64,000 bases of DNA from a virus (Duplodnaviria > Heunggongvirae > Uroviricota > Caudoviricetes): IMG/VR virus record IMGVR_UViG_3300042863_001217, one strand, 5' to 3'. The notes beneath the pieces were generated by a model. That model searched no databases. It was given only the letters and a program-made list of their open reading frames with translations, and was not told where the DNA came from. How positions within the stretch are numbered: the stretch's first letter is position 1; every line of letters begins with the position of its first letter. Of this stretch, positions 1 to 64,000 are shown piece by piece. The position numbers and the translations under genes were made by a program.

Positions 1-108
1 AGGGTCATGATTCATGCACTTAACCAACTGCATGCCCTTTCTTTGATTTTCTACCATTATTTAATATTTTATATTATGTTCGTTATATGATCTTTTTTAA
101 ATCAAGTT

Positions 109-912
109 TCAAATTAGATTAGAATTTACAAAATGCACTATATTATTTAAATCTGGATTGTGAAGTGTCCAATGATTAAATCCAAGTGATTCCATTCTAT
201 CGTAGATTTTTTGGGCTTTAGTTTCACCAATAGCATCAACGTGTAATTCCATAGATACACATCGAGTATTCTTTAGAAACTGATCACTCATACCATCAAA
301 TGCAAATATCTCTGCACCTTCAATATCCATCTTAATAAAGTCAGGTTGTTCAATTAATCTATTATTAATCATGGTGTCTACCGTCATTGACATTACGTTC
401 TGTAAAACGCCATCATCATATTTAACAATCGAGCTTCCACCTGGACAATCTGATTTGTAAGCTATTTTAACTAATTGATTATCAGTATTTGAAATGGCTA
501 CTTTGAACACTTCACATTGCTCTGGTTTATTTAGTAAGAGAAGCAAAAAGTTTTCATTTGTAGGTTCTACACTATAAATCTTCTTGGCACCTTTTGCCGC
601 AGCAAATCTACTAAAAACACCAATATTTGCACCTAAGTCCAAAACCACATCATTCGGTCTGATTTCGCATGCACCTCTTTGGTATAAGCAATCGTCAGTA
701 TAACCTCCAGAATGACAGTCAAATATTTCATAGTAGATCAAAACGGGTTCATCTATGATTCCCGCACTATAACTAGGGAAAACGTTATTTCGCACTACAT
801 ATTCCTCTTTAGCTAAATCTCTGTATTGAAGCCTAGATTCAGTTGAGGTCCAATAATTTGTATTTTGTTCTTTCATAATTCCTGTATTAATCATTATATG
901 TTTCCTTTGCAT
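109..912 (-). CDS. FkbM-family SAM-dependent methyltransferase
   Basis: 267-aa ORF. Motif VLDLGANIGVFSRF is typical of the FkbM/Methyltransf_21 family. Confidence 0.55.
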   Translation of the reverse strand: MQRKHIMINTGIMKEQNTNYWTSTESRLQYRDLAKEEYVVRNNVFPSYSAGIIDEPVLIYYEIFDCHSGGYTDDCLYQRGACEIRPNDVVLDLGANIGVFSRFAAAKGAKKIYSVEPTNENFLLLLLNKPEQCEVFKVAISNTDNQLVKIAYKSDCPGGSSIVKYDDGVLQNVMSMTVDTMINNRLIEQPDFIKMDIEGAEIFAFDGMSDQFLKNTRCVSMELHVDAIGETKAQKIYDRMESLGFNHWTLHNPDLNNIVHFVNSNLI

Positions 913-2511
913 TTAGTTTCATCTCTCATAGTTAGTTCAAGTCTCTGGGAAAATTAGATTTTGGGAAAATTTCAGCTAGGGAAAACCCCACCAAACGCTT
1001 CACACCATTAGGTACCCACATGGTCGTTCCGACCCAAATCTAGGCCCTGCTTAGTTTCTGGCACACTACTAATACACATGGATGTGGTATCCCAATTTCT
1101 ATTCTGTACCAGTGATTGCTCTGGCCAACTCGCAGTTACTCTGATCCTCTTTAAATACCATTGGCGTGGACGTGTGACCATAGTAAGTCTTGGATAGTCG
1201 CTGGGGTTTTTGGCATTCTGCAGGGTCAGTCTTGGTCTAGGTCACTGATTAGTTATATGGCTCAGATCAAGTGTGTAAGACACATCACTCTGTGTACTCT
1301 CTTTTTTTTCGCTGGTCCTTAAGGTATTCTGGTTCTTTAAGTACTAAGACATTTTAAGTGTCTAAGTGTCTAAGTTAATCCTCTATGGTTTATCTGAGTA
1401 CTCTGAATGCTCTGATACCTGGAAGTCATTTCTTGTCGCGCGCGCTTCATGTCGATCGGGCCCTTGGAGCTTAGTCCCCCGGGGACCCAATTTTTTGGGA
1501 ACCGGCGACATTGAACAAGTCGCGATTCTGTCGGGCCTGTCTGGCTCTTGAGTACTCTTTGTTTTGGGGGTATACAATCGAGGGTCTGATCCGAGTCCTC
1601 TAAGTGGTTTGAGTTGTTTGGCGCCATGAATAGGCCCTGAAGCGCTGGCCCCGGGGCGAGATAGTTAACGCCCATAGTTGACAGTCGAAAATGCGCTATA
1701 GCTAATATAGTAAGTGAAGGTCCATACCTTAAAATCGGCGTTTAATCGCGAGACATGCGCAATGCGCTTTTTAAAACCATGAATGGATCATGAGTGCTTA
1801 GTGTCTTATATGCTCCATGTGTTATATTAGGCCTTTATATACTCTGAGGCTTATAGAGCTCTCATGTGTATATGCTATATGTGTATATGTTTATACCCTA
1901 TATGGTTAATTAGCTTTATTAGCTTTATTGCTCTATATGGCTTAATTAGCTTATTTGTCTTAATTGCGTACAGGCTAAGGCAGGTAAGCTCTGGCGTACT
2001 GTTGGTGCTCTAGGCTCTATAGAGCTCTGTAGCTCTCTGTCTCTCTACTGTTATTGGCTAATCAGCTGATACTGTTGGTGTGCTGGTGCTCTTGGTGTGT
2101 CTGTGCTCTCTGTAGTACCTATTAGCCTATTAGTCTATTGCTAATATTAGCTCTCTGGTGAATTATTAGTCCTCTGTAGATATTAGCGCTATATTTGCTT
2201 CCGGCGAGCGCTCTGGGAGCTTATTTGGACTTATTTAGCTCCTGGGAAGCTCCTGGTGACTATATTTAGCTCCCGGAGAGCTCCTGGGAAGCTTCCTGGG
2301 GCTTACTCTGGGGAAGCTCCTGGGGACTTACTCCTGGAAGCTTCCTGGGAGCGCTGCTGGCGCTAATCTTACCTCTGGCGTGAAATCCTACTTTATATGC
2401 TCCGGCGGGGCTTTTGTTTCAAAGTGATCTGGGTAGTCTGGGGTCCTTGCACGAAATGTTCGTAACTTTACTAAAAATAAGTGCTTAAATATTTTTTTAT
2501 TTGGATTATTA

Positions 2512-2548
2512 TGTGTATATTTACTCTATAATTAAAACACTAAACAAT
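2512..2548 (+). promoter_or_regulatory. Conserved promoter/leader module (GTGTATATTTACTCTATAATTAAAAC...) directly upstream of the ATG
   Basis: One of at least 7 near-identical copies in the plus cassette. Contains a TATAAT -10-like hexamer. The copy runs into the start codon ATGTCAAA. Confidence 0.45.
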
Positions 2549-3046
2549 ATGTCAAACATGATTTTTAACCAAGAGAAGATTAACCAAGTAGATTTTATTA
2601 ATGGCCGTACTGGTCAGTATAGAGCAGTAGTAAAAGTTAAAGCCGGTTTTATGACCGTAGTAGATGACTTAGGTATACAATGTAACTGGGCTTCAGGTGC
2701 CAGATGGAAGTCTGCCTTATCTGTATTCCAATCATTTAAACGTGGTGCTTTACAGACCATTGAATTTAAGGCTGATGGGTCTGACTCTTGGCTTACTGTC
2801 TTTGCCCGTAAAGGTAATAAGATCATGTTAATGGACACTGATATGTTCTTAACTATGACTGTCGGTGATATTAACCAAGACTGGTCTACCACTAACCTTT
2901 ATAGTCAAGCTAACTATAAGATGGCTGGAGCTAAGACATGGGCTGATAAAGCCTTTGTTAGTAATACTGTTACTATAGAGGAGTTAAATCCTATTATAGC
3001 TGGTGTTGACTTCTCTGAGTCTTTGGCTGCCTTAGCTGCTCTTTAA
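2549..3046 (+). CDS. Hypothetical early/accessory protein (start trimmed to MSNMIFNQ...)
   Basis: In-frame ATG immediately after the conserved leader module. The annotated upstream M would lie inside the promoter element. Confidence 0.5.
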   Translation: MSNMIFNQEKINQVDFINGRTGQYRAVVKVKAGFMTVVDDLGIQCNWASGARWKSALSVFQSFKRGALQTIEFKADGSDSWLTVFARKGNKIMLMDTDMFLTMTVGDINQDWSTTNLYSQANYKMAGAKTWADKAFVSNTVTIEELNPIIAGVDFSESLAALAAL

Positions 3047-3093
3047 GATGTTCGTAACTTTTATCAGTTACCTATGTTCCATGTCATTTAAAT

Positions 3094-3129
3094 TGTGTAT
3101 ATTTACTCTATAATTAAAACTTAAACAAT
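3094..3129 (+). promoter_or_regulatory. Conserved promoter/leader module
   Basis: TGTGTATATTTACTCTATAATTAAAACTTAAACAAT followed by ATGTCAAAA. Confidence 0.45.
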
Positions 3130-3525
3130 ATGTCAAAAATTAATCAATTCGATCGTCAGTCATTACGCGCACTTCGTGCAGATTTGGACTCAGCAATGGC
3201 TGCCATTGCAACTAAGTATGGTATTCAGTTAAATGCTGGTAATATCTCATTCACATCAGATACTGCTACTATTAAAGTGGCTGCTGGTATTATCAAGAAC
3301 GGTACAGCTGTTACTGCTGAAGCCAAAGCCTTTGATCAGTATAAGCGTATGGTAGGTCTGGGTCACTTAAGTGTTGGTGATAGCATTACTCTTCAAGGTA
3401 AAGCATATACCATCACTGGTTATAAGCCTCGCTCTAGTAAAGCGCCTGTATGTGTTGAACATCGTGGTCGTGGCTTTAAGGTGTCAGTTGACATGGTTAA
3501 GATGTACAACTCAGTGCCTGCCTAA
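3130..3525 (+). CDS. Hypothetical protein
   Basis: 131-aa ORF preceded by the conserved module and followed by a hairpin plus T-run. Confidence 0.5.
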   Translation: MSKINQFDRQSLRALRADLDSAMAAIATKYGIQLNAGNISFTSDTATIKVAAGIIKNGTAVTAEAKAFDQYKRMVGLGHLSVGDSITLQGKAYTITGYKPRSSKAPVCVEHRGRGFKVSVDMVKMYNSVPA

Positions 3526-3549
3526 CTGTTAATAACTTTTGTGAAAATA

Positions 3550-3582
3550 GGTTGACAATTGCTTTGGGTTGTCAACCTTTTC
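3550..3582 (+). terminator. Rho-independent terminator-like hairpin
   Basis: GGTTGACAA-ttgctttggg-TTGTCAACC followed by TTTT. Confidence 0.45.
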
Positions 3583-4010
3583 ACGTATATTTACATATGA
3601 ATTTAAAAATAAGACACATGAAGTAGATGCTTAAAAATCAAAAAAGAGGTAGCACCTCAACAAGGGTTCGCTTTTTTCTCGGAGCGCAGAGGGTAGACTC
3701 CGACCTACGTGACACCCCCTCCCTCGATAGTGGTCCAAATGTTCGTAACTTTTATGAAAATAAATGCGCAATTGTTTTGGGTTGTCATTTAAATCACGTA
3801 TATTTACTATGTAATTAAAAATAAGCTATATGACGTAGATGACTAAAAATTCAAAAAGGGATAAAATCCCAACAGGGGCGGTCCTTTCAAAAGAAGGAGG
3901 AAGAGTAGACTCCGACCTGCTTTATATTTTTTTTATAAAGGCTGTTCATAACTATGTTAATAACTTTATTGAATTATTTTTAGGGGCCTATGTCCGGTTA
4001 AAGAAATTTG

Positions 4011-4046
4011 TTGTATATTTACTGTATAATTAAAACACTAAAAGAT
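4011..4046 (+). promoter_or_regulatory. Conserved promoter/leader module
   Basis: TTGTATATTTACTGTATAATTAAAACACTAAAAGAT followed by ATGTCAAAC. Confidence 0.45.
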
Positions 4047-4364
4047 ATGTCAAACATCAAAGATCAAATTCAGTCATGGGTAGCTACCGAAGCTCAAGCT
4101 ACTATTAATAACTACTATACTAAGGCATTGCCTAGTTTGCGTGTTCCAGAGCTTACCGTTAAATTTGGACAGAAATATGCCCAAGTCTGGAATGGTACTA
4201 CTATATGGGCTTTTATTGCTTTAACTGATGAGGTTGCCAAAGCACAACGTGTAGGTGACTTATTGAAGCCTGCTTCGTGGAGGGCTCCAGCTAAACATAG
4301 TCGTGGTAACATTATTGAAGGTACCGCTGCTTATGGTCCTTATGGTCCAGAGTACATAAAATAA
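4047..4364 (+). CDS. Hypothetical protein (start trimmed to MSNIKDQ...)
   Basis: ATG directly after the leader module. 105 aa. Confidence 0.5.
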   Translation: MSNIKDQIQSWVATEAQATINNYYTKALPSLRVPELTVKFGQKYAQVWNGTTIWAFIALTDEVAKAQRVGDLLKPASWRAPAKHSRGNIIEGTAAYGPYGPEYIK

Positions 4365-4406
4365 TTTGAAAATACTTGTCTAAATATTTTTTTATGTCGA
4401 GTATTA

Positions 4407-4443
4407 TGTGTATATTAGCTTTATAATTAAAAACAAACAGATC
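4407..4443 (+). promoter_or_regulatory. Conserved promoter/leader module (variant)
   Basis: TGTGTATATTAGCTTTATAATTAAAAACAAACAGATC followed by ATG. Confidence 0.4.
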
Positions 4444-4821
4444 ATGCCTTATATTTCAAAAGAACAAGTTAAAGTAAAACGAGAAGCCCTTAAGAAAGCC
4501 TTACCTCAGTTTAAGATGTCTATTACTACTGATAACTATAGTGGTATTAAAGTGGCTATCATGAAAGGTCCAGTTGATTTCGGTATTGAGTATGCTCAGT
4601 TAAATGAGTATGCTGATTATCGCGAACCACGTTGGGACAGAGACACTGAACAATATGTGTCCAATCCAGCTATAGCTGACCTAATGGAGACTGTGATGCC
4701 TATCTTAAATGATGGTATGCGTGAAGGTCATGATGATAGTGATTATGGTCATATACCTGATTACTATACTTGGGTTCATATTGGTCAATGGGATAAAGCC
4801 TACGAGGTGGTTAATGCGTAA
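4444..4821 (+). CDS. Hypothetical protein (MPYISKEQ...)
   Basis: ORF beginning after the leader module. 125 aa. Confidence 0.5.
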   Translation: MPYISKEQVKVKREALKKALPQFKMSITTDNYSGIKVAIMKGPVDFGIEYAQLNEYADYREPRWDRDTEQYVSNPAIADLMETVMPILNDGMREGHDDSDYGHIPDYYTWVHIGQWDKAYEVVNA

Positions 4822-5155
4822 ACTTAAAAAGTCTGATGTTAATGCTGATACACTGATGAGGTGGTCTAATCGTAAGTTAGGTCCCTCTAGGTGCAAACGT
4901 ATATTGATTGTAGATCGTAAAAGCCCTGATTACGGTTGGTATGATTGGCATGGTACAGTCTACATCAATATACGCAATATTAGTTCTATGACTTCAGTAT
5001 ACAGAACTATGGCGCACGAATGGACTCATGCTCAACAAACATATGGTCGGTATAATGCCTATCATAAGAAGCATGGCTATAAAAACAATCCATATGAGGT
5101 TGCTGCCCGCCGGAGAGAAAGAACTTGCTTTAGTGAATTGTTCGTAACTTTATAG
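4814..5155 (+). CDS. Small HExxH protein, putative zinc metallopeptidase-like
   Basis: Start ATG overlaps the stop of the upstream gene (aATGcgTAA). Begins MRKLKKSD. Contains MAHEWTHAQQ (an HExxH motif). The C-terminal codons overlap the TTGTTCGTAACTTTATAG box. Confidence 0.35.
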   Translation: MRKLKKSDVNADTLMRWSNRKLGPSRCKRILIVDRKSPDYGWYDWHGTVYINIRNISSMTSVYRTMAHEWTHAQQTYGRYNAYHKKHGYKNNPYEVAARRRERTCFSELFVTL

Positions 5156-5194
5156 AAAATAATTCACAAAAAGCTTTGGGTTGTCGTTTATATC

Positions 5195-5230
5195 GTGTAT
5201 ATTTACTCTATAATTAAAACACTAACAGAT
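5195..5230 (+). promoter_or_regulatory. Conserved promoter/leader module
   Basis: CGTGTATATTTACTCTATAATTAAAACACTAACAGAT followed by ATGTCAAAA. Confidence 0.45.
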
Positions 5231-5533
5231 ATGTCAAAAGAAACAATTTTAGTCCACACTCAATTTTACGAAAACTACAACGTCGGTCCTGATGGATTCG
5301 GTGAAACTCCATCTTGGAAAGCCAAAGGTGGTCATACCTTCTCAATTGAGATGGATGCTGATCTTTTAATGTACTCTGACTCTAAGGCTATTTTTAGCAA
5401 AATGTTAGAGATGCATAACACTATTGCAGAGCGTTTTGAATATATAGAGTATGAAATTCAATGGTCTAAACCAAGTCTTCTTGGGTATCAGGCTGATTAT
5501 ATAGCAGCTAACGAGGCTTTACAAACAGCCTAA
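5231..5533 (+). CDS. Hypothetical protein (MSKETIL...)
   Basis: 100-aa ORF after the leader module. Confidence 0.5.
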   Translation: MSKETILVHTQFYENYNVGPDGFGETPSWKAKGGHTFSIEMDADLLMYSDSKAIFSKMLEMHNTIAERFEYIEYEIQWSKPSLLGYQADYIAANEALQTA

Positions 5534-5586
5534 TCTTTTTTTGAAACAATTCATAATTTAACCATATAAAAATAAAAACAAATCTT

Positions 5587-6738
5587 ATGTCAGCAATCGC
5601 AACATTATCATCAGCAGTTCTTGAAAATCGTAGAGCTGAAACACGTAACTCTCAGTCAATTCGTAAAACTGTATCAGTACGTGATATTAACCTTGTTAAC
5701 GATACAACTATCGAGTATCAAGGTAAACGTCTAGAGATTACATCAGACGCATTCAAGTCTCTTATGAAATTGATCGGTATGTCAGCAACCTTTGCTGCTA
5801 AGTTCGAATCTCTATTTAACCCTGAGACCAAAGCAAAATTCGTTAACCAAATGAAAAACGCTATGGCAGCTCAGTTGAATGAGATCACCATTATATTGTC
5901 TCCACAGACTAAGAAGGTAGTTGGTTTCTCTAAGAATGCAACAGACCTTATTTCTCACGAACGTTTCATTTCATTGGCTGATCAAATTATCGATCAACAT
6001 GGCTTTGAAGTTACCAATTGGGGTGTAGATGCTACTAAAGGTTCAGTTATTATCAATGCTTTTAATCCTAAGGCACAATTTGACCTTGCAGGTCTTGGTT
6101 TAGCCAATGAGGTTTTCACCGCTGGTGTTACTCTTAAGAATTCACCTTTCGGAGGTATACAAGTTATGCCTTATGTTAACAGAATGTTCTGTACGAATGG
6201 CTTAACTACAGGATTGGCTAGCGAATCTTATTCACTATCTAATTTAAATCCTGAATCGATGGAGAACTTTCACCAACATATGAGTCAATTGCGTAAGAAT
6301 GGATTTGTACCTACTAATTTTGCTGAAACTGTGAAATTGGCTACTCAAACTCCAGCTTCTCTATGGGAAATGGAACGTGCATATAGTTCAATCAAACCAA
6401 TGGTTGGCGCACAAGCTGACTCTTGGATCCCTTTGAATGATAACTACTCAGCGTATACTAAAGCAGGTATGATGCCAGAAGGTTTCTCAGCTGCTCAAAA
6501 GAAAAACGCACGTACTGATCAATCAATCTGGTCATTGGTAAATGGTATGACTCACGTCGCTACACATGCACCAGAACAATTAGCATTTAACATGACTGAT
6601 AGAGAATCTACAGACTTGATGGTTAAAGCTGGTGGTATCTTCGGTAAGCAATTTGATTTAGGTAACACAATTCGTTCACCTTTCAAAGCAGATGCTCACT
6701 TAGAGGCTGAAATGCAAGTAGGAGCTTTATTAAACTAA
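5587..6738 (+). CDS. Hypothetical protein, 383 aa
   Basis: Long ORF with no recognisable motif. Lacks the conserved leader module. Followed by a long structured 3' region and a terminator. Confidence 0.55.
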   Translation: MSAIATLSSAVLENRRAETRNSQSIRKTVSVRDINLVNDTTIEYQGKRLEITSDAFKSLMKLIGMSATFAAKFESLFNPETKAKFVNQMKNAMAAQLNEITIILSPQTKKVVGFSKNATDLISHERFISLADQIIDQHGFEVTNWGVDATKGSVIINAFNPKAQFDLAGLGLANEVFTAGVTLKNSPFGGIQVMPYVNRMFCTNGLTTGLASESYSLSNLNPESMENFHQHMSQLRKNGFVPTNFAETVKLATQTPASLWEMERAYSSIKPMVGAQADSWIPLNDNYSAYTKAGMMPEGFSAAQKKNARTDQSIWSLVNGMTHVATHAPEQLAFNMTDRESTDLMVKAGGIFGKQFDLGNTIRSPFKADAHLEAEMQVGALLN

Positions 6739-6883
6739 AAACTCGTAACCTCATCCAGATCACAGACAATCGAAACTGTAAAATGGAGCTGTTGAAGATG
6801 AGGTTACTATGAAAACTGGGAGTATGGTTAGAGCAGCGTAAATTCTAGATAGCATTAAGACTCACGACCTAAGTCCCTTCCAA

Positions 6884-6913
6884 GCCGGTACTACATGTAC
6901 CGGCTTTCTTTTT
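6884..6913 (+). terminator. Rho-independent terminator
   Basis: GCCGGTAC-tacat-GTACCGGC followed by TTTCTTTTT. Confidence 0.6.
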
Positions 6914-6994
6914 GCTCCAAAGGCTGCCATTGGTGAATTATTTTCGCTTTTTTATGAAAATAAACGCAAATAAGCTTTGGGTTGTCATTTATTA

Positions 6995-7031
6995 TGTGTA
7001 TATTTACCTTATAATTAAAACACTAACAGAT
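6995..7031 (+). promoter_or_regulatory. Conserved promoter/leader module
   Basis: TGTGTATATTTACCTTATAATTAAAACACTAACAGAT followed by ATG. Confidence 0.45.
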
Positions 7032-7226
7032 ATGAAAGTCACAGTCAACATTTTACCATTTTTAGGAGCCTTAGTTATGGGTTTCATTAGTTACTCTATT
7101 ATGCAAGGTACTGCTCAAGAAGTGGTTCATTTTGCGGGTGTATTAAACGAGATCTTCACATTGGTTATGGCCATGATGATGACCTTAGGTCTTTTGATAA
7201 TGTCAATCTCAAAGGCTGCCAAATAA
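7032..7226 (+). CDS. Small membrane protein (MKVTVNILPFLGALVMGF...)
   Basis: 64 aa with two hydrophobic segments. ATG sits directly after the leader module. Confidence 0.4.
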   Translation: MKVTVNILPFLGALVMGFISYSIMQGTAQEVVHFAGVLNEIFTLVMAMMMTLGLLIMSISKAAK

Positions 7227-7273
7227 ATTGTTCGTAACTTTTACCTAATTTATTTTGGGTTGTCAAATAAAAG

Positions 7274-7310
7274 TTGTATATTAGCTCTATAATTAAAAGT
7301 CAAACACTAT
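7274..7310 (+). promoter_or_regulatory. Conserved promoter/leader module (variant)
   Basis: TTGTATATTAGCTCTATAATTAAAAGTCAAACACTAT followed by ATGTCAAAA. Confidence 0.4.
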
Positions 7311-8453
7311 ATGTCAAAATCATCTTACACAATTCACAAATTAGAGGCTGTTCCTAATAAGAAGCCTAATTTCAATCTTAAAAATATTGCTGATTCCGAG
7401 GACCAAGTCCTGATCACAGCAGAAAATCCTAAGTATGCCTATGTAGCAGAAAATCAGGGTCGTATTATTAACATCAACGGAGTTATGGCTTCAGGTGTTT
7501 TAAAGATGACCTCATCAGCTGACTACTATGATGCTTATGGTCTTAAACAAAAAACCAAGGTTGAGGTAGCCGCACCTAAAGCAGCTCCACTTAAAATCTC
7601 ATTAACCAAGTTAGATGACCTTAATTTCTCTGACGAGTTATTTAACCCTCTAACTACTGGTTTGGCAATAGACCAATTCTTATCTAATGACGGTGGCTTT
7701 ATGCCAGGTTCAAACATCATGGCTGCAGGTGCACCGGGTGTAGGTAAGACTACAGTTCTTTTAGAAACCTTATACGCAGTACAAAAGCAAGATCCTACCA
7801 AGCGTGTGCTGTTCATCTCAGCTGAAATGAACCAATTGGACATGGCTAGATACCTAAAAAGATTCCCACATTGGGGTCAGTTACCAATCTTATTCTTAAG
7901 TGACTATGTTGACCAAGATCCTCAAGCCGTAATAGAGCAAACATTGCAACAAGGTTGGGACATAGTCTTAACAGATAGTTACACCGAGGTGAATGACACA
8001 GTTAAAGAAGCTTGTAACATGACCAGAGGTAAAACTGAAAAGTGGTTCTTGGACATGATGATTGCCAATAACCAAGGTAAGAACCAAACCAAGAAGTATA
8101 CTACCTTCATCACCATTTTACAGTTATCTAAGGGTGGTACATTCGTCGGGTCCAACAAACTAAAACACATGACCACAGCCATGCTAGAATTAAACTGGAA
8201 AGGCAATGAGAATTCAGCTGAGCGTTATATGGAATTCAGTAAGAACCGTTTAGGCCAAGTAGGTCATAAGTTATTCTTTGACTTTACAGACGGAGTTAGT
8301 TTTGACACCAAGAGATACAAGCGAGATCTACTTAACTTGGAATTAATTGAGGATGAGAGAGCTAAGCTGACATCAGAAGAGGATAGCTTTGACCGTCTTT
8401 TCGGTGCTATACCTAATGAAAGTGACTCCACCCCGGCGGTAGAAGTAAACTAA
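7311..8453 (+). CDS. RecA-fold P-loop ATPase, DnaB-like helicase domain
   Basis: Walker A motif GAPGVGKTT. Downstream VLFISAEM resembles DnaB motif H1a (SLEM). ILQLSKGG resembles DnaB motif H3. Confidence 0.5.
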   Translation: MSKSSYTIHKLEAVPNKKPNFNLKNIADSEDQVLITAENPKYAYVAENQGRIININGVMASGVLKMTSSADYYDAYGLKQKTKVEVAAPKAAPLKISLTKLDDLNFSDELFNPLTTGLAIDQFLSNDGGFMPGSNIMAAGAPGVGKTTVLLETLYAVQKQDPTKRVLFISAEMNQLDMARYLKRFPHWGQLPILFLSDYVDQDPQAVIEQTLQQGWDIVLTDSYTEVNDTVKEACNMTRGKTEKWFLDMMIANNQGKNQTKKYTTFITILQLSKGGTFVGSNKLKHMTTAMLELNWKGNENSAERYMEFSKNRLGQVGHKLFFDFTDGVSFDTKRYKRDLLNLELIEDERAKLTSEEDSFDRLFGAIPNESDSTPAVEVN

Positions 8454-9117
8454 TTGCTCATTGGGCTCAGTGGAGCTCTTCAAATAATATCCGACCCGGC
8501 GGAGACATAGCACCGGGGCTTTTAATTATATCATGGGAGGCTTTGACACCTCCGTGCCCACACCAGACCTGACTAGTTTGGTGTTGTGGGATCCAGGGAG
8601 CTGACAGGGCTGTGGGAGCCTCTGGAGTGTGTATGTGTTAGCGTTCGCGTTTGACTCATCTCCTGGCGCACCGCAACACCAATGAACGATACTAATAAGC
8701 GCTATATATCTGATCCCCTGGGGACCTTACTGGATACGAGTTCGTTTTAAATTGTGGGGTTTGGTATTCTTACCACTTTTTACCACTTTATACCACTAAA
8801 TACCATAACGGGGCTTAAAACCTTAAAAGGGCTTAAAAGAGACGCTAAGGCGCTCCATTGGTGGTGGGACCATTACCATTTTTGTCTATTGGTATATCTG
8901 GTCTTTATTGCCCATACTATATAAGGGATTGCTAGAAGGATTACTATGTATATCATATTGGTTTATCTGGTATCTGGGTTAGGGTTTGAGTTTATCCTTA
9001 TCCCTTTGGAATTATCTTATATCTATCTAGTCTATTAGGATATGGTGTTTATTGTGTTGGTAGCGCGCGTTTTGGTTATGCTGGTTTTGATGGAAATAAT
9101 TGGGTTGGGTTGCGTGC

Positions 9118-9147
9118 AAAAAAAAGACCTCTTAATTAGAGGCCTTC
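9118..9147 (-). terminator. Rho-independent terminator (minus strand)
   Basis: Minus strand reads AGGCCTCTAATTAAGAGGTCT followed by TTTTTTTT, just downstream of the stop at 9172. Confidence 0.55.
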
Positions 9148-9171
9148 TGTGTGTGTATTGTGTGTGTTTGA

Positions 9172-9861
9172 TTATACGCTATAACCTTCACCTTTTAAAT
9201 AGTCTGTAACATCGTTAAGTGCATCTTCAAATCCTTTAGAAGATTCAACACCAGCATTAGGTCCCCATTCTTGATCCATCCAATCTTCTAATGAAGACCA
9301 CATACTATCTTTCCAGTCTTTGTTTTTTGGAAATTCATCCATAAATTCATCTCCAATATTATAAGAGTCAATATCAGACCATTTTTTCTTTTCGTTTAAT
9401 GTTTTAGAAAATTGTTCGAATAGTTTAATGTGTTTCATTCCGTGTTTGGTACTCGATGTGTTTGATTCATTAATATCGTATCCATCCCAGTCCCATTTGT
9501 AACCTTTACCATCAGCAGCTGTACCTTGATAACCATACATTCCTTTTGTAAATCCATCAAAGAATATAGCAACTCCATTGTCTTCAAGCTCTTGAGCTTT
9601 TTCTCTTGCAGCATCTTCATCGATGGCTTCAACTGTAACATCACCATTGTATACTATGTATAAGATTCCTTTATCAAATGTTAATTCAGCTCCATGGAAC
9701 CATTCTTCACCATCATTTTCTTCGTCATTCATTGGTTCTTCACCCATTTCGAAGTTAGGTATTTGTGAGAGTCCAAATTTTAGAGCCTCTTTTTCTGTTT
9801 TATAGAAATTTACTTGAGAATAATCAGGTGCATTTTCTGCTACGTAATATACTTTTGCCAT
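9172..9861 (-). CDS. Hypothetical protein with an internal in-frame copy of the conserved MKHIKLFEQF leader
   Basis: 229-aa ORF. Residues ...STKHG-MKHIKLFEQFSKTLNE... lie mid-protein. This could be two genes fused in frame, or an alternative start. Confidence 0.45.
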   Translation of the reverse strand: MAKVYYVAENAPDYSQVNFYKTEKEALKFGLSQIPNFEMGEEPMNDEENDGEEWFHGAELTFDKGILYIVYNGDVTVEAIDEDAAREKAQELEDNGVAIFFDGFTKGMYGYQGTAADGKGYKWDWDGYDINESNTSSTKHGMKHIKLFEQFSKTLNEKKKWSDIDSYNIGDEFMDEFPKNKDWKDSMWSSLEDWMDQEWGPNAGVESSKGFEDALNDVTDYLKGEGYSV

Positions 9862-9878
9862 TTTATTTTTATTTTATT

Positions 9879-10565
9879 TTATTTATCTAACATTGCATTC
9901 TGCAATTCTTTAAGTTTTGCTTCAGCTTCTTTTTGTCCTTTTTCTGTTTTTTTATAGACCTCTTTTTTTTCTTTAACATTATCACAACCAATCTTATAAT
10001 CACTACAAGAATATTGTGCTCCTGTTAAAGAATGTGCTGCTTCACTAAATGCTGCCCCAGCATTTTTGTACTCAGTAATGTAATATGAAAGCCAAGCTTT
10101 AGTTTCTGCAGAAAAATCTTTGCTTATTTTTTGCATTTTATCTTCAAGTTTTTTTGCATTAACTTCATTTTCATCTTCGATAGCTTTGTCTCTTTTAGCA
10201 AGACCGTCCATCATTCTTTCTTCTTCAGCTGGACAATTGTTTTTCATATAAGACCATCTAAAAGATTGTCTACTATTTATGAGCGTGTTATATTTGTTTA
10301 TAAATTTAGCAAGTTGACCATATTCCTCTTTGGCATCAGCTCCACCTTGTAGTTCTGCTAATTCACCTTCCATTTCAACTTTCTGTGCATCCAAGTCTGA
10401 TAATTGAAGCTCAGCTTCATCTTCATCCATGTCTCCTTTTTCTACAGCAGACTGAATTTCTTCCATTCTATCATCAAGTTCAGTTAGATCATTTTGAAGA
10501 TCTTTGATTTTTTTGTCATTACTAGCCTCACCAATAAATTGTTCAAATAGTTTAATATGTTTCAT
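9879..10565 (-). CDS. Leader-family protein (MKHIKLFEQFIGE...), coiled-coil rich
   Basis: Conserved N-terminal decapeptide. Acidic coiled-coil body. Confidence 0.6.
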   Translation of the reverse strand: MKHIKLFEQFIGEASNDKKIKDLQNDLTELDDRMEEIQSAVEKGDMDEDEAELQLSDLDAQKVEMEGELAELQGGADAKEEYGQLAKFINKYNTLINSRQSFRWSYMKNNCPAEEERMMDGLAKRDKAIEDENEVNAKKLEDKMQKISKDFSAETKAWLSYYITEYKNAGAAFSEAAHSLTGAQYSCSDYKIGCDNVKEKKEVYKKTEKGQKEAEAKLKELQNAMLDK

Positions 10566-10600
10566 GTTTGTATTTTGTTTTTATTTTTGTTTTTATTTAA

Positions 10601-11344
10601 TTAGTCCCAAACTTCAGTGTATGTACCACCTACTAACATTACTCCTTGTTGCCAATCAAAATCTAAACGATCCTTTTTGAACATGTAATGTAATTTAATA
10701 ATAGATTCAGTTTCTTCTTCTGATAAACCTAATGCAATATTAAGATCTTTTATTTTGTATGCTTTATCGTAAGATTTTGTGATGTGTACTGATGCTTGAC
10801 TTCCGTAACCTTGATCTCTTGATCCAATTTGTTTATACTCTGCTTTATCTGCTTTCCAAAATGCAAGTATACGTTGGATCATATCGCTGGTTAGAGCTTC
10901 TTTTTGTGTAGATTTAATCCAATTTTTAATATCTTTAGCGAAATTAACTTTCTTTGGATTTGATACATCAATTGCTGTGTAATAATTTATGTAATCTTGT
11001 CCAGATACACCTATACTAGCTCTACCTGGTTTTGGTTGTGCTTTACTAATAACTTCAAAATACGTATAAGAAGCTTTAATATACATTGGACTTATATTAC
11101 AGTCTTGTAATATCTTTGCTCGTTTTTTGTCAATCCATGACCAATCAGGAGCCTCATATGAATTAGTTATTTGCACATATCCATTACTGTAGTCATATGT
11201 TTTAGAATCTTTACCACCTCTTTGGTAACCTACATCTGAAAGGTTTGATAATAAAGCTTTTTCGAAATCTTGTACTAATGCAACTTCTTCAGGATTTACT
11301 TCACCTTCATTAATGAATTGTTCAAATAATTTAATCTTCTTCAT
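10601..11344 (-). CDS. Leader-family protein (MKKIKLFEQFINEG...)
   Basis: Conserved N-terminus. 247 aa. Confidence 0.6.
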   Translation of the reverse strand: MKKIKLFEQFINEGEVNPEEVALVQDFEKALLSNLSDVGYQRGGKDSKTYDYSNGYVQITNSYEAPDWSWIDKKRAKILQDCNISPMYIKASYTYFEVISKAQPKPGRASIGVSGQDYINYYTAIDVSNPKKVNFAKDIKNWIKSTQKEALTSDMIQRILAFWKADKAEYKQIGSRDQGYGSQASVHITKSYDKAYKIKDLNIALGLSEEETESIIKLHYMFKKDRLDFDWQQGVMLVGGTYTEVWD

Positions 11345-11354
11345 ATCTGTTTTA

Positions 11355-11903
11355 TTATTTTGCGTCTATTGATAAGAATAGGCTTTGTCTAATCTCTATG
11401 TTGTTTTGACCAACACTCGACATATATTCTCCTGCTATGATAGTTTCAATTCCAGATACTAATGCGTCGTTTTGCATTCCACTTAGTTTTCTTACATATT
11501 TACCAGCATCTACATCATCTGCAAATCCAACGTTAATTACAAAATCACTAGGAATTCTAACGAATAACTCTGTACCATCTGGTCTATTAAGACCATTAAT
11601 TTGATCATCTACCCATTCTTGTTTGCTTAATGCAGCCATAATATAAACAATAGCTTCTTTATCTTTGACTTGTTTCATAACTTCGTCAGCAATAATCTCA
11701 GCTCCTTCTTTATCAGCCCATTTTGACCAAACTTGATTAATTTCTTTAAGAGTATCTTGAACGTCTCCTTCAAATTTTATTTTTTCAACCTCTTTTTTAA
11801 ATGCAAATAACACTTTTCCAGCGATACCTTTAGCACCATACATACCTGTCATTTGATATGCTTTTTCATTTACGAATTGTTCGAATAATTTAATGTGTTT
11901 CAT
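11355..11903 (-). CDS. Leader-family protein (MKHIKLFEQFVNEK...)
   Basis: Conserved N-terminus. 182 aa. Confidence 0.6.
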   Translation of the reverse strand: MKHIKLFEQFVNEKAYQMTGMYGAKGIAGKVLFAFKKEVEKIKFEGDVQDTLKEINQVWSKWADKEGAEIIADEVMKQVKDKEAIVYIMAALSKQEWVDDQINGLNRPDGTELFVRIPSDFVINVGFADDVDAGKYVRKLSGMQNDALVSGIETIIAGEYMSSVGQNNIEIRQSLFLSIDAK

Positions 11904-11906
11904 GTT

Positions 11907-12224
11907 CTATTTAGATATTTTATTCTTGCTTTCAAATTCAGTTACTTTAGCATATGCCGAAGACTTCATATCGCCTTTTGCTTTTTTAACAAGTTCTGCG
12001 AACTCTTTAGCTGTTTTCATGTCTGGAAATGGAAGTGAAGTTGTATAATCTGGTCCACTATATACATCAAATGGTGCATATTGATCATATTCTTGTTCTG
12101 TATAAACTCCAAATTGATCACTTTCTATATCAATGATGTTTTCTTTTTTAATAGGAAGGAATACTATCCATTCTTGAGATTTTCCTTCTTTTACGAATTC
12201 TTCATATAATTTTGCGTACTTCAT
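11907..12224 (-). CDS. Leader-family protein (MKYAKLYEEFVKEG...)
   Basis: Conserved N-terminus. 105 aa. Confidence 0.55.
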   Translation of the reverse strand: MKYAKLYEEFVKEGKSQEWIVFLPIKKENIIDIESDQFGVYTEQEYDQYAPFDVYSGPDYTTSLPFPDMKTAKEFAELVKKAKGDMKSSAYAKVTEFESKNKISK

Positions 12225-12817
12225 TATGTCATTTTTGGGTATTTTTTCTTAATTTCTTTATAGAATTTCTTGTAGTTTGTACCAGACATGTGATCTTCAG
12301 CTGCTCTAAGCAAATCTTCTAAAGAAGTCCACATTGTATTTGCTAATTGGTCTTGTGTTGTTGAAACTTGAGCCATTCTGTCTAGAATAGAATCAATTAT
12401 TTCAGGATTTAAAACAGTTTCAGTGCTAGGTTTTTCTGGACCCGCTGCTCTTTTAAGTGTCCACCAATCAACTTTCTTAGGAATAGTGTATGAAACAATT
12501 CCTTTTTGTTGGTCATTTGGACTAATTTGTCCAGGTTTTCCAATATTACTAGTGATTTTATCTAAATCTAAATTATCATCAAAACCTTTTAATGCTTTCT
12601 GAATATCTTTAGTTAGATCCACATCTGCCATATTTGGCTCGGTTCTAAGATATATCATTGAAGTCGATGACATGTTAAATTCAACGCCTTTTACTTTAGA
12701 AAGCTCTTTCTTAAATTGTTTTTGATACTCATCAACATCTAACCCATTATTATATCCTGGGAAAATATCCATCTTAGCTTCATTAATAAATTCTTCGTAT
12801 AGTTTTATGTACTTCAT
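12224..12817 (-). CDS. Leader-family protein (MKYIKLYEEFINEA...)
   Basis: Conserved N-terminus. 197 aa. Start overlaps the neighbouring stop (ATGA). Confidence 0.6.
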   Translation of the reverse strand: MKYIKLYEEFINEAKMDIFPGYNNGLDVDEYQKQFKKELSKVKGVEFNMSSTSMIYLRTEPNMADVDLTKDIQKALKGFDDNLDLDKITSNIGKPGQISPNDQQKGIVSYTIPKKVDWWTLKRAAGPEKPSTETVLNPEIIDSILDRMAQVSTTQDQLANTMWTSLEDLLRAAEDHMSGTNYKKFYKEIKKKYPKMT

Positions 12818-13101
12818 TATTTCTTTTTTATGTTTTTACCATTTGGTGTTAATTCTCCGTTATCATCCATCACCGTAAAATGTTCTCTCGAATTTCCTTG
12901 TGTTAATTCTATAGATAAACCTTTGTTCATACCACCTGATTCAGTTGAAGACCACAATCTAACTACAGTCCAAATACCTTTTTCACCTTCAACTTTAACC
13001 TTATCCCATGTCTTAACTTCAGTTTGATCAGTAAATGATTTTATTAATTTATCTTCATTAGACTCGTTAATAAAATCTTCGTATAGTTTTGCATATTTCA
13101 T
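12817..13101 (-). CDS. Leader-family protein (MKYAKLYEDFINES...)
   Basis: Conserved N-terminus. 94 aa. Confidence 0.55.
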   Translation of the reverse strand: MKYAKLYEDFINESNEDKLIKSFTDQTEVKTWDKVKVEGEKGIWTVVRLWSSTESGGMNKGLSIELTQGNSREHFTVMDDNGELTPNGKNIKKK

Positions 13102-13122
13102 TTGATTGTCTGTATTATTTTA

Positions 13123-14004
13123 TTATATATCATAATCTTCTATTGTTTCAGGACGAGTCCATCTTCTAAGATCACCTATCCAATCTTCTAATCTATAAGG
13201 GTGTTCCCAATATGGTGGTTTAGGTATGGTTAGTTTAGGTACTTTTAATCTATCACCATCTCTGGCTTCTAACCATTTGGTTTTCTTTTTAAGCTTTTTT
13301 ACTATTTGTAGTAGAGTTACTTTGTCTTCAGAGTGCAGCGCCCATTCACCATTAATAGGTAAAAGATCATGACGAGTACATGCTAATGCAATTGATTCTA
13401 CTCTTGTAAAGATTCTTATTTGAGTTCCAGGTTCAACGATAGTTATTGCTTGTTGATTCTTGATTTGATTTTCCCATATACCTAAGACAGTTGCGTATGC
13501 ACCTTCTGTAATTTGTCCAGGTCCATATGCATTAAAGAAATAAAATATGTGTGATTTAAGATTGCTCCATTTTTGGTGCTTTTTAATAAGATCTACATTT
13601 TGTTTTTTGTACCAACTATATGGTGAAAGATCTTGATCTTTTTGTCCAAAATGTGATGAAGATGCTGAATAAATTAGGATTGCATTTTGATTTATAGCTA
13701 ATCTTATAATTTGACTAGTTCCTTCAACACATGAAGATTGCACCTTTTCTATTTCTTGATATGATTGATGTATACGAGAATATTCTCCAAAGTGGTAGAT
13801 TTTATCAATCTCAAATCTTTCTAGTAATCGAAGAGCATCTTGAGTTCTACCTTCTATATACTGTACACCTTGAATATGATTAGATTTTAGGCCAGTAGAA
13901 TAATCATCTAGTGAAACTATTTTTGTATGCGGTTTCTCAGTAAGCAATGACTTAATAAGATGTGTTCCGATGAATCCTGCTCCTCCTGTTACTAATGTAT
14001 ACAT
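13123..14004 (-). CDS. NAD-dependent sugar epimerase/dehydratase
   Basis: N-terminal Rossmann motif VTGGAGFIGTHL. Confidence 0.7.
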   Translation of the reverse strand: MYTLVTGGAGFIGTHLIKSLLTEKPHTKIVSLDDYSTGLKSNHIQGVQYIEGRTQDALRLLERFEIDKIYHFGEYSRIHQSYQEIEKVQSSCVEGTSQIIRLAINQNAILIYSASSSHFGQKDQDLSPYSWYKKQNVDLIKKHQKWSNLKSHIFYFFNAYGPGQITEGAYATVLGIWENQIKNQQAITIVEPGTQIRIFTRVESIALACTRHDLLPINGEWALHSEDKVTLLQIVKKLKKKTKWLEARDGDRLKVPKLTIPKPPYWEHPYRLEDWIGDLRRWTRPETIEDYDI

Positions 14005-14011
14005 ATTTTAA

Positions 14012-14788
14012 TTATTTAGTTCCTAGCCAACTGTAATATTCTCTCCATCCATGCTTGACTAATGTAAATTGTTTAGGATCTCTTAAATATGTTAGATCAA
14101 AAATCTTTTCATCGCTTCCAATAAAATTCCTATCTAAGCAAAAACCTATTGTCTTATTTATCTCATTCATGTACCAATCTATTTTCCATGCTGGACAAAC
14201 GAATGCTCCACCTTGTATATGTCTTTGTTGTGAAAGAGTGTGCCATTCTGGATCTGGTATTGCAAAATCTAAATTGTGTGTAAAATGCATTATAGTATCC
14301 ATTGATAGTTTTTCTATATTAGGCCAAGTTTCTGGATAATCCATATCTTCTCTAATACCACCTGCATCTACCCATATTAAATGAGTTGCGTCTTTATGTA
14401 ATTTAAGTGCTTCATTTAAAAAGAAGATCTTATTGAACATTACTATATTATATAAAGGATAATTCATTTCAGGTACATGATCCCAATGTCTTTTCTTTAA
14501 AAATTCATCATCATGCATAACTTGATCTATTTTAGTGAACCAAGTCTTGTATGCTTCTAAATCTTCTATTGAGTTTATTACGTATGTGGTCATTTCTCCA
14601 GTTGGATCTACTTCAGATCTCATCTGTCTAATTCTTTCTTCGAACTTAGATTCTGTAAAAACCACCATATTAGCCCTAAGACTAAGTGCTCTTTGCATCC
14701 AATGTAAATATGTGTGATATGATTGTGCGAAATCTTTCCATTCAGATCTACCAATATCATAAAGTGCCGTAATAACTAATGGTTTCAT
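14012..14788 (-). CDS. Hypothetical protein in the glycan island, possible sugar transferase
   Basis: 258-aa ORF sitting between the epimerase and the putative glycosyltransferases. No firm motif. Confidence 0.3.
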   Translation of the reverse strand: MKPLVITALYDIGRSEWKDFAQSYHTYLHWMQRALSLRANMVVFTESKFEERIRQMRSEVDPTGEMTTYVINSIEDLEAYKTWFTKIDQVMHDDEFLKKRHWDHVPEMNYPLYNIVMFNKIFFLNEALKLHKDATHLIWVDAGGIREDMDYPETWPNIEKLSMDTIMHFTHNLDFAIPDPEWHTLSQQRHIQGGAFVCPAWKIDWYMNEINKTIGFCLDRNFIGSDEKIFDLTYLRDPKQFTLVKHGWREYYSWLGTK

Positions 14789-14801
14789 TGCTAAATTTTA
14801 T

Positions 14802-15536
14802 TTATATCCAAGACCACTCTACTCTAATGCCCTTATGTTTAATATGTATCTTATCTACATCAAAATGATTTGATCTACTTTGATTATTAAAAATAGTGTC
14901 AAGTGTAAATCCGTCTTTATTTAATATAGTTGGCACAAATCCTTCAGAATATCCATGTACACCATTTAGTAATAAATCTGTTATGTGACGTAGACTTTTA
15001 TTTGAGAATCTAACAATTGGAAAGAATGATCCAAATAATTCACCATTTTTATTGATTTGGTCACCATCACCTGGAAATCTATCAAACCATAATGTATTAC
15101 TGTATGTGTTAGCATCAATTTCGGGAATGTTAGGTTGACTAGTCACTCCTTTGTTCTTAAATATGTAATAAGAAATAAAATCAGTATTGTTATTTTCAAA
15201 TGCTTTAAAGAATTCTGACCAATTATCACATACTAAGTCATCATCCATAAACCAATACCAATCTTCATTGGGATTAAGCATATAATAATATGCCATTCTA
15301 AGATGTGCATAGAACCAAATAATATTTCTATTACCTTGTTGATTCCACCAATGTAATTTACTAACATCACTTCTAAAATTAAAAAGATCTCTTACTTTTT
15401 GTTCATCATATTCTATTCCAATAGGTGCTCTATCAGATAAAAATTCAAAGTCAAAATCTACAGTTTTCCAATACGATTCATATGATTTAAATGTATTAGC
15501 ACATGTACATACTATTGTTTTAGACATATTGTTCAA
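14802..15536 (-). CDS. Putative glycosyltransferase (DxD-like motif WFMDDDLV)
   Basis: Acidic DDD motif typical of GT-A fold enzymes. Context only. Confidence 0.3.
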   Translation of the reverse strand: MNNMSKTIVCTCANTFKSYESYWKTVDFDFEFLSDRAPIGIEYDEQKVRDLFNFRSDVSKLHWWNQQGNRNIIWFYAHLRMAYYYMLNPNEDWYWFMDDDLVCDNWSEFFKAFENNNTDFISYYIFKNKGVTSQPNIPEIDANTYSNTLWFDRFPGDGDQINKNGELFGSFFPIVRFSNKSLRHITDLLLNGVHGYSEGFVPTILNKDGFTLDTIFNNQSRSNHFDVDKIHIKHKGIRVEWSWI

Positions 15537-16341
15537 TTATTTTTTCATTCCATTCAGGAATTCTATTATATTGATGTGCAATTTTGTACACTATGTTGTT
15601 TGAGTCAATCAAAACATTTTCTTGTAATTTAGGTAAACCATATTTTTTATCAATAGCTTTTCCTAAACCCCATTCTATATGTTGAAACGTAGGACCTGAT
15701 AATGAACAGTGAACTACCCAACCTTCATTAGGTTTAAAGATTTTACAATTATCAATTAAGTTCTTATAAATTAAAATATTAAATGCAGCTTGATCCCTTA
15801 TATCATGGCCTTTTAATGAACCATCTACTAAGTGTTGTTGCATTCTTAATGTTTTTACTAATGAATCTTTTTTACCACACATTACTCCACTACAAACCAC
15901 CTCATATTGTCTAATAAAATCTACATATTCTGGAAATGCTTTATTCATAACATCCATATTCCAAGGCTCTTCATTATGTAATACACCTTCTGATCCAGCA
16001 AAGAAATCATATTTGTCTAGTTCTAACATTTCAAATGGATCTGCTTGAAAGCAAACGTCAAATACATCGGTTACCATAAATAAATCATAAGGACTATTCT
16101 CTATCCAATTTGCAGTATGAATTAATCTACTATCATTAATTGTTAATCCTGGATCTGATTCAATAGCATGGAATTTAATTCCATTTAGATTTAAAACATT
16201 TCTATCTTGAGCATTCATATCAGCTCCAATAAGTACTACTTCACCGTCTTTTACATGTTTTTTAAAACTATTAGCCCAAACCCTAATTTTATCGATATTA
16301 TTGGTTACATTGTTGCTAACTCCTGTTAATACTTTTTTCAT
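15520..16341 (-). CDS. Hypothetical protein, possible nucleotide-sugar transferase
   Basis: 273-aa ORF in the glycan island. Confidence 0.3.
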   Translation of the reverse strand: MKKVLTGVSNNVTNNIDKIRVWANSFKKHVKDGEVVLIGADMNAQDRNVLNLNGIKFHAIESDPGLTINDSRLIHTANWIENSPYDLFMVTDVFDVCFQADPFEMLELDKYDFFAGSEGVLHNEEPWNMDVMNKAFPEYVDFIRQYEVVCSGVMCGKKDSLVKTLRMQQHLVDGSLKGHDIRDQAAFNILIYKNLIDNCKIFKPNEGWVVHCSLSGPTFQHIEWGLGKAIDKKYGLPKLQENVLIDSNNIVYKIAHQYNRIPEWNEKIIEQYV

Positions 16342-16342
16342 T

Positions 16343-16975
16343 TTAACAATTATGTAATTTATGTGTCAACATTTCATTTACACCAAATATTGTAGGCCAA
16401 CTATACTCTAGTGCCCATATTTGTGGATCGTTTCCATGTGCTCCTCCAGAAAATGAAGAAGTTGATATATTTTTTGCTATACTTTCCATTAGTTTTACGT
16501 AAAAATCTAATGATCTTTTCTTAATTTGATCTTTCTTTACAATACATTGCATACCACCTATAAACATAAATGGCAATTTATATTCAATTTCCATTTTTTC
16601 ACAGTAATCAATAGCTTGCTTAATACAACCATCATTATCTCTGATATAAGTTGGTCCAATTGGATAAAATGGTTTTGTAAAATCACAATCATTGATAAAT
16701 TCTACACAAGTTTCACAATCATGTTCGAATGGATTTCCTTGTAAGAATATTGTGTAATCAGCTAAATTGTACCAATTTGTTACAATATGATGTAGGTGTG
16801 TATGCGCATCTTTACCATAATTTAACAGATTTCTTTCAAATAAATGATTATCTGCTGCATTTTTATTGTAAATAGTTACTTTATACTTAAGTTTTTTTGT
16901 CCAAGATACATCTTCATTGTATTTAGCAACAACTGCTTCTATTGTCATAAAACTCTTTCTATTTTTGTACACCAA
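16343..16975 (-). CDS. Hypothetical protein
   Basis: 210-aa ORF in the glycan island. Confidence 0.35.
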   Translation of the reverse strand: MVYKNRKSFMTIEAVVAKYNEDVSWTKKLKYKVTIYNKNAADNHLFERNLLNYGKDAHTHLHHIVTNWYNLADYTIFLQGNPFEHDCETCVEFINDCDFTKPFYPIGPTYIRDNDGCIKQAIDYCEKMEIEYKLPFMFIGGMQCIVKKDQIKKRSLDFYVKLMESIAKNISTSSFSGGAHGNDPQIWALEYSWPTIFGVNEMLTHKLHNC

Positions 16976-18192
16976 CCTTTTGATGCGCTATGTGGCCAAA
17001 CAATCCACTTATATGGTTTTGGTCCTTGCAAGTCTACATGAATGTGTATCCAATCACCAGGTTGTTGTAATTTCTGAGAAATCTCATGGTCGTTTAAATC
17101 CTTTCTATAAACTGAAGTACCATCTTCTGATTCCATAATCACTGCACAAAAAGTGTAGTCTGTTTCAGTAAGCACAGATCTATGCACATCTATAATGTGT
17201 TTGAATATATGATGAAAACTATTATCATAATCTTCTACATGAGGATTAGGTGCAAGTTTATTAGATGTGGTCCATTGTTGTACTGCACGATCTCTAAGTC
17301 TAATACCTGCGTATCTTTCCCAATCTGCAATAGTTCTAACTCTACCTAATCCATATTTACCATAAATATCTTCTTCTGAATCAAATGACTCTCCATCAAT
17401 TCCTAATAGTTTACGAGTTTTTTCATGAGTTCTTGTGTTTCTCTTACCCCATTCTGAATCATCATCCCATTGTTTAGTTCTACCTTTACGAGTATATTCA
17501 TGCCACGCAATAATTTTATGTGGATGGAATAAATCATATCCGTGTGTAAATGCTCTAACTGCAATAGTAATCTCTTCACCATGAAAATAGAATTCTGGAT
17601 CATGTTGTACCTCTATTGCAAATTGACCTACTGTAAATGCGAAGTGTGCTGAATAAAATCTTGAAGGAATTGGTTCTGTCATATTTTCCCATCCTGGAAT
17701 TGTAGCAGGTAAAAAGAATATTACACCTTCTGGAGTAAATCTATCAAAATTCATTAACCATGGTGCTTGAGTTCTGCCCTTTGGATCGATTTCTGGATTA
17801 TATGATGAAATATAGCTTGTAAGTAATGGTTTAGCATGACCTTTAGCTTGTAAACCCCTTAGCATATTAATCAATTCAGTGTCCCAGTTTCTAATAAACC
17901 TATGATGACTATCTAATTGAAATGTATAAGTTTCACCTTGATAAAGTTGTTGAATGCTATTTCGTGCCCAACATGCTCCAGTTGAATCTTTATAATTTAC
18001 ATCTAAAATTCTAAATCGCGAATCGTTTTTATATTGATCTAATGTATCCCATGTATCTTCTTCGGAATGTTGCCAACATATACCAAATCTAAGACGATCT
18101 GGAAATTCAGCGTTTAGTAAACAATCCTTAAGAGTATTCAATAACTCTGGATCTCTGTAACTTGCAATTTGAATAAATATGGTTTCTTCCAT
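16945..18192 (-). CDS. Putative GT-A glycosyltransferase (GlcNAc-transferase-like)
   Basis: The N-terminus IFIQIASYRDPEL resembles the Pfam 'GlcNAc' transferase family. This is from memory only. Confidence 0.35.
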   Translation of the reverse strand: MEETIFIQIASYRDPELLNTLKDCLLNAEFPDRLRFGICWQHSEEDTWDTLDQYKNDSRFRILDVNYKDSTGACWARNSIQQLYQGETYTFQLDSHHRFIRNWDTELINMLRGLQAKGHAKPLLTSYISSYNPEIDPKGRTQAPWLMNFDRFTPEGVIFFLPATIPGWENMTEPIPSRFYSAHFAFTVGQFAIEVQHDPEFYFHGEEITIAVRAFTHGYDLFHPHKIIAWHEYTRKGRTKQWDDDSEWGKRNTRTHEKTRKLLGIDGESFDSEEDIYGKYGLGRVRTIADWERYAGIRLRDRAVQQWTTSNKLAPNPHVEDYDNSFHHIFKHIIDVHRSVLTETDYTFCAVIMESEDGTSVYRKDLNDHEISQKLQQPGDWIHIHVDLQGPKPYKWIVWPHSASKGWCTKIERVL

Positions 18193-18244
18193 ATGATATA
18201 ATAGTTTTAATTGTTATATTATATATCGGGTTTTTGTTTATAGC

Positions 18245-18271
18245 AAAAAAAAAGGGTCGCTTTGCGTCCCT
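18245..18271 (-). terminator. Rho-independent terminator (minus strand)
   Basis: GGGACGC-aaa-GCGACCC followed by TTTTTTTTT on the minus strand, after the stop at 18296. Confidence 0.55.
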
Positions 18272-18295
18272 TTAATATTTTATGTTAAACTATAA

Positions 18296-21016
18296 TTATG
18301 GTGCTATAGGATCTTCTTTTCTATTGTGTGTAATTATACCATTTGCTACGTATACATCATTAGACTCTACGTCTAATTTATAAACTTTAAATGATCCACT
18401 ATTTTTTACAATAGAAGTAATTAGATGTTCATATCCATCTTGATTAATAAATGAATCGCCAACTAAAATATCATTAGCTTTCATTACAGACCATACTGAA
18501 TTTCTTTTTATAATATGCACGTGATCTTCACTTGAAGTTAATAAACCATCATTAAAACTTAACACGCTATTTACAATGTGTTCAGTATTTTGAGTAACTG
18601 TAGCCGATGTATTAGATAAAGTTGGATTTGTTTGAGACCATTGTATTAAATTCTGATAATTATCTCCATCTGGCATATTACCTATTATCATTGAAGATAA
18701 TTCCATACCAATTGTTAACGATTCTATTGTAGCGTGAGTACCGTTTGATAATTTAACTAAAGTTCCTTCTAGTAAACATCCTCCTGGAGTTCCGGCACAT
18801 AATTCAAATATAGTATACTCAGGTGGTGTTGTATCAGGCTGAACTAATCTCCAACACGTTCCAGATGCATCGTCTACATATACTAATTGATCAAGATTAT
18901 ATAAATCACTATATGGTCCCACATACGAATATACACCTCCATCATTTCTTTCTGCTAACCATGATCTATATACAGTTGGAGTAGGTTTATCTGGTGTTGC
19001 TGTAGGATTTGGAATATATTCGCTGTAACTACATCCAAATTCACTTGTACATCCAATAGTTTGGTCAATTACGAAAATATCATCTGAAATTATAAATACC
19101 ATTTCTGATGAGTCCCATGTACTTGGCACTGAACTACTACATACTGAATATACTGCTCCAGATCTTCCATTATAATAATAAGGTGAAGCTAGCATTTCAT
19201 TAAATGTTCTTTGTATATAACTTCCAAAATTATAACCTAATCCATATCTAAATATGTCCACTGTATCAGCTACCCATACATGATAACATGTACCCGAAGG
19301 TGCATCAGTTGGTCTCGGAGTTGATGTCGGAGGAACTAAGGTCGGTTCTGGTATATATGTAGTTGGTGTTGGTGGAATCGGTGTTGCTGTTGGATAACCT
19401 GCACCTGCACCCGAAGATGAATAACATTGAGATCCAATTTGTGTTATAATAATATTTTGATAATATGCAATTGCTTTTACACATAAAACAACAGGTTGAG
19501 AATATGGTGTTAAATACACTGTATCACTTCTACCATCACACATTGTATATTGTATGTAACCACTATTCCAACTATCTGTTAATTGAAAATTATAAGTATA
19601 ACAAGGTACAGCTGTTGCTGTTGGTGGAATTGGCGTTGCCGTTGGTAGGTTTAACGAACTGTCAAGTATTCTTACATTAACTGTATCTAATACAATACTA
19701 CTAGCATTAGTAAGTTTTACAATCAACCATTCATCACCTTCTGTTAAATTATCAGATTTTGTGGTTAATTCAAATACACCTTGACCATTTACACCCGAAG
19801 TAGTAGTAATTACTACATAACCATTGTTGATAGCTTCAACCAAATCACTTGCATTTGCATTATATGGTCCTAATTCCCACCAAAGTGTTGTTGGTGATGC
19901 ATTTAAATATTGTGTGTCAACTACAAATGTAATTTTTACATTTTCTTCATTGACTTGTGTTTTATTAGCAGAAATACTATAAGTAGGTGGAAACCAATAC
20001 TCATCAGTTACATAACCAAGTACACTATCGTAGTATACAGCATATGCTGATCCTGCTTCATAATACCATCCACTGGGCGCTGTTTCACACGTAGCTATAT
20101 AACTATTGTCACATAAAGTTTGTATGCCAGAGATTAAGCCTGTGTTGATCCAGTTACCGTTACTATCAAATGTAACTTGATCGTATCTTCCAACTGGAGT
20201 AGTTGCAGTAGATAAGCCATAATAATAATTACCAGGATATGTTGATGCTAATGAACTTTGTACCATTAATTGTGCATCGTATGAATTACAAATACCTAAT
20301 AAATTATATTCAAAATAAGTTTGATCTGTTGAATTATTAACATCGTCATTTCCACCTGGAACATCATCAGTTATTAAAATAATAAGTTTAATTGCATCAG
20401 ATCTAAATGATCCTGCAATATTATTAGACAATATTTCATTGATCCCTAAACCACCGGGTTCTGGCGCACCTTGACCATATCCTAAAGGAAAACTAGGTGT
20501 AGCTAATAAATTAAGTTTTGTTTGAAAATCAGTAATTGAACCAACATTACCTAATGGTTGCATACATGTAATAAATTGAGTTCTATTATTAAATGTGTTT
20601 ATCACAGCTTTTTGTGATGCTGGTAAATTTAAGTATATAGATGTCTGTCCATAGTTGTTTGACGGTGGAGATGTTAGATTACCGGCATATTCATCAAATA
20701 TGCAAAGTCCTACTCTATAATTACCTAATGATTCACTATCGATAGTACTTAAAATATTAGCAATACCAGCTTTAACACCATTGATTGCACCGTCCATAGA
20801 TCCAGTATAGTCAACTAAAAATACTATATCTAACCCTGTAGTACATTGAGTTGGAATAGTTAATTTATTTTGGTTTATAGCTAGACCATTTGTAGAATAA
20901 GTCTTAAAAACATTTGAATTGTTAATATTATTAGGACTTAATGGATCATAAGCTAAACTTACAAAACTAGTCGGTGGTACACAAGATTGCCCATATGAGC
21001 TTACAGATAATGCCAT
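18296..21016 (-). CDS. vWA-domain protein with C-terminal Hint (Hedgehog/intein-like) domain and PT-rich linkers: 'Vint'-like structural/adhesin protein
   Basis: vWA MIDAS motifs DIVFLVDYTGSM and LIILITDDVPGG. C-terminal ~150-aa module starts GG|CLLEGTLV and ends ...ANGIITHN, then 8 more residues. Confidence 0.6.
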   Translation of the reverse strand: MALSVSSYGQSCVPPTSFVSLAYDPLSPNNINNSNVFKTYSTNGLAINQNKLTIPTQCTTGLDIVFLVDYTGSMDGAINGVKAGIANILSTIDSESLGNYRVGLCIFDEYAGNLTSPPSNNYGQTSIYLNLPASQKAVINTFNNRTQFITCMQPLGNVGSITDFQTKLNLLATPSFPLGYGQGAPEPGGLGINEILSNNIAGSFRSDAIKLIILITDDVPGGNDDVNNSTDQTYFEYNLLGICNSYDAQLMVQSSLASTYPGNYYYGLSTATTPVGRYDQVTFDSNGNWINTGLISGIQTLCDNSYIATCETAPSGWYYEAGSAYAVYYDSVLGYVTDEYWFPPTYSISANKTQVNEENVKITFVVDTQYLNASPTTLWWELGPYNANASDLVEAINNGYVVITTTSGVNGQGVFELTTKSDNLTEGDEWLIVKLTNASSIVLDTVNVRILDSSLNLPTATPIPPTATAVPCYTYNFQLTDSWNSGYIQYTMCDGRSDTVYLTPYSQPVVLCVKAIAYYQNIIITQIGSQCYSSSGAGAGYPTATPIPPTPTTYIPEPTLVPPTSTPRPTDAPSGTCYHVWVADTVDIFRYGLGYNFGSYIQRTFNEMLASPYYYNGRSGAVYSVCSSSVPSTWDSSEMVFIISDDIFVIDQTIGCTSEFGCSYSEYIPNPTATPDKPTPTVYRSWLAERNDGGVYSYVGPYSDLYNLDQLVYVDDASGTCWRLVQPDTTPPEYTIFELCAGTPGGCLLEGTLVKLSNGTHATIESLTIGMELSSMIIGNMPDGDNYQNLIQWSQTNPTLSNTSATVTQNTEHIVNSVLSFNDGLLTSSEDHVHIIKRNSVWSVMKANDILVGDSFINQDGYEHLITSIVKNSGSFKVYKLDVESNDVYVANGIITHNRKEDPIAP

Positions 21017-21029
21017 TATTTATTTTATT

Positions 21030-24000
21030 TTATTTCGGTGTACAATTTGAGTTAGTAAATATTGCAGTTACTGTAAATCCAACTCCATCGTAGTCTGATT
21101 GATTACCAGTAACATATACATATTTATTATCCCATAATTGAGCAGCGACATTATTGTATATGCTTTCTGCAAATTTAGTATTACTTGCATGATCCCAAAC
21201 TAATAATACTGATGCGGTTCCAGTTGCATCTACACCCCATAGAGTGTATCTAACTTCTTGTGTATTATCACTTACACCGTATGAAGACTCAATTCCAGTT
21301 AAAATCATACCTTCTAAAGCAAATGTATATGGTATTAATACAAATGATTTTTGAAGTGATTGATTTGTAATTTTTTCATCTCTTGGAGTTGCACAAATTG
21401 ATACATGTTCATAACATGATCCTATGCCCGCTTCTCCAGGTTGTCCAGGTTGTCCATTGATACCTGATGTACCATTTGTTCCTGAAGAACCATTTGTACC
21501 ATTTGTTCCTGAAGAACCATTAGTTCCAGATGTACCATTTGTACCATGTGTTCCTGAAGTTCCATTAGTACCACTTGTACCATCTCTACCAGAAGAACCG
21601 CTTGTACCATCTTTACCTGAAGTTCCATTAGTACCACTCGTACCATTTAAACCAGAAGTACCATTAGTTCCTGATGTTCCATTAGTTCCATTAATTCCTG
21701 AAGAACCATTAGTTCCAGATGTACCATTAGTACCACTTGTACCATTAGTTCCAGATGTACCATTAATACCGCTTGAACCGCTTGTACCATCTCTACCTGA
21801 AGAACCATTTGTACCAGAAGTACCATTAGTTCCTGAAGAACCATTAGTTCCTGATGTTCCATTAGTTCCAGATGTACCATTAGTACCATGTGTTCCTGAA
21901 GTTCCATTAGTTCCAGAAGTTCCATTAGTACCGCTTGTACCATTAGAACCATTTATTCCTGAAGATCCATTAGTTCCTGAAGTTCCACGCTCACCGTTTG
22001 TACCACTAGTTCCATTTGTACCTGAAGAACCATTAGTTCCTGAAGTACCATTTGCGCCAGATGTACCATTAGTTCCTGAAGAACCATTAGTACCACTTGT
22101 ACCGTTAGTTCCATGTGTTCCTGAAGAACCATTAGTTCCTGATGTTCCATTAGTTCCTGATGTTCCATTAGTACCACTTGTTCCATTAGTTCCATTAGTT
22201 CCTGAAGTTCCACGCTCTCCGTTTGTACCACTAGTACCATTTAAACCAGATGTTCCATTAGTTCCTGAAGAACCATTAGTACCACTAGTACCATTAATTC
22301 CAGAAGAACCACTAGTACCATTAATTCCAGAAGAACCATTTGCACCTGAAGTTCCATTTATACCATCTCTACCTGAAGAACCATCTGTACCTGAAGTTCC
22401 ACGCTCTCCGTTTATACCATCAGTTCCACTTGTTCCATTTATACCACTAGTACCATTAGTTCCAGAAGTTCCGTTAGTTCCTGAAGTTCCGTTAGTTCCA
22501 TGTGTACCTGAAGTACCATTAGTTCCAGAAGTTCCGTTAGTTCCACTTGTTCCATTTGCACCTGAAGTTCCGTTAGTACCATCTCTACCTGAAGAACCAT
22601 TTGTACCACTAGTACCATTAGTTCCTGAAGTTCCGTTAGTTCCACTTGTTCCATTTGCACCTGAAGTTCCGTTAGTTCCATGTGTACCTGAAGTTCCGTT
22701 AGTTCCAGAAGAACCATTAGTTCCTGAAGATCCATTTGTTCCAGAAGAACCATTAGTACCTGATGTACCACGTTCTCCATTTATACCACTTGAACCATCA
22801 GTTCCAGAAGTTCCATCTAATCCATTACGACCATCAATACCACTAGTTCCATTAGTTCCAGAAGTTCCATTTATACCGCTTGTGCCATTTGAACCATTAG
22901 TACCACTAGTTCCATTTGTTCCAGAAGAACCATTAGTTCCATTTGTTCCAGAAGAACCATTAGTACCAGATGTACCATTAGTTCCACTAGTTCCATTTGT
23001 TCCAGAAGAACCATTAGTTCCTGAAGTTCCATTTGAACCATTAGTACCACTCGTACCGTTTGTTCCAGAAGAACCATTAGTTCCTGATGTACCATTAGCA
23101 CCGCTTGTGCCATTTGAACCATTTAAACCCGATGTACCATTAGTTCCAGAAGAACCATTAGTTCCAGAAGTTCCAGTATCACCTTTAGCGCCTGAAGTTC
23201 CATTAGTACCAGATGTACCATTAGTTCCAGAAGAACCATTAGTTCCTGAAGAACCATCAGCACCATCAAATCCAGATGTACCATTATTACCATTAGTTCC
23301 TGAAGTTCCGTTAGTTCCTGAAGTTCCGTGTGATCCATCCATTCCACTAGTACCATTAATACCAGAAGATCCATCATTACCTCTTGAACCTGAAGTTCCA
23401 TCAGTTCCATTTGAACCTGAAGTTCCATTAGTTCCTGAAGTTCCATTAGTTCCTGAAGAACCATTAGTTCCTGAAGTTCCATCAGATCCATTTGTACCAT
23501 TTGTTCCATTTGTTCCAGAAGATCCATCAGAACCATTAGTTCCATTAGTTCCATTTGTTCCAGAAGAACCATTAGTTCCATTTGTTCCAGAAGAACCGCT
23601 TGTTCCAGGATTTCCAGTTACACCGCTTGTTCCATTTGTTCCATTTGTTCCAGAAGAACCATTTGTTCCAGAAGAACCATTAGTTCCTGAAGAACCATTT
23701 GTTCCTGAAGAACCATTAGATCCATTTGTTCCAGATGTACCATTAGAACCCGCAGGTCCTTCAGTTGCACCTAAAGATGAAACTATATGTGAATAATTTG
23801 AAACGCCTTCTGTATAAAATTTAATAGTTCTATTTTGATTATCATCGTTAATAGCATAAATTTGAACTAATACTTTATCAGTAGGACTTATATAATGTTG
23901 TTCTAAAAATAAGTCTTGATATACATCCACTGGAATTGCAGTAGAAGTGTCCCATCCTATTAATGTAGGTGTAGTTGTTCCCCACACAGCAATTGGTATT

Positions 24001-24914
24001 CCACCTGCATCTGTACGAGTAACCTTAACATATACTTGAATAGCATGTGAATCTACTTCTTTAGTGAAGTGCATTAAAAATGATTGAATACCAGCAGATA
24101 CTACTGCAACACCTAATCCAACTGGAGTTATAAATTGAGTAACTAATACATCTGATTGCAACGGAGTTAAATCAGTAGTTACTATTTGTTGTACACTAGA
24201 TACTGGGATTGGTGAAATTTCATTAAGATCATTTGCACCGCCACCATTATTAACTACAGTAACTGATTCATTCATATAGAATATTTGACCAGTGCTATAA
24301 CCTGCTTCTCCTTGTAAACCATTAACTCCACTTGAACCTGAAGTTCCATCAATTCCTGATGTACCATTAGTACCACTTGTTCCATCAATTCCAGAAGTAC
24401 CATTAGTACCATCTAAACCGTTTAAACTAACTTCTACCCATGGATCATTACCATTAGTTGAAGATGGTGTATATAATTGTGGTAAAAATGTTGGAGGTCC
24501 ACCTATAACATTTGTGTATATTTGTGTACTATTAGGTTTTAAAAGACCTGCGCGAACCCATTGTGGTAACGCTTGCCATTCAGTATCACCTAAAACACCA
24601 TTATTGCCCCAATATCCTTTAGGTATTAAGACATAAAATTTATTTTCTTCAATGACATAAACTAGCATACCAACTGATCGAATACCCGTTGTATATCCAC
24701 CATCGTTTGAAACTGTAAAACCAATATGTGTAACTGGTGCAGGTGCTTCACCCCAAATAGGTAAGGCATTTCTTTCTTCAATTGTAAATACCTTTTGATA
24801 CCCACCCTTTACATGTTGTGCATGTACAATTCCTTCATAAGGACTTAATGATGAACTTGGCGAAATAAAATTACCAAAGGCGTATTGTGTTGAAACTGGT
24901 CTAGTAAATCCCAT
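21030..24914 (-). CDS. Collagen-like repeat protein (virion fibre candidate), 1294 aa
   Basis: Several hundred residues of uninterrupted G-X-Y triplets (GTNGTSGTNGSSG...), flanked by non-collagenous N- and C-terminal domains. Confidence 0.7.
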   Translation of the reverse strand: MGFTRPVSTQYAFGNFISPSSSLSPYEGIVHAQHVKGGYQKVFTIEERNALPIWGEAPAPVTHIGFTVSNDGGYTTGIRSVGMLVYVIEENKFYVLIPKGYWGNNGVLGDTEWQALPQWVRAGLLKPNSTQIYTNVIGGPPTFLPQLYTPSSTNGNDPWVEVSLNGLDGTNGTSGIDGTSGTNGTSGIDGTSGSSGVNGLQGEAGYSTGQIFYMNESVTVVNNGGGANDLNEISPIPVSSVQQIVTTDLTPLQSDVLVTQFITPVGLGVAVVSAGIQSFLMHFTKEVDSHAIQVYVKVTRTDAGGIPIAVWGTTTPTLIGWDTSTAIPVDVYQDLFLEQHYISPTDKVLVQIYAINDDNQNRTIKFYTEGVSNYSHIVSSLGATEGPAGSNGTSGTNGSNGSSGTNGSSGTNGSSGTNGSSGTNGTNGTSGVTGNPGTSGSSGTNGTNGSSGTNGTNGTNGSDGSSGTNGTNGTNGSDGTSGTNGSSGTNGTSGTNGTSGSNGTDGTSGSRGNDGSSGINGTSGMDGSHGTSGTNGTSGTNGNNGTSGFDGADGSSGTNGSSGTNGTSGTNGTSGAKGDTGTSGTNGSSGTNGTSGLNGSNGTSGANGTSGTNGSSGTNGTSGTNGSNGTSGTNGSSGTNGTSGTNGTSGTNGSSGTNGTNGSSGTNGTSGTNGSNGTSGINGTSGTNGTSGIDGRNGLDGTSGTDGSSGINGERGTSGTNGSSGTNGSSGTNGSSGTNGTSGTHGTNGTSGANGTSGTNGTSGTNGTSGTNGSSGRDGTNGTSGANGTSGTNGTSGTNGTSGTHGTNGTSGTNGTSGTNGTSGINGTSGTDGINGERGTSGTDGSSGRDGINGTSGANGSSGINGTSGSSGINGTSGTNGSSGTNGTSGLNGTSGTNGERGTSGTNGTNGTSGTNGTSGTNGTSGTNGSSGTHGTNGTSGTNGSSGTNGTSGANGTSGTNGSSGTNGTSGTNGERGTSGTNGSSGINGSNGTSGTNGTSGTNGTSGTHGTNGTSGTNGTSGTNGSSGTNGTSGTNGSSGRDGTSGSSGINGTSGTNGTSGTNGTSGTNGSSGINGTNGTSGTNGTSGLNGTSGTNGTSGKDGTSGSSGRDGTSGTNGTSGTHGTNGTSGTNGSSGTNGTNGSSGTNGTSGINGQPGQPGEAGIGSCYEHVSICATPRDEKITNQSLQKSFVLIPYTFALEGMILTGIESSYGVSDNTQEVRYTLWGVDATGTASVLLVWDHASNTKFAESIYNNVAAQLWDNKYVYVTGNQSDYDGVGFTVTAIFTNSNCTPK
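21434..23760 (-). repeat. Tandem 9-bp-unit DNA repeats encoding collagen G-X-Y triplets
   Basis: Low-complexity periodic DNA. Produces artefactual ORFs on the opposite strand. Confidence 0.7.
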
Positions 24915-24934
24915 TTTATTTTATATTATTTTTA

Positions 24935-26239
24935 TTATACTACGTTTAGTGTTAATGCACCAGATAGAGGTTGGTCAAATACTTCATATAAAGTGTATGC
25001 ATTTCCTAAATGTGTGAAATCTAATTTAGATACAAATGTAAATGGAATTCCATTCGCAGCATCTGCGAATTTAGCTGTCGTTACATAGTCAGTTGTACTA
25101 ACTGATTTTGGAATTGCAATGTAATATCTTTGTGAAGAAGCCACATTAGCCGCAAAATACAATGTACCGTTAGGTATTTCAGTATTATTTATAGCACTAA
25201 ATGTATCAAAATAAATTTGTTCTACATTATTAGCAGTTCCTTCATTCGCTAACATATCGACAAATACTAAATCAAAATTAGTTGTAGTTGTATTATCGTT
25301 TAAGTAATAATCAGAAGAAGGTGTAGTTAATGAATTAACTCCTGGATAACCTCCATTTCCGTTCCAGTGGAACCAGAATGTAGATGATCCTTCAGGAACT
25401 GGCGTTGCAGTCGGTTCTGGAATTGAAGTTGCAGTCGGTGCAGGAACTGGCGTTGCAGTCGGTTCTGGAATTGAAGTTGCAGTCGGTGCAGGAACTGGCG
25501 TTGCAGTCGGTGCAGGAATAGCTGTCGCTGTAGGTGCAGGAACTGGCGTTGCAGTCGGATCTGGAATTGCTGTCGCTGTAGGCGCAGGAACTTCAGTCGC
25601 TGTAGGATCTGGAACTGGCGTTGCAGTTGGGATCACTTCAGTCGCTGTAGGATCTGGAACTGGCGTTGCAGTCGGGATCACTTCAGTTGCTGTAGGTACA
25701 GGAACTTCAGTCGCTGTAGGATCTGGAACTGGCGTTGCAGTCGGGATCACTTCAGTTGCTGTAGGATCTGGAACTGGCGTTGCAGTTGGATCTGGTATAG
25801 CTGTTGCTGTAGGTGCAGGAACTGGCGTTGCAGTCGGGATCACTTCAGTTGCTGTAGGATCTGGAACTGGTGTTGCAGTCGGAATAATCGCAGTCGCAGT
25901 TGGCAAAATTGTTGCCGTAGGAACAGGAACTGGTGTTGCAGTAGGTGGTATAGGTGTAATATCAGTAACAAATAAAGTATTTGAAACGGTTTCACATAAA
26001 TTAGAGTCAATTATTTTAACTTTATATTGACCCGGTGCTAAACCACTATTACCCGTATTATCGGTTGCATTACCAAATGTAAACGTATTGGATACAATGT
26101 TATTGACAGGATTTTGAAATGTCGGATATGCATTGTTAGGTATCGGTTGATTTGTACCTGCGTTCAGTAAAGTATATTGGTAAGGTCCGACTCCTCCAAC
26201 TACTTGTACTGTAACTGTTCCATTATTAATGTTTGCCAT
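24935..26239 (-). CDS. Pro/Thr-repeat protein (PTATPVPDPTATEVI...) with globular N- and C-terminal domains
   Basis: About 170 aa of PT-rich tandem repeats. Confidence 0.55.
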   Translation of the reverse strand: MANINNGTVTVQVVGGVGPYQYTLLNAGTNQPIPNNAYPTFQNPVNNIVSNTFTFGNATDNTGNSGLAPGQYKVKIIDSNLCETVSNTLFVTDITPIPPTATPVPVPTATILPTATAIIPTATPVPDPTATEVIPTATPVPAPTATAIPDPTATPVPDPTATEVIPTATPVPDPTATEVPVPTATEVIPTATPVPDPTATEVIPTATPVPDPTATEVPAPTATAIPDPTATPVPAPTATAIPAPTATPVPAPTATSIPEPTATPVPAPTATSIPEPTATPVPEGSSTFWFHWNGNGGYPGVNSLTTPSSDYYLNDNTTTTNFDLVFVDMLANEGTANNVEQIYFDTFSAINNTEIPNGTLYFAANVASSQRYYIAIPKSVSTTDYVTTAKFADAANGIPFTFVSKLDFTHLGNAYTLYEVFDQPLSGALTLNVV

Positions 26240-26264
26240 TTGTTTATATTTTTATTTTAATTTT

Positions 26265-27944
26265 TTATCTAAAAGGTTCGCCTTCATATCGACATTCAAA
26301 GTTTGATGCACATTCTCCGCCCATCGGTAATGCATATACGCCTTCTGGATATGCCATTATAAAGTTATTTATGCTATCCCAATAATTAGGTTGCAATGTG
26401 CTACATATATTATATACAATACCTCGTGTTCCATTTATTTCAGCTGGTGCAGACATAAGTTCACTGAATAGTGTATTTTGTATTCCATTAAGATTATAAT
26501 TTAAACCGAAACCTTCTGTTTGTTCAGTTTCTGGTACGAATATGAAATGACAAAAACCTGTTTTACCTAAATCTTCAGGTGTTGGAGTAGGTCTTATAGC
26601 TTCTCCTCCACTACCACTATCTGGTGTAGATGTTGGTTCTATTGGTATCTCAGTTGCAATTGGTGCAGGAATTAGCGTTGCAGTTGGTGCAGGAACTGGT
26701 GTTGCAGTTGGAATAACTGGTGTTGCAGTCGGTGCAGGAATAGCTGTTGCAGTCGGTGCAGGAACTGGCGTTGCAGTCGGTGCAGGAACTGGTGTTGCAG
26801 TTGGTCTTCCCTCAATTGGATCTGGATCTGGTGTTCTAACACCTTCGCATCCAAATATATTATGTGTTAATATTCTCTCAAGACTTAAATCAGTACTCGG
26901 TGTTACACTTCTAAAAATGTAAACAGCACCTGTATTTAATTCACCTTCTATTGTAATTGTATCGTCAAGAGTTGGTGGTATAATAGTAAATCCAGCTTCA
27001 GTTAATGTTTCAGCTGTACATATATAATTAGGTTGTGCTTTTCCTTCAGGATTAAAGCAAACTATAAATTCATAATTTAATCGACCATCTATAATTGGTG
27101 TTGCGGTAGGTCTTATTGCTTCTGTTGCAGTAGGATCTGGAACTGGCGTTGCAGTTGGGATCACTTCAGTTGCAGTTGGATCTGGTAAAACTTCAACATC
27201 TGTTGGTGTTGGTGTAGGTCTAATAGATTCATCTAATGTTGCAGTCGGTGTAGGTCTAATAGATTCATCTAATGTTGCAGTAGGATCTGGTAAACCACTT
27301 CCTCCACTTCCTCCTCCACTACCACTATCTGGTGTAGATGTTGGTGTTATACCAGCACCTCCATCACCTGAACCTCCACCTGAACTAATTGCAGTTGCAG
27401 TTGGTGGAATTGGTGTTGCAGTTGGTGGAATTGGTGTTGCAGTCGGTGTTATACCTGAACCTCCACCACTTCCACTTCCACTGCTATATACAGTAGTTGG
27501 TATTGGTGTTGGATCTGGAATTTGCGTTGCATTTGTAGTTGATGCTAACGTAATAATAAATCCTCCACAATTATCGATTGCATCTGTTTTAGATGCAAAA
27601 TTAACATAAAAATCATTACAATCATATTGAGGCGTAATCCAAATATATTGACCTGAAGTATAACCAGCGGCTACATATCTGTCGTAATCAGTATCTAATG
27701 CACTAATTTTCCAAAATATTAATGATTTTTCTAATTCATTATCAGAAAGAGTTAAATTAGTATTCTGACCAAATATTCTCCAACCTGCCATAGTTTGTTG
27801 AGAATACAACAAATTATAGTCCATTTCAGAATGGGTTAGTGGTCTTCCTAAAGTATGCGGATGTAATGGAAACCATTTTCCATTAACCATGTTTCTATGA
27901 AGTCCGTGTATAAAACTATAATTTTCGATGTTACCGATATCCAT
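26265..27944 (-). CDS. Pro/Thr- and Gly/Ser-repeat protein, paralogous linker style
   Basis: PTATPIPPTATPIP, SGSGGGSG and PTATPVPAPTATAIP repeats. Confidence 0.55.
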   Translation of the reverse strand: MDIGNIENYSFIHGLHRNMVNGKWFPLHPHTLGRPLTHSEMDYNLLYSQQTMAGWRIFGQNTNLTLSDNELEKSLIFWKISALDTDYDRYVAAGYTSGQYIWITPQYDCNDFYVNFASKTDAIDNCGGFIITLASTTNATQIPDPTPIPTTVYSSGSGSGGGSGITPTATPIPPTATPIPPTATAISSGGGSGDGGAGITPTSTPDSGSGGGSGGSGLPDPTATLDESIRPTPTATLDESIRPTPTPTDVEVLPDPTATEVIPTATPVPDPTATEAIRPTATPIIDGRLNYEFIVCFNPEGKAQPNYICTAETLTEAGFTIIPPTLDDTITIEGELNTGAVYIFRSVTPSTDLSLERILTHNIFGCEGVRTPDPDPIEGRPTATPVPAPTATPVPAPTATAIPAPTATPVIPTATPVPAPTATLIPAPIATEIPIEPTSTPDSGSGGEAIRPTPTPEDLGKTGFCHFIFVPETEQTEGFGLNYNLNGIQNTLFSELMSAPAEINGTRGIVYNICSTLQPNYWDSINNFIMAYPEGVYALPMGGECASNFECRYEGEPFR

Positions 27945-27990
27945 TTGATACTTTTCTTTTTTTTATATATTCAATTTTTATTACTTAGTA

Positions 27991-28545
27991 TCAAATATCA
28001 TAGTTTTGTGTTAGATAATAATGATTAGCTATTAGTTCTTTATAAAAATCATTGGAAACTATCTCTATATAGTCACATGGATTTACATAGTTACCTTGTC
28101 GTTGAATATAACTTTCACAGATATAATTCTCTTTAAGAAAATCTAATCTTAAGTTACCTTCAAAAACCTCTTGTACCTTTTTAACACTTAAATTATTTAA
28201 TTGTAATTCTTTAATTGATTCAAAATCTCTTCTTAGATTATTAACAAAAATTGCATGTTTGGATTCTTTTTGAGTTTTTAAATCTTTTAAATACACATTA
28301 AATGATAGTAAACGTTGTATACTTTCTACTCCAGTACCGCAATCACAATCAGGATCGAAATATTGATAAGGAAATTCATTTGTGATATATGCTTTTAACT
28401 CAGCTATGTCTTTAAATCTTAAACTGGTTTTTGTACCATAGAAAGCTTGTCTATTAAATAAAATTTCAGTGACTCTACCGTCATTGTCATTTACATATTT
28501 AAGAGCTTTGTAAGCAGATACTAAAGAGATTCTATCAAATATCAT
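27991..28545 (-). CDS. Hypothetical protein
   Basis: 184-aa ORF. Confidence 0.4.
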   Translation of the reverse strand: MIFDRISLVSAYKALKYVNDNDGRVTEILFNRQAFYGTKTSLRFKDIAELKAYITNEFPYQYFDPDCDCGTGVESIQRLLSFNVYLKDLKTQKESKHAIFVNNLRRDFESIKELQLNNLSVKKVQEVFEGNLRLDFLKENYICESYIQRQGNYVNPCDYIEIVSNDFYKELIANHYYLTQNYDI

Positions 28546-28928
28546 TTTTTAAATGTATTAGTTATCATATAAGCTATTACACCTACAGTTGTTGTAAATA
28601 TTGTCCAAAAGATTTTAACAAAGCCAGTTTTCCACTTCAAAAGATCTCTATGCTCTTCTTGAAGTTTTTCTAGTTCTTTTTGTTTTCTTTCCCATTCATG
28701 TCTAAACTCAGTATTCTTTCTGATCTCAACAATAACACCATCATAAGGATTTAGTAATCTTTGTTTAAGATCACCAATATCATCTTTCATGCTATTTTGA
28801 TTATCGATAAGTTGTTTAATGGATCCTTCTAATTGAACATAATTTGGATCTTCCATTTTATGTTTAAGTGCAGAGAATGCTTCGAGTAATTCTCTAACTA
28901 ATTCGCTATTTGATCTGTTGTCTGACAT
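28542..28928 (-). CDS. Coiled-coil protein with C-terminal transmembrane helix
   Basis: C-terminus IFWTIFTTTVGVIAYMITNTF. Confidence 0.4.
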   Translation of the reverse strand: MSDNRSNSELVRELLEAFSALKHKMEDPNYVQLEGSIKQLIDNQNSMKDDIGDLKQRLLNPYDGVIVEIRKNTEFRHEWERKQKELEKLQEEHRDLLKWKTGFVKIFWTIFTTTVGVIAYMITNTFKK

Positions 28929-28935
28929 TGCTATA

Positions 28936-29664
28936 TTATTGTTTTTTTGCTGCTAGTTGTTCTTGAATCCAACGTTTACCTAATGGATTTTGAACTGGTG
29001 TACCCAAGTTTCTGTTAATTTGCTTTTCGGCTTGATCTAATAGATCTTCACCATATGCTGAATTATCAACAATTAACATTTTATCAGATCCAAATAGTTT
29101 TTGAAAGTGACCTAAGTTATTTTGAACTTCTTTCCACATTTTTTCAACCATTTTATCTTCTAACTTTCTTTCTCTCATTTGATTTCGCTCTAATGCAACT
29201 TCTAATGATGTATTAACGAAAACCATATATGTATCATAACCTAAGTTTTGATAAATATCTCTAGTTTTACTAATCTTATCAAAATCTTTACCAGTTCCAT
29301 CAATTACTTGACCTAATCTAGAATTTAAATAGTTATTTTGAAGTCCTCTGGTCAAGTTTTTAGCTTTATCTCTAATAACCATAACTTCAGCCCATTTTTC
29401 AGGATCTTTTGCTAAATCTGCAAGATCTCCTGCATTATATCCAGCATCTTTTAAGCCTTTTTCGAATGCATTATCGTTATTAACTAATTTAAGTCCAGTT
29501 GCATAAGACACTGAACCTACTTTTCCTTTTGGAAAATCAAAAAGTTCTGTTGCAACATAAGATTTACCACTTCCTGGTCCACCTGCCATAAAGAATGCCT
29601 TAAGGATTCCTGGATCATATACGCCCTCGCTTACAAATTCTTCAAATAATTTGATATATTTCAT
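28936..29664 (-). CDS. Leader-family P-loop kinase-like protein (MKYIKLFEEFVSEG...)
   Basis: Conserved N-terminus followed by a GGPGSGKSYVA Walker A motif, as in nucleotide/nucleoside kinases. Confidence 0.55.
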   Translation of the reverse strand: MKYIKLFEEFVSEGVYDPGILKAFFMAGGPGSGKSYVATELFDFPKGKVGSVSYATGLKLVNNDNAFEKGLKDAGYNAGDLADLAKDPEKWAEVMVIRDKAKNLTRGLQNNYLNSRLGQVIDGTGKDFDKISKTRDIYQNLGYDTYMVFVNTSLEVALERNQMRERKLEDKMVEKMWKEVQNNLGHFQKLFGSDKMLIVDNSAYGEDLLDQAEKQINRNLGTPVQNPLGKRWIQEQLAAKKQ

Positions 29665-29696
29665 GATTATAAATTTATTTATATACTATATATCAA

Positions 29697-29733
29697 AATA
29701 AAAAAGGAGGTAACTTTAAAAGTACCTCCTTTG
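29697..29733 (-). terminator. Rho-independent terminator (minus strand)
   Basis: AGGAGGTAC-ttttaaagt-TACCTCCT followed by TTTTTTATTTT on the minus strand. Confidence 0.55.
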
Positions 29734-29755
29734 AAATATTATTTAATATATCTAA

Positions 29756-30133
29756 CTATTTTGCTATAAAAGCCGAAGTTGTTTTTTCACCATTTCTTAA
29801 AAGATTAGCAACTCTAGAATATCCATCTAATAAAACACCATCAACGACAACTATTTCTAATGAAAGATCTCTTGGACTTACATCGTCATCAGTGTAACGT
29901 TCTTCTCCTGAATCATAATATTCTTTAAAATCAGGATCGGTTTTTAATAAAGACTTCATATCAAAATCATCTACGTTTGCAAATGTTCTACCAACAATAT
30001 CTTTTTTAAATCCATTTGGAATATTTTCTTTTTCAGGTGTAATATCTTTAATATGTCTCCATACTTCTGATCCCTTTAAATCATTATATTCATTTAAATT
30101 GTTGTAGTCTTCATATGTTTTAACGTGTCTCAT
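29756..30133 (-). CDS. Degenerate leader-family protein (MRHVKTYEDY...)
   Basis: Weak match to the N-terminal pattern. Confidence 0.4.
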   Translation of the reverse strand: MRHVKTYEDYNNLNEYNDLKGSEVWRHIKDITPEKENIPNGFKKDIVGRTFANVDDFDMKSLLKTDPDFKEYYDSGEERYTDDDVSPRDLSLEIVVVDGVLLDGYSRVANLLRNGEKTTSAFIAK

Positions 30134-30153
30134 AATCTAATGTACTTTTGTTA

Positions 30154-32589
30154 TTATCTTGGCCAAAGCATTACTGTTCCTGGATCTGCAAATTGACCAT
30201 ACCATCCACACTTATCTAAAAATTTAGCAAGATCTTTGTGAATACCTTGTGGAAATTTAGATCCTCCATGGTAATAGTTAAACATTTCATCTTTCGCATT
30301 TGGCATTAATAAACCGTCGTTACCACCTAACCAAATACCACCTTCTTCACCGTCAAACTCTTCCGAATTTTTTACGAAACTAAGACCATATTTAGTAACC
30401 ATTACGTTTTTCATTTCTACTCTTGATAAAATCTTAGCTTCATTCAAGTACTTAGATTCCTGTAAAGAATGCTCGTTAACAATAGACTCATCAACCTTAA
30501 TTCCTCTTTTCTTAAGAAGTTTTTCAATTTCTTGATATGCTTTCTTATAATCTGCTTTTGGATATTCAAATCCTTTTAACCAATTAGCATATCCACTTAA
30601 TGCGTCATCATACATTTTCTTTAGATCTTCATCAGATGTTGAATTACTAAAGAAAAATGGTCCTACAAATGCCTCGTCAATAGAACCTGACATTAATTTA
30701 TATTTCCATGATTTTAGTTTCTTTTCTAATTCAGCTTTATCTTCTGCTTCAAAATCAAACTCATCATTGTAACCATAGTATCCTTTACCACGTTTTTCAA
30801 TGTAAGTTAATCCATCTTCACCGTCGTAGATTGCAATTTCTCTATCGTTATTATAAGTACCTTCTAAGATCTTTACACGTACGATGTCTTTTTTGGCAAT
30901 ACTATCTCCGTTAAAAACTAAATCATTATACATTTTACCAACAGAACCTTTAATTCCTTTTTTGGACTTTGTATCGATTGATAATACTTTATTAGTTCTG
31001 CTAAAATAATCTAACATATCGTAATCAAGATCTTTAGCATCTACTGTTTCGCCAGGACCTGGAAAGTTTTCATCTAAAGATTCAGTTTGAAAATGATTTC
31101 TATTAATCTTATTCAAATAATTTAATTCTTCGTCATTTAATTTAGTTGCAACTAATGATCTAAATTTACCACGTTGTTGAGAAGGCGTAAGCTTCATAAA
31201 TTCAACAATATCTTTGTCATCTTTAATTTTATCAATGATTGATTTTACAGCTTTATCAGATTTTCTTTTTTGCCACCAATTTTTTAAATCTTCAATTGGA
31301 GTAGTACCACCACCTGCACTTATTTTATTACCTAATAATGCTAATTGTCCCATAACCATGGCAGATTGCATTAGTATTAAAAATGTGGTTGCAGCATCTT
31401 CATTAATTGTAGATTCTAACATTTCTTCTTGCTCTGGAAAGTTTAAACTTTTACCAGCTGCAACTTGAATACCCGTAGCACCTCTTAATGAAACTCTTAA
31501 ATTGAATTTATCTCCATTTTCATTTTCAGCTTCAAAATCTCTAGTTGCTCCAGTTTTTGAACCAAATCCAGTTATTGTGTAAGTTCCTTTTTGAGTTTTA
31601 ATTTTGTTTCCAATTTTAAAACCATTTGCCATTTTAGGACTAATCATTCCTTCAACTAATTTCACCAATTTCGAATCGATCCATTCTTCACTAGAACCAT
31701 CCCATCTAATTAGAGATTTATTAGCTCTAGTTTTTACTAACTCACCAGTTCCTTGTAATTCACCTTTAGTATCATAAACATGTACTAACTCAACTGCTTC
31801 ATCGATTGATTCATCACCGAATCTATAACCACTAAACATGTTTTTAGCTTTTACAAGATCATCTTGTGTACCCGTTCCTTGATATAATATTTTACAACTA
31901 TCAGAATAGTTTTTTGCGTCACTTAGAACTTCTCTTACATCTGCTGCTCCAATTGCAATATAACCCGCACTGGTTGAATTTCCAGGATTTGTATATAAAA
32001 CAAATTTTTGTTTTTTAGCTTCATTAAGGGTTGATTCTAACAATATTAATCCAGCTGCCTTTGCTTCATCTCGTAATTCATCAAATTCTTCTATATCACT
32101 TCCTTTGATATAATCTGTTAAACCTCTAAAATTTTTAAAGTTTAACTTCTGTATTATATTAGTATTGCTATTATAAATAGCTCTTAAAAAATCTTTAACA
32201 CCAGCAGAACTTAAATGTAATTCATTTAAAGTTTCTTCAAGGCTAATTGATTCCAATACTTTAGAATTATCTTCAATAGCTTCTAATGTATCTGGCATTG
32301 TTCTAATTCCCACTCCGAATTTTTCATCCCATCTTTCAGATTTATATCCTGTACAATATTTGTCTTTAAGATCTTTATGATTTGCAAAAACACCACCTGG
32401 TAAATTAGTGATAATAGTACCCTTTGGTAAAACTACATTAATATAATTACCAATCTTAGCATCTTTGACATCCTTCTTTAATTCGTATTTACGATTATCT
32501 AAAGTGGTGATAGTTCTACCGCTTGTTCCAGAAATCATTTGCTTTGAAACTTCGCTTATGAATTCTTCAAATAATTTAACTTTCTTCAT
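30154..32589 (-). CDS. Leader-family large protein, 811 aa (MKKVKLFEEFISE...)
   Basis: Conserved N-terminus. Internal ...DESIVNEHS...YLNEAK... motifs. Confidence 0.6.
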   Translation of the reverse strand: MKKVKLFEEFISEVSKQMISGTSGRTITTLDNRKYELKKDVKDAKIGNYINVVLPKGTIITNLPGGVFANHKDLKDKYCTGYKSERWDEKFGVGIRTMPDTLEAIEDNSKVLESISLEETLNELHLSSAGVKDFLRAIYNSNTNIIQKLNFKNFRGLTDYIKGSDIEEFDELRDEAKAAGLILLESTLNEAKKQKFVLYTNPGNSTSAGYIAIGAADVREVLSDAKNYSDSCKILYQGTGTQDDLVKAKNMFSGYRFGDESIDEAVELVHVYDTKGELQGTGELVKTRANKSLIRWDGSSEEWIDSKLVKLVEGMISPKMANGFKIGNKIKTQKGTYTITGFGSKTGATRDFEAENENGDKFNLRVSLRGATGIQVAAGKSLNFPEQEEMLESTINEDAATTFLILMQSAMVMGQLALLGNKISAGGGTTPIEDLKNWWQKRKSDKAVKSIIDKIKDDKDIVEFMKLTPSQQRGKFRSLVATKLNDEELNYLNKINRNHFQTESLDENFPGPGETVDAKDLDYDMLDYFSRTNKVLSIDTKSKKGIKGSVGKMYNDLVFNGDSIAKKDIVRVKILEGTYNNDREIAIYDGEDGLTYIEKRGKGYYGYNDEFDFEAEDKAELEKKLKSWKYKLMSGSIDEAFVGPFFFSNSTSDEDLKKMYDDALSGYANWLKGFEYPKADYKKAYQEIEKLLKKRGIKVDESIVNEHSLQESKYLNEAKILSRVEMKNVMVTKYGLSFVKNSEEFDGEEGGIWLGGNDGLLMPNAKDEMFNYYHGGSKFPQGIHKDLAKFLDKCGWYGQFADPGTVMLWPR

Positions 32590-33379
32590 TTGTTTTAAAT
32601 GTTTTTATATGATTCTTTATTTCTTCTTCTTTTAATTCTTGATCCCATTTTATAAAGAATATGGTTTCATATACATTATCTCCCATCATGTCATACATTG
32701 ATTTGAGTTGTATTAATTCAAATTCTTCTTGATCTTTATCAGAATCTTTTAAATGGGATATTAATCCTCTGAAGTTATATATCTCGTTGTATTTAAGATC
32801 AGTCTCTTTGTAATTCATTATCTTGGAACCATAGTACTCCAAATGAAATCCCAGCTCTTCTAAAGGCTTAATTAAATTTAACTTATGATTCTTAATGATA
32901 CGCTTACTAGGCAGACCAGCGTTTCCATAAAAACAAATGGCTATCTGTTTAGACCATTTAGAAACCCAATCAGAACACACACCCACAACCTTATCGATGT
33001 TCGTGTCATTACATGAAATAGTATTAGAAGTGTATTGATTTGTGATATTAGACCAAGGAATACCCTTAGAAGTTATTGTAATATTATCACTTTTGTTATA
33101 GAAGAAATTAAGAGATGGAGCATTCTCTAATAAAAAAGAAAACGTTTGAGTATCCATGCAATTAATCCATAGATATTCTAAACGTTTTATATTTGTAAGC
33201 CAATCCCAATCTATTTGGGTTTTTGGTCCATTTGCACCTAAAAAGAATTTATTGTCTTGATACCAAAAATCTATTTTGACATTGTATCCTTGTTGAATTG
33301 CGAAATCTATATAATCTGGTGTATTTTCTAATAATACGTTAGGTCCTGTAATATTACCTTTGTTCGATATTAATAACAT
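32576..33379 (-). CDS. Hypothetical protein
   Basis: 267-aa ORF. Confidence 0.45.
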   Translation of the reverse strand: MLLISNKGNITGPNVLLENTPDYIDFAIQQGYNVKIDFWYQDNKFFLGANGPKTQIDWDWLTNIKRLEYLWINCMDTQTFSFLLENAPSLNFFYNKSDNITITSKGIPWSNITNQYTSNTISCNDTNIDKVVGVCSDWVSKWSKQIAICFYGNAGLPSKRIIKNHKLNLIKPLEELGFHLEYYGSKIMNYKETDLKYNEIYNFRGLISHLKDSDKDQEEFELIQLKSMYDMMGDNVYETIFFIKWDQELKEEEIKNHIKTFKTNEES

Positions 33380-33392
33380 AAACGTTTATTAG

Positions 33393-33632
33393 TTATACAT
33401 CTAAACTATCATGTGTTTCATTCTCTTTACGCTTTAATTGCCAGCGAAATAATATGGATAGCCCAAAGAACGACGCCGCAATAAAATACATAACGAAATT
33501 GGCGCGCCAAAGACTTCCAGTCGTCTGGATCAACCAGTACTGAATTACGTCGAACCCAAGCGGATTGAAAAATAGGGCTACCATCATGCTCCATGTTGAT
33601 AGACGGCTTTTTAGTTTTTTCGTTATACTCAC
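33393..33632 (-). CDS. Small two-TM membrane protein
   Basis: 79 aa with two hydrophobic helices. Preferred over the overlapping 33427..33648 ORF. Confidence 0.35.
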   Translation of the reverse strand: MSITKKLKSRLSTWSMMVALFFNPLGFDVIQYWLIQTTGSLWRANFVMYFIAASFFGLSILFRWQLKRKENETHDSLDV

Positions 33633-33649
33633 GACTGTCTGCTTCCATA

Positions 33650-34615
33650 TTAGTTAATATACATATTCAATTCAAATTTATCGTTTCCTCTATTATAAAT
33701 TTGAACATGTAAAGATTTCTTTTGTTCCTTATCGTTTTTAAAAAGTGTTAAGGTATCTTTTTTGGTTTTACCATCATTTGGTTTAAAGAATGCATCTATA
33801 TAAGCATCACCGTATTCTTTAGGATCTAATGTATATCCTTGAGAATTAGCATATATTTCAACTGCATTAATAGCTGAGGAATAGAGATTGTGATAAACTG
33901 GATAGTCATCTTTCTTCTCATTAACTACGCTTTCTTTTAAACCTAATTCTTTGTGTAATACTGACATGAATGGTCCAAAATTATGTGTACCGTATTCATC
34001 GATCAATACCTTAGCAACTGCTAATGCAAAATCAGTGTATGACAAAGAGTCATCAATTTTAATAATTGCTGAATCAATTCCTTTTGCTAATGCATCAGAA
34101 TTTTTAGATTCACTAATATAAACGAATTTATCGCCTTTGAATGCTTTATTTAAATCTTTAAGTAAATCTTCTGGTCCAGTGTGTTCTGCTGTTGAAAACC
34201 ATTTACCTCTGTATTGAAAATCTCCATCATAATCAACTTTAACCATACCATCATCTGAGAATATAAATGCATTTTCATCATCTTCCCAATCAACTGTGAT
34301 TTTCTTTTCTTTAATACCATCAACACCATCCATTGCATCATGAACTGCGTTTAGATTGTCCACCGCTCCAGTGATTTGAGAAAACATCCAAGATTCTAAT
34401 TTTTGACCGCCTTTCATGCGATCTCCGATCATTTCAGCATAATCTTCAATTCTTTCTAATTGACCTAAAGTCATATTATTTAATTCAGTAAGAGTATCAC
34501 CTTCTTCAGTAATTGATTTTTCTGACATATAAAATGCAGCATACTGTTCTCTTGACATATTCTGCTGAGAAGCAGCAATATTTAGATAATCGTCGAATAA
34601 TTTAACTATTTTCAT
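33650..34615 (-). CDS. Degenerate leader-family protein (MKIVKLFDDYLN...)
   Basis: Internal KESVVNEKK motif. Confidence 0.5.
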   Translation of the reverse strand: MKIVKLFDDYLNIAASQQNMSREQYAAFYMSEKSITEEGDTLTELNNMTLGQLERIEDYAEMIGDRMKGGQKLESWMFSQITGAVDNLNAVHDAMDGVDGIKEKKITVDWEDDENAFIFSDDGMVKVDYDGDFQYRGKWFSTAEHTGPEDLLKDLNKAFKGDKFVYISESKNSDALAKGIDSAIIKIDDSLSYTDFALAVAKVLIDEYGTHNFGPFMSVLHKELGLKESVVNEKKDDYPVYHNLYSSAINAVEIYANSQGYTLDPKEYGDAYIDAFFKPNDGKTKKDTLTLFKNDKEQKKSLHVQIYNRGNDKFELNMYIN

Positions 34616-34629
34616 GATTTGTATTTTAT

Positions 34630-34968
34630 TTAATATTCAAATGGTGGTGTACCATAATCAGCACGTTTAACAGCATACCAAACTCGACCTACTCTGAAAT
34701 ACCAGAATGTTGGTGTGTCAATGATATAGTGTTGTCCTTTAATAGTTACGTCTTTGTAACCACCTCTTGTAAAGTTCTTTGTTACAGGAACTCCGTCGTC
34801 CCATGTTTTATCAGTAGATTGTGCTTTGAAAGTTTTACCACTAAAGGTTGCTAAATAAATTTCTGCAGGTTTACCTTCTGATTTTTCGTCTTTAGTAAAA
34901 GCTTCTAAACCGATTGGCATTTCATTACCTTCGTTTACGAATTCTTCAAATAATTTAGTGTGTTTCAT
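34630..34968 (-). CDS. Leader-family protein (MKHTKLFEEFVNEG...)
   Basis: Conserved N-terminus. 112 aa. Confidence 0.55.
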   Translation of the reverse strand: MKHTKLFEEFVNEGNEMPIGLEAFTKDEKSEGKPAEIYLATFSGKTFKAQSTDKTWDDGVPVTKNFTRGGYKDVTIKGQHYIIDTPTFWYFRVGRVWYAVKRADYGTPPFEY

Positions 34969-35169
34969 TTGTAATCTTGTTTTTCACGAGGTTGTCTCTT
35001 TCTTAAATTAATTTCGTCTCTTAATTCTTTGATCCTATCTTTGATAATCATAATTCTATAATTATGCCATTTTCTAACTATAAAACATTTAGATTTATTT
35101 GCTTCTAAGTTTTCTAGTTCGGATTCAAAAAATTTAACCAATTTAAAGAGTGCCACCGTGTGTATTGTT

Positions 35170-35508
35170 TTATTGTTTTTCGTTAGCTCTGCACCAAACT
35201 ACTGCATCTTTTGGAGTTTTTAACTCTTCATCATATCCACTTAAGTCATAAATACCTAAGATAGTTTGACCATCGTCATTTAAATAGAATGAAAATTCTT
35301 CCATGTCACCTTCGTGTCTTGGAGCTTCAGATTCTAATCCATTTGCAAAGTGTACAATATGTGGAAATTCTTCTTGATCGTCATGTCCCCAAATAAGTTT
35401 TTCTACATTTTTGGCTTTAGCAAGTTCTTTAAATAATTTTACTAAAATCTCTGGTTTAGGTGATTTAGCTTCATTTAAGAATTCTTCGAATAATTTAGTG
35501 TGTTTCAT
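35170..35508 (-). CDS. Leader-family protein (MKHTKLFEEFLNEA...)
   Basis: Conserved N-terminus. Confidence 0.55.
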   Translation of the reverse strand: MKHTKLFEEFLNEAKSPKPEILVKLFKELAKAKNVEKLIWGHDDQEEFPHIVHFANGLESEAPRHEGDMEEFSFYLNDDGQTILGIYDLSGYDEELKTPKDAVVWCRANEKQ

Positions 35509-35514
35509 AATATC

Positions 35515-35844
35515 TTATTTATATTCTTTTTCGTATTTAGCTTTTAATTCTTCCCAAGCTGCTTTGTATTTAGCAGGAATTTTAGAAGGTTCATAAATTC
35601 TTGAATTTGATCTTTTGCTTGATCCTACTTTATAGTTTGAACCAGTGTATTGTTCCATGAATTCATCTCCAACTTTTTTATCACCATCAGCTTTAACATA
35701 AATACCATATGTGATAAATGTATCACCGTCTAAGTGACCTTCTAAAATATCACAACAAGGATTATGATCCTTGTTAGAATTAAATTTAAAGTCAATGAAT
35801 TTACCTTCGTTGATAAATTGTTCAAATAGTTTAATGTGTTTCAT
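35515..35844 (-). CDS. Leader-family protein (MKHIKLFEQFINEG...)
   Basis: Conserved N-terminus. Confidence 0.55.
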   Translation of the reverse strand: MKHIKLFEQFINEGKFIDFKFNSNKDHNPCCDILEGHLDGDTFITYGIYVKADGDKKVGDEFMEQYTGSNYKVGSSKRSNSRIYEPSKIPAKYKAAWEELKAKYEKEYK

Positions 35845-35849
35845 AATTA

Positions 35850-36119
35850 TTAAATTAATTTTGCTTTTGCTAATTTTGCTTTTAAAAGTTTACCAACTCT
35901 AGATTCAATTCCAGGAGATCTAAAAGAACCACCTATTTCGTTAGCTTCTTTTTTAATTAAAGTGATTAAGTCATCGATAGCAACTTCAACGTTAGCCATT
36001 AAATCTTCTTCTCTTGCTTCTTCGTCATCTGAAATAGTACCATCAGATTTCTTTTCAGTAATCGTCTTAGGTAATTCAATTTTATTTGCGAAAGCTTCGA
36101 AAGGTTTTGCGTATTTCAT
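35850..36119 (-). CDS. Degenerate leader-family protein (MKYAKPFEAFANK...)
   Basis: Weak match. Confidence 0.4.
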   Translation of the reverse strand: MKYAKPFEAFANKIELPKTITEKKSDGTISDDEEAREEDLMANVEVAIDDLITLIKKEANEIGGSFRSPGIESRVGKLLKAKLAKAKLI

Positions 36120-36152
36120 ACTATAAATATTTTTTTAATTATATTATATATC

Positions 36153-36740
36153 TTAATTAAAAAGCTCTTTTAGTTTTTCGTTTTTTATCATATTTGTTAC
36201 AGCTAATTCATAATTACTAGCCTCTGCATAATTTGCACCCAAATAACTTAAATATTGTTCTTCTGTATTAAGGTCTCTAAGATAAGCTGATTGAAATATT
36301 GCATAATCTAAGATTGATTCTTTCCAATTATCGTAATAAGCATGACCTAAATTAGTTCCACGTGCAGTAGTAGTTCTTTGTTTAGCTTCTTTCATACCAA
36401 ACAAATTATTATTAGATCTAAAGATATTACTTTGAAAATGGCCGCTTTCTATAAGAGCTTGAGCTAATACAATATGTGGGTATTTTACATTAAGTCGCTT
36501 AAGTTCTTCTACCACAGCTTCTTTTGAAAACTCATTCTTGGATATTTCATTAACTATTAAGACTTTTTGTTCATATGACATGTTAGTCATGGATTTAGCG
36601 GAAGCTTTCTGTGTGGCCACATTGTATGTGGTATAATAAGTAATGCCTAAGAAGAGCAAAGATGCTCCTATGGCTTTAAGCATTTTTCGGGGATTAATTC
36701 GTTTAAAAGTTAACGAGTCTTTACAATAAGTGTATAACAT
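36153..36740 (-). CDS. Glucosaminidase-domain peptidoglycan hydrolase (FlgJ-like) with N-terminal membrane anchor
   Basis: LAQALIESGHFQSNIFRSNNNLFGMK matches the mannosyl-glycoprotein endo-beta-N-acetylglucosaminidase family. Transmembrane segment at residues ~22-40. Confidence 0.65.
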   Translation of the reverse strand: MLYTYCKDSLTFKRINPRKMLKAIGASLLFLGITYYTTYNVATQKASAKSMTNMSYEQKVLIVNEISKNEFSKEAVVEELKRLNVKYPHIVLAQALIESGHFQSNIFRSNNNLFGMKEAKQRTTTARGTNLGHAYYDNWKESILDYAIFQSAYLRDLNTEEQYLSYLGANYAEASNYELAVTNMIKNEKLKELFN

Positions 36741-36879
36741 AGTTTTAAATTTAATTGGTTAATATTGTTAATGTACACGAAAAAAACGACATAAAAAACT
36801 ATTTATCGTTTATTTTCAATTTATTCATACTATTTATATGAAAGCTTCTAATTTTGTTTTAATTATAGAGCTAATATAC

Positions 36880-36920
36880 AAAAAAAAGCCCAAACTAAAA
36901 AATTTGGGCTTAATTATTTT
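36880..36920 (-). terminator. Terminator hairpin (GCCCAAA...TTTGGGC) plus T-run. Copy 1 of a repeated ~60-bp element
   Basis: A near-identical element recurs at 58786-58850, each time followed by the AAAAGTT(A/G)CGAACAATT box. Confidence 0.55.
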
Positions 36921-36939
36921 CATAAAAGTTGCGAACAAT

Positions 36940-39900
36940 TTAGAATACGAACTGGAATGTCTTTAATAAGTCTTTTCCTTTTGTTGAATTTGCTTCAACA
37001 TTGAACTCATTGTATAGTTTTGTATACATTAAGTCCCATTCGTCTTTATCAGCTAAAGTGTTTAATTCATTTGCATTGTCTTTGATAAATTTCTTAACAT
37101 CAGATCTTAAATCTTCGTTAACCTTTACCTCAAACATTTCTACTAAAGCATCTAACGTTAATTTAGATTCTTCTACGAATTCCTTAGCATTTTTTTTATC
37201 GTCTGGTCCAGCGTCTTCTACTTTATAAGTTTCGCCTTCAAATTCAAATTCTTTTGCACCATCTGCAATAGCTTTTGCTCTTGCTGCACCGAATGCATTT
37301 CCTTCTTCAATAACTGGAAAGGTTTTACCATTAAATTCAAATTCTTCAGCATCTTCTTCGATTGCTTTAGCTCTTGCAGCCAAGAATGCATTTCCTTCTT
37401 CTACGAATTCTTTTGCATTTTCTTTATCGTCTGCTCCAACATCTTCAACTTTATAAGTTTCACCTTCAAATTCAAATTCTTTAGCACCATCTGCAATTGC
37501 TTTAGCTCTTGCGGCACCGAATGCATTTCCTTCAGATACTACTAATTCAAGATCTTTATCTTTACCAGCAACAGCTGCGTCTAATTCTGCTTCTAATTCT
37601 CTTTTCTTAGCTGTCAATGCTTTCATTTCATCCAACAATTCAGATTTTCTATCGCCTTCAGCTACTTTCCACTCACCTGCTTTTTGTTGCATTTTAGTAG
37701 TAGTTTCACTCCATTCTTTTTGGATTTTATTGATTGATCTACCTTCATTAACAACAGATTCATCAATAGCATTTGGATATTTAGTATCTTTAGCTAAATC
37801 TAAAAGAGCTTTAATATCTTCTGCCTTATTTCTATTGTATTTGTCAGCATTCTTTTTATCTTTGAATATCGCAGATACTTGTTTACCATTATCATCAATC
37901 ATAATGATAATACCTTTTTTACCATAAACTCTCTCGTCTGTAACAGATATACCTTCAATAACTACTGATTCTTTAGTCAATTCATTAGGTGCGTGCTTGT
38001 GCATTTCTCCGTTTGGTAATTCTACATTATAGTATTTTTCATCCTCTGCGCCATCTTCTTTATCTAAAGAAACAATTACACCAGTTCCACCATGTGACAT
38101 TTTTACTTTGTCGCCAACTTTAAAATGTGATTCAGTAACTTTAGATTCATATTTATCAGCTTGATTATTTTTAATATCATCTGCTGACATTTGATCAACT
38201 AATCTTTTAAATAAAGTTATTGTAGCTGGACCATAAAAACCATCTTCTTCATATCCTCTAGTAGGTCTGCCCATTTCATAGTCTCCAATGTGTGAAGCAA
38301 GTTCCATTGCATTATCTAATAGATTTTGACCATTACCACCACCTTTGAAAGTTTTTTCAGATGCGGTTTCAACATATTTTATTAGATCAGCCGCAGATTC
38401 ATTAACTTTAGATTCTGACATATTTGCATCTAATACTTTTTGGAATGATTTAGCATCAGTAACTTCTTCGCCAAATAATTCAATTGTTTCGTCATTTAGA
38501 TTAATATAAATTTCAGAACCTTGATGTTTCATGTCTAAAATTATAGTCATATAATCTTTACCAATTGCAGTACCACCGCTAATATACTTACCAGCTTTTT
38601 CAGCCCATGTAGCAGCTTTCTTAACCAATGAAGTTGCATAACTTCCTTTTCTTTTAGCAAAATCTAAAACATTAGAAGGTACTCTTGCTGCTTCAGTAAC
38701 TTTAGATTCATCATACTCTTCATAATCATCATCGTACTCTTCTTCTTGGTACCATGATTGATTTGGATCATGTTCTGCTTCTTGTGTAAAATCGTGCTTT
38801 TTGAAGTTGAAACGTTTTGGATCTTCAACTAAAGCTGGGAAAAGAACTTTTCCACTAACTTTCTTTTTATCAAATGCAATATCAATACCATCTTGTCTAT
38901 TAGGATTTTCAATTCCATTCATTTGAGCTAATAATTCGTAGTAATCTTTACCACCGAATTCACCGTAACCGTCATATTTCTTTTCTTCCCATTTATTACC
39001 TTTGTCATCAAACATTGTAATAGTAATGGTATTTTGTTTTTCAGAACCAATTTGATTTCCAGTATCTTGAGCCATCCATGAGAATTGACCTTCGTTAACT
39101 ACTGACTCGTCCATGTTTTCTTTAGCAGTATCGTAAATTGTTTGTAACCATGCTTCAAATTGACCTGGTTCACCAGCACTAGATAAGTCATGATGTTCTT
39201 TTTTAAACTCTTTTACAAATGATTTAAAATCTTTTGCTTCTTGAGCCATAATATCAATATCTGACATTGCACTCTCGTGTAATTTTGGATTTTTTATGTT
39301 TTTTACAATAGTATCAAGCTTATCATCAAAATAACCATATACCGGTGATCCTGGAACTGCATGATTAACTACTTCTCCGTTATGATAAATATTGTAAGAT
39401 CCACCTGCATATTCTTCGCCATCTACATCTAAATCAAATGAATCTTCTTCTAGTGATTTTTTATTAACAGTAGCTTTAACACCATCTGCTTTAGAAAGAG
39501 CGCTAGCATATAATTCTGCAACCTTTTTTGTATCGTCTAATGTAAGACCTGCTGGTTTTTTAGAAGATTCTAAAAGTTCAGGATAGTATTCTTCAATAGT
39601 TTCTTGATCCATTTCATAGAAATCACTTTTAAGATATGCAAGAATGTCTTTTTTCTTACCAGTTACTTCGAAAGTTCCTTCTTGACGAATGTCCTGACTA
39701 CCGCGACCCAGACTCATTGGTTCAACTTTGATCTTATATTTCTTGAAAGCTGCTTTAGCTGCTTTGTCTTCTTCTTTGTCTAAATCATCCCATGCCATAT
39801 CAACCTCAACAGTGATGACTTCACTTTCACCTACAAAAGATTCAAATTTAAAATCTTGATTCTTTTGTGATTCAGCACTTACTACAGCTAATAAACCAAC

Positions 39901-40518
39901 TTTAGATTTAGGTACCTTTAATTCGATGATTGCTTTTTGTTTAGCATCCCAAAGATCTTTACCTTCTACTTCGATTTTCTTGTTATTAAAGAATGCAAAG
40001 AATAAAGTTTCGTTAACCTTATTTGCTTCTAAAGACTCTTTAATACTTAAGTCTTTTAAACTTCTAACAGGTACACCTTTTGTTTCACCATCTTCTGGAT
40101 TTGAAAATGCTAATAAACCTGCAGCAATTAATCTCTTATAAAGCTCGGTTTTAACTAATTCAAAATCAATAGAGTCTGATGAATTTTCCCAAGTATCTGC
40201 TACATATTCTGGATCAATCCAACCAATACCTCTCTTGATACTGGTTTCCATATCCTTGTAATCCGTTTCGAATTGCTTGATCTTTCCTTCATTGATCTCT
40301 GCATTTGCAAGAGATAATGATTTCATGGCTGATAATTTATCAGTAAAAAATACTAAAGCCTCATTTAAAGACAAAGGTTCTTTGATATTTTTTGTAAGCG
40401 TTTCAGCTTTTATAGAGCTTTTAGTCTCTGACTTTAATAAAGCTATTTTAACCGCTTCAGCAGTATAGCTTGCTCCAGTCGTAACTTCTTTATTATTGAA
40501 ATTAATAAATGATGACAT
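36940..40518 (-). CDS. Giant 1192-aa acidic protein with recurrent E-S-x-V-(N/T)-E motifs and C-terminal 3x tandem ~40-aa repeats. Candidate processed internal virion/ejection protein
   Basis: Five internal sites: DESVVNEG (twice), DESKVTEAA, YESKVTESH, SESKVNESA. C-terminal repeats EGNAFGAARAKAIADGAKEFEFEGETYKVED. Confidence 0.55.
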   Translation of the reverse strand: MSSFINFNNKEVTTGASYTAEAVKIALLKSETKSSIKAETLTKNIKEPLSLNEALVFFTDKLSAMKSLSLANAEINEGKIKQFETDYKDMETSIKRGIGWIDPEYVADTWENSSDSIDFELVKTELYKRLIAAGLLAFSNPEDGETKGVPVRSLKDLSIKESLEANKVNETLFFAFFNNKKIEVEGKDLWDAKQKAIIELKVPKSKVGLLAVVSAESQKNQDFKFESFVGESEVITVEVDMAWDDLDKEEDKAAKAAFKKYKIKVEPMSLGRGSQDIRQEGTFEVTGKKKDILAYLKSDFYEMDQETIEEYYPELLESSKKPAGLTLDDTKKVAELYASALSKADGVKATVNKKSLEEDSFDLDVDGEEYAGGSYNIYHNGEVVNHAVPGSPVYGYFDDKLDTIVKNIKNPKLHESAMSDIDIMAQEAKDFKSFVKEFKKEHHDLSSAGEPGQFEAWLQTIYDTAKENMDESVVNEGQFSWMAQDTGNQIGSEKQNTITITMFDDKGNKWEEKKYDGYGEFGGKDYYELLAQMNGIENPNRQDGIDIAFDKKKVSGKVLFPALVEDPKRFNFKKHDFTQEAEHDPNQSWYQEEEYDDDYEEYDESKVTEAARVPSNVLDFAKRKGSYATSLVKKAATWAEKAGKYISGGTAIGKDYMTIILDMKHQGSEIYINLNDETIELFGEEVTDAKSFQKVLDANMSESKVNESAADLIKYVETASEKTFKGGGNGQNLLDNAMELASHIGDYEMGRPTRGYEEDGFYGPATITLFKRLVDQMSADDIKNNQADKYESKVTESHFKVGDKVKMSHGGTGVIVSLDKEDGAEDEKYYNVELPNGEMHKHAPNELTKESVVIEGISVTDERVYGKKGIIIMIDDNGKQVSAIFKDKKNADKYNRNKAEDIKALLDLAKDTKYPNAIDESVVNEGRSINKIQKEWSETTTKMQQKAGEWKVAEGDRKSELLDEMKALTAKKRELEAELDAAVAGKDKDLELVVSEGNAFGAARAKAIADGAKEFEFEGETYKVEDVGADDKENAKEFVEEGNAFLAARAKAIEEDAEEFEFNGKTFPVIEEGNAFGAARAKAIADGAKEFEFEGETYKVEDAGPDDKKNAKEFVEESKLTLDALVEMFEVKVNEDLRSDVKKFIKDNANELNTLADKDEWDLMYTKLYNEFNVEANSTKGKDLLKTFQFVF
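37170..37560 (-). repeat. Three tandem ~120-bp coding repeats in the giant protein
   Basis: Repeated peptide EGNAF(G/L)AARAKAI...EFEF(E/N)G(E/K)T(Y/F). Confidence 0.6.
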
Positions 40519-41045
40519 ATGTTTGTTTGTATATTTTACTTTATATATTCTTATTTTTTACCAGCACCGGAACCTTTACCGCTTCCGCTTCCAGAACCTG
40601 AACCACTTCCACTTCCAGAACCTGAACCTTTACCACTTGAACGGCCAGAACCTGTACCATAAGCATATCCTGTTCCACCTACATTTGATCCACTTCCAGA
40701 GCCTGATCCTGATCCAGAGCCTGAACCACTGGTAGCATTTTTACCTGTTTTTGGTTTTTTAGGTGTAAGTTTTTTAGCTTTTGCTTCTTTAGCAATTGGT
40801 GCTACTTCTTTTGCTGGTTTAGCAGCTTTAATTTTAGTAGGTTTTTTTACTGTAGGTTCTACAATAGGATCAAGTACTGAACCTCTTTTAGAATCTTCTT
40901 TCTCTTTTTTTGCAATTGCTTTAAAAATAGTTATAATAACTACTAAAGAGACTAATGCTACTGCGATGATTGTTGTACTCATAATTTTGTTTTTTATTAT
41001 TTTAGATTATATATTTATATTATTTATCTTCATTTTGTTTCATAA

Positions 41046-41073
41046 AAGAAAAAAGCAGCTAAAAAAGCTGCTC
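41046..41073 (-). terminator. Rho-independent terminator (minus strand)
   Basis: AGCAGC-TTTTTT-AGCTGCT followed by TTTTTTCTTTT on the minus strand. Confidence 0.5.
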
Positions 41074-41083
41074 TTTGTTCTGT

Positions 41084-41287
41084 TTAAGCTGGACCACCGA
41101 CTCCGAAATAGACCCAATTAGCGTAATCATCTGCTATGTCATAAAGATCGTCCAATGTGATTTGGAACATGTAATCGTTTTTAACACTTGTAACTTCTAC
41201 GGTCTTTGAATCATGCTCAGAAGCAGGAACAACTTCTGGGATAAATTCTGCCATTGTAAAACTAGATATTTTTAAAGGGTAAGGCAT
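41084..41287 (-). CDS. Hypothetical small protein
   Basis: 67-aa ORF. Confidence 0.35.
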   Translation of the reverse strand: MPYPLKISSFTMAEFIPEVVPASEHDSKTVEVTSVKNDYMFQITLDDLYDIADDYANWVYFGVGGPA

Positions 41288-41357
41288 ATTGCGCTCTGAT
41301 TATATATCTGGGCAATTCATTTAGTTTTTTAAAAAAACACCTTTTTTAAAAAATAGT

Positions 41358-42104
41358 TTAAATGTTTTTTAGATTTTCTACCATCCAATCCAATTCTACT
41401 TGACTAGCTGCATCTGAGATGGCATTATCAGGATCTGGATGTGTTTCAATAAATACTCCATCATACTCAAAAATACGTGCAGCTAAAGAATATTGCTTTG
41501 CAAGTTTTCTACTTCCACCTGTAATACCATCACCTGACATTTGAGTTGAGTGCGTACAATCAAAGATAACTTTATCTGCAAATTGTTTCATTACATCAAC
41601 TCCTCTGAAATCTACAATTAACCTATCAAAACCAAATTGAGTACCACGTTCAGTAATCCATACTTGACATGTTGGATTTACTTCTTTAATCTTGGTAACA
41701 GCATGTTTCATTGCATCAGCAGATAACCACTGACCCTTCTTAACGTTGATAATATTAAAGTGTTTTGCACATTCTATAAGAAGATCTGTTTGTCTACATA
41801 AGAATGCTGGAATTTGAATCACATCTACTACATCTGATAATGGTAATGCTTGATCTGCTGTGTGAATATCTGTAACGATTTTAAGACCTGGAAATTTAGC
41901 TTTGACATTTCGCATAATCTCGATACCTTCGTCTAAACCCGGACCTCGATTAGAATGAATTGAAGTTCGATTGGCTTTATCAAAGCTACCTTTAAGATAC
42001 CAATCTTTTCCTTGCATTATAGGATATAGTGCATTTGCTACTTCTGTGAAGTTGTCCTCGCTTTCAATGCTACAAGGACCTAAAATATATGTGTAATTTT
42101 CCAT
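41358..42104 (-). CDS. kdsA: 3-deoxy-8-phosphooctulonate (KDO-8-phosphate) synthase
   Basis: Motifs GPCSIES, KGSFDKANRTSIHSNRGPGL, DVVDVIQIPAFLCRQTDLL and IFDCTHS align closely with bacterial KdsA/DAHP-synthase family proteins. Confidence 0.85.
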   Translation of the reverse strand: MENYTYILGPCSIESEDNFTEVANALYPIMQGKDWYLKGSFDKANRTSIHSNRGPGLDEGIEIMRNVKAKFPGLKIVTDIHTADQALPLSDVVDVIQIPAFLCRQTDLLIECAKHFNIINVKKGQWLSADAMKHAVTKIKEVNPTCQVWITERGTQFGFDRLIVDFRGVDVMKQFADKVIFDCTHSTQMSGDGITGGSRKLAKQYSLAARIFEYDGVFIETHPDPDNAISDAASQVELDWMVENLKNI

Positions 42105-42306
42105 TTATAATTTATATGAAAATGGTAGAAATAGTTTATTTTTTGCGTAACATCATTTCAATGATTGGTCCATGAGATTGGTAAACCGCTAAATGTTGAC
42201 CATTTAGCCTTTCACCTTTCTTAAGAGATTCTACCATTGATTTGAAAAAATGCATTGGAACCTCACCTTTGTCTACATAATGTTGCCACTCTTGAGGATT
42301 CATCAA

Positions 42307-43848
42307 TTACTTAATTACTTTTATTCCCATATTAGCATTAAATGGGTTAGGCATACTTCCTTTTTGTTCAAATTGAAAGTTAGCTGATTTAAATGGTATT
42401 GTTTTAAATATAAGAGTTCCTTTGTTTACAGAAACATCTAAATATAATTGTTTTACATCTGTTACCATTCTTCCAAATTTAGATAATTCATTAGAATACG
42501 TATTAGTTAATAATGTAGCTATTTCAACCATTAAAGCATAAAATACTATTCCAATTTTGTTTTTACCCATTGTAGGATATGACTTTATCATCTCATTTAA
42601 TTTAGCTTTATTCCATTGCATTTTACTCAAATCCCATAATTTAGATATGAAATTGCTAAATTCATCTACATTAGAATCGTATAATATATCTAGAAAACTA
42701 ACAACAGCATCTTGAGTTAGCATCGAGGGATCTAATTTAGATTCTGAACAAAGAAGCCAATATCCTGAATTTGAATGATCTTTTATATTAACATTACACA
42801 AATTCATTATATTGTCATAAGTACCACTTCTAGCTAATTTAGGAGGATTAACCCACTGCTCTACAACATTAGTAAGGAAATCTGATTCTAGTGCAGTTTC
42901 TGCTTGTATTAAAGAATCTTGTTTGGCTTGGTATATTTTTTGAATTATAGTATCTCCACTCGGTGTTCCTCCTTTTCCGCCTTTTGAAGAAATAGAATAT
43001 CCGCTAAAATAAAAATCTACTAATTTTTCATTAGATGATTTTGGATAAGATAATCCCACACCATATGATTGAAGTATATTAAAAAACATAAAGCCTCCTA
43101 ATATTTCTCCGTAATCATTTTGGAAATGTTGGATTGAAATAGGATCAATACCCTCAAATATATTATTGTCAACACTATAAGATATGTCATGTACTCCAGC
43201 TGCTAAATAAGCATCAAAATCTTTAAATTTATTTTTATTTGATGAATTATTCATAATAGATTCAGTTACTGTAATAAAACATTTTTTATAGTTTTCTGGT
43301 AAACTGCTATTAGATATAGCCGGAGAGACAACTGCAAATAAACTTTCAGCTGATTGATATATGTTTTTTGTTATACCTAGATTATCAGGTGTAAGATCTT
43401 TTCTACCAACAACACCCTGCTCTCCTTTTTTATTAACTTTAAATCTATTGGTAATTGTTATAAAGTCTCCTTTTTTATAATCTTTACCTAAAGCATCTGA
43501 TACTTTAGTATTGAAAATTATTGTATATCCTGCGAAATCACTAGAAACAATTCCTTGTTGTTTAAATTCTATACTATAAGACGATGGATCAATACCACCT
43601 ACTTCTTTAAGAAATTCTATAATTTTAGTTTCTGCCGTTCCGTCATTTGCGCCGAAATTTGCTCTTAACACTTCACCTGTTCCACTTATTCTACTGGAAA
43701 CACCAGCAAAATCTTTAGAATTCATAAACTTTTTAAAACCTTCTAGCCAAAACTCTTCAATTGCTTTTTTAGTTGGTTGTTTTGATTCATGAATAGCTTT
43801 ATCCATTGCTATTTGAAAATTATTTCTAATGTCTTTAAATGTACTCAT
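42307..43848 (-). CDS. Hypothetical protein, 513 aa
   Basis: Long ORF with no recognisable motif. Confidence 0.5.
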   Translation of the reverse strand: MSTFKDIRNNFQIAMDKAIHESKQPTKKAIEEFWLEGFKKFMNSKDFAGVSSRISGTGEVLRANFGANDGTAETKIIEFLKEVGGIDPSSYSIEFKQQGIVSSDFAGYTIIFNTKVSDALGKDYKKGDFITITNRFKVNKKGEQGVVGRKDLTPDNLGITKNIYQSAESLFAVVSPAISNSSLPENYKKCFITVTESIMNNSSNKNKFKDFDAYLAAGVHDISYSVDNNIFEGIDPISIQHFQNDYGEILGGFMFFNILQSYGVGLSYPKSSNEKLVDFYFSGYSISSKGGKGGTPSGDTIIQKIYQAKQDSLIQAETALESDFLTNVVEQWVNPPKLARSGTYDNIMNLCNVNIKDHSNSGYWLLCSESKLDPSMLTQDAVVSFLDILYDSNVDEFSNFISKLWDLSKMQWNKAKLNEMIKSYPTMGKNKIGIVFYALMVEIATLLTNTYSNELSKFGRMVTDVKQLYLDVSVNKGTLIFKTIPFKSANFQFEQKGSMPNPFNANMGIKVIK

Positions 43849-43850
43849 AT

Positions 43851-44450
43851 TTATTTGTATGCTCTAATTGTTGATATTTGTATTCCTTCATGTTCTTGTT
43901 CTAATGATTTTACTAATACTAAATTAGCCTCATCATCATCGTAAAATTGTAGGTCACTGTAACCCATATCGATCAATTCTCTAAACGCTTGTTTTTTACG
44001 ATCCGATATACTACCTTTGAATTTATGTACTGAATCATTCACTGCAAAAATAAGATCTTTGTCGATTCTAAATCCAACATGTTCTCTTAACCATCTATAA
44101 ATCATTTCTCTATCATCTCTTGCTGTAACAATTCCAACTGCGATGCGTGATTTATAAGCTTCTTTAAATATGTCTAAGTAATGTTCAATCATTTGACCAG
44201 CTTTCATAATCTCTAATGATTTAAATTCATCAAAGTTTAATTCATGATCTGCATGTTTTTCATAACTATTAAATTCTTCTGGAGTCAGTGAATAACATTC
44301 TCCTGTTTTCTTATTGCAAACCTTTATTTTTGCTGATGAAATTACTAAAGTATCGTCAAGATCAAACACAAGAATCTTGGAACCATGATATGGTTTTCCA
44401 GCTCTGTTTACCTCATTTAGGTATTCTGTGTAATTTTTAACGTGTTTCAT
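43851..44450 (-). CDS. HAD-superfamily phosphatase-like protein with degenerate leader (MKHVKNYTEYLNE...)
   Basis: HAD motif I, ILVFDLDDTLV. Confidence 0.5.
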   Translation of the reverse strand: MKHVKNYTEYLNEVNRAGKPYHGSKILVFDLDDTLVISSAKIKVCNKKTGECYSLTPEEFNSYEKHADHELNFDEFKSLEIMKAGQMIEHYLDIFKEAYKSRIAVGIVTARDDREMIYRWLREHVGFRIDKDLIFAVNDSVHKFKGSISDRKKQAFRELIDMGYSDLQFYDDDEANLVLVKSLEQEHEGIQISTIRAYK

Positions 44451-44480
44451 CTTAGCTTATACTTAAAAATCTAATAATGT

Positions 44481-44744
44481 TTATTTATTAGATTCTATTT
44501 TTATTTTCAATGCAGTAAGTTTTATATCAATTTTTGATATTTCTGCTTGCATGGAAAGTTTCTGTGCAGTTAATGCTAACATTTCAGATTTTAATGGATC
44601 CTCTTCGTTTCTCATTGCTTTTGCAGTTTCAGCAGCTTTAGTTTTAATCTCGTTTCTTTTAGAATCTAATTCTCTAACTTTAAGATTTAGGTCAGCTACT
44701 TTTTGAGCATCCTCAAATAATTGGAAAGTTTTCAGGTGTTTCAT
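44481..44744 (-). CDS. Small leader-family protein (MKHLKTFQLFED...)
   Basis: 87 aa, coiled-coil. Confidence 0.4.
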   Translation of the reverse strand: MKHLKTFQLFEDAQKVADLNLKVRELDSKRNEIKTKAAETAKAMRNEEDPLKSEMLALTAQKLSMQAEISKIDIKLTALKIKIESNK

Positions 44745-45036
44745 CTTTTGGTATTTCTTTTTCTATTTCTAGAGTCCATAGTCTATTATTAGGTACTACG
44801 AATTTTCTTTCATGTCCAAAAACATAAAAAGTTGTTTTGTATATATTTTGTCTAACTATTCTAGCTTTCTTTGCGCCTTTAATATAAACTATATCATCTA
44901 CATTAAAATCATTGCCCCATAAAAACTGCATACCAATAACAAGATTAGCAATCATGTCTTTGAATGTAAATGAAATTATAGCTACTGCTGTCACCCAACC
45001 CCATTCTGATATGTATTGTCCTATTAACTCTTTCAT
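44713..45036 (-). CDS. Small membrane protein
   Basis: Hydrophobic N-terminus. Confidence 0.35.
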   Translation of the reverse strand: MKELIGQYISEWGWVTAVAIISFTFKDMIANLVIGMQFLWGNDFNVDDIVYIKGAKKARIVRQNIYKTTFYVFGHERKFVVPNNRLWTLEIEKEIPKDETPENFPII

Positions 45037-45521
45037 ATTAGTCCCATTGCACTTAAATTTTGTAGAACCACTTGTTGACTTAACATTATAACTTGTGAAG
45101 CTTCTATTTTGTCCATAAATTTGGCATTATCAATTTCTTCACGCTGTAATTGCCCTTTAGGTACCACTAGATCTTTAAGTCCTATTTTAGACAGGTCATC
45201 TATTTCAACTATAAAATAATAAATAACTTTATTATACTTATACTTTCTAGAAGTTAAAACAAATGTACGTTCAATTTTACTTATTAAAGATTTAGGAACT
45301 TTAATACCGAACTCTTCATAAGTTTCTCTGATAGCAGCATCTAAATGTGATTCACCTTCTTCGATGCCACCTTTAGATATACCATAACCAGTTCCTTCTT
45401 TTCTACCTCTAGATTGACCTAACAAAATTTTACCATCAAACACAATCGCAAGACCAGCTGAATATCTAGTGTCTAGATATTTCTCGTTGATAAATTGATC
45501 ATATTTTTTTAGGTGTTTCAT
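45033..45521 (-). CDS. Leader-family Nudix hydrolase (MKHLKKYDQFINEK...)
   Basis: Nudix box GGIEEGESHLDAAIRETYEEFGI. Confidence 0.65.
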   Translation of the reverse strand: MKHLKKYDQFINEKYLDTRYSAGLAIVFDGKILLGQSRGRKEGTGYGISKGGIEEGESHLDAAIRETYEEFGIKVPKSLISKIERTFVLTSRKYKYNKVIYYFIVEIDDLSKIGLKDLVVPKGQLQREEIDNAKFMDKIEASQVIMLSQQVVLQNLSAMGLI

Positions 45522-45811
45522 TATGCCGCAGTTTCGTCATCTAATCTTTTAATCTCTTCTTGTATTTCAAATAATCTCCATTCGAAATCAAATAATTCTT
45601 GACGACTTAATTTATTTTGTTTAAATGACTTTTTAGCTCTGCTGTATTCTTCAGTCAATCGCTTAAGTACTTTCTTTAGTTCACTCTTTGTTTGATTAGC
45701 GCCAATCGAATGTTGAGTATTACTCTTGTCTATTTTTACCTCATTCGTTTTTTCAACAACGATCATCTCGAAGTCTGAAAATAGCATTAGAAATTTTTCT
45801 GTAGTGCTCAT
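45521..45811 (-). CDS. Hypothetical coiled-coil protein
   Basis: 96-aa ORF. Confidence 0.4.
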   Translation of the reverse strand: MSTTEKFLMLFSDFEMIVVEKTNEVKIDKSNTQHSIGANQTKSELKKVLKRLTEEYSRAKKSFKQNKLSRQELFDFEWRLFEIQEEIKRLDDETAA

Positions 45812-45884
45812 GATGTTTTTTATGTTTTTAATTTAAACACTTATAACTTATATATCGAGTTTATATTTTTCTTTAACTCTATCA

Positions 45885-46490
45885 CTAATTGATTTTATAT
45901 TCAATCCAGTCATGTCCAGTTGAGTTAATGTTTGGAAAATAAAATTCAAATTTATTATTATTAACTCTAATTATTTTTGTAAATCCTATTGGTACTAATG
46001 CTCCAGTACTTAACCAATTTTGAGGTTTATCTAGAAAATGTACTCTAATTTCTATAGTTACATTTGAAAATACTTTTGATAAATCCTTTTCAAAATGTTC
46101 TAGTTCTTTCCATGGTCCTCTATTTAATGATTCATGTTGTAATGCACAATTTAAATAAGAGAATGTATTTCGTAAATTAGTTATATTACATGTAAATGCA
46201 CCAGCAGGTGCCATATGACCTTTGTCCCATATATTATCAACATAGTCATCATCGTCACTTGTTACAACACCTGTCCATTTCTTAAATGACATACCATCTC
46301 TTTCTTCATCACCAGTTGGGCATTGAACTTTATATTTAATAACCAAAGGTTGTTGAAATCTTTGAGAATATTCAATTTCAAATATACTCGTTTTGATTTT
46401 AACATTTGCAAGACCTGTTTGTGCATTTGCACTTGTAATTAACAATAATGTTAGGAACGTTATTGCAATTATGTTTTTTATTTGTTTCAT
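45885..46490 (-). CDS. Secreted DNA/RNA non-specific endonuclease-like protein
   Basis: N-terminal signal peptide. Active-site-like motif WDKGHMAPAG (D-R/K-G-H-x-x-P). Confidence 0.5.
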   Translation of the reverse strand: MKQIKNIIAITFLTLLLITSANAQTGLANVKIKTSIFEIEYSQRFQQPLVIKYKVQCPTGDEERDGMSFKKWTGVVTSDDDDYVDNIWDKGHMAPAGAFTCNITNLRNTFSYLNCALQHESLNRGPWKELEHFEKDLSKVFSNVTIEIRVHFLDKPQNWLSTGALVPIGFTKIIRVNNNKFEFYFPNINSTGHDWIEYKIN

Positions 46491-47374
46491 TTAATTGATT
46501 TTATCCAGGATAATAGGTTTGTTTCTGGTTTCCAACCTAATTGCCTAGTGATTTTTGTAATATCTGCAGCGGAACGCATAGGTTCCTCTCTTTTTTCTAC
46601 ATGTTTGATTTCACCACCAAATGCCTCAGCCACTTCAATAACTTGAGTTTCTGTACCAGATCCAACATTATAAATTGGCATAGTGGTCTTAAATTCGGCC
46701 TGACTACTCATTATAATAGCATTTACCACATCTTTAACATAAATCCAATCTCTAGTTTGTGTGCCATCACCAGTTACGGTAATAGGTTGATAAGATTCAT
46801 ATTGTTGTAAGAATATGGGCACTGCACTTCGGTATCCACCAGTAGCCCTTTGACCTTCACCAAAGACATTAAAAAATCTTAGAGCTGTACACTTAAACTG
46901 AGGTTTATTATAACTCATCATCATGTGTTCCATTTCCAATTTAAATTCGGCATAAGGACTCATCGGATTAGGTGTATCACTCTCTTTTAATGGCACTTGT
47001 TCTGAATCACCATAGACCGCAGCAGTGGATGCAGCTACCATTGAAGTAGCTCCCATTTCATAAGCCCAACTCATAACTCTTCTACTTGCAACACATATGC
47101 CATTCCAATATTTCATTGGTTGTTCTATGCTTTCAGGTACACTAATCGGTGCAGCTAAATGAAATAGAGTATCAAATTTATAAGTTGGCAATTTACTACT
47201 AATAATATCAGTAGCTTCAATAATTAAATTTGGATGTGGTTCTAAATTGTCCATGTCACCAGTACTAAAATTATCAAGTACAATTACTGACCATCCATTG
47301 TTTAGTAATTCTTTAACCAGATATGAACCAATAAAACCAGCTCCACCTGTAACTACAGCTTTTCTATTCTCCAT
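46487..47374 (-). CDS. NAD-dependent epimerase/dehydratase (UDP-sugar 4-epimerase-like)
   Basis: VVTGGAGFIGSYLV Rossmann motif. Confidence 0.7.
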   Translation of the reverse strand: MENRKAVVTGGAGFIGSYLVKELLNNGWSVIVLDNFSTGDMDNLEPHPNLIIEATDIISSKLPTYKFDTLFHLAAPISVPESIEQPMKYWNGICVASRRVMSWAYEMGATSMVAASTAAVYGDSEQVPLKESDTPNPMSPYAEFKLEMEHMMMSYNKPQFKCTALRFFNVFGEGQRATGGYRSAVPIFLQQYESYQPITVTGDGTQTRDWIYVKDVVNAIIMSSQAEFKTTMPIYNVGSGTETQVIEVAEAFGGEIKHVEKREEPMRSAADITKITRQLGWKPETNLLSWIKSIK

Positions 47375-50300
47375 ATAATTCTTTATTTATGACAGCAATA
47401 ACTCTGTCTGATCCAATGGTTTTAGTACACTCAAATTGACGATGTGTTCCTTTCCATAAAGGGCACCAATTCCAGTCACCTTTGTCAAATGTATCCCAAC
47501 CCCAACAACCATGACATACTTTATGATTGTTAATATAGATAGCTGATTCAAATTCCACATAAGGATCTGTAAAGCCACTAATAACAATTACTTTGGCTCC
47601 AAGTGCCCATGCGAACCAAGATAAGCCAGAGGAAATTCCAATAAACAGTTCGGCTTCATTAATAGCTCCTGCTACTAATGCCAACTCTTCTGGCAATTGT
47701 TTAACTCCTTTTAATTGACTACCTTCTTTACTAGCATGGTACACACTAATCTCTTTACTATTACACCAGTCAATTGTTTCTTGCCATCCAGTAGGATTAT
47801 TCCAGTACTTAGCTTGCGCTGTACTTTGGGTAGCGATTACAATAGAGCGTTTTTTTGCAGTAGACTTGATCAAGAATTCGCGCGCTAGTTGAGGTCTTTG
47901 TTCTACGTACTCAGTACCTAAGCGATCTGAGGCGATTTTCCCCAGAGGTATAGTCCTCCAGTCGTATTTATGTTCTGAACGTTTCCATGGTTCTTCCATG
48001 GTGTAAAAGACTCCGATAGTGATTAGCGCACCCTTGTTAGGCACTGACCAGTCAATGATGTCTATGCCCTTTGAGCTATACCATGCTTTGTCAAACAGCC
48101 AGGGTTTGTGTGTCTTCACATATAATCGTGATAGCTTATGTGTGTCTATCACTGTGTGCAGCTGTCCCATGAAGCTCAATGTGTCTCCAAGTGATGAACT
48201 TGCCATTTCCACTGTAAGTTCCTGGCCTTCAAGGCTCAGACGTTCTGAATGAACTAGTTGGTCATTACTGTAAACCTTAACAGTCCACTGAGTCCACCAA
48301 TTTCTTGCGGGCTTGTACCAGTTTCCTGCCTGTAAGTCTGTTGCGTTCCATACTAGATCTTCATGATCGTAGAACTCGGCCCGTAATTGAGTGCCTCCAG
48401 TTTCCTTGATCGTTAATTTCGGACCATCTTGATATTCTAATGTCCATTCAGGTTGTTTGTATATCGGAGCTTTTTGAGGGCCTCGTGGGGTAGTTAAACA
48501 TTGTTGGTACCATTGGATATGCTGATCAGTGAAACGTTTTAGATCATCAGCTGGGATATTTTTTCCTTGTGCCTCGGATGATTTGAGTGTTTTGATTAAT
48601 TGGTCAACATTTTCATGGAGATCGTTTGTGAATGGGACAATGTAAGGTGTAAACATGTCTTTATATTGCTCTAAGTCCCTAGAGAATGTGATTAGACCAT
48701 GACCGATTGCTTCACGTAGTGCGAGTGGACTACACTCCCATGTTGAGTTAAACATAAATGCGTCACATGCACTCATAAAGACGTCAACATCGTTTCTCTC
48801 ACCCCATACAGTAACATTACTTGGCAACTTCTTCATAATTGGTCCCCAATATTGTTCGAAGTTTTCTGCTTGATTACCTACGAAATGAAATTGATACTTT
48901 CCAGGAAATCTAGCTTCAACTATTCTGGCAATATCAACACCTTCTGCTTGATTCTTACCTTGTGTCCAAAGACCTACATTTAATATATGTGTCTTATCAA
49001 TGGCTAAACCTAATTTAGCTCTTGATTTTGCTTTATCAAACGCTGAAGGTTTTTGATTTAATATAGGATATTCTACAACTGGTTTTAAACCATCTCTATT
49101 TCCGAAAGTTTCTAAATGATATGGAGTACACATCATGTACATATCTGGATCATTAATCTTATCGTTTGGATCAAACCAAATATTGTGAGATGTTTCTACA
49201 ATTTTCCATTGCTTATTGTAAAGCCATTCCATTGCACTTTGATCAATTTTATTAAATCCATCAAATGATTCTGGACATTCATCAATATGAATAATATCTG
49301 GGTTTATTTCTAAAATCTTTGCCTTTAATCTTTCACCTCGTTCGGTAATGTCTATTGAATTTAAGAATCCTAATGAATGAAATCTAGCACCTAATTTTTC
49401 TATAAGTTGATCTCGTTGCACATTGTAAATATCACTATATTGTGTATACTCTACTAAGTGAATTTCATATTCTTTTACATCTAACATAGCTTCGACTCTC
49501 TTTAAGACAAATTGAGGCATGCCTCCTGTACTTAAATGTGGTGCTAAGAATAGTAATTTAGTTTTGTTTGTCATTTCTTTGGTATTAGGTTTCATATAGA
49601 CATTGTCTACTAATAAGTCATTATACAAATCTATAACTGCATCGAATGTTTTATCTACTGTAGGATGACACTCGAATGTTGGTTTATATTCTAAACAATA
49701 TAATTGTGGCGGAACAGCTTGAATAGTTCCATGTTCAATAATATTGTATTTCATATTACTGGAACAGAAAATATCGCAACTTCCACCAATATATTTGTAT
49801 TTATAATCTTGTGAACCCTTTCTATAAGGTGCTCTTAATTTTGGATCTATTGAACTACCTAATTGAATAATATTTACGTCAGTAGTTCCTGCAATGTGCA
49901 ATAAACCAGAATCCATAGTTACTATAGCTCTAGCTTTATGATTCATCATCCATCTTAATTCAGCTGGATCATTTGTTGCATCATTAAGTAAGTTAACTCC
50001 AAGCTTTATATTCAAATCCATTACGGGTTTGTCTATTGAGAATGTACCGAATTCATGAGAATCTCGGCCAACCGCAACCACTGGAATACCTCTATCATTT
50101 AATTTATCAACAAGTTCTTGCCATTTATCTTGATCCCATGTTCTAGTTGCCCAGGTATAAGTTGGGTGTATTATAACATAGTTTTCAAATCCAAGATTTC
50201 TTTCACGTTCAATATACAAATCCATTTCCATTTCATCTTGAGTTAAACTAAACCCTAATGAAACTGCATGAAATTGTCTAATATCCATATTAGAAGATCT

Positions 50301-50570
50301 GAATTCTACTTGTTCACCTCTTAGATCATATGCTTTGCCAACGATTGGCATAAATGTACGATAAACCTTTATGTCGGAGTCATATCTAAGAGGGTCATCC
50401 AACTTTAATGCTTTTGACACAAGTGGATGACCCTCAAATAAGAAAGGTTTACTAGAAAATACTATAAGTTGTGACTCACACGCTTTAGCTAACTTCCTAA
50501 GTGTAGGAATTGCTGCTATCGTGTCACCTAATGCAGGTGTATCTATACATATCGCAACTTGTTTTGACAT
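47364..50570 (-). CDS. Multidomain glycosyltransferase with N- and C-terminal GT9 (heptosyltransferase-like) domains
   Basis: N-terminus ICIDTPALGDTIAAIP. Two ...MDSGLLHIAG... / ...GISSGLSWFAWALGAKVIVISGFTDP... motifs resemble the RfaC/RfaF family. Confidence 0.55.
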   Translation of the reverse strand: MSKQVAICIDTPALGDTIAAIPTLRKLAKACESQLIVFSSKPFLFEGHPLVSKALKLDDPLRYDSDIKVYRTFMPIVGKAYDLRGEQVEFRSSNMDIRQFHAVSLGFSLTQDEMEMDLYIERERNLGFENYVIIHPTYTWATRTWDQDKWQELVDKLNDRGIPVVAVGRDSHEFGTFSIDKPVMDLNIKLGVNLLNDATNDPAELRWMMNHKARAIVTMDSGLLHIAGTTDVNIIQLGSSIDPKLRAPYRKGSQDYKYKYIGGSCDIFCSSNMKYNIIEHGTIQAVPPQLYCLEYKPTFECHPTVDKTFDAVIDLYNDLLVDNVYMKPNTKEMTNKTKLLFLAPHLSTGGMPQFVLKRVEAMLDVKEYEIHLVEYTQYSDIYNVQRDQLIEKLGARFHSLGFLNSIDITERGERLKAKILEINPDIIHIDECPESFDGFNKIDQSAMEWLYNKQWKIVETSHNIWFDPNDKINDPDMYMMCTPYHLETFGNRDGLKPVVEYPILNQKPSAFDKAKSRAKLGLAIDKTHILNVGLWTQGKNQAEGVDIARIVEARFPGKYQFHFVGNQAENFEQYWGPIMKKLPSNVTVWGERNDVDVFMSACDAFMFNSTWECSPLALREAIGHGLITFSRDLEQYKDMFTPYIVPFTNDLHENVDQLIKTLKSSEAQGKNIPADDLKRFTDQHIQWYQQCLTTPRGPQKAPIYKQPEWTLEYQDGPKLTIKETGGTQLRAEFYDHEDLVWNATDLQAGNWYKPARNWWTQWTVKVYSNDQLVHSERLSLEGQELTVEMASSSLGDTLSFMGQLHTVIDTHKLSRLYVKTHKPWLFDKAWYSSKGIDIIDWSVPNKGALITIGVFYTMEEPWKRSEHKYDWRTIPLGKIASDRLGTEYVEQRPQLAREFLIKSTAKKRSIVIATQSTAQAKYWNNPTGWQETIDWCNSKEISVYHASKEGSQLKGVKQLPEELALVAGAINEAELFIGISSGLSWFAWALGAKVIVISGFTDPYVEFESAIYINNHKVCHGCWGWDTFDKGDWNWCPLWKGTHRQFECTKTIGSDRVIAVINKELYGE

Positions 50571-50573
50571 GTA

Positions 50574-50963
50574 TTAGTATGATTCATAGGATTTCTCTTC
50601 TACAAATAAAGATCCCGTTAACAAATTGATTTTTTTCTTGACATCAGATCTGTCATCATTTGTGTAATACACTGATCTTGCCAATTCAACGAAGTCTTCA
50701 CCAAATGATTCTCGACGTTCGCATTCACGAATCATATCTTCAATATTCCAAAGGGTTTTATTTACATTAAATAAATCTTTATGTAATACATCTAATTCGC
50801 GATAGTCATCAGCTTCATTGTAGATGTGATCTACGACAGATTTAAGTGAATCATACTCTTTTTGAATGTTTGCTAATTTTTCAGGATCAGAAATCTCTTT
50901 AAGTTTGATTTCTAAAATAGTAAATTTATCAATAATCTCTCCGTTTGATACCTCGATTTTCAT
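50574..50963 (-). CDS. Hypothetical protein
   Basis: 129-aa ORF. Confidence 0.4.
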   Translation of the reverse strand: MKIEVSNGEIIDKFTILEIKLKEISDPEKLANIQKEYDSLKSVVDHIYNEADDYRELDVLHKDLFNVNKTLWNIEDMIRECERRESFGEDFVELARSVYYTNDDRSDVKKKINLLTGSLFVEEKSYESY

Positions 50964-51169
50964 TATTTAGCTTTTTTATCTGTGAAAGGTTTTGTTAACA
51001 ATTCTGCTGCAGCTGCAACAAATACTGAATCTCGTACACTTAATACTCCTGCTCCTTGAGCTGCATTAGCTGCTTGAATTAAAATATTAAGAGCTTGTAC
51101 ATCGGTCATAGTTTTCACTTCTTCGAAAGGTGAAACCTGTGGTTTTTCTTGTGTTGTTTGTTCTGACAT
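50963..51169 (-). CDS. Hypothetical small protein
   Basis: 68-aa ORF. Confidence 0.35.
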   Translation of the reverse strand: MSEQTTQEKPQVSPFEEVKTMTDVQALNILIQAANAAQGAGVLSVRDSVFVAAAAELLTKPFTDKKAK

Positions 51170-51227
51170 TTTTAAATAGTTTAATACTTATACCAAATTT
51201 ATACTAATAGTTTATATTGGGGATTAA

Positions 51228-52193
51228 TTATAAACCCAATAGCATTGTAATTAATTCTTGTTGTGGAAATACATCTGATTTATCTTTTCTAACTTGACCA
51301 TGTGTTAATACACCTTTGATCTTTCCTAGATTTGCATCTTCGCTATAGTCAAAAGCATTAGCATTACCAGGAATTGGATAATATTGAGAAATACCTGGTT
51401 TTGTTGAACTAGTTAATTTTTCAACTATACCTGATTTTAAATTAATACCATGTTTATCTGCTATTAATAACAATAATGCTTTAGTAGCTTTAATTTGTTC
51501 TGGTGAATATTTATGATAATATTTAAAACCTCTATATTCAGAATCTAATCTTGCGACTTGTGATTCATGAACTTGAGCACCATACCATGTGTAATATTTA
51601 CCATCTTTTTCTGTTAAACATCCTGCAGAACAGATTTCTATACTAATAGAACCCTTATGCATTTTTGAAGATTTGACAGCACCTAAATGATAACCCCAAT
51701 ATTCATCTTTAATGGCTTGTAAAATTTTACCATCCCATTCAGATTCTTTTTCTGTTAGTTTATTCATATCTACAGTTGATGGAATTCCACCAATAACATA
51801 ATGTGTTCCTATTCTACCACGTTGATCCTTAGCCCATTGGTCAATTGTATCTTTTGGATTATGTCTACCTGCGGTATGATGTAAAAATATCCATTCTTTG
51901 TGAGTTGTCTCTTTAAGGTATTCACCTTCTGGTAAAAGATGTTGTTGAATCCATGTTGCACCAGTGGCAACATCAGTATCAGCATCTAATTCAAGTGGAT
52001 TATATTTAAGAGTTTTCCAAGTTAATGGTCCTACTGTACCATCTGCTTTTAAACCATTAGCTTTTTGAAATTTAATTACAGCAGCATGCGTATCGTTACC
52101 AAATTCTCCATCTACTTTAAGATCTAATAGTTCTTGAAGAACTCTTACTAGATCACCAGTTTGGCCTAATTTTAAAATGTATTTGCTTTGCAT
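51228..52193 (-). CDS. Endolysin: peptidoglycan-binding domain plus N-acetylmuramoyl-L-alanine amidase (amidase_2/PGRP-like)
   Basis: N-terminal PG_binding_1-like LVRVLQELLDLKVDGEFGNDTHAAVIKFQKANGL. Amidase motifs HHTAGR and HGQVRKDKSDVFP. Confidence 0.7.
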   Translation of the reverse strand: MQSKYILKLGQTGDLVRVLQELLDLKVDGEFGNDTHAAVIKFQKANGLKADGTVGPLTWKTLKYNPLELDADTDVATGATWIQQHLLPEGEYLKETTHKEWIFLHHTAGRHNPKDTIDQWAKDQRGRIGTHYVIGGIPSTVDMNKLTEKESEWDGKILQAIKDEYWGYHLGAVKSSKMHKGSISIEICSAGCLTEKDGKYYTWYGAQVHESQVARLDSEYRGFKYYHKYSPEQIKATKALLLLIADKHGINLKSGIVEKLTSSTKPGISQYYPIPGNANAFDYSEDANLGKIKGVLTHGQVRKDKSDVFPQQELITMLLGL

Positions 52194-52606
52194 AATTGTT
52201 CTGTTTTTTTGTGAAATTTATCTATTAACATATATATTTCCTTTTTACTTGAACACACATGTCTAAAAGAAAAGACTTCCCTGACATTCTCTTTTAATAT
52301 TATCTTATAAGAAATTGAAAATAGTGGTCTTTGTTTGTACTTATCGATCATTGATTTAACAACACCTATTTGTTGTTTTGCTTTACCGCAATATCCATGT
52401 TGGACACTAATATATGCACTTACGTCATATAGCGGATGATCTTCTAATGAAATGAAATAGTGCATAGCCTTCAATTCATTCGTTATTAAATATAACGAAT
52501 GAATTGTGTTAGGATGCTCATTAATAACTTTGAGGAAAGTTTCTTTTTCTAATGGCTTTGAAATATAAAGATCTTCAATATTGATCTTAAGTCTATTTGT
52601 TAGCAT
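52172..52606 (-). CDS. Hypothetical protein
   Basis: 144-aa ORF. Confidence 0.4.
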   Translation of the reverse strand: MLTNRLKINIEDLYISKPLEKETFLKVINEHPNTIHSLYLITNELKAMHYFISLEDHPLYDVSAYISVQHGYCGKAKQQIGVVKSMIDKYKQRPLFSISYKIILKENVREVFSFRHVCSSKKEIYMLIDKFHKKTEQLCKANTF

Positions 52607-53642
52607 TTTTATTGTTTATAAAAGCTTCCATTTCTTCTTTGGCTTTTTTAGCCATGGCTTCATTCCAAAGTTGGTCTTCGCTTTTAGGTTGATCTTCATT
52701 TGTTGGTAAATGCGGTGTAGATATTTTTTGTACTATTGAACCCACTGATGTTGGATTTACATTTGTATTCTCATCATCAATTTCCAATTCAAGTATGTCT
52801 AACATATCGTTTTCACGTACTTCAACTTCTTCTAATGTTGAATCATCTGGGCCTTCTGTACCTTTAATACCTATTGGTCCTTCCCACCATGGTTTTTCTT
52901 GTAATTCTTCTGGAGTTGCAAATGGTTCTGGTACAGTTTCATTAATAAGATCTTCAATTAATTTTTCATCGTAATCTTCATCTTCTAATCCATCCATTAA
53001 AGTCTGATCCCATATTTCATCATATAATCCAAGCTCTTGATCATTTTTCATCATCTCAGCAAGAATTTCTGCTCTTTCTTCTTTAGTAGGTTCTTTTACA
53101 AATTGCTCAATATCTTCAAAATATTCTTCTGATGGTGCTTTATCAAATCCATGGGGCATTTCCATATTTTCACCTAATATACCATCTGTTAATGCTTCTT
53201 GTTCATCTTCTTCTGGTTTAATATAATCGACTAGTGATTTAATAAATCCTAATGCAATTAATGGTAAAATAGCTCCAGAAACAAATGCTAAAATTCTTTT
53301 TTGGTAAAGTGGATCTTCTTCTATTAAATTAAATAATTGTGACCAATTTGTGTAATCTTTTAAATTAACAAACGCATAATACATGTTACCTTGCATCTGC
53401 ATTAAAGTAATTGTAATGAATAATGCCCACACTAGAGTTTTATTCATTTTCTTTAATATAACTAATGATGCTAATGATGCTGCTGCACCCACCTCAAATC
53501 CGACTGCTAAAGTCACTGCTAACCAATATGGATTTGACAATTCAAAGAAGTCAATAACGTGAATTGTTGAAATCACAGAAACCAATAAGTATAAAGATAC
53601 AAAGGTTCCTACTACAAAATTTCTTACTAATTTATCTTTCAT
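52593..53642 (-). CDS. Membrane protein (4 N-terminal TM helices, acidic C-terminal tail)
   Basis: Hydrophobicity pattern. Located next to the endolysin, so a lysis-associated role is possible. Confidence 0.4.
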   Translation of the reverse strand: MKDKLVRNFVVGTFVSLYLLVSVISTIHVIDFFELSNPYWLAVTLAVGFEVGAAASLASLVILKKMNKTLVWALFITITLMQMQGNMYYAFVNLKDYTNWSQLFNLIEEDPLYQKRILAFVSGAILPLIALGFIKSLVDYIKPEEDEQEALTDGILGENMEMPHGFDKAPSEEYFEDIEQFVKEPTKEERAEILAEMMKNDQELGLYDEIWDQTLMDGLEDEDYDEKLIEDLINETVPEPFATPEELQEKPWWEGPIGIKGTEGPDDSTLEEVEVRENDMLDILELEIDDENTNVNPTSVGSIVQKISTPHLPTNEDQPKSEDQLWNEAMAKKAKEEMEAFINNKNANK

Positions 53643-53653
53643 AATTTTTGTTT

Positions 53654-54016
53654 TTATTTATCCCATTTACCTAATGGACATATAGAATGTGGTGACATAG
53701 ATTTTGCAGATATATTACATCCGCATCCTTTTACTATTTCGCCAGTTACATTATTTTTCATTTGCTTCCTTGGATCACATGAATTACCAGTTCTCATATA
53801 ACATGAATTACAGTGTATTAAACGCAAGCGACTAATCTCTTTAGTCTCTGCATCTAGTAAACCAAACACATCTTTAAACCTATTGCCCCATCCAGAAAGG
53901 ATTTGACTAATTTGAGATGTTTCCTCTTGTGGTGTCTCAATACTAGATGGTGGTGGAGTATTGTTTATCTTATTAAGATCTTCGTTAAAATTCTGTGTTT
54001 TATCTTCGGATGCCAT
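53654..54016 (-). CDS. Cys-rich small protein (zinc-ribbon-like)
   Basis: HCNSCYMRTGNSCD...GCGCN... Confidence 0.35.
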   Translation of the reverse strand: MASEDKTQNFNEDLNKINNTPPPSSIETPQEETSQISQILSGWGNRFKDVFGLLDAETKEISRLRLIHCNSCYMRTGNSCDPRKQMKNNVTGEIVKGCGCNISAKSMSPHSICPLGKWDK

Positions 54017-54021
54017 GATTA

Positions 54022-54306
54022 TTATTTGCTAAGTTTTTCTATTTCTTTTTCGATTACATTTTGACGTTGAACATCTAACATTTTACGATCAGTTGCTTGA
54101 ATCATTCTTTTTTCAACCTTTAAACCTTCGATTTGTAATTGCTTCGAGGTTGGTAAAGTATTGATAATTTCTTGATTTGCCTTAGCTTCTTTTTTTAATT
54201 TGCTGACTTCAGAATCAATGCTACATGATTTCATGTAAGTTAACAATAGTAATACTAATACAATCTTTGTACCGTGATTTTCCAGGAATTGATTAAATTT
54301 GTTCAT
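54022..54306 (-). CDS. Small membrane/coiled-coil protein
   Basis: 94-aa ORF. Confidence 0.35.
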   Translation of the reverse strand: MNKFNQFLENHGTKIVLVLLLLTYMKSCSIDSEVSKLKKEAKANQEIINTLPTSKQLQIEGLKVEKRMIQATDRKMLDVQRQNVIEKEIEKLSK

Positions 54307-54321
54307 GACTTTGTGTTTTAT

Positions 54322-55083
54322 TTATATATTAAATTTTTCTTTAAACATTTTTCTTCTTCTCATGAATTCTTTTGAATAGAATTCTAAATCTTGTTGTGTT
54401 AATGAGAAACATTGTGGTAAATTATCTTCTTCGTTTGCGATCCAAATTTCTGCTCCATCTGCCTTAATACCAGTTCTATCCCAATATGCTATAAAATAAG
54501 CACCTGTTTGAATGAAATAATCTTGAATCCAATGTTCTTGTTTTGGTTTACGTGAATTTTTGTAGTCAATGATCTTAATCAAATTATCTGTCATTTCAGA
54601 TATGTTATCTACTGTACCTGCCCAACCTCCAGCTTTTGTAGTCCATAAGAATGTTTCAGCTTCTAATACTTTTTTAATTCTGTCAAAATAATCTGAACTA
54701 TTAAAGTAGAATTTGTAAAAGAATTTCCAAGCTTCTGCTAAGTACAAAGCTCCGTTCTCATCATCACTGAATTGGTTGCACTCATCATCTTCTTTTGCCA
54801 AATCTTTAAGAATAATAAGCCTTTCGTTAGCTTCGCCAGAAGTGCCCTTATATAGTTCTATAAGTCTGTGCATAATAGTACCTCTATTCATAGATAGCGT
54901 TGAAATTCGATCAGCTTCTGCTTCACCGACTTTTTGACGCCATTTGTCCAATCCAGATTGATCTTTAGTTTGACCTAAAACTGTGGTAACAGATGGTAAT
55001 TTAGCTATTACTGTATCGCCTTCGGTAACTTGATAAAATCTAAGACCATCTTCATGAACTCGTACTATTTTATACTGATCCAA
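54322..55083 (-). CDS. PD-(D/E)XK family nuclease-like protein (YqaJ/lambda-exonuclease type)
   Basis: ...TVDNISE...IIDYKNSRK... D/E-x-K arrangement. Moderate confidence. Confidence 0.4.
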   Translation of the reverse strand: MDQYKIVRVHEDGLRFYQVTEGDTVIAKLPSVTTVLGQTKDQSGLDKWRQKVGEAEADRISTLSMNRGTIMHRLIELYKGTSGEANERLIILKDLAKEDDECNQFSDDENGALYLAEAWKFFYKFYFNSSDYFDRIKKVLEAETFLWTTKAGGWAGTVDNISEMTDNLIKIIDYKNSRKPKQEHWIQDYFIQTGAYFIAYWDRTGIKADGAEIWIANEEDNLPQCFSLTQQDLEFYSKEFMRRRKMFKEKFNI

Positions 55084-55572
55084 TTAGTTTAAGATTACGT
55101 GTGTAAATTTATCCCATAATGCAACCCAAAGATCTAGATTAACAAAGATAAATTTATAAATGAAGAATAATAAAGTTCCAACAATTGCTGATTTTAAAAT
55201 ATTACCAAGAATAGGCAATATTGCAAGTTCGTCAAAAACTGGCCATAATATAACCAAGTATGATGCTGATTGTGGTAGCTTTTGAATTTGTGGATATACC
55301 ATATCTGCTAAACCAATTTGTAACATATAGTTACCATAAGTTGAGATCTTATTAAGAACATACGCTTGTTGAATTTCACCTGAAGCTGTTTGTACTTCTT
55401 CTGGTAAATTAACTACACCATAAATTCTTCCTAACCAGTCAACTCTCAATTGAAAATCTTTATTCAATTGATCTTTATATTGATTTGCAGTTCTACGAAA
55501 GATCCACCATATTCTGACATCTTTGGAGAGTTCTCGCCAAAAACTAAATGTACTTAAAAATGATTTCCACAT
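55084..55572 (-). CDS. Membrane protein
   Basis: 162 aa, hydrophobic. Confidence 0.4.
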   Translation of the reverse strand: MWKSFLSTFSFWRELSKDVRIWWIFRRTANQYKDQLNKDFQLRVDWLGRIYGVVNLPEEVQTASGEIQQAYVLNKISTYGNYMLQIGLADMVYPQIQKLPQSASYLVILWPVFDELAILPILGNILKSAIVGTLLFFIYKFIFVNLDLWVALWDKFTHVILN

Positions 55573-55573
55573 A

Positions 55574-55858
55574 TTAATTAATTTTAGTAAATTCTTTTAA
55601 TTGGTCCATGCTTTTTGTACCTGTAGTTCTGTCAATTAATTGACCATCTTCCATGTACAATAATGCTGGTATTGATCTAACACCATATTCTGCTGATAAA
55701 TCTTGGTGTTCATCAACGTTTACTTTAACTACTTTTACATCAGTAATTTCAGTTTCATATTTCTCTAGAGTTTTACCTAAGACTCTGCATGGTCCACACC
55801 AATCTGCGTAAAAATCTACAAGTACTCTTCCTGTTTTAATTTGTTCTTTAATTTCCAT
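55574..55858 (-). CDS. Thioredoxin
   Basis: WCGPC active site in a 94-aa protein. Confidence 0.85.
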   Translation of the reverse strand: MEIKEQIKTGRVLVDFYADWCGPCRVLGKTLEKYETEITDVKVVKVNVDEHQDLSAEYGVRSIPALLYMEDGQLIDRTTGTKSMDQLKEFTKIN

Positions 55859-55861
55859 GTT

Positions 55862-56080
55862 CTAATATTGTAATGTCCATTCTGTTAATAATTCATTGTC
55901 TGTTAATCTAATAAACGTGTCCAATGACATATTAATAGCAACCTGACCTTCCATTGTTAATACCTTAGTATATTCTACTGAATCTTCAAAAGCTTGCTCA
56001 GCATCACCTTGATATTTTTCAGAGCTAATTTTAATAAGGTTCTCAATAGCTTCTTCTTGTATCCAAATTTGTATATTCAT
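55862..56080 (-). CDS. Hypothetical small protein
   Basis: 72-aa ORF. Confidence 0.35.
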   Translation of the reverse strand: MNIQIWIQEEAIENLIKISSEKYQGDAEQAFEDSVEYTKVLTMEGQVAINMSLDTFIRLTDNELLTEWTLQY

Positions 56081-56120
56081 AACTAATGTTTAGTTTTATA
56101 TGAGGTAATATTGAAATGTT

Positions 56121-56822
56121 TCAAAATATTCGTTTATTCTGTATTTTGTAAAAAGTGTCATCATCCATAGATAAAAATTCTTTATAGTGTAAATGATGAA
56201 TAAATTTACTTGATTCATCAAACTTCAATATCTTTTGTGCTATTTTATTATTATGAGGAGTGTCTTTGACATTAATTCTATAAAGATAATTTTCTGTAAG
56301 AGGTTGTTTTCTTTCATTATATGTTAAATCAGTTTCTTGTGATATTTCACCGACTTGTTTTTTAATGTAACCTATTTTTACAAATACTGAACTTTCTATT
56401 GGACCTCTTTGACATTCATATTCTGATTCATCTTTTCCTTTATTATATTCTCTTAGTTCACTTTTAGATGGAAATTGAAATGAATGATCAATTTTATCAA
56501 ACATAGTAAGATCTACTAATATGTGGTGTTTGTTTAAAGCAGCATCATGTAAAGTATTCAAATCTTGTTCAATTGTATTCCAATTTGTAAATTCATTCCA
56601 GTTATGAATTAAGATTAAATCAATATCCCATGTATTAAAATCCCATAAACATCCTCCAGTAAGGTGTACATTATATTTTTCAAGTAAATGAGAAATTGAT
56701 TCATCTTGAAAAAATCTTGCTATCTTTTCAAAAGATGGTCTACTCCATGGAATTGTTGTAGTAACAGAACCTACTTGATAAAAAAACTTTTGACCAGATT
56801 GTGAAGTTAGATCGAATGCCAT
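56121..56822 (-). CDS. Hypothetical protein
   Basis: 233-aa ORF. Confidence 0.45.
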   Translation of the reverse strand: MAFDLTSQSGQKFFYQVGSVTTTIPWSRPSFEKIARFFQDESISHLLEKYNVHLTGGCLWDFNTWDIDLILIHNWNEFTNWNTIEQDLNTLHDAALNKHHILVDLTMFDKIDHSFQFPSKSELREYNKGKDESEYECQRGPIESSVFVKIGYIKKQVGEISQETDLTYNERKQPLTENYLYRINVKDTPHNNKIAQKILKFDESSKFIHHLHYKEFLSMDDDTFYKIQNKRIF

Positions 56823-56854
56823 GTTTAAGATTATTTTAAATATTTATCTAACTA

Positions 56855-56880
56855 AAAAAGGGCACTAAATTAGTGCCCTT
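56855..56880 (-). terminator. Rho-independent terminator (minus strand)
   Basis: GGGCACT-AAATT-AGTGCCC followed by TTTTTT on the minus strand. Confidence 0.55.
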
Positions 56881-56900
56881 AAGTTTATTGTTTGTTTGGT

Positions 56901-57824
56901 TTATTTAATACCGATCATAGCATTGGTTTTGTCACCTAGCATAGTTTCTGGTAATTTACCATTCCATTTGTTAATCCATTCTAATTGAAGTAACATTGGT
57001 GTAATAGTTTGTTGTTTTAATCTATTTGCTTCAGCTTCAGCTTTTGCAGATGCTAACATTGCAGAGGCATTACCATTTGCAGTTGCAACTTTAATTTTAG
57101 CTTGTGCTTCTGCTGTTTTAACTTCATTTTCTGCTCTTAACGCTGATTGTACTGCATTATTCTTAGCTTCAATTGATCTCTTAAATGTTTCAGGATAGAT
57201 TAAGTTAGATGTGAATTGATTAATAATAAATCCTTCTTGTAATAATTGTCCTTCTAATAGTCTTCGTACTTCTACTTCAAAAACTGCACGATTTGAAATT
57301 AACTCGTCTGCTGTATATTTATTAGTTGCCAATCGGAATGCATCATAAACCGCGGTCTTTAAGAAACCTTCTTCGATTTCTGGTAATGATCTACGATACT
57401 TTGCAAAGATAGCTGGTACTTTTTCACGTTGAACTGAATAGTTCATGATTGGTGAAACTTGAAACTCTGAACCATCTTTAGAGTTTACAATAAACGAATT
57501 ATCAATATCTTCGGTTTTCTTGTACTCTTTGTGTTGGATATAAGTAGGGAATTCATAAATCTTTGTAGTAATAGGATTATAGAATACCATACCTGTACAT
57601 TCTGTTACATCATCTACACCTTTACCACTTCCATATAAATTAACTTTTACTCCTACGTGTCCTGCGTCAATACGCTCACATGATTGAAATACTACTACTA
57701 AAGCGATAAACGCTACTACTCCGATTAAAATTTTCTTTACCATTTTTTTAATTTTTAATTGTTTGTTTAATTTTTCTTGTTCTCTTTGTTCTTGCTGGAT
57801 TTCCCAGTAGCTTTTTTCTGACAT
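56901..57824 (-). CDS. SPFH/band-7 (prohibitin/HflK-like) membrane protein
   Basis: N-terminal TM helix. C-terminal ...ENEVKTAEAQAKIKVATANGNASAMLASAKAEAEA... resembles the prohibitin/HflC signature. Confidence 0.6.
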   Translation of the reverse strand: MSEKSYWEIQQEQREQEKLNKQLKIKKMVKKILIGVVAFIALVVVFQSCERIDAGHVGVKVNLYGSGKGVDDVTECTGMVFYNPITTKIYEFPTYIQHKEYKKTEDIDNSFIVNSKDGSEFQVSPIMNYSVQREKVPAIFAKYRRSLPEIEEGFLKTAVYDAFRLATNKYTADELISNRAVFEVEVRRLLEGQLLQEGFIINQFTSNLIYPETFKRSIEAKNNAVQSALRAENEVKTAEAQAKIKVATANGNASAMLASAKAEAEANRLKQQTITPMLLQLEWINKWNGKLPETMLGDKTNAMIGIK

Positions 57825-58039
57825 TCTTCAGATTGTTTATAATTGTGAATAATTGATTTGCATCTCTCATAGATTAATAATCCAGCAGCAAATCCTACGC
57901 TGAATAATAAGATTGGACCTAAATATGCAAAATCTGATTTTGCACTCATAAGATTAAAAATCTGATCTCCCACTGGCAATAACGCAATAGTGATTGTCAA
58001 GATAATTAAAATGTCCCTAAATAGATTTTTGTAGTTCAT
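57767..58039 (-). CDS. Small membrane protein
   Basis: 90 aa, two hydrophobic segments. Confidence 0.35.
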   Translation of the reverse strand: MNYKNLFRDILIILTITIALLPVGDQIFNLMSAKSDFAYLGPILLFSVGFAAGLLIYERCKSIIHNYKQSEECQKKATGKSSKNKENKKN

Positions 58040-58068
58040 GTGTATTGTACTTGTTAATTGTAAAAAGT

Positions 58069-58275
58069 TTATTTAACGTATTTTCTAATGATTTTGGTTT
58101 CCTTCTTGTTTATAACTAAAATGTACTTTTTGTCATATTTAGTTTTATACAATTGATACCTTTGACCATCTTTAAAATACCATTCTTTGGTATAACTATA
58201 CGCTTTGATTCTTTCCTCTGCGGGTTTACATGAAAACGAGAGGATCGTCATTAAAAGTATAAGTAAGTATCTCAT
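58069..58275 (-). CDS. Small putative lipoprotein
   Basis: Signal peptide ending ...LSFSC. Confidence 0.35.
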   Translation of the reverse strand: MRYLLILLMTILSFSCKPAEERIKAYSYTKEWYFKDGQRYQLYKTKYDKKYILVINKKETKIIRKYVK

Positions 58276-58535
58276 TATTTTTCGTTAATGATTACTTGTC
58301 CTTCCATTACTCCAAAACCAGATTTCTCAGTAAAGTAATAAGTAGATGCTTCAGTGGTATCTTTTTTAGTCAAGATCCAAAGACTTGCATCTTTACCTTT
58401 CCAGGTAACATTTACTACTCGTGTTCCAGCTTCTAGGTTAATAACCTCAGTTCCACCAAATGATCTAGCTCTTTGATTTTCTGTACAAGATGCTAGTGAA
58501 ATAGCTGCGATAGCTATAATGAATAATTTTTTCAT
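58275..58535 (-). CDS. Small lipoprotein (lipobox LASC)
   Basis: MKKLFIIAIAAISLASC... Preceded (minus strand, 58545-58575) by a copy of the GTATATTTACCCTATAA module. Confidence 0.45.
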   Translation of the reverse strand: MKKLFIIAIAAISLASCTENQRARSFGGTEVINLEAGTRVVNVTWKGKDASLWILTKKDTTEASTYYFTEKSGFGVMEGQVIINEK

Positions 58536-58785
58536 TTTTAATTGTTTTTAATTGTTATAGGGTAAATATACATATAATTTTCGACATAAAAAAATATATT
58601 TTAATAAAGTTACGAACAATCTTTCTTTTTATGTTTGTCTTTACGAAAATACTTCTTTTTATTACGATAAGGCGCAGGCACTTTAAGAGCATCAAACCAT
58701 TCCTGTAATGTTATGTTAATTTTTTCTAATTTGATTTTTTTAGTCTCTTTCATGATCTACTGTTTTAATTATAAGGCTAATATAC

Positions 58786-58817
58786 TAAAAAAAGCCCAAA
58801 CTAAAAAATCTGGGCTT
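58786..58817 (-). terminator. Terminator hairpin. Copy 2 of the repeated ~60-bp element
   Basis: AGCCCAGA-ttttttag-TTTGGGCT plus T-run on the minus strand, downstream of the tRNA. Confidence 0.5.
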
Positions 58818-58891
58818 AACTATTTTTAAAAAAGTTACGAACAATTGCATATTAAACCAAAAAGACCCATCGAATGATGAGTCTTCTTTAG

Positions 58892-58965
58892 TGGAGGTGA
58901 CAGGAATCGAACCTGCGACCCTCTGCGTGCAAGGCAGATGCTCTAGCCAACTGAGCTACACCCCC
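58892..58965 (-). tRNA. tRNA-Ala: tRNA-Ala (anticodon UGC)
   Basis: Manual fold: acceptor stem GGGGGTG/CACCTCC with the G3:U70 alanine identity pair, D-arm GCTCAGTTGGCTAGAGC, anticodon loop CTTGCAC, T-arm GCAGGTTCGATTCCTGT, discriminator A. CCA is not encoded. Confidence 0.85.
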
Positions 58966-59188
58966 GCGATACTTATATATCGTATTAATTTTAGCGATGT
59001 GAGAAACTAGCCTATTCCATTTAAAACTCATATCACTTCGGGATCTAACCGCTCTAATCTCAAGTTCAGTATCAGAACCATTCTGGTATGTGTTGATTAG
59101 TAACCTTTATCGTATATATGGTGTCCACCACTTTAGCATCAGAGTGAATAAGTCTTAATGCCTACTCGAACAGTTTTTTAAGGTTTAA

Positions 59189-59362
59189 TTAGGCGTTGTT
59201 TTTCTCAGATACTTCTGTTCTAACAACTTGCGCTAAGTTTTTGATCTCTTGCATAGCTTTACGAACTCTTGTTCCAGCTGCTTTGTTTCCGTTTTCAAAG
59301 AATTTTGTTGCGTCAGCTTGAACTGCGTTTAATACTTCTTGAATTTGTGCTAATGTTTCCAT
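59189..59362 (-). CDS. Histone H1-like (Hc1-family) small DNA-binding protein, 57 aa
   Basis: Not in the ORF track because it is under 60 aa. Translation METLAQIQEVLNAVQADATKFFENGNKAAGTRVRKAMQEIKNLAQVVRTEVSEKNNA. The GNKAAGTRVRKA core resembles the bacterial Hc1 family. Confidence 0.45.
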   Translation of the reverse strand: METLAQIQEVLNAVQADATKFFENGNKAAGTRVRKAMQEIKNLAQVVRTEVSEKNNA

Positions 59363-59717
59363 GTTTTATATTTGTTTTATTTATTATATATGTTATACTG
59401 GGCTGTTCTGGTTTGTTTCAATAGTGTATGAATTAATCTTCTTCTAATAGTCCTATCCACAATGCAACATATATCCAGAAGGTATATGGTATAAGTAGGA
59501 ATATTAATCGCCATGCTATAGCTGATGTTCCGGTCGCTTTAGCAATACCACCGCAGACACCTCCAAGGTAACTGTTTGTTTTACTTCTTCTCAATTTTAT
59601 CTTTTTTTATTATGTTACCGTTTTCGTCCACTTCTGGTGCCTTATACATATGATATGCAATAAAGCATCCTGTTATCAATAAGTAACCAATGATTACTTC
59701 TACTGTATTGTTTTGTA

Positions 59718-60353
59718 TTAATCCCACCATCTTTGAATATTTTCTTCCATTAACTTAAATAACAATTTGCTTGCTCTATTATGGTTGATGTGCCCAATAT
59801 TCATTGCAATAACTTGTTTGTCATCTTCACGACCATCACGACCAAATGGACCTTCACCTGCTAAAACTCTTTTATAGATCAATGGATATTTCTTAAAGAA
59901 ATCATCAAAATTCTCTTCTAATAAACGAGATTCCCATGAGCTATAACCTTCTTTTCCTGGCACGTCTTCAAACCAATGTTTTGTTTTATGATAATCAGAG
60001 TATTCTGAGCTGTAAAAATCATCATCAATTAGTTTCATTAATCGAACGCATGTCATCATAATTTCAGCATCTCTTTGAGCTCTTGTGTGAATATCGCGGG
60101 CTCCAATATATTTTGATTGAGCTTTGATTTTGTGCATCATGATTTCAAAGATATAGTGAGAATCCCAATTACGATCTTTCCAAATGATAGGAAACCAATA
60201 AATTATATTCTTAACTCCGGTTTTGAACATCTTAGGGTAATACTTACCTTCATGATCCCACCAAAGTGGTATAAACCTAAGCTTTCTCACTATCCATGGT
60301 TTTTTGGATCTCTCTTCTTCCCATTGGTCGAATACGTCTAATTCTGGTTCCAT
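59718..60353 (-). CDS. Hypothetical protein
   Basis: 211-aa ORF. Confidence 0.45.
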   Translation of the reverse strand: MEPELDVFDQWEEERSKKPWIVRKLRFIPLWWDHEGKYYPKMFKTGVKNIIYWFPIIWKDRNWDSHYIFEIMMHKIKAQSKYIGARDIHTRAQRDAEIMMTCVRLMKLIDDDFYSSEYSDYHKTKHWFEDVPGKEGYSSWESRLLEENFDDFFKKYPLIYKRVLAGEGPFGRDGREDDKQVIAMNIGHINHNRASKLLFKLMEENIQRWWD

Positions 60354-60371
60354 CTTATTTATATTTAAATT

Positions 60372-61103
60372 TTAATTAATGTTTATGATAAAATCAAAGT
60401 CTTTTGAATATTTCTTTTTAAGTTCATTCAAGATTATCTGAGTATATATTTTAGCACCTTCTGGTGTAGTATGTGACTTATCAGTTGGTGAATAAAAGTC
60501 TTTTGCTTTATCTTGTCCAATCTCTTCTAAAAACACTGACAGTATTTCATTTGTATCTAGAAAACCAACTTTAGTTTCATTTGCAATGTCTTCCATAATT
60601 CTAGCATATTCTATTGAATAAGTTCTTTTATGGTGACCATCTTCCCATGTATTTCTTGGTATTTGACTTAAAAAATATAGTTTTGCGCCTTTGTCTTTTA
60701 CCATTTGAGCTAGTCTTCTTAGATATTCGCCAAATGTATATACCGTATACTCAACTTTATAATGTTCATCATAGACTATTTCAAATCTATCATCTTTTCC
60801 GGGTAATGATCCTCTTGCACCAAATCCACCAAAATCTGTTCTTGATAATGGTGATCTTTCTAATGTACCAAAAGATGCTAACAATATATCGTTTTCTTTA
60901 AGATTAGATACTATCAAATCTAAGATCTTAGCCTTGCGATTAAAGAAATCACGAATACCCCAACCAATCATACATTTATTTTCACTAATACATTTAGTGG
61001 TATCTAGATATTCATTGACATATTCTGCCCAACCTATCGTATCATCACTGCAATCTTTTAGTCTGGCACCAGATGTTGAATCTCCTATAACTACCAGTTT
61101 CAT
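60372..61103 (-). CDS. SGNH/GDSL-family hydrolase-like protein
   Basis: N-terminal VVIGDSTS block. Confidence 0.45.
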   Translation of the reverse strand: MKLVVIGDSTSGARLKDCSDDTIGWAEYVNEYLDTTKCISENKCMIGWGIRDFFNRKAKILDLIVSNLKENDILLASFGTLERSPLSRTDFGGFGARGSLPGKDDRFEIVYDEHYKVEYTVYTFGEYLRRLAQMVKDKGAKLYFLSQIPRNTWEDGHHKRTYSIEYARIMEDIANETKVGFLDTNEILSVFLEEIGQDKAKDFYSPTDKSHTTPEGAKIYTQIILNELKKKYSKDFDFIININ

Positions 61104-61108
61104 ATTGA

Positions 61109-61483
61109 TTATTTTGTTTTATGATTTTCTTCTAAATATTCATATAATGATTCAAATGAATAACATATTGGATTACCTTCTTTGTCGTGTGCTCCGAATC
61201 TAACTTCACCGCTTTTGTGTTCAAGTTCCATGTTACCCTCTTCGTTTATTTTATATGAATCAGATGTTGACCAATCTTTTTGACCATATTCACTGTCATG
61301 ACAAAACCAACTAAACCAATCGTAACCCTCTTCGCCATATATTTCTTTGATCAATTCTGAAATAATCTCATGATATGGATCAACAAAATTAATTAGATCT
61401 ACACCATTCGTATATAATGCGTTAATGGTTCTGTCTTCTTTTTGAAGGCTTAGAATTACTTTTAAAAATCTTTCGTATGTCAT
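61109..61483 (-). CDS. Hypothetical protein
   Basis: 124-aa ORF. Confidence 0.4.
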   Translation of the reverse strand: MTYERFLKVILSLQKEDRTINALYTNGVDLINFVDPYHEIISELIKEIYGEEGYDWFSWFCHDSEYGQKDWSTSDSYKINEEGNMELEHKSGEVRFGAHDKEGNPICYSFESLYEYLEENHKTK

Positions 61484-61695
61484 TTGTTGTCAAATTTTTC
61501 ATGGTCAATTTTACCAGTTAATTGATATGCTTGCCATAAACTAGATACTGCATCATCTATATGTTTGCCAATCTCAGATTCTATTTTTGCGACTGGATGT
61601 TGCTGTAAATGATCGTCAGCCATACACATTATAACATGTAATCTGTCTAACATTTCGTGATAATGAAACTTATCTAATTTAGGTTTGGTACTCAT
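61480..61695 (-). CDS. Hypothetical small protein
   Basis: 71-aa ORF overlapping its neighbours by 4 nt. Confidence 0.35.
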   Translation of the reverse strand: MSTKPKLDKFHYHEMLDRLHVIMCMADDHLQQHPVAKIESEIGKHIDDAVSSLWQAYQLTGKIDHEKFDNK

Positions 61696-61698
61696 TAA

Positions 61699-61899
61699 TT
61701 ATATATTTCTAGACAAAATACTAACCTCTTCCTCTTTTACTAGTTCCTCAATATCACTCCAACATAATTGAATTTCATGTGATTCTGGACTGCCTTCTTC
61801 GATTTCATCAATACATAACTGAACTAATGATTTTACCTCTTCTTTAAGTTGAGGATATTTGGTCATAACCAAATTTGCGAATTCTATTAAATTTGTCAT
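61699..61899 (-). CDS. Hypothetical small protein
   Basis: 66-aa ORF. Confidence 0.35.
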   Translation of the reverse strand: MTNLIEFANLVMTKYPQLKEEVKSLVQLCIDEIEEGSPESHEIQLCWSDIEELVKEEEVSILSRNI

Positions 61900-62324
61900 T
61901 TTTTTGTTTTTAAATTAATGTTTGCAATAATATTATCTAGTGAATGTGTAACGTTTTCCATGATCTCATCTTCCATTTCTAACCTTATTCCATTTAATTT
62001 TAAATCGAAAAAGTTTTTTAATTTAATATTGTGTGAGCCATAAAATGATATATCGTAACTATAAACATGATTTACAATTTTAAGACTTGATTCGTCTATA
62101 ATTATAAAGTAATCACCGTTTTTAACATATCTTCTGTCTAAATATGGACCTGAATATAATAATTCTGAATCCGGATCATTTAAGAGTCTCATACAAATTG
62201 TTCTTGCCTTTTGTTGAGTAGGATCTAATTTTCTACTAGAATATGCAACAGGATCAAAAGTTTTCTTAACTTTGATTTTTGCTTTTACAAAAGCTCTTTT
62301 GAAATAATGGAGTATACGTTTCAT
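61896..62324 (-). CDS. Hypothetical protein
   Basis: 142-aa ORF. Confidence 0.4.
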   Translation of the reverse strand: MKRILHYFKRAFVKAKIKVKKTFDPVAYSSRKLDPTQQKARTICMRLLNDPDSELLYSGPYLDRRYVKNGDYFIIIDESSLKIVNHVYSYDISFYGSHNIKLKNFFDLKLNGIRLEMEDEIMENVTHSLDNIIANINLKTKK

Positions 62325-62330
62325 TTTTTC

Positions 62331-62591
62331 TTAGTTTAGTTCCTCAATAATAAGTTCACTTTCGTGAGCACTTTGTATACTTAAACCATATTCATTAAAG
62401 ATGGCTTCAAACTGACTAGGATTCATTGCTATTTGAATAGCAGCATCTGAATGATCAGTACCAAGTTCAATTGCATCTTGTGGATCTATATTAATAAATC
62501 CTAAATAATTTTCATGGTTCTTATCGAATTGATAATCCTTTGAAATCATCTCGATGTATGCCCTTGTTGTAATTTTTGCTTGTTTAGCCAT
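62331..62591 (-). CDS. Hypothetical small protein
   Basis: 86-aa ORF. Confidence 0.35.
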   Translation of the reverse strand: MAKQAKITTRAYIEMISKDYQFDKNHENYLGFINIDPQDAIELGTDHSDAAIQIAMNPSQFEAIFNEYGLSIQSAHESELIIEELN

Positions 62592-62620
62592 CTTATTTTT
62601 TAGTTATACTGTTAAATTAA

Positions 62621-63253
62621 TTATTGTTTATCTTGTAATTTCTCTAATTCTTTCTCTAATCTTGAAATGCTACCCCAAATTGGATTTGCAGTTGGATCTA
62701 TTGCTATGATTTGATCTCTCAATTCAGTTTGTCTACCTCGACTATAAAATCTTTCTTCGATTGCAGATGCCAATTCTTGTAAATGATCTGGTGCCCAAAT
62801 ACTAATTCTTAAATCATAATTAGACCATTTGGTTTTCCAATCAACAAACATAATACCACCTGTAAGTTTCTTTGATAGATTGTGTAGTCTGCGATTTCTA
62901 ACTCTAACAATTGAATTATCACTACCAAATAAGTGCAAGAATCTTAAGAACCATCTTGGACACCATTTTGGTTTGGCTTCATAATCTAATGCAAGTACTA
63001 ATGGAAATAATGCTTTATAATATACACTATCTTCTCGCCAAACACTAGTTCCTAAGTATCGATATTTCTCACCGAAATTCTTTGGAAAGAAAACAGCCCA
63101 AACATCTTTGAATCTAATGTTCATTGTGCCAATCATTCCTTTAGAACGACCTTTCCAAAATATCACGCAATACAATAACATTGTAGCAAAGTCTTTTGCT
63201 TTTTTGCTAAATGGTCTATTGTCTTTAAATTCAAATTTGCTTTTCTGTTTCAT
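62621..63253 (-). CDS. Hypothetical protein
   Basis: 210-aa ORF. Confidence 0.4.
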   Translation of the reverse strand: MKQKSKFEFKDNRPFSKKAKDFATMLLYCVIFWKGRSKGMIGTMNIRFKDVWAVFFPKNFGEKYRYLGTSVWREDSVYYKALFPLVLALDYEAKPKWCPRWFLRFLHLFGSDNSIVRVRNRRLHNLSKKLTGGIMFVDWKTKWSNYDLRISIWAPDHLQELASAIEERFYSRGRQTELRDQIIAIDPTANPIWGSISRLEKELEKLQDKQ

Positions 63254-63258
63254 GTTAA

Positions 63259-63966
63259 TTATATAAAAGTTATTTCATTAGTTTCAGGATCCCAATCAAA
63301 CGTTACTGGCTTGTTTACATATTCATATCTTTCGTTTAAGATTGATGCGTTAAAGAAGTGAGTACCATTATGGAATTTGTAACCATATCCACCATGAATG
63401 TGTCCAAATACATGAATCTTAGGTGGTTGCTCGTCTACTTTTTCTCTAAGCAATTCACATCCTAAATGAGGCTCATTATATGGAGGTCCACTCATATCTA
63501 AATGATCTTGTGGTGGTCCATGTGTGATAAGAATATCTGTGTCTTTTGGAATTGCTTCCCATTTTGACATCAAACCTGGACCGCATCTTGGTAAATTAAA
63601 TGCCCAACTATAAAATTCAGGTTGCCAAGGCGTACCATAAATAACAATTTGTTGGTCATTTTCATCCCATAGATCTAATCGATTATCTTGAAGATAATCA
63701 ATGTTCTTATAAGAAGTATAAATCTCACTTGCCATTTCTGGGTCAGTTTCAAAGATTCTATCGTGGTTTCCTGCAATAAAAACTTTATTGCTATATTGCT
63801 CTAATCCTTCAAACCATTTACAAAATTGGTTAATATCCACTGGATTTCTACCAGAATTCATAATGTCTCCTGCGTGGATTAATAAGTCTCCACCTGGGAG
63901 ATCTTTAGGATCGTAAGATAACTCATCATGCTTTGTGTGAGTATCTGAAATTAATGTTATTCTCAT
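63259..63966 (-). CDS. Calcineurin-like metallophosphoesterase (Ser/Thr phosphatase-like)
   Basis: Motifs GDIMNSG, GNHD and GHIHGG in the canonical order. Confidence 0.7.
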   Translation of the reverse strand: MRITLISDTHTKHDELSYDPKDLPGGDLLIHAGDIMNSGRNPVDINQFCKWFEGLEQYSNKVFIAGNHDRIFETDPEMASEIYTSYKNIDYLQDNRLDLWDENDQQIVIYGTPWQPEFYSWAFNLPRCGPGLMSKWEAIPKDTDILITHGPPQDHLDMSGPPYNEPHLGCELLREKVDEQPPKIHVFGHIHGGYGYKFHNGTHFFNASILNERYEYVNKPVTFDWDPETNEITFI

Positions 63967-64000
63967 ATGTTATTGTTCTAATCTTTCTTTGATTTGTTCT

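Follow-up and report, generated by a model that had tools for sequence, protein, structure and literature searches.

Why would a phage place nearly the same ~90-nt sequence, time after time, in front of small and mostly uncharacterised genes? The question is raised by a ~6-kb plus-strand block of such genes in an uncultured marine jumbo phage, of which a stretch of 64,000 nt (the window) was analyzed. Nine copies of what has the anatomy of a promoter-plus-leader module mark this block, which, just as the first-pass annotation had it, is the sole plus-strand coding block of the window and is flanked on both sides by ORF-free DNA (913-2450 and 8454-9171, both more G+C-rich). The answer that we consider probable combines several functions in one sequence: a promoter for RNA polymerase (RNAP) with the host's σA, a translation leader free of a Shine-Dalgarno (SD) sequence, an upstream element (E) that may bind a protein, and a substrate for recombination.

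The repeated module

The repeats are genuine and lie well beyond chance: the core, TATATT-N5-TRTAATTAAAA, occurs 10 times in the window (at most one mismatch) vs 0.05 expected from shuffles, and the 24-mer by which the repeats were originally noticed occurs five times vs 0 expected. A repeat search and a fuzzy scan place the plus-strand cores of the cassette at 2516, 3098, 3586, 3799, 4014, 4411, 5198, 6999 and 7277. Seven of these precede genes (ATG at 2549, 3130, 4047, 4444, 5231, 7032 and 7311); the copies at 3586 and 3799 precede no ORF but paralogous ~135-nt non-coding units, which are candidate small structured RNAs. All copies point at the start codon or small RNA that follows them, and the distance to it is sharply peaked.

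With a length of 80-105 nt rather than ~35 nt, the module extends further than first described, and it is not specific to the cassette: three minus-strand copies lie elsewhere in the window (at 36878, 58784 and 58570): one (36857-36937) comprises E, a GC-rich terminator hairpin and the core, the full stem-loop-plus-promoter form; another (58763-58843), also with E, terminator hairpin and core, is directly downstream of tRNA-Ala; the third (58549-58618) has E 48 nt before a degenerate core. The class is, in fact, genome-wide and lineage-wide. The order of its parts is: the half-palindromic element TGTTCGTAACTT, an A-rich block, a T-run or TTTG, TGTCAA, TATATTTAC, TATAATTAAAAC, ATG. The consensus was derived first from 108 unique modules at 80 loci and later from 304 at 129 loci. 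It reads TTTT(t/g)..T.TCAA-N10-TATATT-N5-T(A/G)TAATTAAAA, and the ATG usually follows TRTAAT by 14-16 nt. The upstream segment, initially taken for a variable -35 region, is not simply that: it holds the T-run/TTTG, TGTCAA, a GAAAATAA block and the E element, TGTTCGTAACTTT.

The cassette, unit by unit

Module 1 (2457-2548) has E at 2457-2469, the -7 box and core at 2516-2537 and a leader extending to the ATG at 2549; a -7 box at -12 to -5 (PMC9723704) predicts a transcription start near 2528. The 165-aa gene that follows (2549-3046) is kept in all relatives examined (group 0) and has no family match. Module 2 (3049-3129), whose E (3049-3061) lies 49 nt upstream of the -7 box, has its core at 3098-3119 and a start predicted near 3110; it precedes a variable 131-aa gene (3130-3525) that is present in closer relatives only. 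Module 3 (3527-3608) combines a variant E, TGTTAATAACTTT (3527-3539), a 9-bp stem-loop followed by a T-run (arms 3550-3558 and 3569-3577) and a degenerate core from 3586; its product would be small RNA candidate A (3598-3737), with two hairpins and a conserved AGAGGGUAGACUCC, for which there is no Rfam match. Module 4 (3740-3820; E 3740-3752; core 3799-3820, of the TGTAAT form) precedes candidate B (3811-3945), a paralogue of A that ends in an AU-rich hairpin and U-run.

Module 5 (3943-4046), with two degenerate E copies (3943-3967) and its core at 4014-4035, fronts a 105-aa gene (4047-4364) with a weak DUF7717 match. Module 6 (4348-4443; core 4411-4432, TATATTAG form) lacks E and precedes an overlapping gene pair (4444-5155) encoding 125 aa (4444-4821, LPD29) and 113 aa (4814-5155, HEWTH metallopeptidase-like). 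Module 7 (5139-5230), with E at 5139-5151, its core at 5198-5219 and a TTTG 19 nt upstream of the -7 box, precedes a conserved 100-aa gene (5231-5533). The 383-aa gene at 5587-6738, likewise conserved, lacks a module, an exception to the earlier claim of a module on the cassette genes. It is followed by a conserved non-coding element (6739-6912) with a covarying 5' hairpin and, at its end, an intrinsic-terminator-like hairpin (6882-6906). Module 8 (6936-7031; core 6999-7020) precedes a conserved 64-aa hydrophobic protein (7032-7226), and module 9 (7229-7310), whose E (7229-7241) lies 48 nt upstream of the -7 box and whose core spans 7277-7298, precedes a 380-aa RecA/KaiC/DnaB-C-like P-loop ATPase (7311-8453), the conserved anchor gene through which relatives were found. 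For the putative anti-defence role that the first-pass annotation suggested, the family hints (LPD29, DUF7717, the metallopeptidase-like protein and the RecA/DnaB-like ATPase) are all weak. The Met-Ser starts pointed out at first pass hold up: ATG-TCA opens six of nine cassette genes, vs 4 of 45 other genes.

A probable Bacteroidota-type promoter and leader

The primary σA of Bacteroidota (σABfr) recognizes TTTG at -33 and TAnnTTTG at -7 (PMC6847099, PMC9723704), the latter occupying -12 to -5 (PMC9723704). In the -7 box, T-12, A-11, T-8, T-7, T-6 and G-5 are nearly invariant and G is absent from -10/-9; -18 and -28 are sites of AT-rich tracts, transcription starts 4-5 nt past the box, translation is favoured by A at -3, -6, -12 and -13, and TTGACA/TATAAT is not used by this σ (PMC6847099). 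The module's TATATTTA or TATATTAG box, with TTTG or TTTT 19 nt further upstream, fits this consensus: both box forms of the window match five of the six invariant bases and the form found in Chryseobacterium phage MA9V-2, TATATTTG, matches all six. One point against assigning the module to the host σ is the last base of the box, which is A in most window copies instead of the nearly invariant G.

Each module would on this assignment be a strong promoter for host RNAP with a Bacteroidota-type primary σ, fused to a short, A-rich, SD-less translation leader. TTTG or TTTT would serve as the -33 element, and TATATTTA or TATATTAG as the -7 box; transcription would start 4 nt past the box, at the purine of T(A/G)TAAT, and the transcript would begin with AUAAUUAAAAC and reach its AUG after 20-22 nt. 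The sole variable base of "TATAAT" is the A/G at the predicted +1, which has a T before it, and the A-run of the TATAAT/TGTAAT segment puts adenines at -12/-13 from the ATG: as judged by its sequence, the segment is less likely to be a -10 box than to hold the start of transcription and the leader. Leader adenines at -6, -12 and -13 would favour initiation in Flavobacteria. (A note on the SD sequence: its absence, remarked upon at first pass, is true of the cassette but does not distinguish it, since SD sequences are lacking window-wide, being found in 2 of 45 minus-strand genes, and upstream regions are generally A-rich.) Nine units in a row would provide a separate start for every small gene and the two small RNAs, presumably for immediate expression once the DNA enters. 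What is observed are the repeats, how they are conserved and match the consensus, the phased spacing and the rearrangements bounded by modules; promoter activity, start site and early timing, together with the binding protein considered below, are what we infer from these patterns.

The upstream element

E (TGTTCGTAACTTT) occurs 8 times in the window vs 0.19 expected, only with modules, and it is present, in either orientation, in 183 of 304 modules. The distance from its start to the -7 box takes only the values 38, 48-49, 57-60 or 68-69 nt across 74 sequence-distinct spacers, in modules that are evolutionarily related and hence not fully independent samples; one MA9V-2 copy is at 48 nt. It is the restriction to these four distance classes that suggests a bound protein: TGTTCGTAACTT might be held by a dimeric protein on one helix face, acting as an activator or as a shut-off repressor, and either host- or phage-encoded.

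Relatives, and rearrangement at modules

Metagenomic sequences yielded homologous modules at 129 loci, and cultured phages of Chryseobacterium and Flavobacterium have them too; the modules precede replication-type and small genes, not structural genes. The T4-like MA9V-2, which has two sigma-like genes and no annotated RNAP gene, has ~17 modules; these stand ahead of topoisomerase II and DNA ligase, of small ORFs and of the phage's sigma-factor gene, and the 15 structural or large genes checked in it have TATAAATA or GTACATA-type motifs instead. In Flavobacterium phage immuto, at least 15 tandem small genes each have a module. The contigs that carry the relatives measure 140-256 kb, the size of a jumbo phage.

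Alignment to related genomes, as proposed in the first-pass annotation, shows genes gained, lost and swapped at modules: a unit lost, a chimeric unit, a module with its ORF inserted at an E element, a swapped module. The relatives L091 and L093 are ~90% identical to the window, and the ends of their indels fall in modules. L091 has an extra module and 45-aa ORF inserted at the E element of module 7 and an extra 82-aa HTH-like ORF just upstream of module 8; in L093, module 5 is replaced by a canonical module while the downstream gene is retained. The core positions that vary are homogenised within each genome: modules of one genome share 0.80 identity there, modules of different genomes 0.55. 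Because the copies are near-identical, we propose that they act as substrates of homologous recombination, by which "module + gene" units would be added, removed, duplicated and reshuffled; recombination would also homogenise the modules inside one genome.

Alternative readings

Might the first-pass reading of TATAAT as a -10 hexamer nevertheless be right? The module would then be a σ70-type promoter with a weak or variable -35, a start ~7 nt downstream and a leader of ~9 nt. Perfect TATAAT is found in seven of the nine cassette copies, and two copies score 10/12 against TTGACA-N16-TATAAT. However, adenine at -11 is essential in the σ70 -10 hexamer; TGTAAT in many relatives puts G at this second position, and TATAAT is for that reason probably not a -10. 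Most copies have no -35 hexamer 16-18 nt upstream, the conserved TGTCA is 22 nt from TATAAT and thus outside that usual spacing, σ70-like sites in the region do not exceed shuffles (22 vs 24.6), and the invariant TATATT block is left unexplained. The SD-less window and the cultured relatives indicate Bacteroidota hosts, whose primary σ does without TTGACA/TATAAT (PMC6847099); from sequence features and similar cultured phages we infer a Bacteroidota host for this phage as well. All told, a σ70-type promoter is very unlikely. A phage-encoded RNAP, whether virion-packaged and multisubunit as in phiKZ/AR9 or single-subunit, which would make the early cassette independent of host σ, is also unlikely, though somewhat less so. 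The relatives' contigs are of jumbo size, and polymerase-encoding jumbo phages have a conserved AT-rich ~10-nt motif near -10 before early operons (PMC7598289). The ~22-nt core is near-identical within each genome and takes genome-specific "house" variants, resembling T7-type promoter families; conservation also exceeds what σA contacts need (TATAATTAAAAC, TGTCAA), a pattern equally expected of a phage-specific polymerase or factor. Set against this are the fit to the host-type -33/-7 consensus, spacing included, and the same design in MA9V-2, even before its own sigma-factor gene. Five window proteins searched against MA9V-2 gave no match: a module shared by two phages without detectable kinship points to shared host machinery. 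The exact core also precedes chromosomal genes of Bacteroidota and Ignavibacteria: among the 185,579 species genomes of a collection, just 4 contain the exact 23-mer, little more than AT-rich genomes could yield by chance. All four belong to the Bacteroidota/Ignavibacteria group, and three have it 9-16 nt before a start codon. The search for a phage sigma factor or RNAP that had been suggested at first pass found no such domain in the 49 window ORFs scanned (64 kb of a genome possibly >200 kb).

That the repeats are primarily mobility or recombination sequences (miniature mobile elements or site-specific recombination sites) with no promoter role is the most improbable of these proposals. Rearrangement end-points do coincide with modules and the half-palindromic E, and copies are homogenised within genomes; against it, all copies face a start codon or small RNA with a sharply peaked spacing, target-site duplications and terminal inverted repeats are absent, the cassette has no recombinase or transposase, and in MA9V-2 modules of this design stand before essential replication genes.

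Comparison with known systems

The host σA promoter with its SD-free leader, which we prefer, shares with cellular Bacteroidota σA promoters a box sequence without G at -10/-9, a distance of 19 nt from that box to TTTG or a T-run, AT-rich tracts that lie upstream by one and by two helical turns and a purine 4 nt past the box, and with Bacteroidota genes an SD-less leader, ~21 nt long, in which -6, -12 and -13 are A. It differs in the last box base, usually A in the window, and in ~20 extra conserved positions (TGTCAA, TATAATTAAAAC, GAAAATAA and E). The jumbo setting, and a conserved AT-rich motif bioinformatically detectable before presumed early operons, recall the early promoters of the RNAP-encoding phages phiKZ and AR9 (PMC7598289, PMC5312081); unlike these, the window showed no polymerase genes among the 49 ORFs scanned, and its motif matches the host consensus and is common to a T4-like phage without an annotated polymerase (MA9V-2).

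The closest parallel that the first-pass annotation drew, to the promoter-early stem-loops (PeSLs) of T4-like phages (Arbiol et al. 2010, PMC2839356; Comeau et al. 2014, PMC4122927), is upheld, although the window yielded no T4-like core gene that would mark the phage itself as T4-like. Unlike PeSLs, which have TTGACA-N17-TATAAT, the module follows the Bacteroidota -33/-7 rule; it also has a phased upstream element and a conserved leader that lacks an SD sequence, a stem-loop is missing from most cassette copies, and two units would drive candidate small RNAs. As with PeSLs, many near-identical host-type early promoters (here predicted) precede small, mostly unknown genes, the copies cluster in a plastic region, a terminator stem-loop precedes some of them, and closely related genomes differ by motif-bounded insertions, deletions and replacements. 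The cassette, with its putative promoters, is a Bacteroidota analogue of the T4 PeSL cassettes.

Copies and anatomy of the module

The repeat described in the first-pass annotation is genuine: its motif occurs five times in the window where none is expected, and the core of the promoter-plus-leader module (TATATT-N5-TRTAATTAAAA) matches 10 times against an expectation of 0.05. Repeat search and fuzzy scan place nine cores (modules 1-9) on the plus strand of the cassette, the block of small genes at about 2456-8453: they lie at 2516, 3098, 3586, 3799, 4014, 4411, 5198, 6999 and 7277. Seven of these modules run into start codons (2549, 3130, 4047, 4444, 5231, 7032 and 7311, plus strand), and to that extent the description of a module before each gene holds; it fails for the copies at 3586 and 3799, which precede paralogous non-coding units, and no module precedes the 383-aa gene at 5587. 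The cassette is, as had been proposed, the sole plus-strand coding block (the rest of the window codes on the minus strand only), and the ORF-free stretches that bracket it are also richer in G+C. The fuzzy scan yields three additional copies on the minus strand, at 36878, 58784 and 58570. The signal is thus genome-wide and most concentrated in the cassette, with nine copies in 6 kb vs three across the other 58 kb. A tRNA-Ala(UGC) gene (58891-58965, minus strand) lies directly 5' of a module with a terminator hairpin.

Modules are 80-105 nt long. Each starts, immediately 3' of the previous stop codon, with an upstream element, E (TGTTCGTAACTTT), which is often followed by a GAAAATAA block and occasionally by a terminator-like stem-loop (in module 3 and in the copies at 36937 and 58843). 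A T-run or TTTG and then TGTCAA lie 3' of this optional stem-loop; 10 nt past TGTCAA comes TATATTTAC or TATATTAGC, then NN-TATAATTAAAAC, and the ATG follows about 10 nt farther on.

A probable Bacteroidota-type promoter and leader

The -7 box of promoters of the Flavobacterium primary σ, TAnnTTTG, spans -12 to -5 (PMC9723704); T-12, A-11, T-8, T-7, T-6 and G-5 are almost invariant, with no G at -10/-9, transcription starts 4-5 nt past the box, AT-rich tracts lie at -18 and -28, and the upstream element of these Bacteroidota σA promoters is a TTTG at -33 (PMC6847099). Within the core of the module, TATATTTA and TATATTAG each supply five of the six invariant bases (TAHHTTTG) and lack G at -10/-9; TATATTTG, which is found in Chryseobacterium phage MA9V-2 and in one copy at a relative's locus (L076), supplies all six. 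TTTG is located exactly 19 nt 5' of the box in modules 3, 4, 7, 8 and 9, its place is taken by TTTT in modules 1 and 6 and by neither in modules 2 and 5, and the consensus of 108 modules has a T-run at the -33 position.

The predicted transcription start is then the second base of the TATAAT that had been noted as a -10-like hexamer. This is the sole base of that sequence that varies among relatives, and it is only ever A or G following an invariant T, which fits a pyrimidine-purine start and not a σ70 -10 hexamer. In the latter, A at the second position (-11) is essential, and relatives carrying TGTAAT have G just where that A is needed; TATAAT is thus probably not a σ70 -10 hexamer. Only two modules reach 10 of 12 matches to TTGACA/TATAAT (at 16-18 nt), and σ70-type sites are not enriched in the cassette region (22, vs 24.6 in shuffled sequence).

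The predicted leader of 20-22 nt (AUAAUUAAAACACUAACAGAU) would have A at -6, -12 and -13 and A or G at -3. Translation initiation in F. johnsoniae is favored by A at -3, -6, -12 and -13 (PMC6847099), and the A positions of the leader would explain the near-fixed distance from TAATTAAAA to ATG. Elsewhere in the window, Shine-Dalgarno-like sequence is found upstream of 2 of 45 minus-strand genes, and the upstream regions of minus-strand genes are 60-69% A at -9 to -14; absence of Shine-Dalgarno sequences is a hallmark of Bacteroidota (PMC6847099). From the fit to consensus and the distribution of the module we infer a promoter for the host's RNA polymerase fused to an optimized SD-less leader. 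That the module instead serves a phage-encoded polymerase is unlikely in our estimation. No σ factor or RNA polymerase domain is found by Pfam and PHROG searches in the 49 ORFs of the window. The phage-polymerase idea retains a small share of the probability because only a 64-kb window of the genome has been read.

The module in other genomes

The exact pattern GTATATTTACNNTATAATTAAAA is found in 73 IMG/VR stretches. Pooling of loci first provided 108 unique modules and then, from 129 loci, 304, with the consensus TTTT(t/g)..T.TCAA-N10-TATATT-N5-T(A/G)TAATTAAAA and with ATG mostly 14-16 nt past TRTAAT. One weak blastn match led to two cultured phages of Flavobacteriia. MA9V-2, which has T4-like gene content, two σ-like genes and no annotated RNA polymerase, carries about 17 modules of the form ...AAAATAGTTGC..TTTTCATATGTCAA-N10-TATATTTGTATTATAAT preceding the topoisomerase II subunits, DNA ligase, its own σ-factor gene and small ORFs; other motifs, TATAAATA or GTACATA, are found at the 15 of its structural or large genes that were checked. 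In Flavobacterium phage immuto (vB_FspM_immuto_2-6A, MW353175), no fewer than 15 small genes form an array at 65590-73635, each preceded by TATATTTAGGTATCAATAATTAAAAC-N9-ATG in near-identical AAAATAGTTGC...TATATTTAGGTATCAATAATTAAAAC modules, some with a GC-rich hairpin between the two blocks: the same module design in a cultured phage that is usable for experiments. Among 185,579 species genomes, the exact 23-mer is present in four, all of the Bacteroidota/Ignavibacteria group, and lies 9-16 nt before a start codon (that of the Era GTPase gene among them) in three of the four; by our estimate the count is only modestly above chance for AT-rich DNA, and the taxonomic restriction and position are suggestive.

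Flavobacteriia phages of no fewer than three groups, of which two are cultured, share the conserved module, and a search of the literature turned up no description of it. Bacteroidota use transcription and translation signals unlike those of model bacteria, and to our knowledge almost nothing is known about how their phages program early expression. With the module comes a concrete, testable consensus for early promoters and leaders, by which early genes could be annotated in the abundant marine and freshwater phages of Bacteroidota; in Flavobacteria it may also prove useful as a strong, portable element for expression.

A phased upstream element

E occurs eight times in the window (0.19 expected), never away from modules. 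It is half-palindromic (GTT-N3-AAC), with variants TGTTAATAAC and TGTTCGCAAC, and is found 5' of the box in 183 of the 304 pooled modules, inverted in seven of those. The distance from the start of E to the box is solely 38, 48-49, 57-60 or 68-69 nt, with zero intermediate values over 74 spacers with pairwise identities below 75%; the periodicity is best at 10.3-10.5 nt, with the qualification that modules related by descent are not strictly independent samples. These quantized lengths are the same whether a terminator hairpin, the GAAAATAA block or neither fills the spacer, and in MA9V-2 one module, that of the σ-factor gene, carries TGTTAATAACTT at 48 nt. Both the helical phasing and the occurrence of E in either orientation favor E as the putative site of a DNA-bound dimeric protein acting on polymerase from one face of the helix, and not as an RNA signal; the phasing, in other words, points to a regulator. 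The cassette of the window encodes no obvious helix-turn-helix protein. An extra 82-aa ORF of a relative's locus (L091), not present in the window, is helix-turn-helix-like and a candidate regulator. Identification of E with an integron attC site was considered and dropped: an integrase is lacking, every gene is served by a promoter of its own, and no gap separates the two halves of E.

Non-coding units and a possible early circuit

Modules 3 and 4 precede two small RNA candidates, unit A (3598-3737, plus strand) and unit B (3811-3945, plus strand), with homologues in at least 10 other loci. Two hairpins stay paired through five or six helix sequences (GAGGU/ACCUC, GGGAU/AUCCC, GGAGC/GCUCC and GGCC/GGCC are examples), and a 12-nt motif, AGAG(G)GURGACUC, is conserved. 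(A technical note: the hairpins are seen when the segments of each homologue are folded separately; RNAalifold on MAFFT alignments of the small RNA misses them, as the alignment puts their arms out of register.) Reading the units as ORFs of 63-64 aa was rejected: the frames run across the next promoter module, none exists in one relative (L078), and changes in the hairpin arms compensate one another, whereas the peptide is radically altered.

Between the 383-aa gene and module 8 there is a third conserved non-coding element (6739-6912, plus strand). Its counterpart in L093, one of the two closest loci compared, matches it at 97% identity; the element retains invariant blocks in distant relatives (GGGAGTATG, AGAGCA, TAAGACTCA and CTAAGTCCCT), has a 5' hairpin that covaries in L077 and L078 and a terminator at 6882-6906, and folds with an energy z-score of -2.9. 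GACUC(C/AC)GACCU is common to this element and to units A and B. Rfam has no family for the non-coding units or the cassette flanks, either at the gathering threshold or at E up to 1, the sole matches being chance microRNA and leader hits.

Small RNAs driven by putative early promoters are candidates for functions in phage-host interference. One can think of phased E and the module-driven structured RNAs as parts of an undescribed early regulatory circuit common to many Bacteroidota phages, a proposal that we rate as unlikely. In such a circuit a dimeric DNA-binding protein, of the host or of the phage, would toggle the whole regulon of early promoters, acting at E on a single face of the helix. 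Expression of the conserved small RNAs, with their shared sequence, would begin at once from early promoters of their own, and these RNAs would act on a host target, for example as decoys against RNA- or tRNA-directed defense. The main value of these observations, which we consider to be of moderate interest, lies in the pan-Flavobacteriia-phage promoter/leader consensus, the phased E and the putative early small RNAs.

The phage and its cassette

Megablast of the cassette against 50,697 phage records gave no match, and tblastn of four large window proteins against phage records gave an intein match only: there is no close cultured relative. The ATPase gene (7311-8453) serves better as an anchor, with five IMG/VR loci on contigs of 35-256 kb (four of them at least 140 kb) and 228 metagenome loci, mostly marine and estuarine, on contigs of up to 173 kb. 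The large contigs of these relatives point to a jumbo-phage family. A 484-kb uncultured phage with a 35%-identical ATPase has no such modules. Pfam and PHROG searches with the 49 window ORFs identify sugar/LPS enzymes, lysins, nucleases and a collagen-like fiber. A 906-aa protein (18296-21016, minus strand) has an intein-splicing-like C-terminus, with an intein protein of phage NCTB as its sole phage match; its 1294-aa neighbor (21030-24914, minus strand) is a collagen-repeat, tail-fiber-like protein.

Four of the nine cassette genes lack a family match, and gene content varies among relatives. Weak matches (all plus strand) are to DUF7717 (4047), LPD29 (4444), a HEWTH metallopeptidase-like family (4814) and RecA/KaiC/DnaB-C-like ATPases (7311); with matches this weak, the suggested anti-defense role is no more than a possibility. 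GC3 is 0.33 in the cassette vs 0.17 elsewhere in the window, and the cassettes of five relatives (L075-L079) likewise exceed their flanking genes; high GC3 is a stable compositional signature of the cassette across six genomes. That the higher G+C marks a mobile element or satellite was rejected: synteny and conservation of the cassette extend to all relatives, and it bears no integrase or replication-initiator signature. Its flanks (913-2450 and 8454-9171) hold many short degenerate tandem repeats (for example, AGCTCCTGGGA, TTACCACTTT and GGGCTTAAAA), an imperfect 34-nt inverted repeat (2266-2366) and islands at 1201-1350 and 1651-1800 with 93-95% identity to L093; an origin, binding-site arrays and long non-coding RNAs are possibilities.

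On the minus strand, eight otherwise different window proteins, including an 811-aa protein and a zeta-toxin-like kinase, have in common a decapeptide, MK(H/K/Y/I)(I/V)KLF(E/D)(Q/E/D)(F/Y), at the ORF starts at 34615, 32589, 35844, 29664, 11903, 11344 and 10565 and internally at 9438. With synonymous codon variation and no conservation of the DNA upstream, it is the protein sequence that is conserved; the decapeptide may be a targeting or packaging signal.

Gene exchange and likeness to PeSLs

The distant relatives L075-L079 (58-69% ATPase identity) keep a core set of 165-aa, 100-aa, 383-aa, 64-aa and ATPase genes and differ in intervening genes, gene order, strand and module ownership. The decisive comparison is of the window with L091 and L093, at about 85-94% DNA identity. 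In place of the window's units A and B, L091 shows the 5' half of module 3 joined to the core of module 4 and to unit B, and L093 a single chimera whose promoter and 5' part are of A type and whose body is of B type. An additional module with a 45-aa zinc-ribbon ORF is inserted in L091 precisely at E of module 7, and the extra 82-aa ORF of L091 lies between AAAGGCTGCCA repeats past the terminator at 6906; L093 places a different, canonical module before the same 105-aa gene (protein 93% identical). The two extra ORFs of L091 are at 2692-2859 and 4725-4973 of that locus, the 45-aa peptide is a CxxC...CxxC zinc ribbon not found in the window, and the L091 ATPase is 99% identical. Alignment with relatives thus bears out the suggestion that genes are swapped at modules: insertions, deletions and replacements end at the motif. 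Identity at variable core positions is 0.80 within genomes vs 0.55 between them, and many genomes use a single "house" core variant in every copy, a sign that the copies undergo gene conversion or co-evolve with a factor.

Module-bounded exchange of this kind is shown by the PeSLs of T4-like phages (PMC2839356, PMC4122927). The likeness extends to a promoter part that matches the host's primary-σ consensus, here of the Bacteroidota -33/-7 type instead of σ70, and to clustering in a variable region beside small ORFans. For the stem-loop the picture is mixed. This terminator-like part of PeSLs, directly 5' of the promoter, has a counterpart in one of nine cassette modules (arms at 3550-3558 and 3569-3577); it is seen also in the copies at 36937 and 58843 and in many relatives, and is missing or degenerate in the other eight cassette modules. 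PeSL carriers are T4-like myoviruses, whereas no T4-like core gene is found in the 49 ORFs of the 64-kb window and tblastn to T4-like phages gave no match; the analogous modules of MA9V-2 do reside in a T4-like genome. With no T4-like core genes, a stem-loop missing from most copies and a different promoter grammar, the module is not a strict member of the T4-like PeSL family; it works like a PeSL array and like a Bacteroidota σA promoter, and with it the notion of gene shuffling driven by repeated regulatory cassettes is no longer confined to T4-like phages or to σ70 promoters.

Follow-up and report, generated by a model that had tools for sequence, protein, structure and literature searches.

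Box copies and associated features in the window

The stretch of DNA analyzed here (64,000 nt, hereafter the window) represents about 40% of a genome of ~165 kb from an uncultured large phage, probably with Flavobacteria-type hosts. A 13-mer, TGTTCGTAACTTT, hereafter the box, recurs in the window as seven exact copies, versus 0.00 expected from 100 dinucleotide shuffles. These copies start at positions 2457, 3049, 3740, 5139, and 7229 on the plus strand and at 58606 and 58831 on the minus strand. One copy with a single mismatch, TGTTCGCAACTTT, was found at 36925 (minus strand), and three copies with two mismatches (TGTTAATAACTTT at 3527 and 3955 and TGTTCATAACTAT at 3943), all upstream of promoter cores, bring the total to 11. 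In all eight exact or one-mismatch copies, the center of the box lies 43 to 44 or 54 nt before the TATATT sequence of a conserved promoter core.

The leftmost cassette (2454 to 2548, plus strand) holds an exact box (2457 to 2469), whose center is 54 nt before T1 of TATATT, the core GTATATTTACTCTATAATTAAAAC (2515 to 2538), and an ATG at 2549. The next exact box (3049 to 3061) starts 2 nt past a TAA (3044 to 3046) and lies 44 nt, measured in the same way, from a core that matches the consensus exactly (3097 to 3120; ATG at 3130). Two sRNA-like sequences are also associated with boxes. The variant box TGTTAATAACTTT at 3527 to 3539 stands 54 nt before the variant core GTATATTTACATATGAATTTAAAA (3585 to 3608), which precedes and is predicted to drive the first sRNA-like sequence, and the exact box at 3740 to 3752 is at the same distance from a core with three mismatches (3798 to 3821), predicted to drive the second. 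Two abutting variant boxes, TGTTCATAACTAT and TGTTAATAACTTT (3943 to 3967), have their centers 66 and 54 nt before a core with one mismatch (4013 to 4036; ATG at 4047), and the core at 4410 to 4433 (ATG at 4444) belongs to a boxless cassette. The exact box at 5139 to 5151, which is read through by an open reading frame (ORF) spanning 4709 to 5155, lies 54 nt from an exact consensus core (5197 to 5220; ATG at 5231). At 6998 to 7021 (ATG at 7032), the core is preceded by a degenerate or lost box (TTATTTTCGCTTTTTT). The last plus-strand box (7229 to 7241, exact) starts 2 nt past a TAA (7224 to 7226) and is 43 nt from a core of the TATATTAGC type (7276 to 7299), located ahead of a DnaB/RecA-like ATPase gene with its ATG at 7311.

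On the minus strand, the one-mismatch box (36925 to 36937) starts 2 nt past the stop of a 1192-aa ORF, at a distance of 54 nt from its core (36856 to 36879), and a hairpin with a T-run (AAGCCCAAA..TTTGGGCTT) lies ahead of that core. The exact box at 58606 to 58618 contains the TAA that ends a 47-aa ORF (58610 to 58753) and is 43 nt from a variant core (58548 to 58571), followed by a lipoprotein-like gene (ATG at 58535). The order at 58.8 kb is tRNA-Ala, a terminator-like hairpin (58888 to 58859), an exact box (58831 to 58843), a second terminator-like hairpin (58817 to 58792), and a TATATTAGC-type core (58762 to 58785; distance, 54 nt; ATG at 58753). This box follows one terminator-like hairpin and precedes the next predicted start, and it is likely untranscribed.

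A previous sequence-only reading had described the 13-mer as recurring about eight times, which the present counts bear out, and had placed its copies within 3 nt of the positions given here. It also took the box for a nucleic acid-level signal rather than a protein motif; we agree, since the box occurs in different frames, in noncoding DNA, and after a tRNA. What it overlooked is the conserved promoter core that accompanies each copy 43 to 54 nt downstream. Its description of the box as always just past a stop codon applies to five of the eight copies, in which the stop ends 2 nt ahead of the box (3049, 7229, and 36925), falls inside it (58606), or lies beyond it (5139), and fails for the boxes at 2457 and 3740, which are preceded by noncoding sequence, and at 58831. 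Similarly, the sequence described as usually following the box, TTATGAAAATAA, can be recognized as an (A/G)AAAATA(A/G) tract after five of the eight copies and is absent at 3049, 7229, and 58606.

Anatomy of the cassette and its promoter core

The box is the sharply conserved upstream edge of an intergenic cassette of ~90 bases that is present before many genes. Upstream genes extend right up to the box, which forms a sharp 5' boundary of similarity among related loci, with no information content further upstream. Downstream lies the conserved core GTATATTWRC-NN-TATAATTAAAA, and an A-rich leader of about 10 to 20 nt, devoid of a Shine-Dalgarno sequence, leads to the ATG. Given its position upstream of core, leader, and ATG, the box delimits a composite intergenic cassette on its 5' side. 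The stop codon rule is secondary, a by-product of the compaction of the genome against this edge.

From 5' to 3', the cassette comprises the box; an A-rich tract (GAAAATAA); an optional GC hairpin with a T-run, which is terminator- or insulator-like; a T-run along with TGTCA, at the -33 region; a -7-type element, either TATATTTA or TATATTAG, which has a single mismatch to the Bacteroidota sequence TAHHTTTG; and TATAAT around the predicted start site, prior to the leader and ATG. TAHHTTTG is the -7 consensus of Bacteroidota promoters, with the start site 4 to 5 nt downstream (PMC6847099), and the core resembles this element, suggesting that it would be used by the host polymerase. Sigma-70-type promoters were tested for enrichment and were not enriched, and a Shine-Dalgarno-like motif was found in only 2 of 78 genes. 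Perfect TATATTTG cores were found in relatives, and Chryseobacterium phage MA9V-2 carries a similar cassette without the box. Moreover, about half of the cassettes with a strict core are boxless and otherwise alike, indicating that the box is not needed for promoter identity.

Phasing, orientation, and rearrangement in related viral loci

The window was compared with ~170 related viral loci, most of which were retrieved by patterns that include the exact box, so that the estimates of conservation are biased. The cassette core follows all eight window copies and all but one of the copies in these loci, the exception being a chance match in a giant-virus MAG. When box and core were searched together, the viral collection yielded 72 loci and 185,579 bacterial genomes yielded 10 matches, with ~8 expected (estimate) and none within a cassette; the combination is restricted to phages and at chance level in bacteria.

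Among 67 distinct modules from 16 unrelated spacer clusters, the distance from box center to TATATT was only 33, 42 to 44, 52 to 54, or 64 nt, that is, in steps of ~10.4 bp (Rayleigh R of 0.92 at a period of 10 to 10.5 bp; p ~1e-6). When loci were retrieved with the core as the sole query, the same distance classes appeared. Ahead of orthologous sigma genes (60 to 100% amino acid identity), the box persists but the spacer has been exchanged, moving from one to the other of classes 43 and 53. The phasing could be due in part to an 11-nt sub-module (tATGAAAATAA) being gained or lost, rather than to selection for a helical face.

The box is also found inverted, as AAAGTTACGAACA, in at least three separate gene contexts and in 7 of 74 distinct modules; the center of the inverted box occupies the same 33, 43, and 53 positions, and its flanks keep the orientation of the cassette. 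An imperfect dyad of ~17 bp, AAW-TGTT-CGT-AAC-TTTt, has the box as its core and is lengthened by the conserved 5' AAW and 3' T; in the variants TGTTAATAACTTT, TGTTAACAACTTT, and TGTTCGCAACTTT, the arms (TGTT/AAC) are kept and the central triplet changes. Asymmetric positions (T1, C5-G6-T7, and T11-13) are conserved too; thus, recognition may involve more than a simple dyad. Most operator sets are less rigid than this exactly invariant 13-mer.

These data bear on whether the box could act as a stoperator-like roadblock or insulator, where a phage protein would halt polymerase arriving from the upstream gene. In mycobacteriophage L5, the repressor stops polymerase at 13-bp stoperators, and the box has a similar length, is largely asymmetric, and lies at gene ends. 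As the sequence-only reading had stated, it is oriented with transcription in all eight window copies; in relatives this is true of ~90% of copies, and the remaining ~10% are inverted, which a roadblock does not predict. In addition, a roadblock has no need of the phased spacing to a promoter that every copy shows. Some boxes lie downstream of a terminator, as in two related loci (L007 and L022) with a terminator hairpin just ahead of the box. A hairpin with a T-run is present in 33% of box cassettes (e.g., at 36.9 and 58.8 kb) versus 18% of boxless cassettes, so that the box is no substitute for a terminator. Neither a repressor nor a sign of lysogeny was found, the latter sought as cassette matches in the bacterial genomes. 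With 7 of 74 modules inverted and all sites coupled to promoters, the box differs from an L5-type stoperator, which has a single orientation and is independent of promoters, and we consider a roadblock quite improbable.

A second possibility is that the box is a -35-type element for an ECF-like sigma factor of the phage, making the cassette a tandem promoter. Relatives encode a 201-aa sigma factor with regions 2 and 4_2; in 10 of 17 loci, its gene immediately follows a box cassette. CGTAACTTT (GTAAC-TTT) resembles ECF -35 consensus sequences. However, an AAC-containing -35 element should be paired with a -10 element at 16 to 17 nt, and no conserved partner was found at any fixed distance downstream of the box (0.0 to 0.4 bits at offsets 26 to 30). 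The tract that does follow, AAAATAA, is only 4 to 8 nt from the box and does not occur in the 33 and 43 classes. Together with the inverted boxes, this makes a role as an ECF sigma element very unlikely.

The sequence-only reading had also suggested an antiterminator or RNA processing site. More broadly, an RNA-level role would make the box a processing, termination/antitermination, or stability element near the 3' terminus of the transcript from the upstream gene. In favor of such roles, 37 of the 91 distinct contexts have a stop codon ending 1 to 3 nt ahead of the box, and a hairpin with a T-run often follows the box. Nevertheless, they are disfavored by the presence of the box in both orientations at the same center, by its helical phasing with the downstream promoter, and by its location past a terminator-like hairpin but ahead of the next start, a stretch expected to yield little RNA. 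The box also follows a tRNA and noncoding sequences as well as ORFs, its self-pairing potential is limited to GUU/AAC, and no Rfam family was matched. The inverted copies, the post-terminator position, and the lack of an Rfam match likewise disagree with a nut/put-type antiterminator or an RNA processing site, and we regard an RNA signal as the least probable of the explanations considered.

Finally, the box could be the edge of a mobile cassette, kept as a homology patch or recognition site for cassette recombination, with regulation being secondary. Composite units of promoter and stem-loop among small ORFs recall the PeSL (promoter-early stem-loop) cassettes of T4-type phages (Arbiol et al. 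2010, PMC2839356; Comeau et al. 2014, PMC4122927), and the box coincides with the sharp 5' boundary of similarity. Furthermore, one related locus (L059) carries a 1,045-bp tandem duplication whose unit is the cassette, gene A, and an sRNA-like sequence, and in another (L004) a 304-aa gene is inserted directly behind the cassette leader. On the other hand, exchange by homology would conserve the whole cassette evenly, whereas the spacer varies beside an invariant box, and recombination explains neither the 10.4-bp phasing with the core nor the inverted boxes at the same center. Two indels relative to L004 are not bounded by boxes or cassettes, one of them being located at an ATATAT microhomology. 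The proposal of the sequence-only reading that the box is a recombination-promoting cassette end gains slight support from the L059 duplication and none from these indels; we consider a mobile edge improbable. A bolder version, which we hold to be very unlikely, is that the box is the recognition site of dedicated machinery that inserts, excises, or exchanges promoter-plus-gene cassettes in large lytic phages, integron- or PeSL-like with a defined end sequence, and that it might double as a phase-locked operator. Such machinery, if real, would explain a letter-perfect 13-mer across phages whose proteins are only 60% identical, as well as the box being the exact 5' border of the cassette.

Candidate function and comparison with known systems

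Overall, the box is most likely a DNA site at which a regulatory protein docks rather than an RNA signal. The role of regulator binding site, already among the candidates of the sequence-only reading, is thus favored, as a distal promoter element rather than a gene-end signal. It lies at integral helical turns from the core promoter and in either orientation, with partial dyad symmetry in which the GTT-N3-AAC arms and A/T flanks are kept, as in activator sites or operators. Our preferred reading, which we think probable, is that the box is a protein-binding site dependent on the face of the helix and serving a set of phage promoters, at about -45, -55, -65, or -76. A sequence-specific, probably dimeric DNA-binding protein would sit on the box, on one helix face and centered near one of these positions, where it could touch promoter-bound host RNA polymerase, and it would coregulate ~10 to 20 promoters per genome. 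This is the geometry of an activator, and a late shut-off role would be equally compatible. The putative binder is likelier to be phage encoded than host encoded. By Pfam, no HTH-type regulator was found among the matches listed for the 59 window ORFs (25 of 43 families) or in 10 conserved cassette-adjacent ORFs.

Other known sites were compared with the box. Integron attC sites carry RYYYAAC and GTTRRRY core sites within an imperfect palindrome of 57 to 141 bp; GTTCGTA and TCGTAAC are off this consensus, and no long palindrome surrounds the box. The box also differs from the SOS (LexA-like) operator palindromes of Bacteroidota, GGA-N5-TCC or CTAA-N5-TTAG (PMC8565304).

The dispersed genomic sites of phages, such as the L5 stoperators and the C1 operators of phage P1, are similar in being largely asymmetric, 13 to 17 bp long, and present in ~10 to 30 copies per genome, often at gene ends and mostly cooriented with transcription. 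In contrast to these, each box is paired with a promoter at phased spacing, some boxes are inverted, and evidence of a repressor or a temperate lifestyle was not found.

The closest analogues appear to be the T4-type PeSL cassettes and the class I or Ogr-type upstream activator sites. PeSLs and the present cassettes alike are short intergenic repeats that combine an AT-rich tract, a terminator-like stem-loop, and a strong host-type early promoter (here predicted), and both are found ahead of small ORFs where a large phage genome is plastic. However, the cassette has no sequence homology to the PeSL motif (sigma-70 consensus and GGGG..CCCC stem), which makes it an analogue and not a homologue. 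Its promoter is of the Bacteroidota -33/-7 type instead of the sigma-70 type, its stem-loop is optional (about one third of cassettes), and it has an additional invariant, phased distal box that PeSLs lack. Recombination between cassettes, which in PeSL systems generates indels, replacements, or mini-circles, is putative here, with the tandem duplication in L059 as one candidate instance.

Among activator sites, CRP class I sites are centered at -61.5, -72.5, or -82.5, and the P2/P4 late promoters activated by Ogr/Delta carry TGT-N12-ACA near -55. Like these, the box is a single, partly dyadic site, positioned ahead of the -35 region at whole helical turns and in either orientation, common to a set of putatively coregulated phage promoters with slightly imperfect cores. 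It differs in being known from sequence, in its unusual invariance, and in its strong asymmetric positions. To our knowledge, upstream activation has been little studied for the Bacteroidota-type polymerase.

The repeated box and its promoter-like cassette

A recurrent 13-mer had been reported in the window from the sequence alone, with coordinates and strands that proved correct within 3 nt, and a count against a shuffled expectation had been proposed. When that count was run, the 13-mer TGTTCGTAACTTT, hereafter the box, was found in 7 exact copies in the window, against none expected from dinucleotide-preserving shuffles. These copies lie at 2457, 3049, 3740, 5139 and 7229 on the plus strand and at 58606 and 58831 on the minus strand. 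A one-mismatch box, TGTTCGCAACTTT, was located at 36925 on the minus strand, and two-mismatch boxes were seen at 3527, 3943 and 3955. Printing and searching the flanks revealed a conserved core downstream of every box copy, which the sequence-only reading had overlooked. This core is a 24-mer, GTATATTTACTCTATAATTAAAAC or its variant TATATTAGC, that starts 47-48 or 58 nt after the start of the box in the window copies and is followed by about 10 A-rich bases and an ATG. Since a core follows every copy, the repeated unit is a ~90-nt cassette whose upstream end is the 13-mer. Among the 12 cores in the window, 8 have an exact or one-mismatch box, those at 3585 and 4013 have variant boxes, and those at 4410 and 6998 have none.

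Several features point to the core as a Bacteroidota-type promoter. A Shine-Dalgarno-like motif was present at only 2 of 78 ORF starts, the leaders being A-rich, and sigma-70-type promoters were not enriched (17 found versus 17.9 expected), so a sigma-70 reading of the core was rejected. In Bacteroidota, the -7 element is TAHHTTTG and its last base precedes the start site by 4-5 nt (Baez et al. 2019, PMC6847099); TATATTTA and TATATTAG are each one mismatch away from it. Perfect TATATTTG cores are present in relatives, and the Chryseobacterium phage MA9V-2 has a similar cassette from which the box is absent. In addition, the nearest phage homologues of the family's sigma factor are in crAss-like, Lak (Prevotella) and huge uncultured phages. 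The same features point to a Bacteroidota host, probably one of the Flavobacteriia. From the promoter features of the core, we infer that transcription starts near the A of TATAAT, with a predicted leader of about 20 nt.

The box had been described as lying always just past a stop codon, which held for part of the 91 distinct contexts. In 37 of them, an upstream ORF of 60 or more codons closes with a stop that ends 1-3 nt short of the box, and a TAA stop often provides the conserved AA 5' of it. A TAA within the box is the ORF stop in 6 contexts, the ORF ends a few bases past the box in further ones, and in the remainder a tRNA, a hairpin or non-coding sequence precedes the box. The stop-codon rule thus arises because ORFs are packed up to the 5' border of the cassette. 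At 58.8 kb on the minus strand, the order is tRNA-Ala, a terminator-like hairpin (58888-58859), the box (58843-58831), a hairpin with a T-run (58817-58792), the core and the ATG. With the terminator-like hairpin ahead of it and the next predicted start site beyond it, this box probably sees hardly any transcription. Hairpins were found in 33% of cassettes with a box versus 18% of those without, a comparison of limited value, as the box-less set includes other phage families; being at least as frequent in box cassettes, they indicate that the box is no replacement for a terminator.

Two sRNA-like sequences were also observed on the plus strand (3606-3739 and 3818-3945), each having a separate cassette promoter and ending at the next box, with homologues at 7463-7600 and 8508-8645 of the related viral locus L059. 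They have in common ATGAC-TAGATGA, an AAGGAGG tract, GTAGACTCCGACCT and a small hairpin with compensatory changes (GGGAT..ATCCC versus GAGGT..ACCTC). The pair had no match in Rfam, and the 63- and 64-aa ORFs overlapping it look spurious. A separate sequence, GATATATAAT, is located a short distance upstream of several genes on the minus strand (13122, 18218, 36143 and 41299), and its variant GATATATAAG is found upstream of tRNA-Ala (58972). It could be a second, perhaps late, promoter type, and as a candidate late motif it is not enriched by count (18 found versus 18.6 expected, with one mismatch).

Anatomy, spacing and orientation of the box

In a box-anchored alignment, no information was seen upstream of position -3, AAW stands directly 5' of the box and T is preferred directly 3'. 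Around its central G, the box reads AAW-TGTT-CGT-AAC-TTTt, an imperfect dyad in which GTT pairs with AAC and A(-2) with T(+14). The natural variants TGTTAATAACTTT, TGTTAACAACTTT, TGTTCGCAACTTT and TGTTCATAACTAT keep the arms and change the centre. Bacteroidota SOS boxes were discarded as candidates, their sequences being different. In cassettes fetched by their core, the best upstream box match was bimodal, with either 0-3 mismatches or chance level, indicating that the box is an optional module; about half of the cassettes with a strict core have it. Among 12 distinct sequences upstream of orthologous sigma-factor genes (60-100% protein identity), 10 retain the box (9 exact and 1 variant), and the spacer is replaced, alternating between the 43- and 53-nt distance classes.

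Measured from the box centre to the first T of TATATT, the distance was 33 nt in 3, 42-44 nt in 16, 52-54 nt in 45 and 64 nt in 3 of the 67 distinct forward modules, and the window values are 54, 44, 54, 54, 43, 43, 54 and 54. The spacers fall into 16 clusters at 70% identity, with several unrelated sequences of equal length. The Rayleigh statistic for these distances had its maximum at a period of 10-10.5 bp (R = 0.92, p ~1e-6), with the caveat that the 11-nt step corresponds in part to whether the sub-module tATGAAAATAA is present. With the first T of TATATT set at -12, the box centres are at about -45, -55, -65 and -76. A reverse-complement box followed by a core was found at 11 loci, which represent 7 distinct sequences. 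One comes from a giant-virus MAG and is a chance match, and the other 6 fall in three separate gene contexts of related contigs (L002; L029/L092/L093; L089/L097). In all 6, only the dyad of about 15 bp is flipped, the flanks retain the cassette orientation, and the box centres lie at 33, 43 or 53 nt, as in the forward classes.

These observations bear on three other explanations of the box. An RNA-level signal, among the roles first suggested for it, is disfavoured, as inversion would not be tolerated in such a signal; the phasing and the boxes past terminators also speak against it, and Rfam searches at the gathering threshold and in E-value mode returned tRNA only, with no match to the box. 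A stoperator-like roadblock shares the 13-bp size and the gene-end position, but it does not fit the phasing with the core, the inverted copies or the boxes downstream of terminators. An ECF-type -35 element for a phage sigma factor was an attractive reading, as GTAAC-TTT is present in the box and a 201-aa ECF-like sigma factor (Pfam Sigma70_r2 and r4_2) is encoded in the phage family outside the window, at 1535-2137 of the relative L006 and at 16 other loci, usually directly behind a box cassette. However, no -10 partner is present at any fixed offset, for which this reading was rejected, and the inverted boxes likewise argue against it.

Relatives, distribution and other features of the window

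Between 38 and 72 IMG/VR loci matched the pattern of box, gap and core, the number varying with the version of the pattern, and the relatives' contigs are as long as 165 kb (IMGVR_UViG_3300042472_000628) and 256 kb (3300012346_000380). Pieces 92-97% identical to the window occur in the 165-kb contig and in one 45-kb contig. Public assemblies contain the window's ATPase protein in exact form in 33 recorded blocks, and the contigs with its gene gave identical copies only, with no natural variants for comparison. A scan of 185,579 bacterial and archaeal genomes for box and core gave 10 hits in unrelated taxa, none with the cassette, against about 8 expected by chance on our own estimate. Such chance-level hits indicate an element of an uncultured large-phage family, not of host genomes or prophages, and no host regulon. 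Megablast of window 2-9 kb against GenBank phages gave no match, and tblastn of the window proteins against phages gave only remote matches to huge uncultured phages. No description of the box motif was found in the literature searched, where sequence strings matched primers and unrelated items only. In four loci of other phage families with the same core (L114, L118, L122 and L138), 2-3 TGTTAAA direct repeats about 11 nt apart replace the box upstream of the core, and these may be a different upstream element with the same logic.

PeSL-like recombination may be an additional property of the cassette; in L059, a whole cassette unit is duplicated in tandem. Nevertheless, neither of the two indels relative to the near-identical L004 is box-bounded, and homology-driven exchange would not hold the box invariant beside a free spacer. 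L004 carries two extra genes, at 6713-7625 and 1187-2254, versus window 58756-58763 and 54310-54330. Its 304-aa ORF is inserted directly behind a cassette leader, and the other extra gene, M42-peptidase-like by eye, is inserted at an ATATAT microhomology.

Elsewhere in the window, at least 13 otherwise different minus-strand proteins share the N-terminal peptide MK(H/Y/K)xKL(F/Y)E(E/Q)F(I/V)NE (gene starts at 10565, 11344, 11903, 12224, 12817, 13101, 30133, 34968, 35508, 35844, 36119, 44450 and 45521). It resembles the T4 capsid-targeting sequence of internal proteins, MKTYQEFIAE, which is removed by the prohead protease. The shared peptide suggests a putative large set of capsid-packaged, injected proteins. 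Two long, nearly ORF-free stretches (913-2456 and 8454-9171) flank the plus-strand early module, with a GC content of ~0.38-0.39 versus 0.30 elsewhere. They contain tandem repeats (1864-1967 and 2228-2350, with units such as CTGGGAAGCTTCCTGGGGACTTACT) and might represent an origin, genome ends or long non-coding RNAs. A collagen-like repeat tail-fibre gene of 1294 aa spans 21030-24914 on the minus strand, and the 790-aa ORF opposite to it (21424-23796, plus strand) is best explained as an artefact of these repeats.

A candidate activator or operator site

Overall, the box is real, statistically solid and experimentally tractable, and it is a promoter element rather than a new kind of system. 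We propose that a sequence-specific protein would bind it as double-stranded DNA, on one helix face and upstream of promoter-bound RNA polymerase, and that the box would be an operator or activator site common to a set of phage promoters. This proposal draws on the obligatory coupling to promoters, the helical phasing over unrelated spacers, the orientation independence at a fixed centre, the conserved arms with a free centre, the probably untranscribed position in some cassettes and the restriction to phages. A single upstream site at -45 to -76, together with core elements one mismatch off consensus, gives the geometry of class-I-type activation, of which the Ogr-dependent late promoters of P2/P4, with a dyad near -55, are an example. 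Later shut-off fits the sequence data equally well, and the two cannot be told apart on them.

In the search for a binder, the Pfam families listed included no HTH-type or other specific DNA-binding regulator for 59 ORFs of the window, which is about 40% of the genome, or for 10 conserved cassette-adjacent ORFs of relatives; an Hc1 histone-like protein was the only DNA-binding candidate among them. A gene for an Hc1-type, histone H1-like DNA-binding protein of about 55 aa lies at 59198-59362 on the minus strand of the window; the relatives' homologue, which shares 73% identity with the window copy, was assigned to Pfam PF07432 (E = 3e-22).

The cassette describes a compact and testable cis-regulatory code made of a host-type -7 promoter, a leader without a Shine-Dalgarno motif and an optional, invariant upstream box in fixed helical phase. 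This code belongs to an uncultured yet abundant family of phages of ~165-250 kb, whose hosts are probably of the Flavobacteria type. To our knowledge, little is known about upstream activation of Bacteroidota-type promoters or about gene timing in phages of such hosts. The 17-bp bait AAATGTTCGTAACTTTT, present in ~10-20 copies per genome, offers a direct handle on the regulator, the cassette could be of use in Bacteroidota as a strong and portable promoter part, and the box is a practical metagenome marker of the phage family.

Of known objects, the PeSL cassettes of T4-type phages (PMC2839356, PMC4122927) come nearest to the cassette. The two are not homologous, and the cassette adds an invariant, phased distal box in what appears to be a Bacteroidota-type promoter context. 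Mechanistically, the nearest counterparts of the box are upstream activator or operator sites.

Follow-up and report, generated by a model that had tools for sequence, protein, structure and literature searches.

A conserved, repeat-rich non-coding region beside the early-gene cassette of uncultured marine jumbo phages is probably a protein-binding DNA element

A gene-free region at the border of an early-gene cassette

What function might be served by a region of ~1.5 kb (positions 913-2452) that, in an uncultured jumbo phage from the sea, carries no genes and lies just 5' of the early-gene cassette? The region was found in a 64,000-nucleotide stretch of phage DNA (hereafter the window) and occurs in a family of uncultured marine jumbo phages with genomes of ~260 kb, the host of which is probably a member of the Bacteroidota. 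A preliminary description of the window had placed a gene-free interval upstream of the plus-strand cassette at 913-2460; the interval stands, although its right end is corrected here to 2452, because the first early-promoter module (TGTTCGTAACTTT + GTATATTTACTCTATAATTAAAAC, plus strand) occupies 2453-2540 and, as an outside element, marks the right boundary.

The same description had seen no credible ORF in the interval, and we came to the same view. TAA, TAG and TGA each occur 3-21 times per frame in all six frames of 900-2500, and since every stop type is frequent in every frame, stop-codon recoding cannot rescue a gene; both a recoded and a standard-code gene were thus ruled out there. A 101-residue minus-strand ORF (1370-1675) was rejected as a real small gene because it is unconserved at the protein level: against the closest relative, L012, the first 15 residues alone match, the frame is broken by 1-nt indels past residue 15, and substitutions fall 20/13/14 at codon positions 1/2/3. 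Separate gene calling on the same DNA left a 1.65-kb gap at the region, and no tRNA or tmRNA was found within it. The same sequence recurs in contigs of four independent assemblies, which show 0-2 differences to the window across 8.5 kb, indicating that the region is not an assembly artefact. Searches for DNA similarity to deposited phages found none, near or distant. The large proteins encoded in the window have few or zero phage relatives.

The cassette to the right of the region consists of short genes, each with its own strong Bacteroidota-type early promoter, a type also present elsewhere in the phage genome (36856(-) and ~58780(-)). Its products carry LPD29, DUF7717 and HExxH peptidase domains, of the kind typical of early host-takeover or anti-defence genes. 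Two more ORF-poor, promoter-driven units lie in it at 3524-3950. One conserved cassette protein of 383 residues (5587-6738) gave 481 matching protein clusters, with all homologues labelled hypothetical; it had no match in Pfam, PHROG, NCBIfam or PDB, and its AlphaFold model was poor (pLDDT 57). A gene for a RecA-fold RadA/DnaB-like ATPase (7311-8453) lies 5 kb from the region and adjoins a second conserved non-coding module (8454-9130), missed in the preliminary description and seen here in an nhmmer alignment of at least 22 relatives. This right module contains an intrinsic terminator (~8494-8524), hairpins formed by GGAGG..CCTCC (8536-8553) and CACCAGAC..GTTTGGTG (8561-8584), AATGAACGAT, which is invariant (8681-8690), the palindromic ATCCCCTGGGGAC (8713-8725) and, at 8770-8809, four 10-bp TTACCACTTT repeats that are likewise invariant, and pair counts revealed compensatory changes in its terminator and hairpins. 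When the left module (region 913-2452) was compared with the right one in seven genomes, the only common words were 9-17 nt long, with chance-level E-values. The island that runs from one module to the other (913-9130) was considered as a transposon-like or circular element and rejected, as there were no terminal inverted or direct repeats bounding it and no circular overlaps in short contigs.

At least 20 related marine contigs carry the region as a syntenic module that invariably forms the left border of the short-gene cassette, with cassette ATPases 57-99% identical to that of the window. This ATPase has relatives in more than 440 metagenome contigs, and the left module was detected in ~20 of the 80 loci examined; a distant ATPase homologue in a 484-kb uncultured phage is accompanied by no comparable architecture. 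Throughout the family the order of blocks within the region is constant, repeat number and inter-block spacers evolve fast, and the invariant features are palindromes or direct repeats. Conserved motifs with dyad or direct-repeat symmetry are CCCCGGGG-n-CCCAAT-T6 and GCTATAGC, and the conserved phased repeats are of a 9-bp GAGTACTC type and a 12-bp GGAAGCTTCC type, the latter with strain-variable copy number. In at least 20 contigs the module has kept both its place and the order of its blocks, and several motifs are invariant, which supports the earlier suggestion of a non-coding functional site.

Composition and block structure

The GC content of the region is ~44% (0.41-0.55) versus 0.16-0.37 in the other intergenic segments of the window (pooled ~0.29), so the elevation noted earlier is real, and a difference of ~15 points over other intergenic DNA was found in every relative. 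The plus strand had also been described as poor in A; this is true of the region (A = 21%; AT skew -0.2 to -0.43), but T exceeds A on the plus strand throughout the window (pooled intergenic AT skew -0.12), so the A-poverty is only partly specific, and we dropped it as a special signal, the trend being mostly genome-wide. The GC island at 1430-1680 proved as rich in palindromes as had been proposed, with 14 six-base palindromes observed against 3.6 expected and six eight-base palindromes against 0.9; none of 500 dinucleotide shuffles reached these counts, and coding controls were not enriched. Within the 64 kb, CCCCGGGG, CCCGGG, GGGCCC, GAGTACTC and GGAAGCTTCC are unique to the region. The degenerate direct repeats reported further right are likewise in excess: 1850-2400 holds 74 repeated 8-mers (10.5 expected) and 31 repeated 10-mers (0.9 expected), AGCTCCTGG-type words are concentrated at 2237-2323, and TRF found arrays in the region with periods of 8, 9, 12, 17, 25, 31 and 36. 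In 15 relatives, YTRAGK words most often recur 9 and 18 bp apart, and AGCT words 11-12, 24-25 and 36 bp apart. Enrichment of GCTGGTG and TTGGTG words was too low for a Chi-like reading.

From left to right, the region begins with Block A (913-991), which carries three GGGAAAAT repeats 16 bp apart (947, 963, 979) and lies immediately 5' of the leftward operon, the first gene of which has its start codon at 912. Block A is kept in L012, L018, L025, L026 and L016, adjoins a different first gene in L009, and probably serves that operon as promoter or regulator region. Within the less conserved stretch that follows (992-1390), pairwise alignment with L012 revealed a near-identical block at 1196-1335, in which a GTGTGT-AAG-ACACAT hairpin precedes a T8 run. 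Next come 9-bp phased repeats in two arms, the left one (1390-1420; TRF period 9) of the (C)TGAGTACTC type and the right one (1546-1625) built from GAGTACTC and GAGTCCTCTAAGTGGTTTGAGTTG; the 8-bp palindrome GAGTACTC occurs in both (at 1396 and 1550), and relatives carry other right-arm units, TTTGAGTGC x3 in L059 and TTTGAGTCC x3 in L012.

Between the arms lie the GC palindromes GCGCGCGC (1437-1445) and GGGCCC (~1452), together spanning 1437-1457; GGGCCC has a single copy in the 64 kb, and GGGCC(C) is present in most relatives. They are followed by a core motif, GTCCCCCGGGGAC-CCAA-TTTTTT-GGG (1474-1499), the alignment columns of which are invariant or at least 90% conserved. Its CCCCGGGG and CCCAAT plus T-run are near-invariant family-wide, and the motif is missing from the rest of the window. 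A search of 185,579 bacterial and archaeal genomes for the core motif gave three chance matches, in high-GC MAGs, and with chance matches alone in so many genomes a host-derived site was rejected; the one match in IMG/VR was a contig already among those examined. A hairpin with arms GAACCGGCGAC and GTCGCGATTC (1499-1528) comes next. In L012 two of its base pairs are changed on both sides with pairing kept (A-U to C-G and C-G to U-A), and it is lost in more distant subfamilies.

Beyond the right arm is a second block nearly identical in the window and L012 (1644-1790, with ~115 identical bases at 1644-1760), which holds GCCCCGGGGC (1648), GATAGTT and GCTATAGCTAATATA (1695-1709). The last of these is invariant across the family and contains the palindrome GCTATAGC, and on the opposite strand it reads TATATTAGCT, a match to the early-promoter core in its first half; by this resemblance the GCTATAGCTAATATA block may be a promoter or operator. 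AT-rich tandem repeats follow at 1864-1967 (ATGTGTAT x4, ATTAGCTTT ~x5 and a 36-bp unit x2); they are partly kept in L012, and distant relatives have G+T-rich sequence of 40-60% GC instead. A fast-evolving G+T-rich spacer (1968-2227) with GCTCT and TGGTG words includes GGTGCTCTTGGTG (2088-2100), common to L016, L025 and L026, and the palindromes GCTCTATAGAGC (2014), ATCAGCTGAT (2061) and GCTAATATTAGC (2140). Block C (2228-2366) is an array of ~12-bp repeats (CTGGGAAGCTTC, CTGGGGACTTACT) whose core palindrome, GGAAGCTTCC, appears twice (2287 and 2336). The array amounts to an imperfect inverted repeat, ~100 nt long, with arms at 2266-2299 and 2333-2366, and its copy number differs among relatives. 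Near its right end the region has, on the plus strand, a terminator-like GC hairpin followed by TTTTGTTTC (2399-2421); the tail, TTTATATGCT...TTTTGTTTCAAA, is conserved family-wide.

DNA element, RNA source, control region or spacer

A region of this kind might be a largely neutral, slippage-prone spacer, functionless save for its two promoter-proximal ends, with repeats and palindromes produced by replication slippage and template switching. Its 80% overall identity to L012, below the 85-94% of the flanking genes, its unstable repeat number, the rewriting of 1790-2190 between relatives and the fact that it is an assembly-break hot spot would all suit this explanation, which we nevertheless regard as very unlikely. 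The alignment with L012 consists of identical stretches of more than 100 bases with rewritten patches between them, motifs are invariant even where the cassette ATPase is only 57-70% identical, and neither the GC surplus nor the block order has been lost in any relative. Because phased repeats and palindromes are what the relatives conserve, the region is most likely a protein-binding DNA control site, akin to a replication origin or a genome end, and not a gene or large folded RNA, and we conclude that region 913-2452 is probably a protein-binding element that acts as double-stranded DNA.

The region could instead be the source of a plus-strand non-coding RNA, either as one long transcript or, more plausibly, as a short RNA of ~150 nt (2262-2420) comprising the Block C hairpin and the terminator hairpin, yet we judge an RNA source of either kind distinctly improbable. 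The long structured RNA offered as an option in the preliminary description is disfavoured. Rfam 15 gave no match to the region even at E<=1, save chance-level miRNA at E 0.4-0.9 that scored far under gathering scores, and at the gathering threshold the whole window returned tRNA alone. RNAalifold recovered no consensus fold from a 19-sequence alignment of the core (3 pairs only, -1.3 kcal/mol), the covariation term for the 6 closest sequences was +1.89, which is a penalty, and folding z-scores over 913-2200 (+1.3 to -1.4) were like those of coding controls. A column-shuffle z-score was set aside, since shuffled columns never score as well as conserved palindromes and the value is therefore not informative. 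The GC-rich island within an AT-rich genome would fit an RNA, as would the 1499-1528 hairpin with its two double compensatory changes between the window and L012; the invariant motifs, however, are perfect palindromes, which an RNA does not need, and no complete promoter was found inside the region.

The case for the short RNA is made by Block C and its surroundings. In 12 sequences the Block C stem has 79 G-T against 11 A-C cells, where composition predicts a ratio of 2.4, and in 12/12 relatives it is 5-27 kcal/mol more stable on the plus strand; this G-T excess points to a single-stranded plus-strand form and counts against the double-stranded reading. A -7-box-like TATATTTA (2261-2268) lies just 5' of the Block C hairpin, the conserved GC hairpin (2399-2421) followed by TTTTGTTTCAAA stands at the 3' end, and the ORF-poor promoter-driven units of the same cassette suggest that the early region may yield small RNAs. 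For 2190-2460 the folding z-score was -3.7 (plus strand) and -3.0 (minus strand). On the other side, Block C scored about equally on the two strands against shuffles (z -3.1 and -2.95), and since it is an array of palindromic units a stem arises automatically; its covariation term was -1.33, with double changes in 3 of 21 pairs.

If proteins bind the region, their purpose could be transcription control alone, with the region acting as a control or insulator segment that two divergent units have in common upstream; phage regulators bound to its operator arrays would set when the early cassette gives way to the leftward operon or the reverse, and terminator-like hairpins would stop read-through. 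The divergent layout (leftward gene start at 912, first early promoter at 2453-2540) is as this proposal predicts, Block A always adjoins the first leftward gene, whatever that gene is, and TATATTAGCT, on the strand opposite the invariant GCTATAGCTAATATA, matches the first half of the promoter core of the early genes. Plus-strand terminator-like hairpins with T-runs are found at 1474, 2197 and 2399. L008 and L010 have early promoters and genes on the minus strand that separate the GC-rich region from the plus cassette, an arrangement which suggests that the element marks the edge of the early region and not one particular promoter. We consider a purely transcriptional role a serious rival, though an unlikely one: no Bacteroidota-type promoter (TTTG-N17-22-TAnnTTTG) was found on either strand inside 913-2452, operators would hardly need an interior of 1.2 kb, simple repression seldom involves arrays of 5-8 phased repeats, and no regulator gene was identified.

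Replication origin, genome end and comparison with known systems

As to the specific role of a protein-binding element, we tentatively favour a replication origin of the iteron type, while placing its chances well below even. The region would be a composite cis-acting element working as double-stranded DNA, with a protein-DNA complex assembling on its phased repeats and dyad sites. The complex would sit at the divergence point between the rightward early cassette, of host-takeover type, and a leftward operon for DNA metabolism and modification. A phage-encoded or host DNA-binding protein would use the 9-bp and 12-bp repeats as iterons, and dimeric proteins would bind the palindromes (the GC palindromes CCCCGGGG and GGGCCC, and GCTATAGC). 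Assembly might then start replication, perhaps jointly with the iteron-bearing right module beside the RadA/DnaB-like ATPase gene, and the outermost 80-100 bp at both ends would be the promoter regions of the divergent units.

An origin with iterons had been among the first suggestions for this DNA. Phased direct repeats of at least three units, as expected of an iteron-type origin, are present with 9-, 12- and 16-bp periods. Other hallmarks were not seen: no DnaA box (TTATCCACA) was found in 1-9500 with one mismatch allowed, a conserved AT-rich unwinding block was not found beyond L012 (1864-1967 having 40-60% GC in distant relatives), and no gene for an initiator or Rep-type protein was recognised. 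The repeat units, at 9-12 bp, are shorter than the classical 17-22 bp, and the invariant, better-conserved iterons beside the ATPase gene belong to the right module, not to region 913-2452. Genes on both sides of the island are oriented alike, so no genome-wide strand switch marks the site.

Another possible role is that of a genome-end, packaging or injection boundary. The region would be, or adjoin, the junction between genomes in a concatemer or the end of a long terminal repeat bearing the cassette. The GC-tract/T6/GC-tract motif would then be a terminase recognition or cleavage signal and the arrays accessory or DNA-entry-control sites, by analogy with the T5 left terminal repeat, the short repeats beside the T7 terminal repeat and the herpesvirus 'a' sequence. 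The position is suggestive, directly upstream of an early-type cassette in which each short gene has a strong host-type promoter. The iss (injection-stop-signal) region of T5 is described as non-coding over 1,662 bp, with 97 stop codons (Davison, bioRxiv 10.1101/866236), and the overall picture is the same in both. The herpesvirus 'a' sequence combines variable-copy 12-bp direct repeats with pac1, an A/T tract between C tracts (PMC10763189). The invariant CCCCGGGGACCCAATTTTTTGGG has the form of pac1, as CCCCGGGG-A-CCCAA-TTTTTT-GGG is a near-invariant A/T tract between G/C tracts, but the resemblance to pac1 is one of form only. Contig ends offer a further hint: ~12 of 18 whole metagenome contigs holding the region start at or near its start (9 within 60 nt of the first match, 3 at 87-135 nt), and seven of those start 19-212 nt upstream of the core motif.

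Still, we think a genome end improbable, though a serious rival. The contig starts are scattered, with no sharp position, and contigs of 99-261 kb span the region uninterrupted. The left and right modules have no common long direct or inverted repeat, whereas T5 has a 131-bp inverted repeat, and the DnaA boxes of T5 are absent here. No terminase gene lies near the region. In jumbo phages packaging is commonly headful, which also counts against a genome end.

The left module and 8454-9130 might together be a bracket, of a new kind, around those genes that a Bacteroidota jumbo phage expresses first, a speculative idea to which we give a low probability. One version, drawn by analogy, could be a T5-like boundary for stepwise DNA entry or for a terminal repeat, lacking DnaA boxes; in another the element could act single-stranded, as plus-strand RNA or ssDNA, which would explain the G-T-rich hairpins. 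Either, if true, would be an undescribed class of cis element that is abundant in the ocean, and with a T5-like boundary, two-step DNA entry or host-takeover modules in terminal repeats would be known from jumbo phages of the Bacteroidota as well. The lineage is uncultured yet widespread in marine metagenomes, and the two modules are the clearest candidates for the sites of replication start, cutting or packaging, and early-gene control in these phages; they also explain why metagenome assemblies of these phages tend to break at just these two places.

Set beside known systems, the region resembles GOLLD, ROOL and similar phage RNAs in being a long GC-rich intergenic island of an AT-rich phage genome, with short conserved motifs and variable stretches between; unlike them it has no covariance-model match or covariation-backed architecture, and its conserved motifs are palindromes and tandem repeats. 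Iteron-type origins of phages and plasmids include lambda ori, P1 oriR and T4 oriE, and classical iterons are 17-22 bp long. With such origins the region has in common phased direct-repeat arrays, GC-rich and AT-rich sub-blocks and a helicase-like ATPase gene in the cluster. It differs in having several unrelated repeat families side by side, with 9-12-bp units, and in lacking DnaA boxes, a conserved AT-rich unwinding element and a recognisable initiator. Its length of 1.5 kb is also great for an origin, exceeding the typical size three- to fivefold.

The likeness to the herpesvirus 'a' sequence extends to GC-rich short direct-repeat arrays that include a 12-bp unit, strain-variable copy number and an A/T tract between G/C tracts, and is a likeness of form only, the virus lineage and the sequence being unrelated. 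The untranslated repeat regions of the T5 left terminal repeat differ from the present one in the DnaA-box pairs that define them and show no sequence similarity to it, and in T5 there is a large inverted repeat where our two modules have none in common; here, moreover, the host is probably a member of the Bacteroidota, and the genome is ~260 kb. Even so, region 913-2452 fits the general description of a T5-type untranslated region: its order is conserved among relatives while neighbouring genes vary, it stands beside first-expressed genes with host-type promoters, and a second non-coding repeat region lies a few kb off, across the early genes.

A conserved gene-free module beside the early region

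The region at window positions 913-2452, here called the left module, lies where a leftward operon and a rightward early cassette diverge. The operon (positions 1-8346 of locus L092, left of the window, and window 109-912) encodes on the minus strand an FkbM-type methyltransferase and a pair of thymidylate-synthase-like proteins, along with a nucleotidyl-transferase, a ClpB-like AAA+ protein, an RNase H-like protein and one with a SIS domain, a gene set that suggests hypermodified bases in the phage DNA. As the preliminary description had claimed, the left module held no credible ORF: no frame was open, stop-codon recoding rescued none, and the ORFs that overlap one another within the GC island are spurious. 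Its elevated GC was likewise confirmed (0.41-0.55 versus a pooled 0.29 in other intergenic DNA), the words named in that description were found where it had placed them, and palindromes and direct repeats were more numerous than in all, or almost all, of 500 dinucleotide shuffles, whereas those of two coding controls were not. The reported scarcity of A on the plus strand was true of the region but only partly specific to it, as T exceeds A on this strand window-wide.

By profile search, 20 or more contigs carry the left module, and in each it borders the early region on the left. In these relatives it was 0.8-2.3 kb long (some copies being cut by the contig end), lacked a conserved ORF, and had a GC of 42-53%, above the locus average except in L043. 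The whole 1.55 kb aligned with its closest relative, L012, at 80% identity, versus 85-94% for the flanking genes. This alignment was a mosaic in which stretches of 100-140 bases at 1196-1335, 1644-1760 and 2350-2470 were identical or nearly so, and between them lay short, fully rewritten patches and a fast-evolving spacer (1790-2190). The order of blocks was the same throughout: GGGAAAAT repeats next to the leftward operon's first gene, then a GC-rich core (~1390-1790), a variable G+T-rich spacer, an array of ~12-bp repeats (block C, 2228-2366), and a conserved tail that closes with a GC hairpin and TTTTGTTTCAAA after it. Little or no variation was seen in CCCCGGGG-n-CCCAAT-T(4-6), GGGCC(C), GATAGTT..GCGC, GCTATAGCTAATATA, the GAGTACTC-type 9-mers that flank the core on either side, and the GGAAGCTTCC and CTGGGGACTTACT units of block C, most of them perfect palindromes or tandem repeats. 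The repeats were phased at 9/18 bp and 11-12/24-25/36 bp in 15 relatives and varied in copy number between strains; such palindromic, phased and copy-variable repeats look like sites bound by proteins that act on DNA as dimers or oligomers.

A long structured RNA proved the weakest of the three roles initially proposed for this region. Rfam gave no match to the left module, folding energies across 913-2200 were no better than those of shuffles or coding controls, and RNAalifold found essentially no common structure among 19 core sequences; for the six closest sequences it did find one, with a covariation term that was a net penalty. A local single-strand reading was kept alive by two double compensatory changes in L012 within the hairpin at 1499-1528 (which is lost in more distant subfamilies), by an excess of G-T over A-C cells in the block C stem (79 versus 11, where composition predicted a ratio of 2.4), and by a conserved terminator-like element (2399-2421) 3' of that stem. 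The stem was also more stable on the plus strand in every relative. Against this reading of block C, the array scored equally on both strands when compared with shuffles, and in an array of palindromic units a hairpin arises automatically. On this evidence, we consider a large structured RNA in the left module unlikely and a plus-strand RNA of ~150 nt at 2262-2420 possible.

The early cassette and its right flank

The plus-strand cassette at 2453-8453 comprises ten short units, each preceded by a near-identical promoter module consisting of TGTTCGTAACTTT, ~45 nt, and then GTATATTTACTCTATAATTAAAAC. Further copies lie on the minus strand at ~36856-36937 and 58600-58843, so the cassette is native to the phage and not foreign DNA. 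The promoter core had eight copies within three mismatches in the window, with looser variants at ~4410 and 58550-58790. The cassette products are mostly uncharacterised; the domains recognised were LPD29, DUF7717, a HExxH metallopeptidase of small size and an ATPase with a RecA fold, whose nearest matches are RadA and DnaB. At 3524-3736 and 3737-3950, two units of ~212 bp in tandem, both promoter-driven, share the conserved word AGRGTAGACTCCGACCT and contain no convincing ORF; they could be small RNAs or encode micro-peptides (MLKNQKR.. and MTKNSKR.., with RVDSDL in both). In the alignment with L011, a near-identical contig, ~170 columns at 3501-3750 were gaps, and L011 thus apparently lacks one such unit. 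The cassette as a whole was a mosaic, with 84-100% identity to L011 in 250-nt bins and whole units gained or lost. L002, an IMG/VR relative of 256 kb, has two tandem copies of the first cassette gene (6573-7059 and 7597-8104), and a low-complexity 183-aa minus-strand ORF (5301-5852) fills the left half of its own non-coding module.

The other flank of the cassette, the right module (8454-9130), is also GC-elevated and non-coding, and is better conserved than the left. Within it lie an intrinsic terminator and two hairpins, with compensatory changes, as well as an invariant AATGAACGAT, the palindrome ATCCCCTGGGGAC, and, directly downstream of the RadA/DnaB-like ATPase gene, four invariant 10-bp TTACCACTTT repeats. 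As a candidate origin, the right module may be preferable to the left one. The two modules had only short words in common, which ruled them out as transposon ends. Among 64 whole metagenome contigs, none was circular, 9 began within 60 nt of the first left-module match and 8 ended inside the right module, and ~12 of the 18 contigs with a left module started at or near its beginning. Assemblies thus tend to break at both modules, as would fit their repeats and strain-level variation. Many metagenome contigs of 4-8 kb consist of the early cassette alone, beginning inside the left module and ending inside the right one (L011, L024, L030, L037, L041, L049, L058, L059 and others).

Source phage and probable host

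The window sequence is contained identically in ENA metagenome contig ERZ27272104:k141_203066 (260,917 nt), and three more independent assemblies differed from it at 0-2 positions over 8.5 kb; with four assemblies in agreement, the region is not an assembly artefact. Similarity searches with the window DNA and proteins found no close cultured phage, and relatives were abundant in marine metagenomes, including IMG/VR contigs of 140-256 kb. We took the window to come from a marine jumbo phage that is uncultured. Most promoter-module copies fit the Bacteroidota pattern TTTG-N19-TAnnTTTA, and the early-gene leaders are A-rich and lack a Shine-Dalgarno sequence. These stereotyped modules and leaders suggest a Bacteroidota host, as does the match of the early promoters to TTTG-N19-TAnnTTT(G/A) taken together with a SprB-repeat domain in one window protein.

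The window has a GC of ~33%, and nearly all its genes lie on the minus strand, including those for glycosyltransferases, sugar epimerases, a peptidoglycan amidase and one tRNA-Ala. A 1,294-aa protein with collagen-triple-helix repeats (21030-24914, minus; Pfam E-value 9e-118) is opposed by a 790-aa plus-strand ORF (21424-23796) that is almost certainly a shadow of its GGX repeats. The 906-aa protein at 18296-21016 (minus) weakly matched a VWA domain and, with an E-value of 2e-4 that falls short of the Pfam cut-off, the C-terminal portion of an intein splicing domain. The word (G)ATATATAA recurs 15-35 nt upstream of minus-strand start codons (e.g., 18200, 27950, 29670, 40990, 45815 and 61700) and is a possible motif of middle or late promoters; within 913-2452 no copy was similarly placed. 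Another gene-poor stretch of ~1.2 kb (58536-59717) holds the tRNA-Ala (58891-58965, minus), then two early-promoter modules and small ORFs; its GC is an ordinary 0.33, unlike both cassette flanks.

Candidate roles of the left module

The proposal of a functional non-coding site stands: the left module is a genuine cis element, both conserved and unusual, and a function at the DNA level is supported. For its specific role, which we infer, an iteron-type replication origin would be the first choice, given the phased repeats, the GC/AT sub-blocks, the iterons of the right module and the presence of a helicase-like ATPase gene in the cluster. Tests for an origin found no DnaA boxes, conserved unwinding block, recognised initiator protein or strand switch around the island. 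The main rival is that the left module would mark a genome-end, packaging or injection boundary. There is a close resemblance to the untranslated repeat regions that adjoin the pre-early genes of phage T5, and the module's core motif, like the herpesvirus pac1 signal in form, lies amid direct repeats whose copy number varies; however, the DnaA boxes and shared inverted repeat that define the T5 regions are absent here. The other rivals to the origin are a purely transcriptional control or insulator region and a neutral spacer. Large virulent phages are known to have non-coding control regions rich in repeats and palindromes, and the left module is a new form of these.
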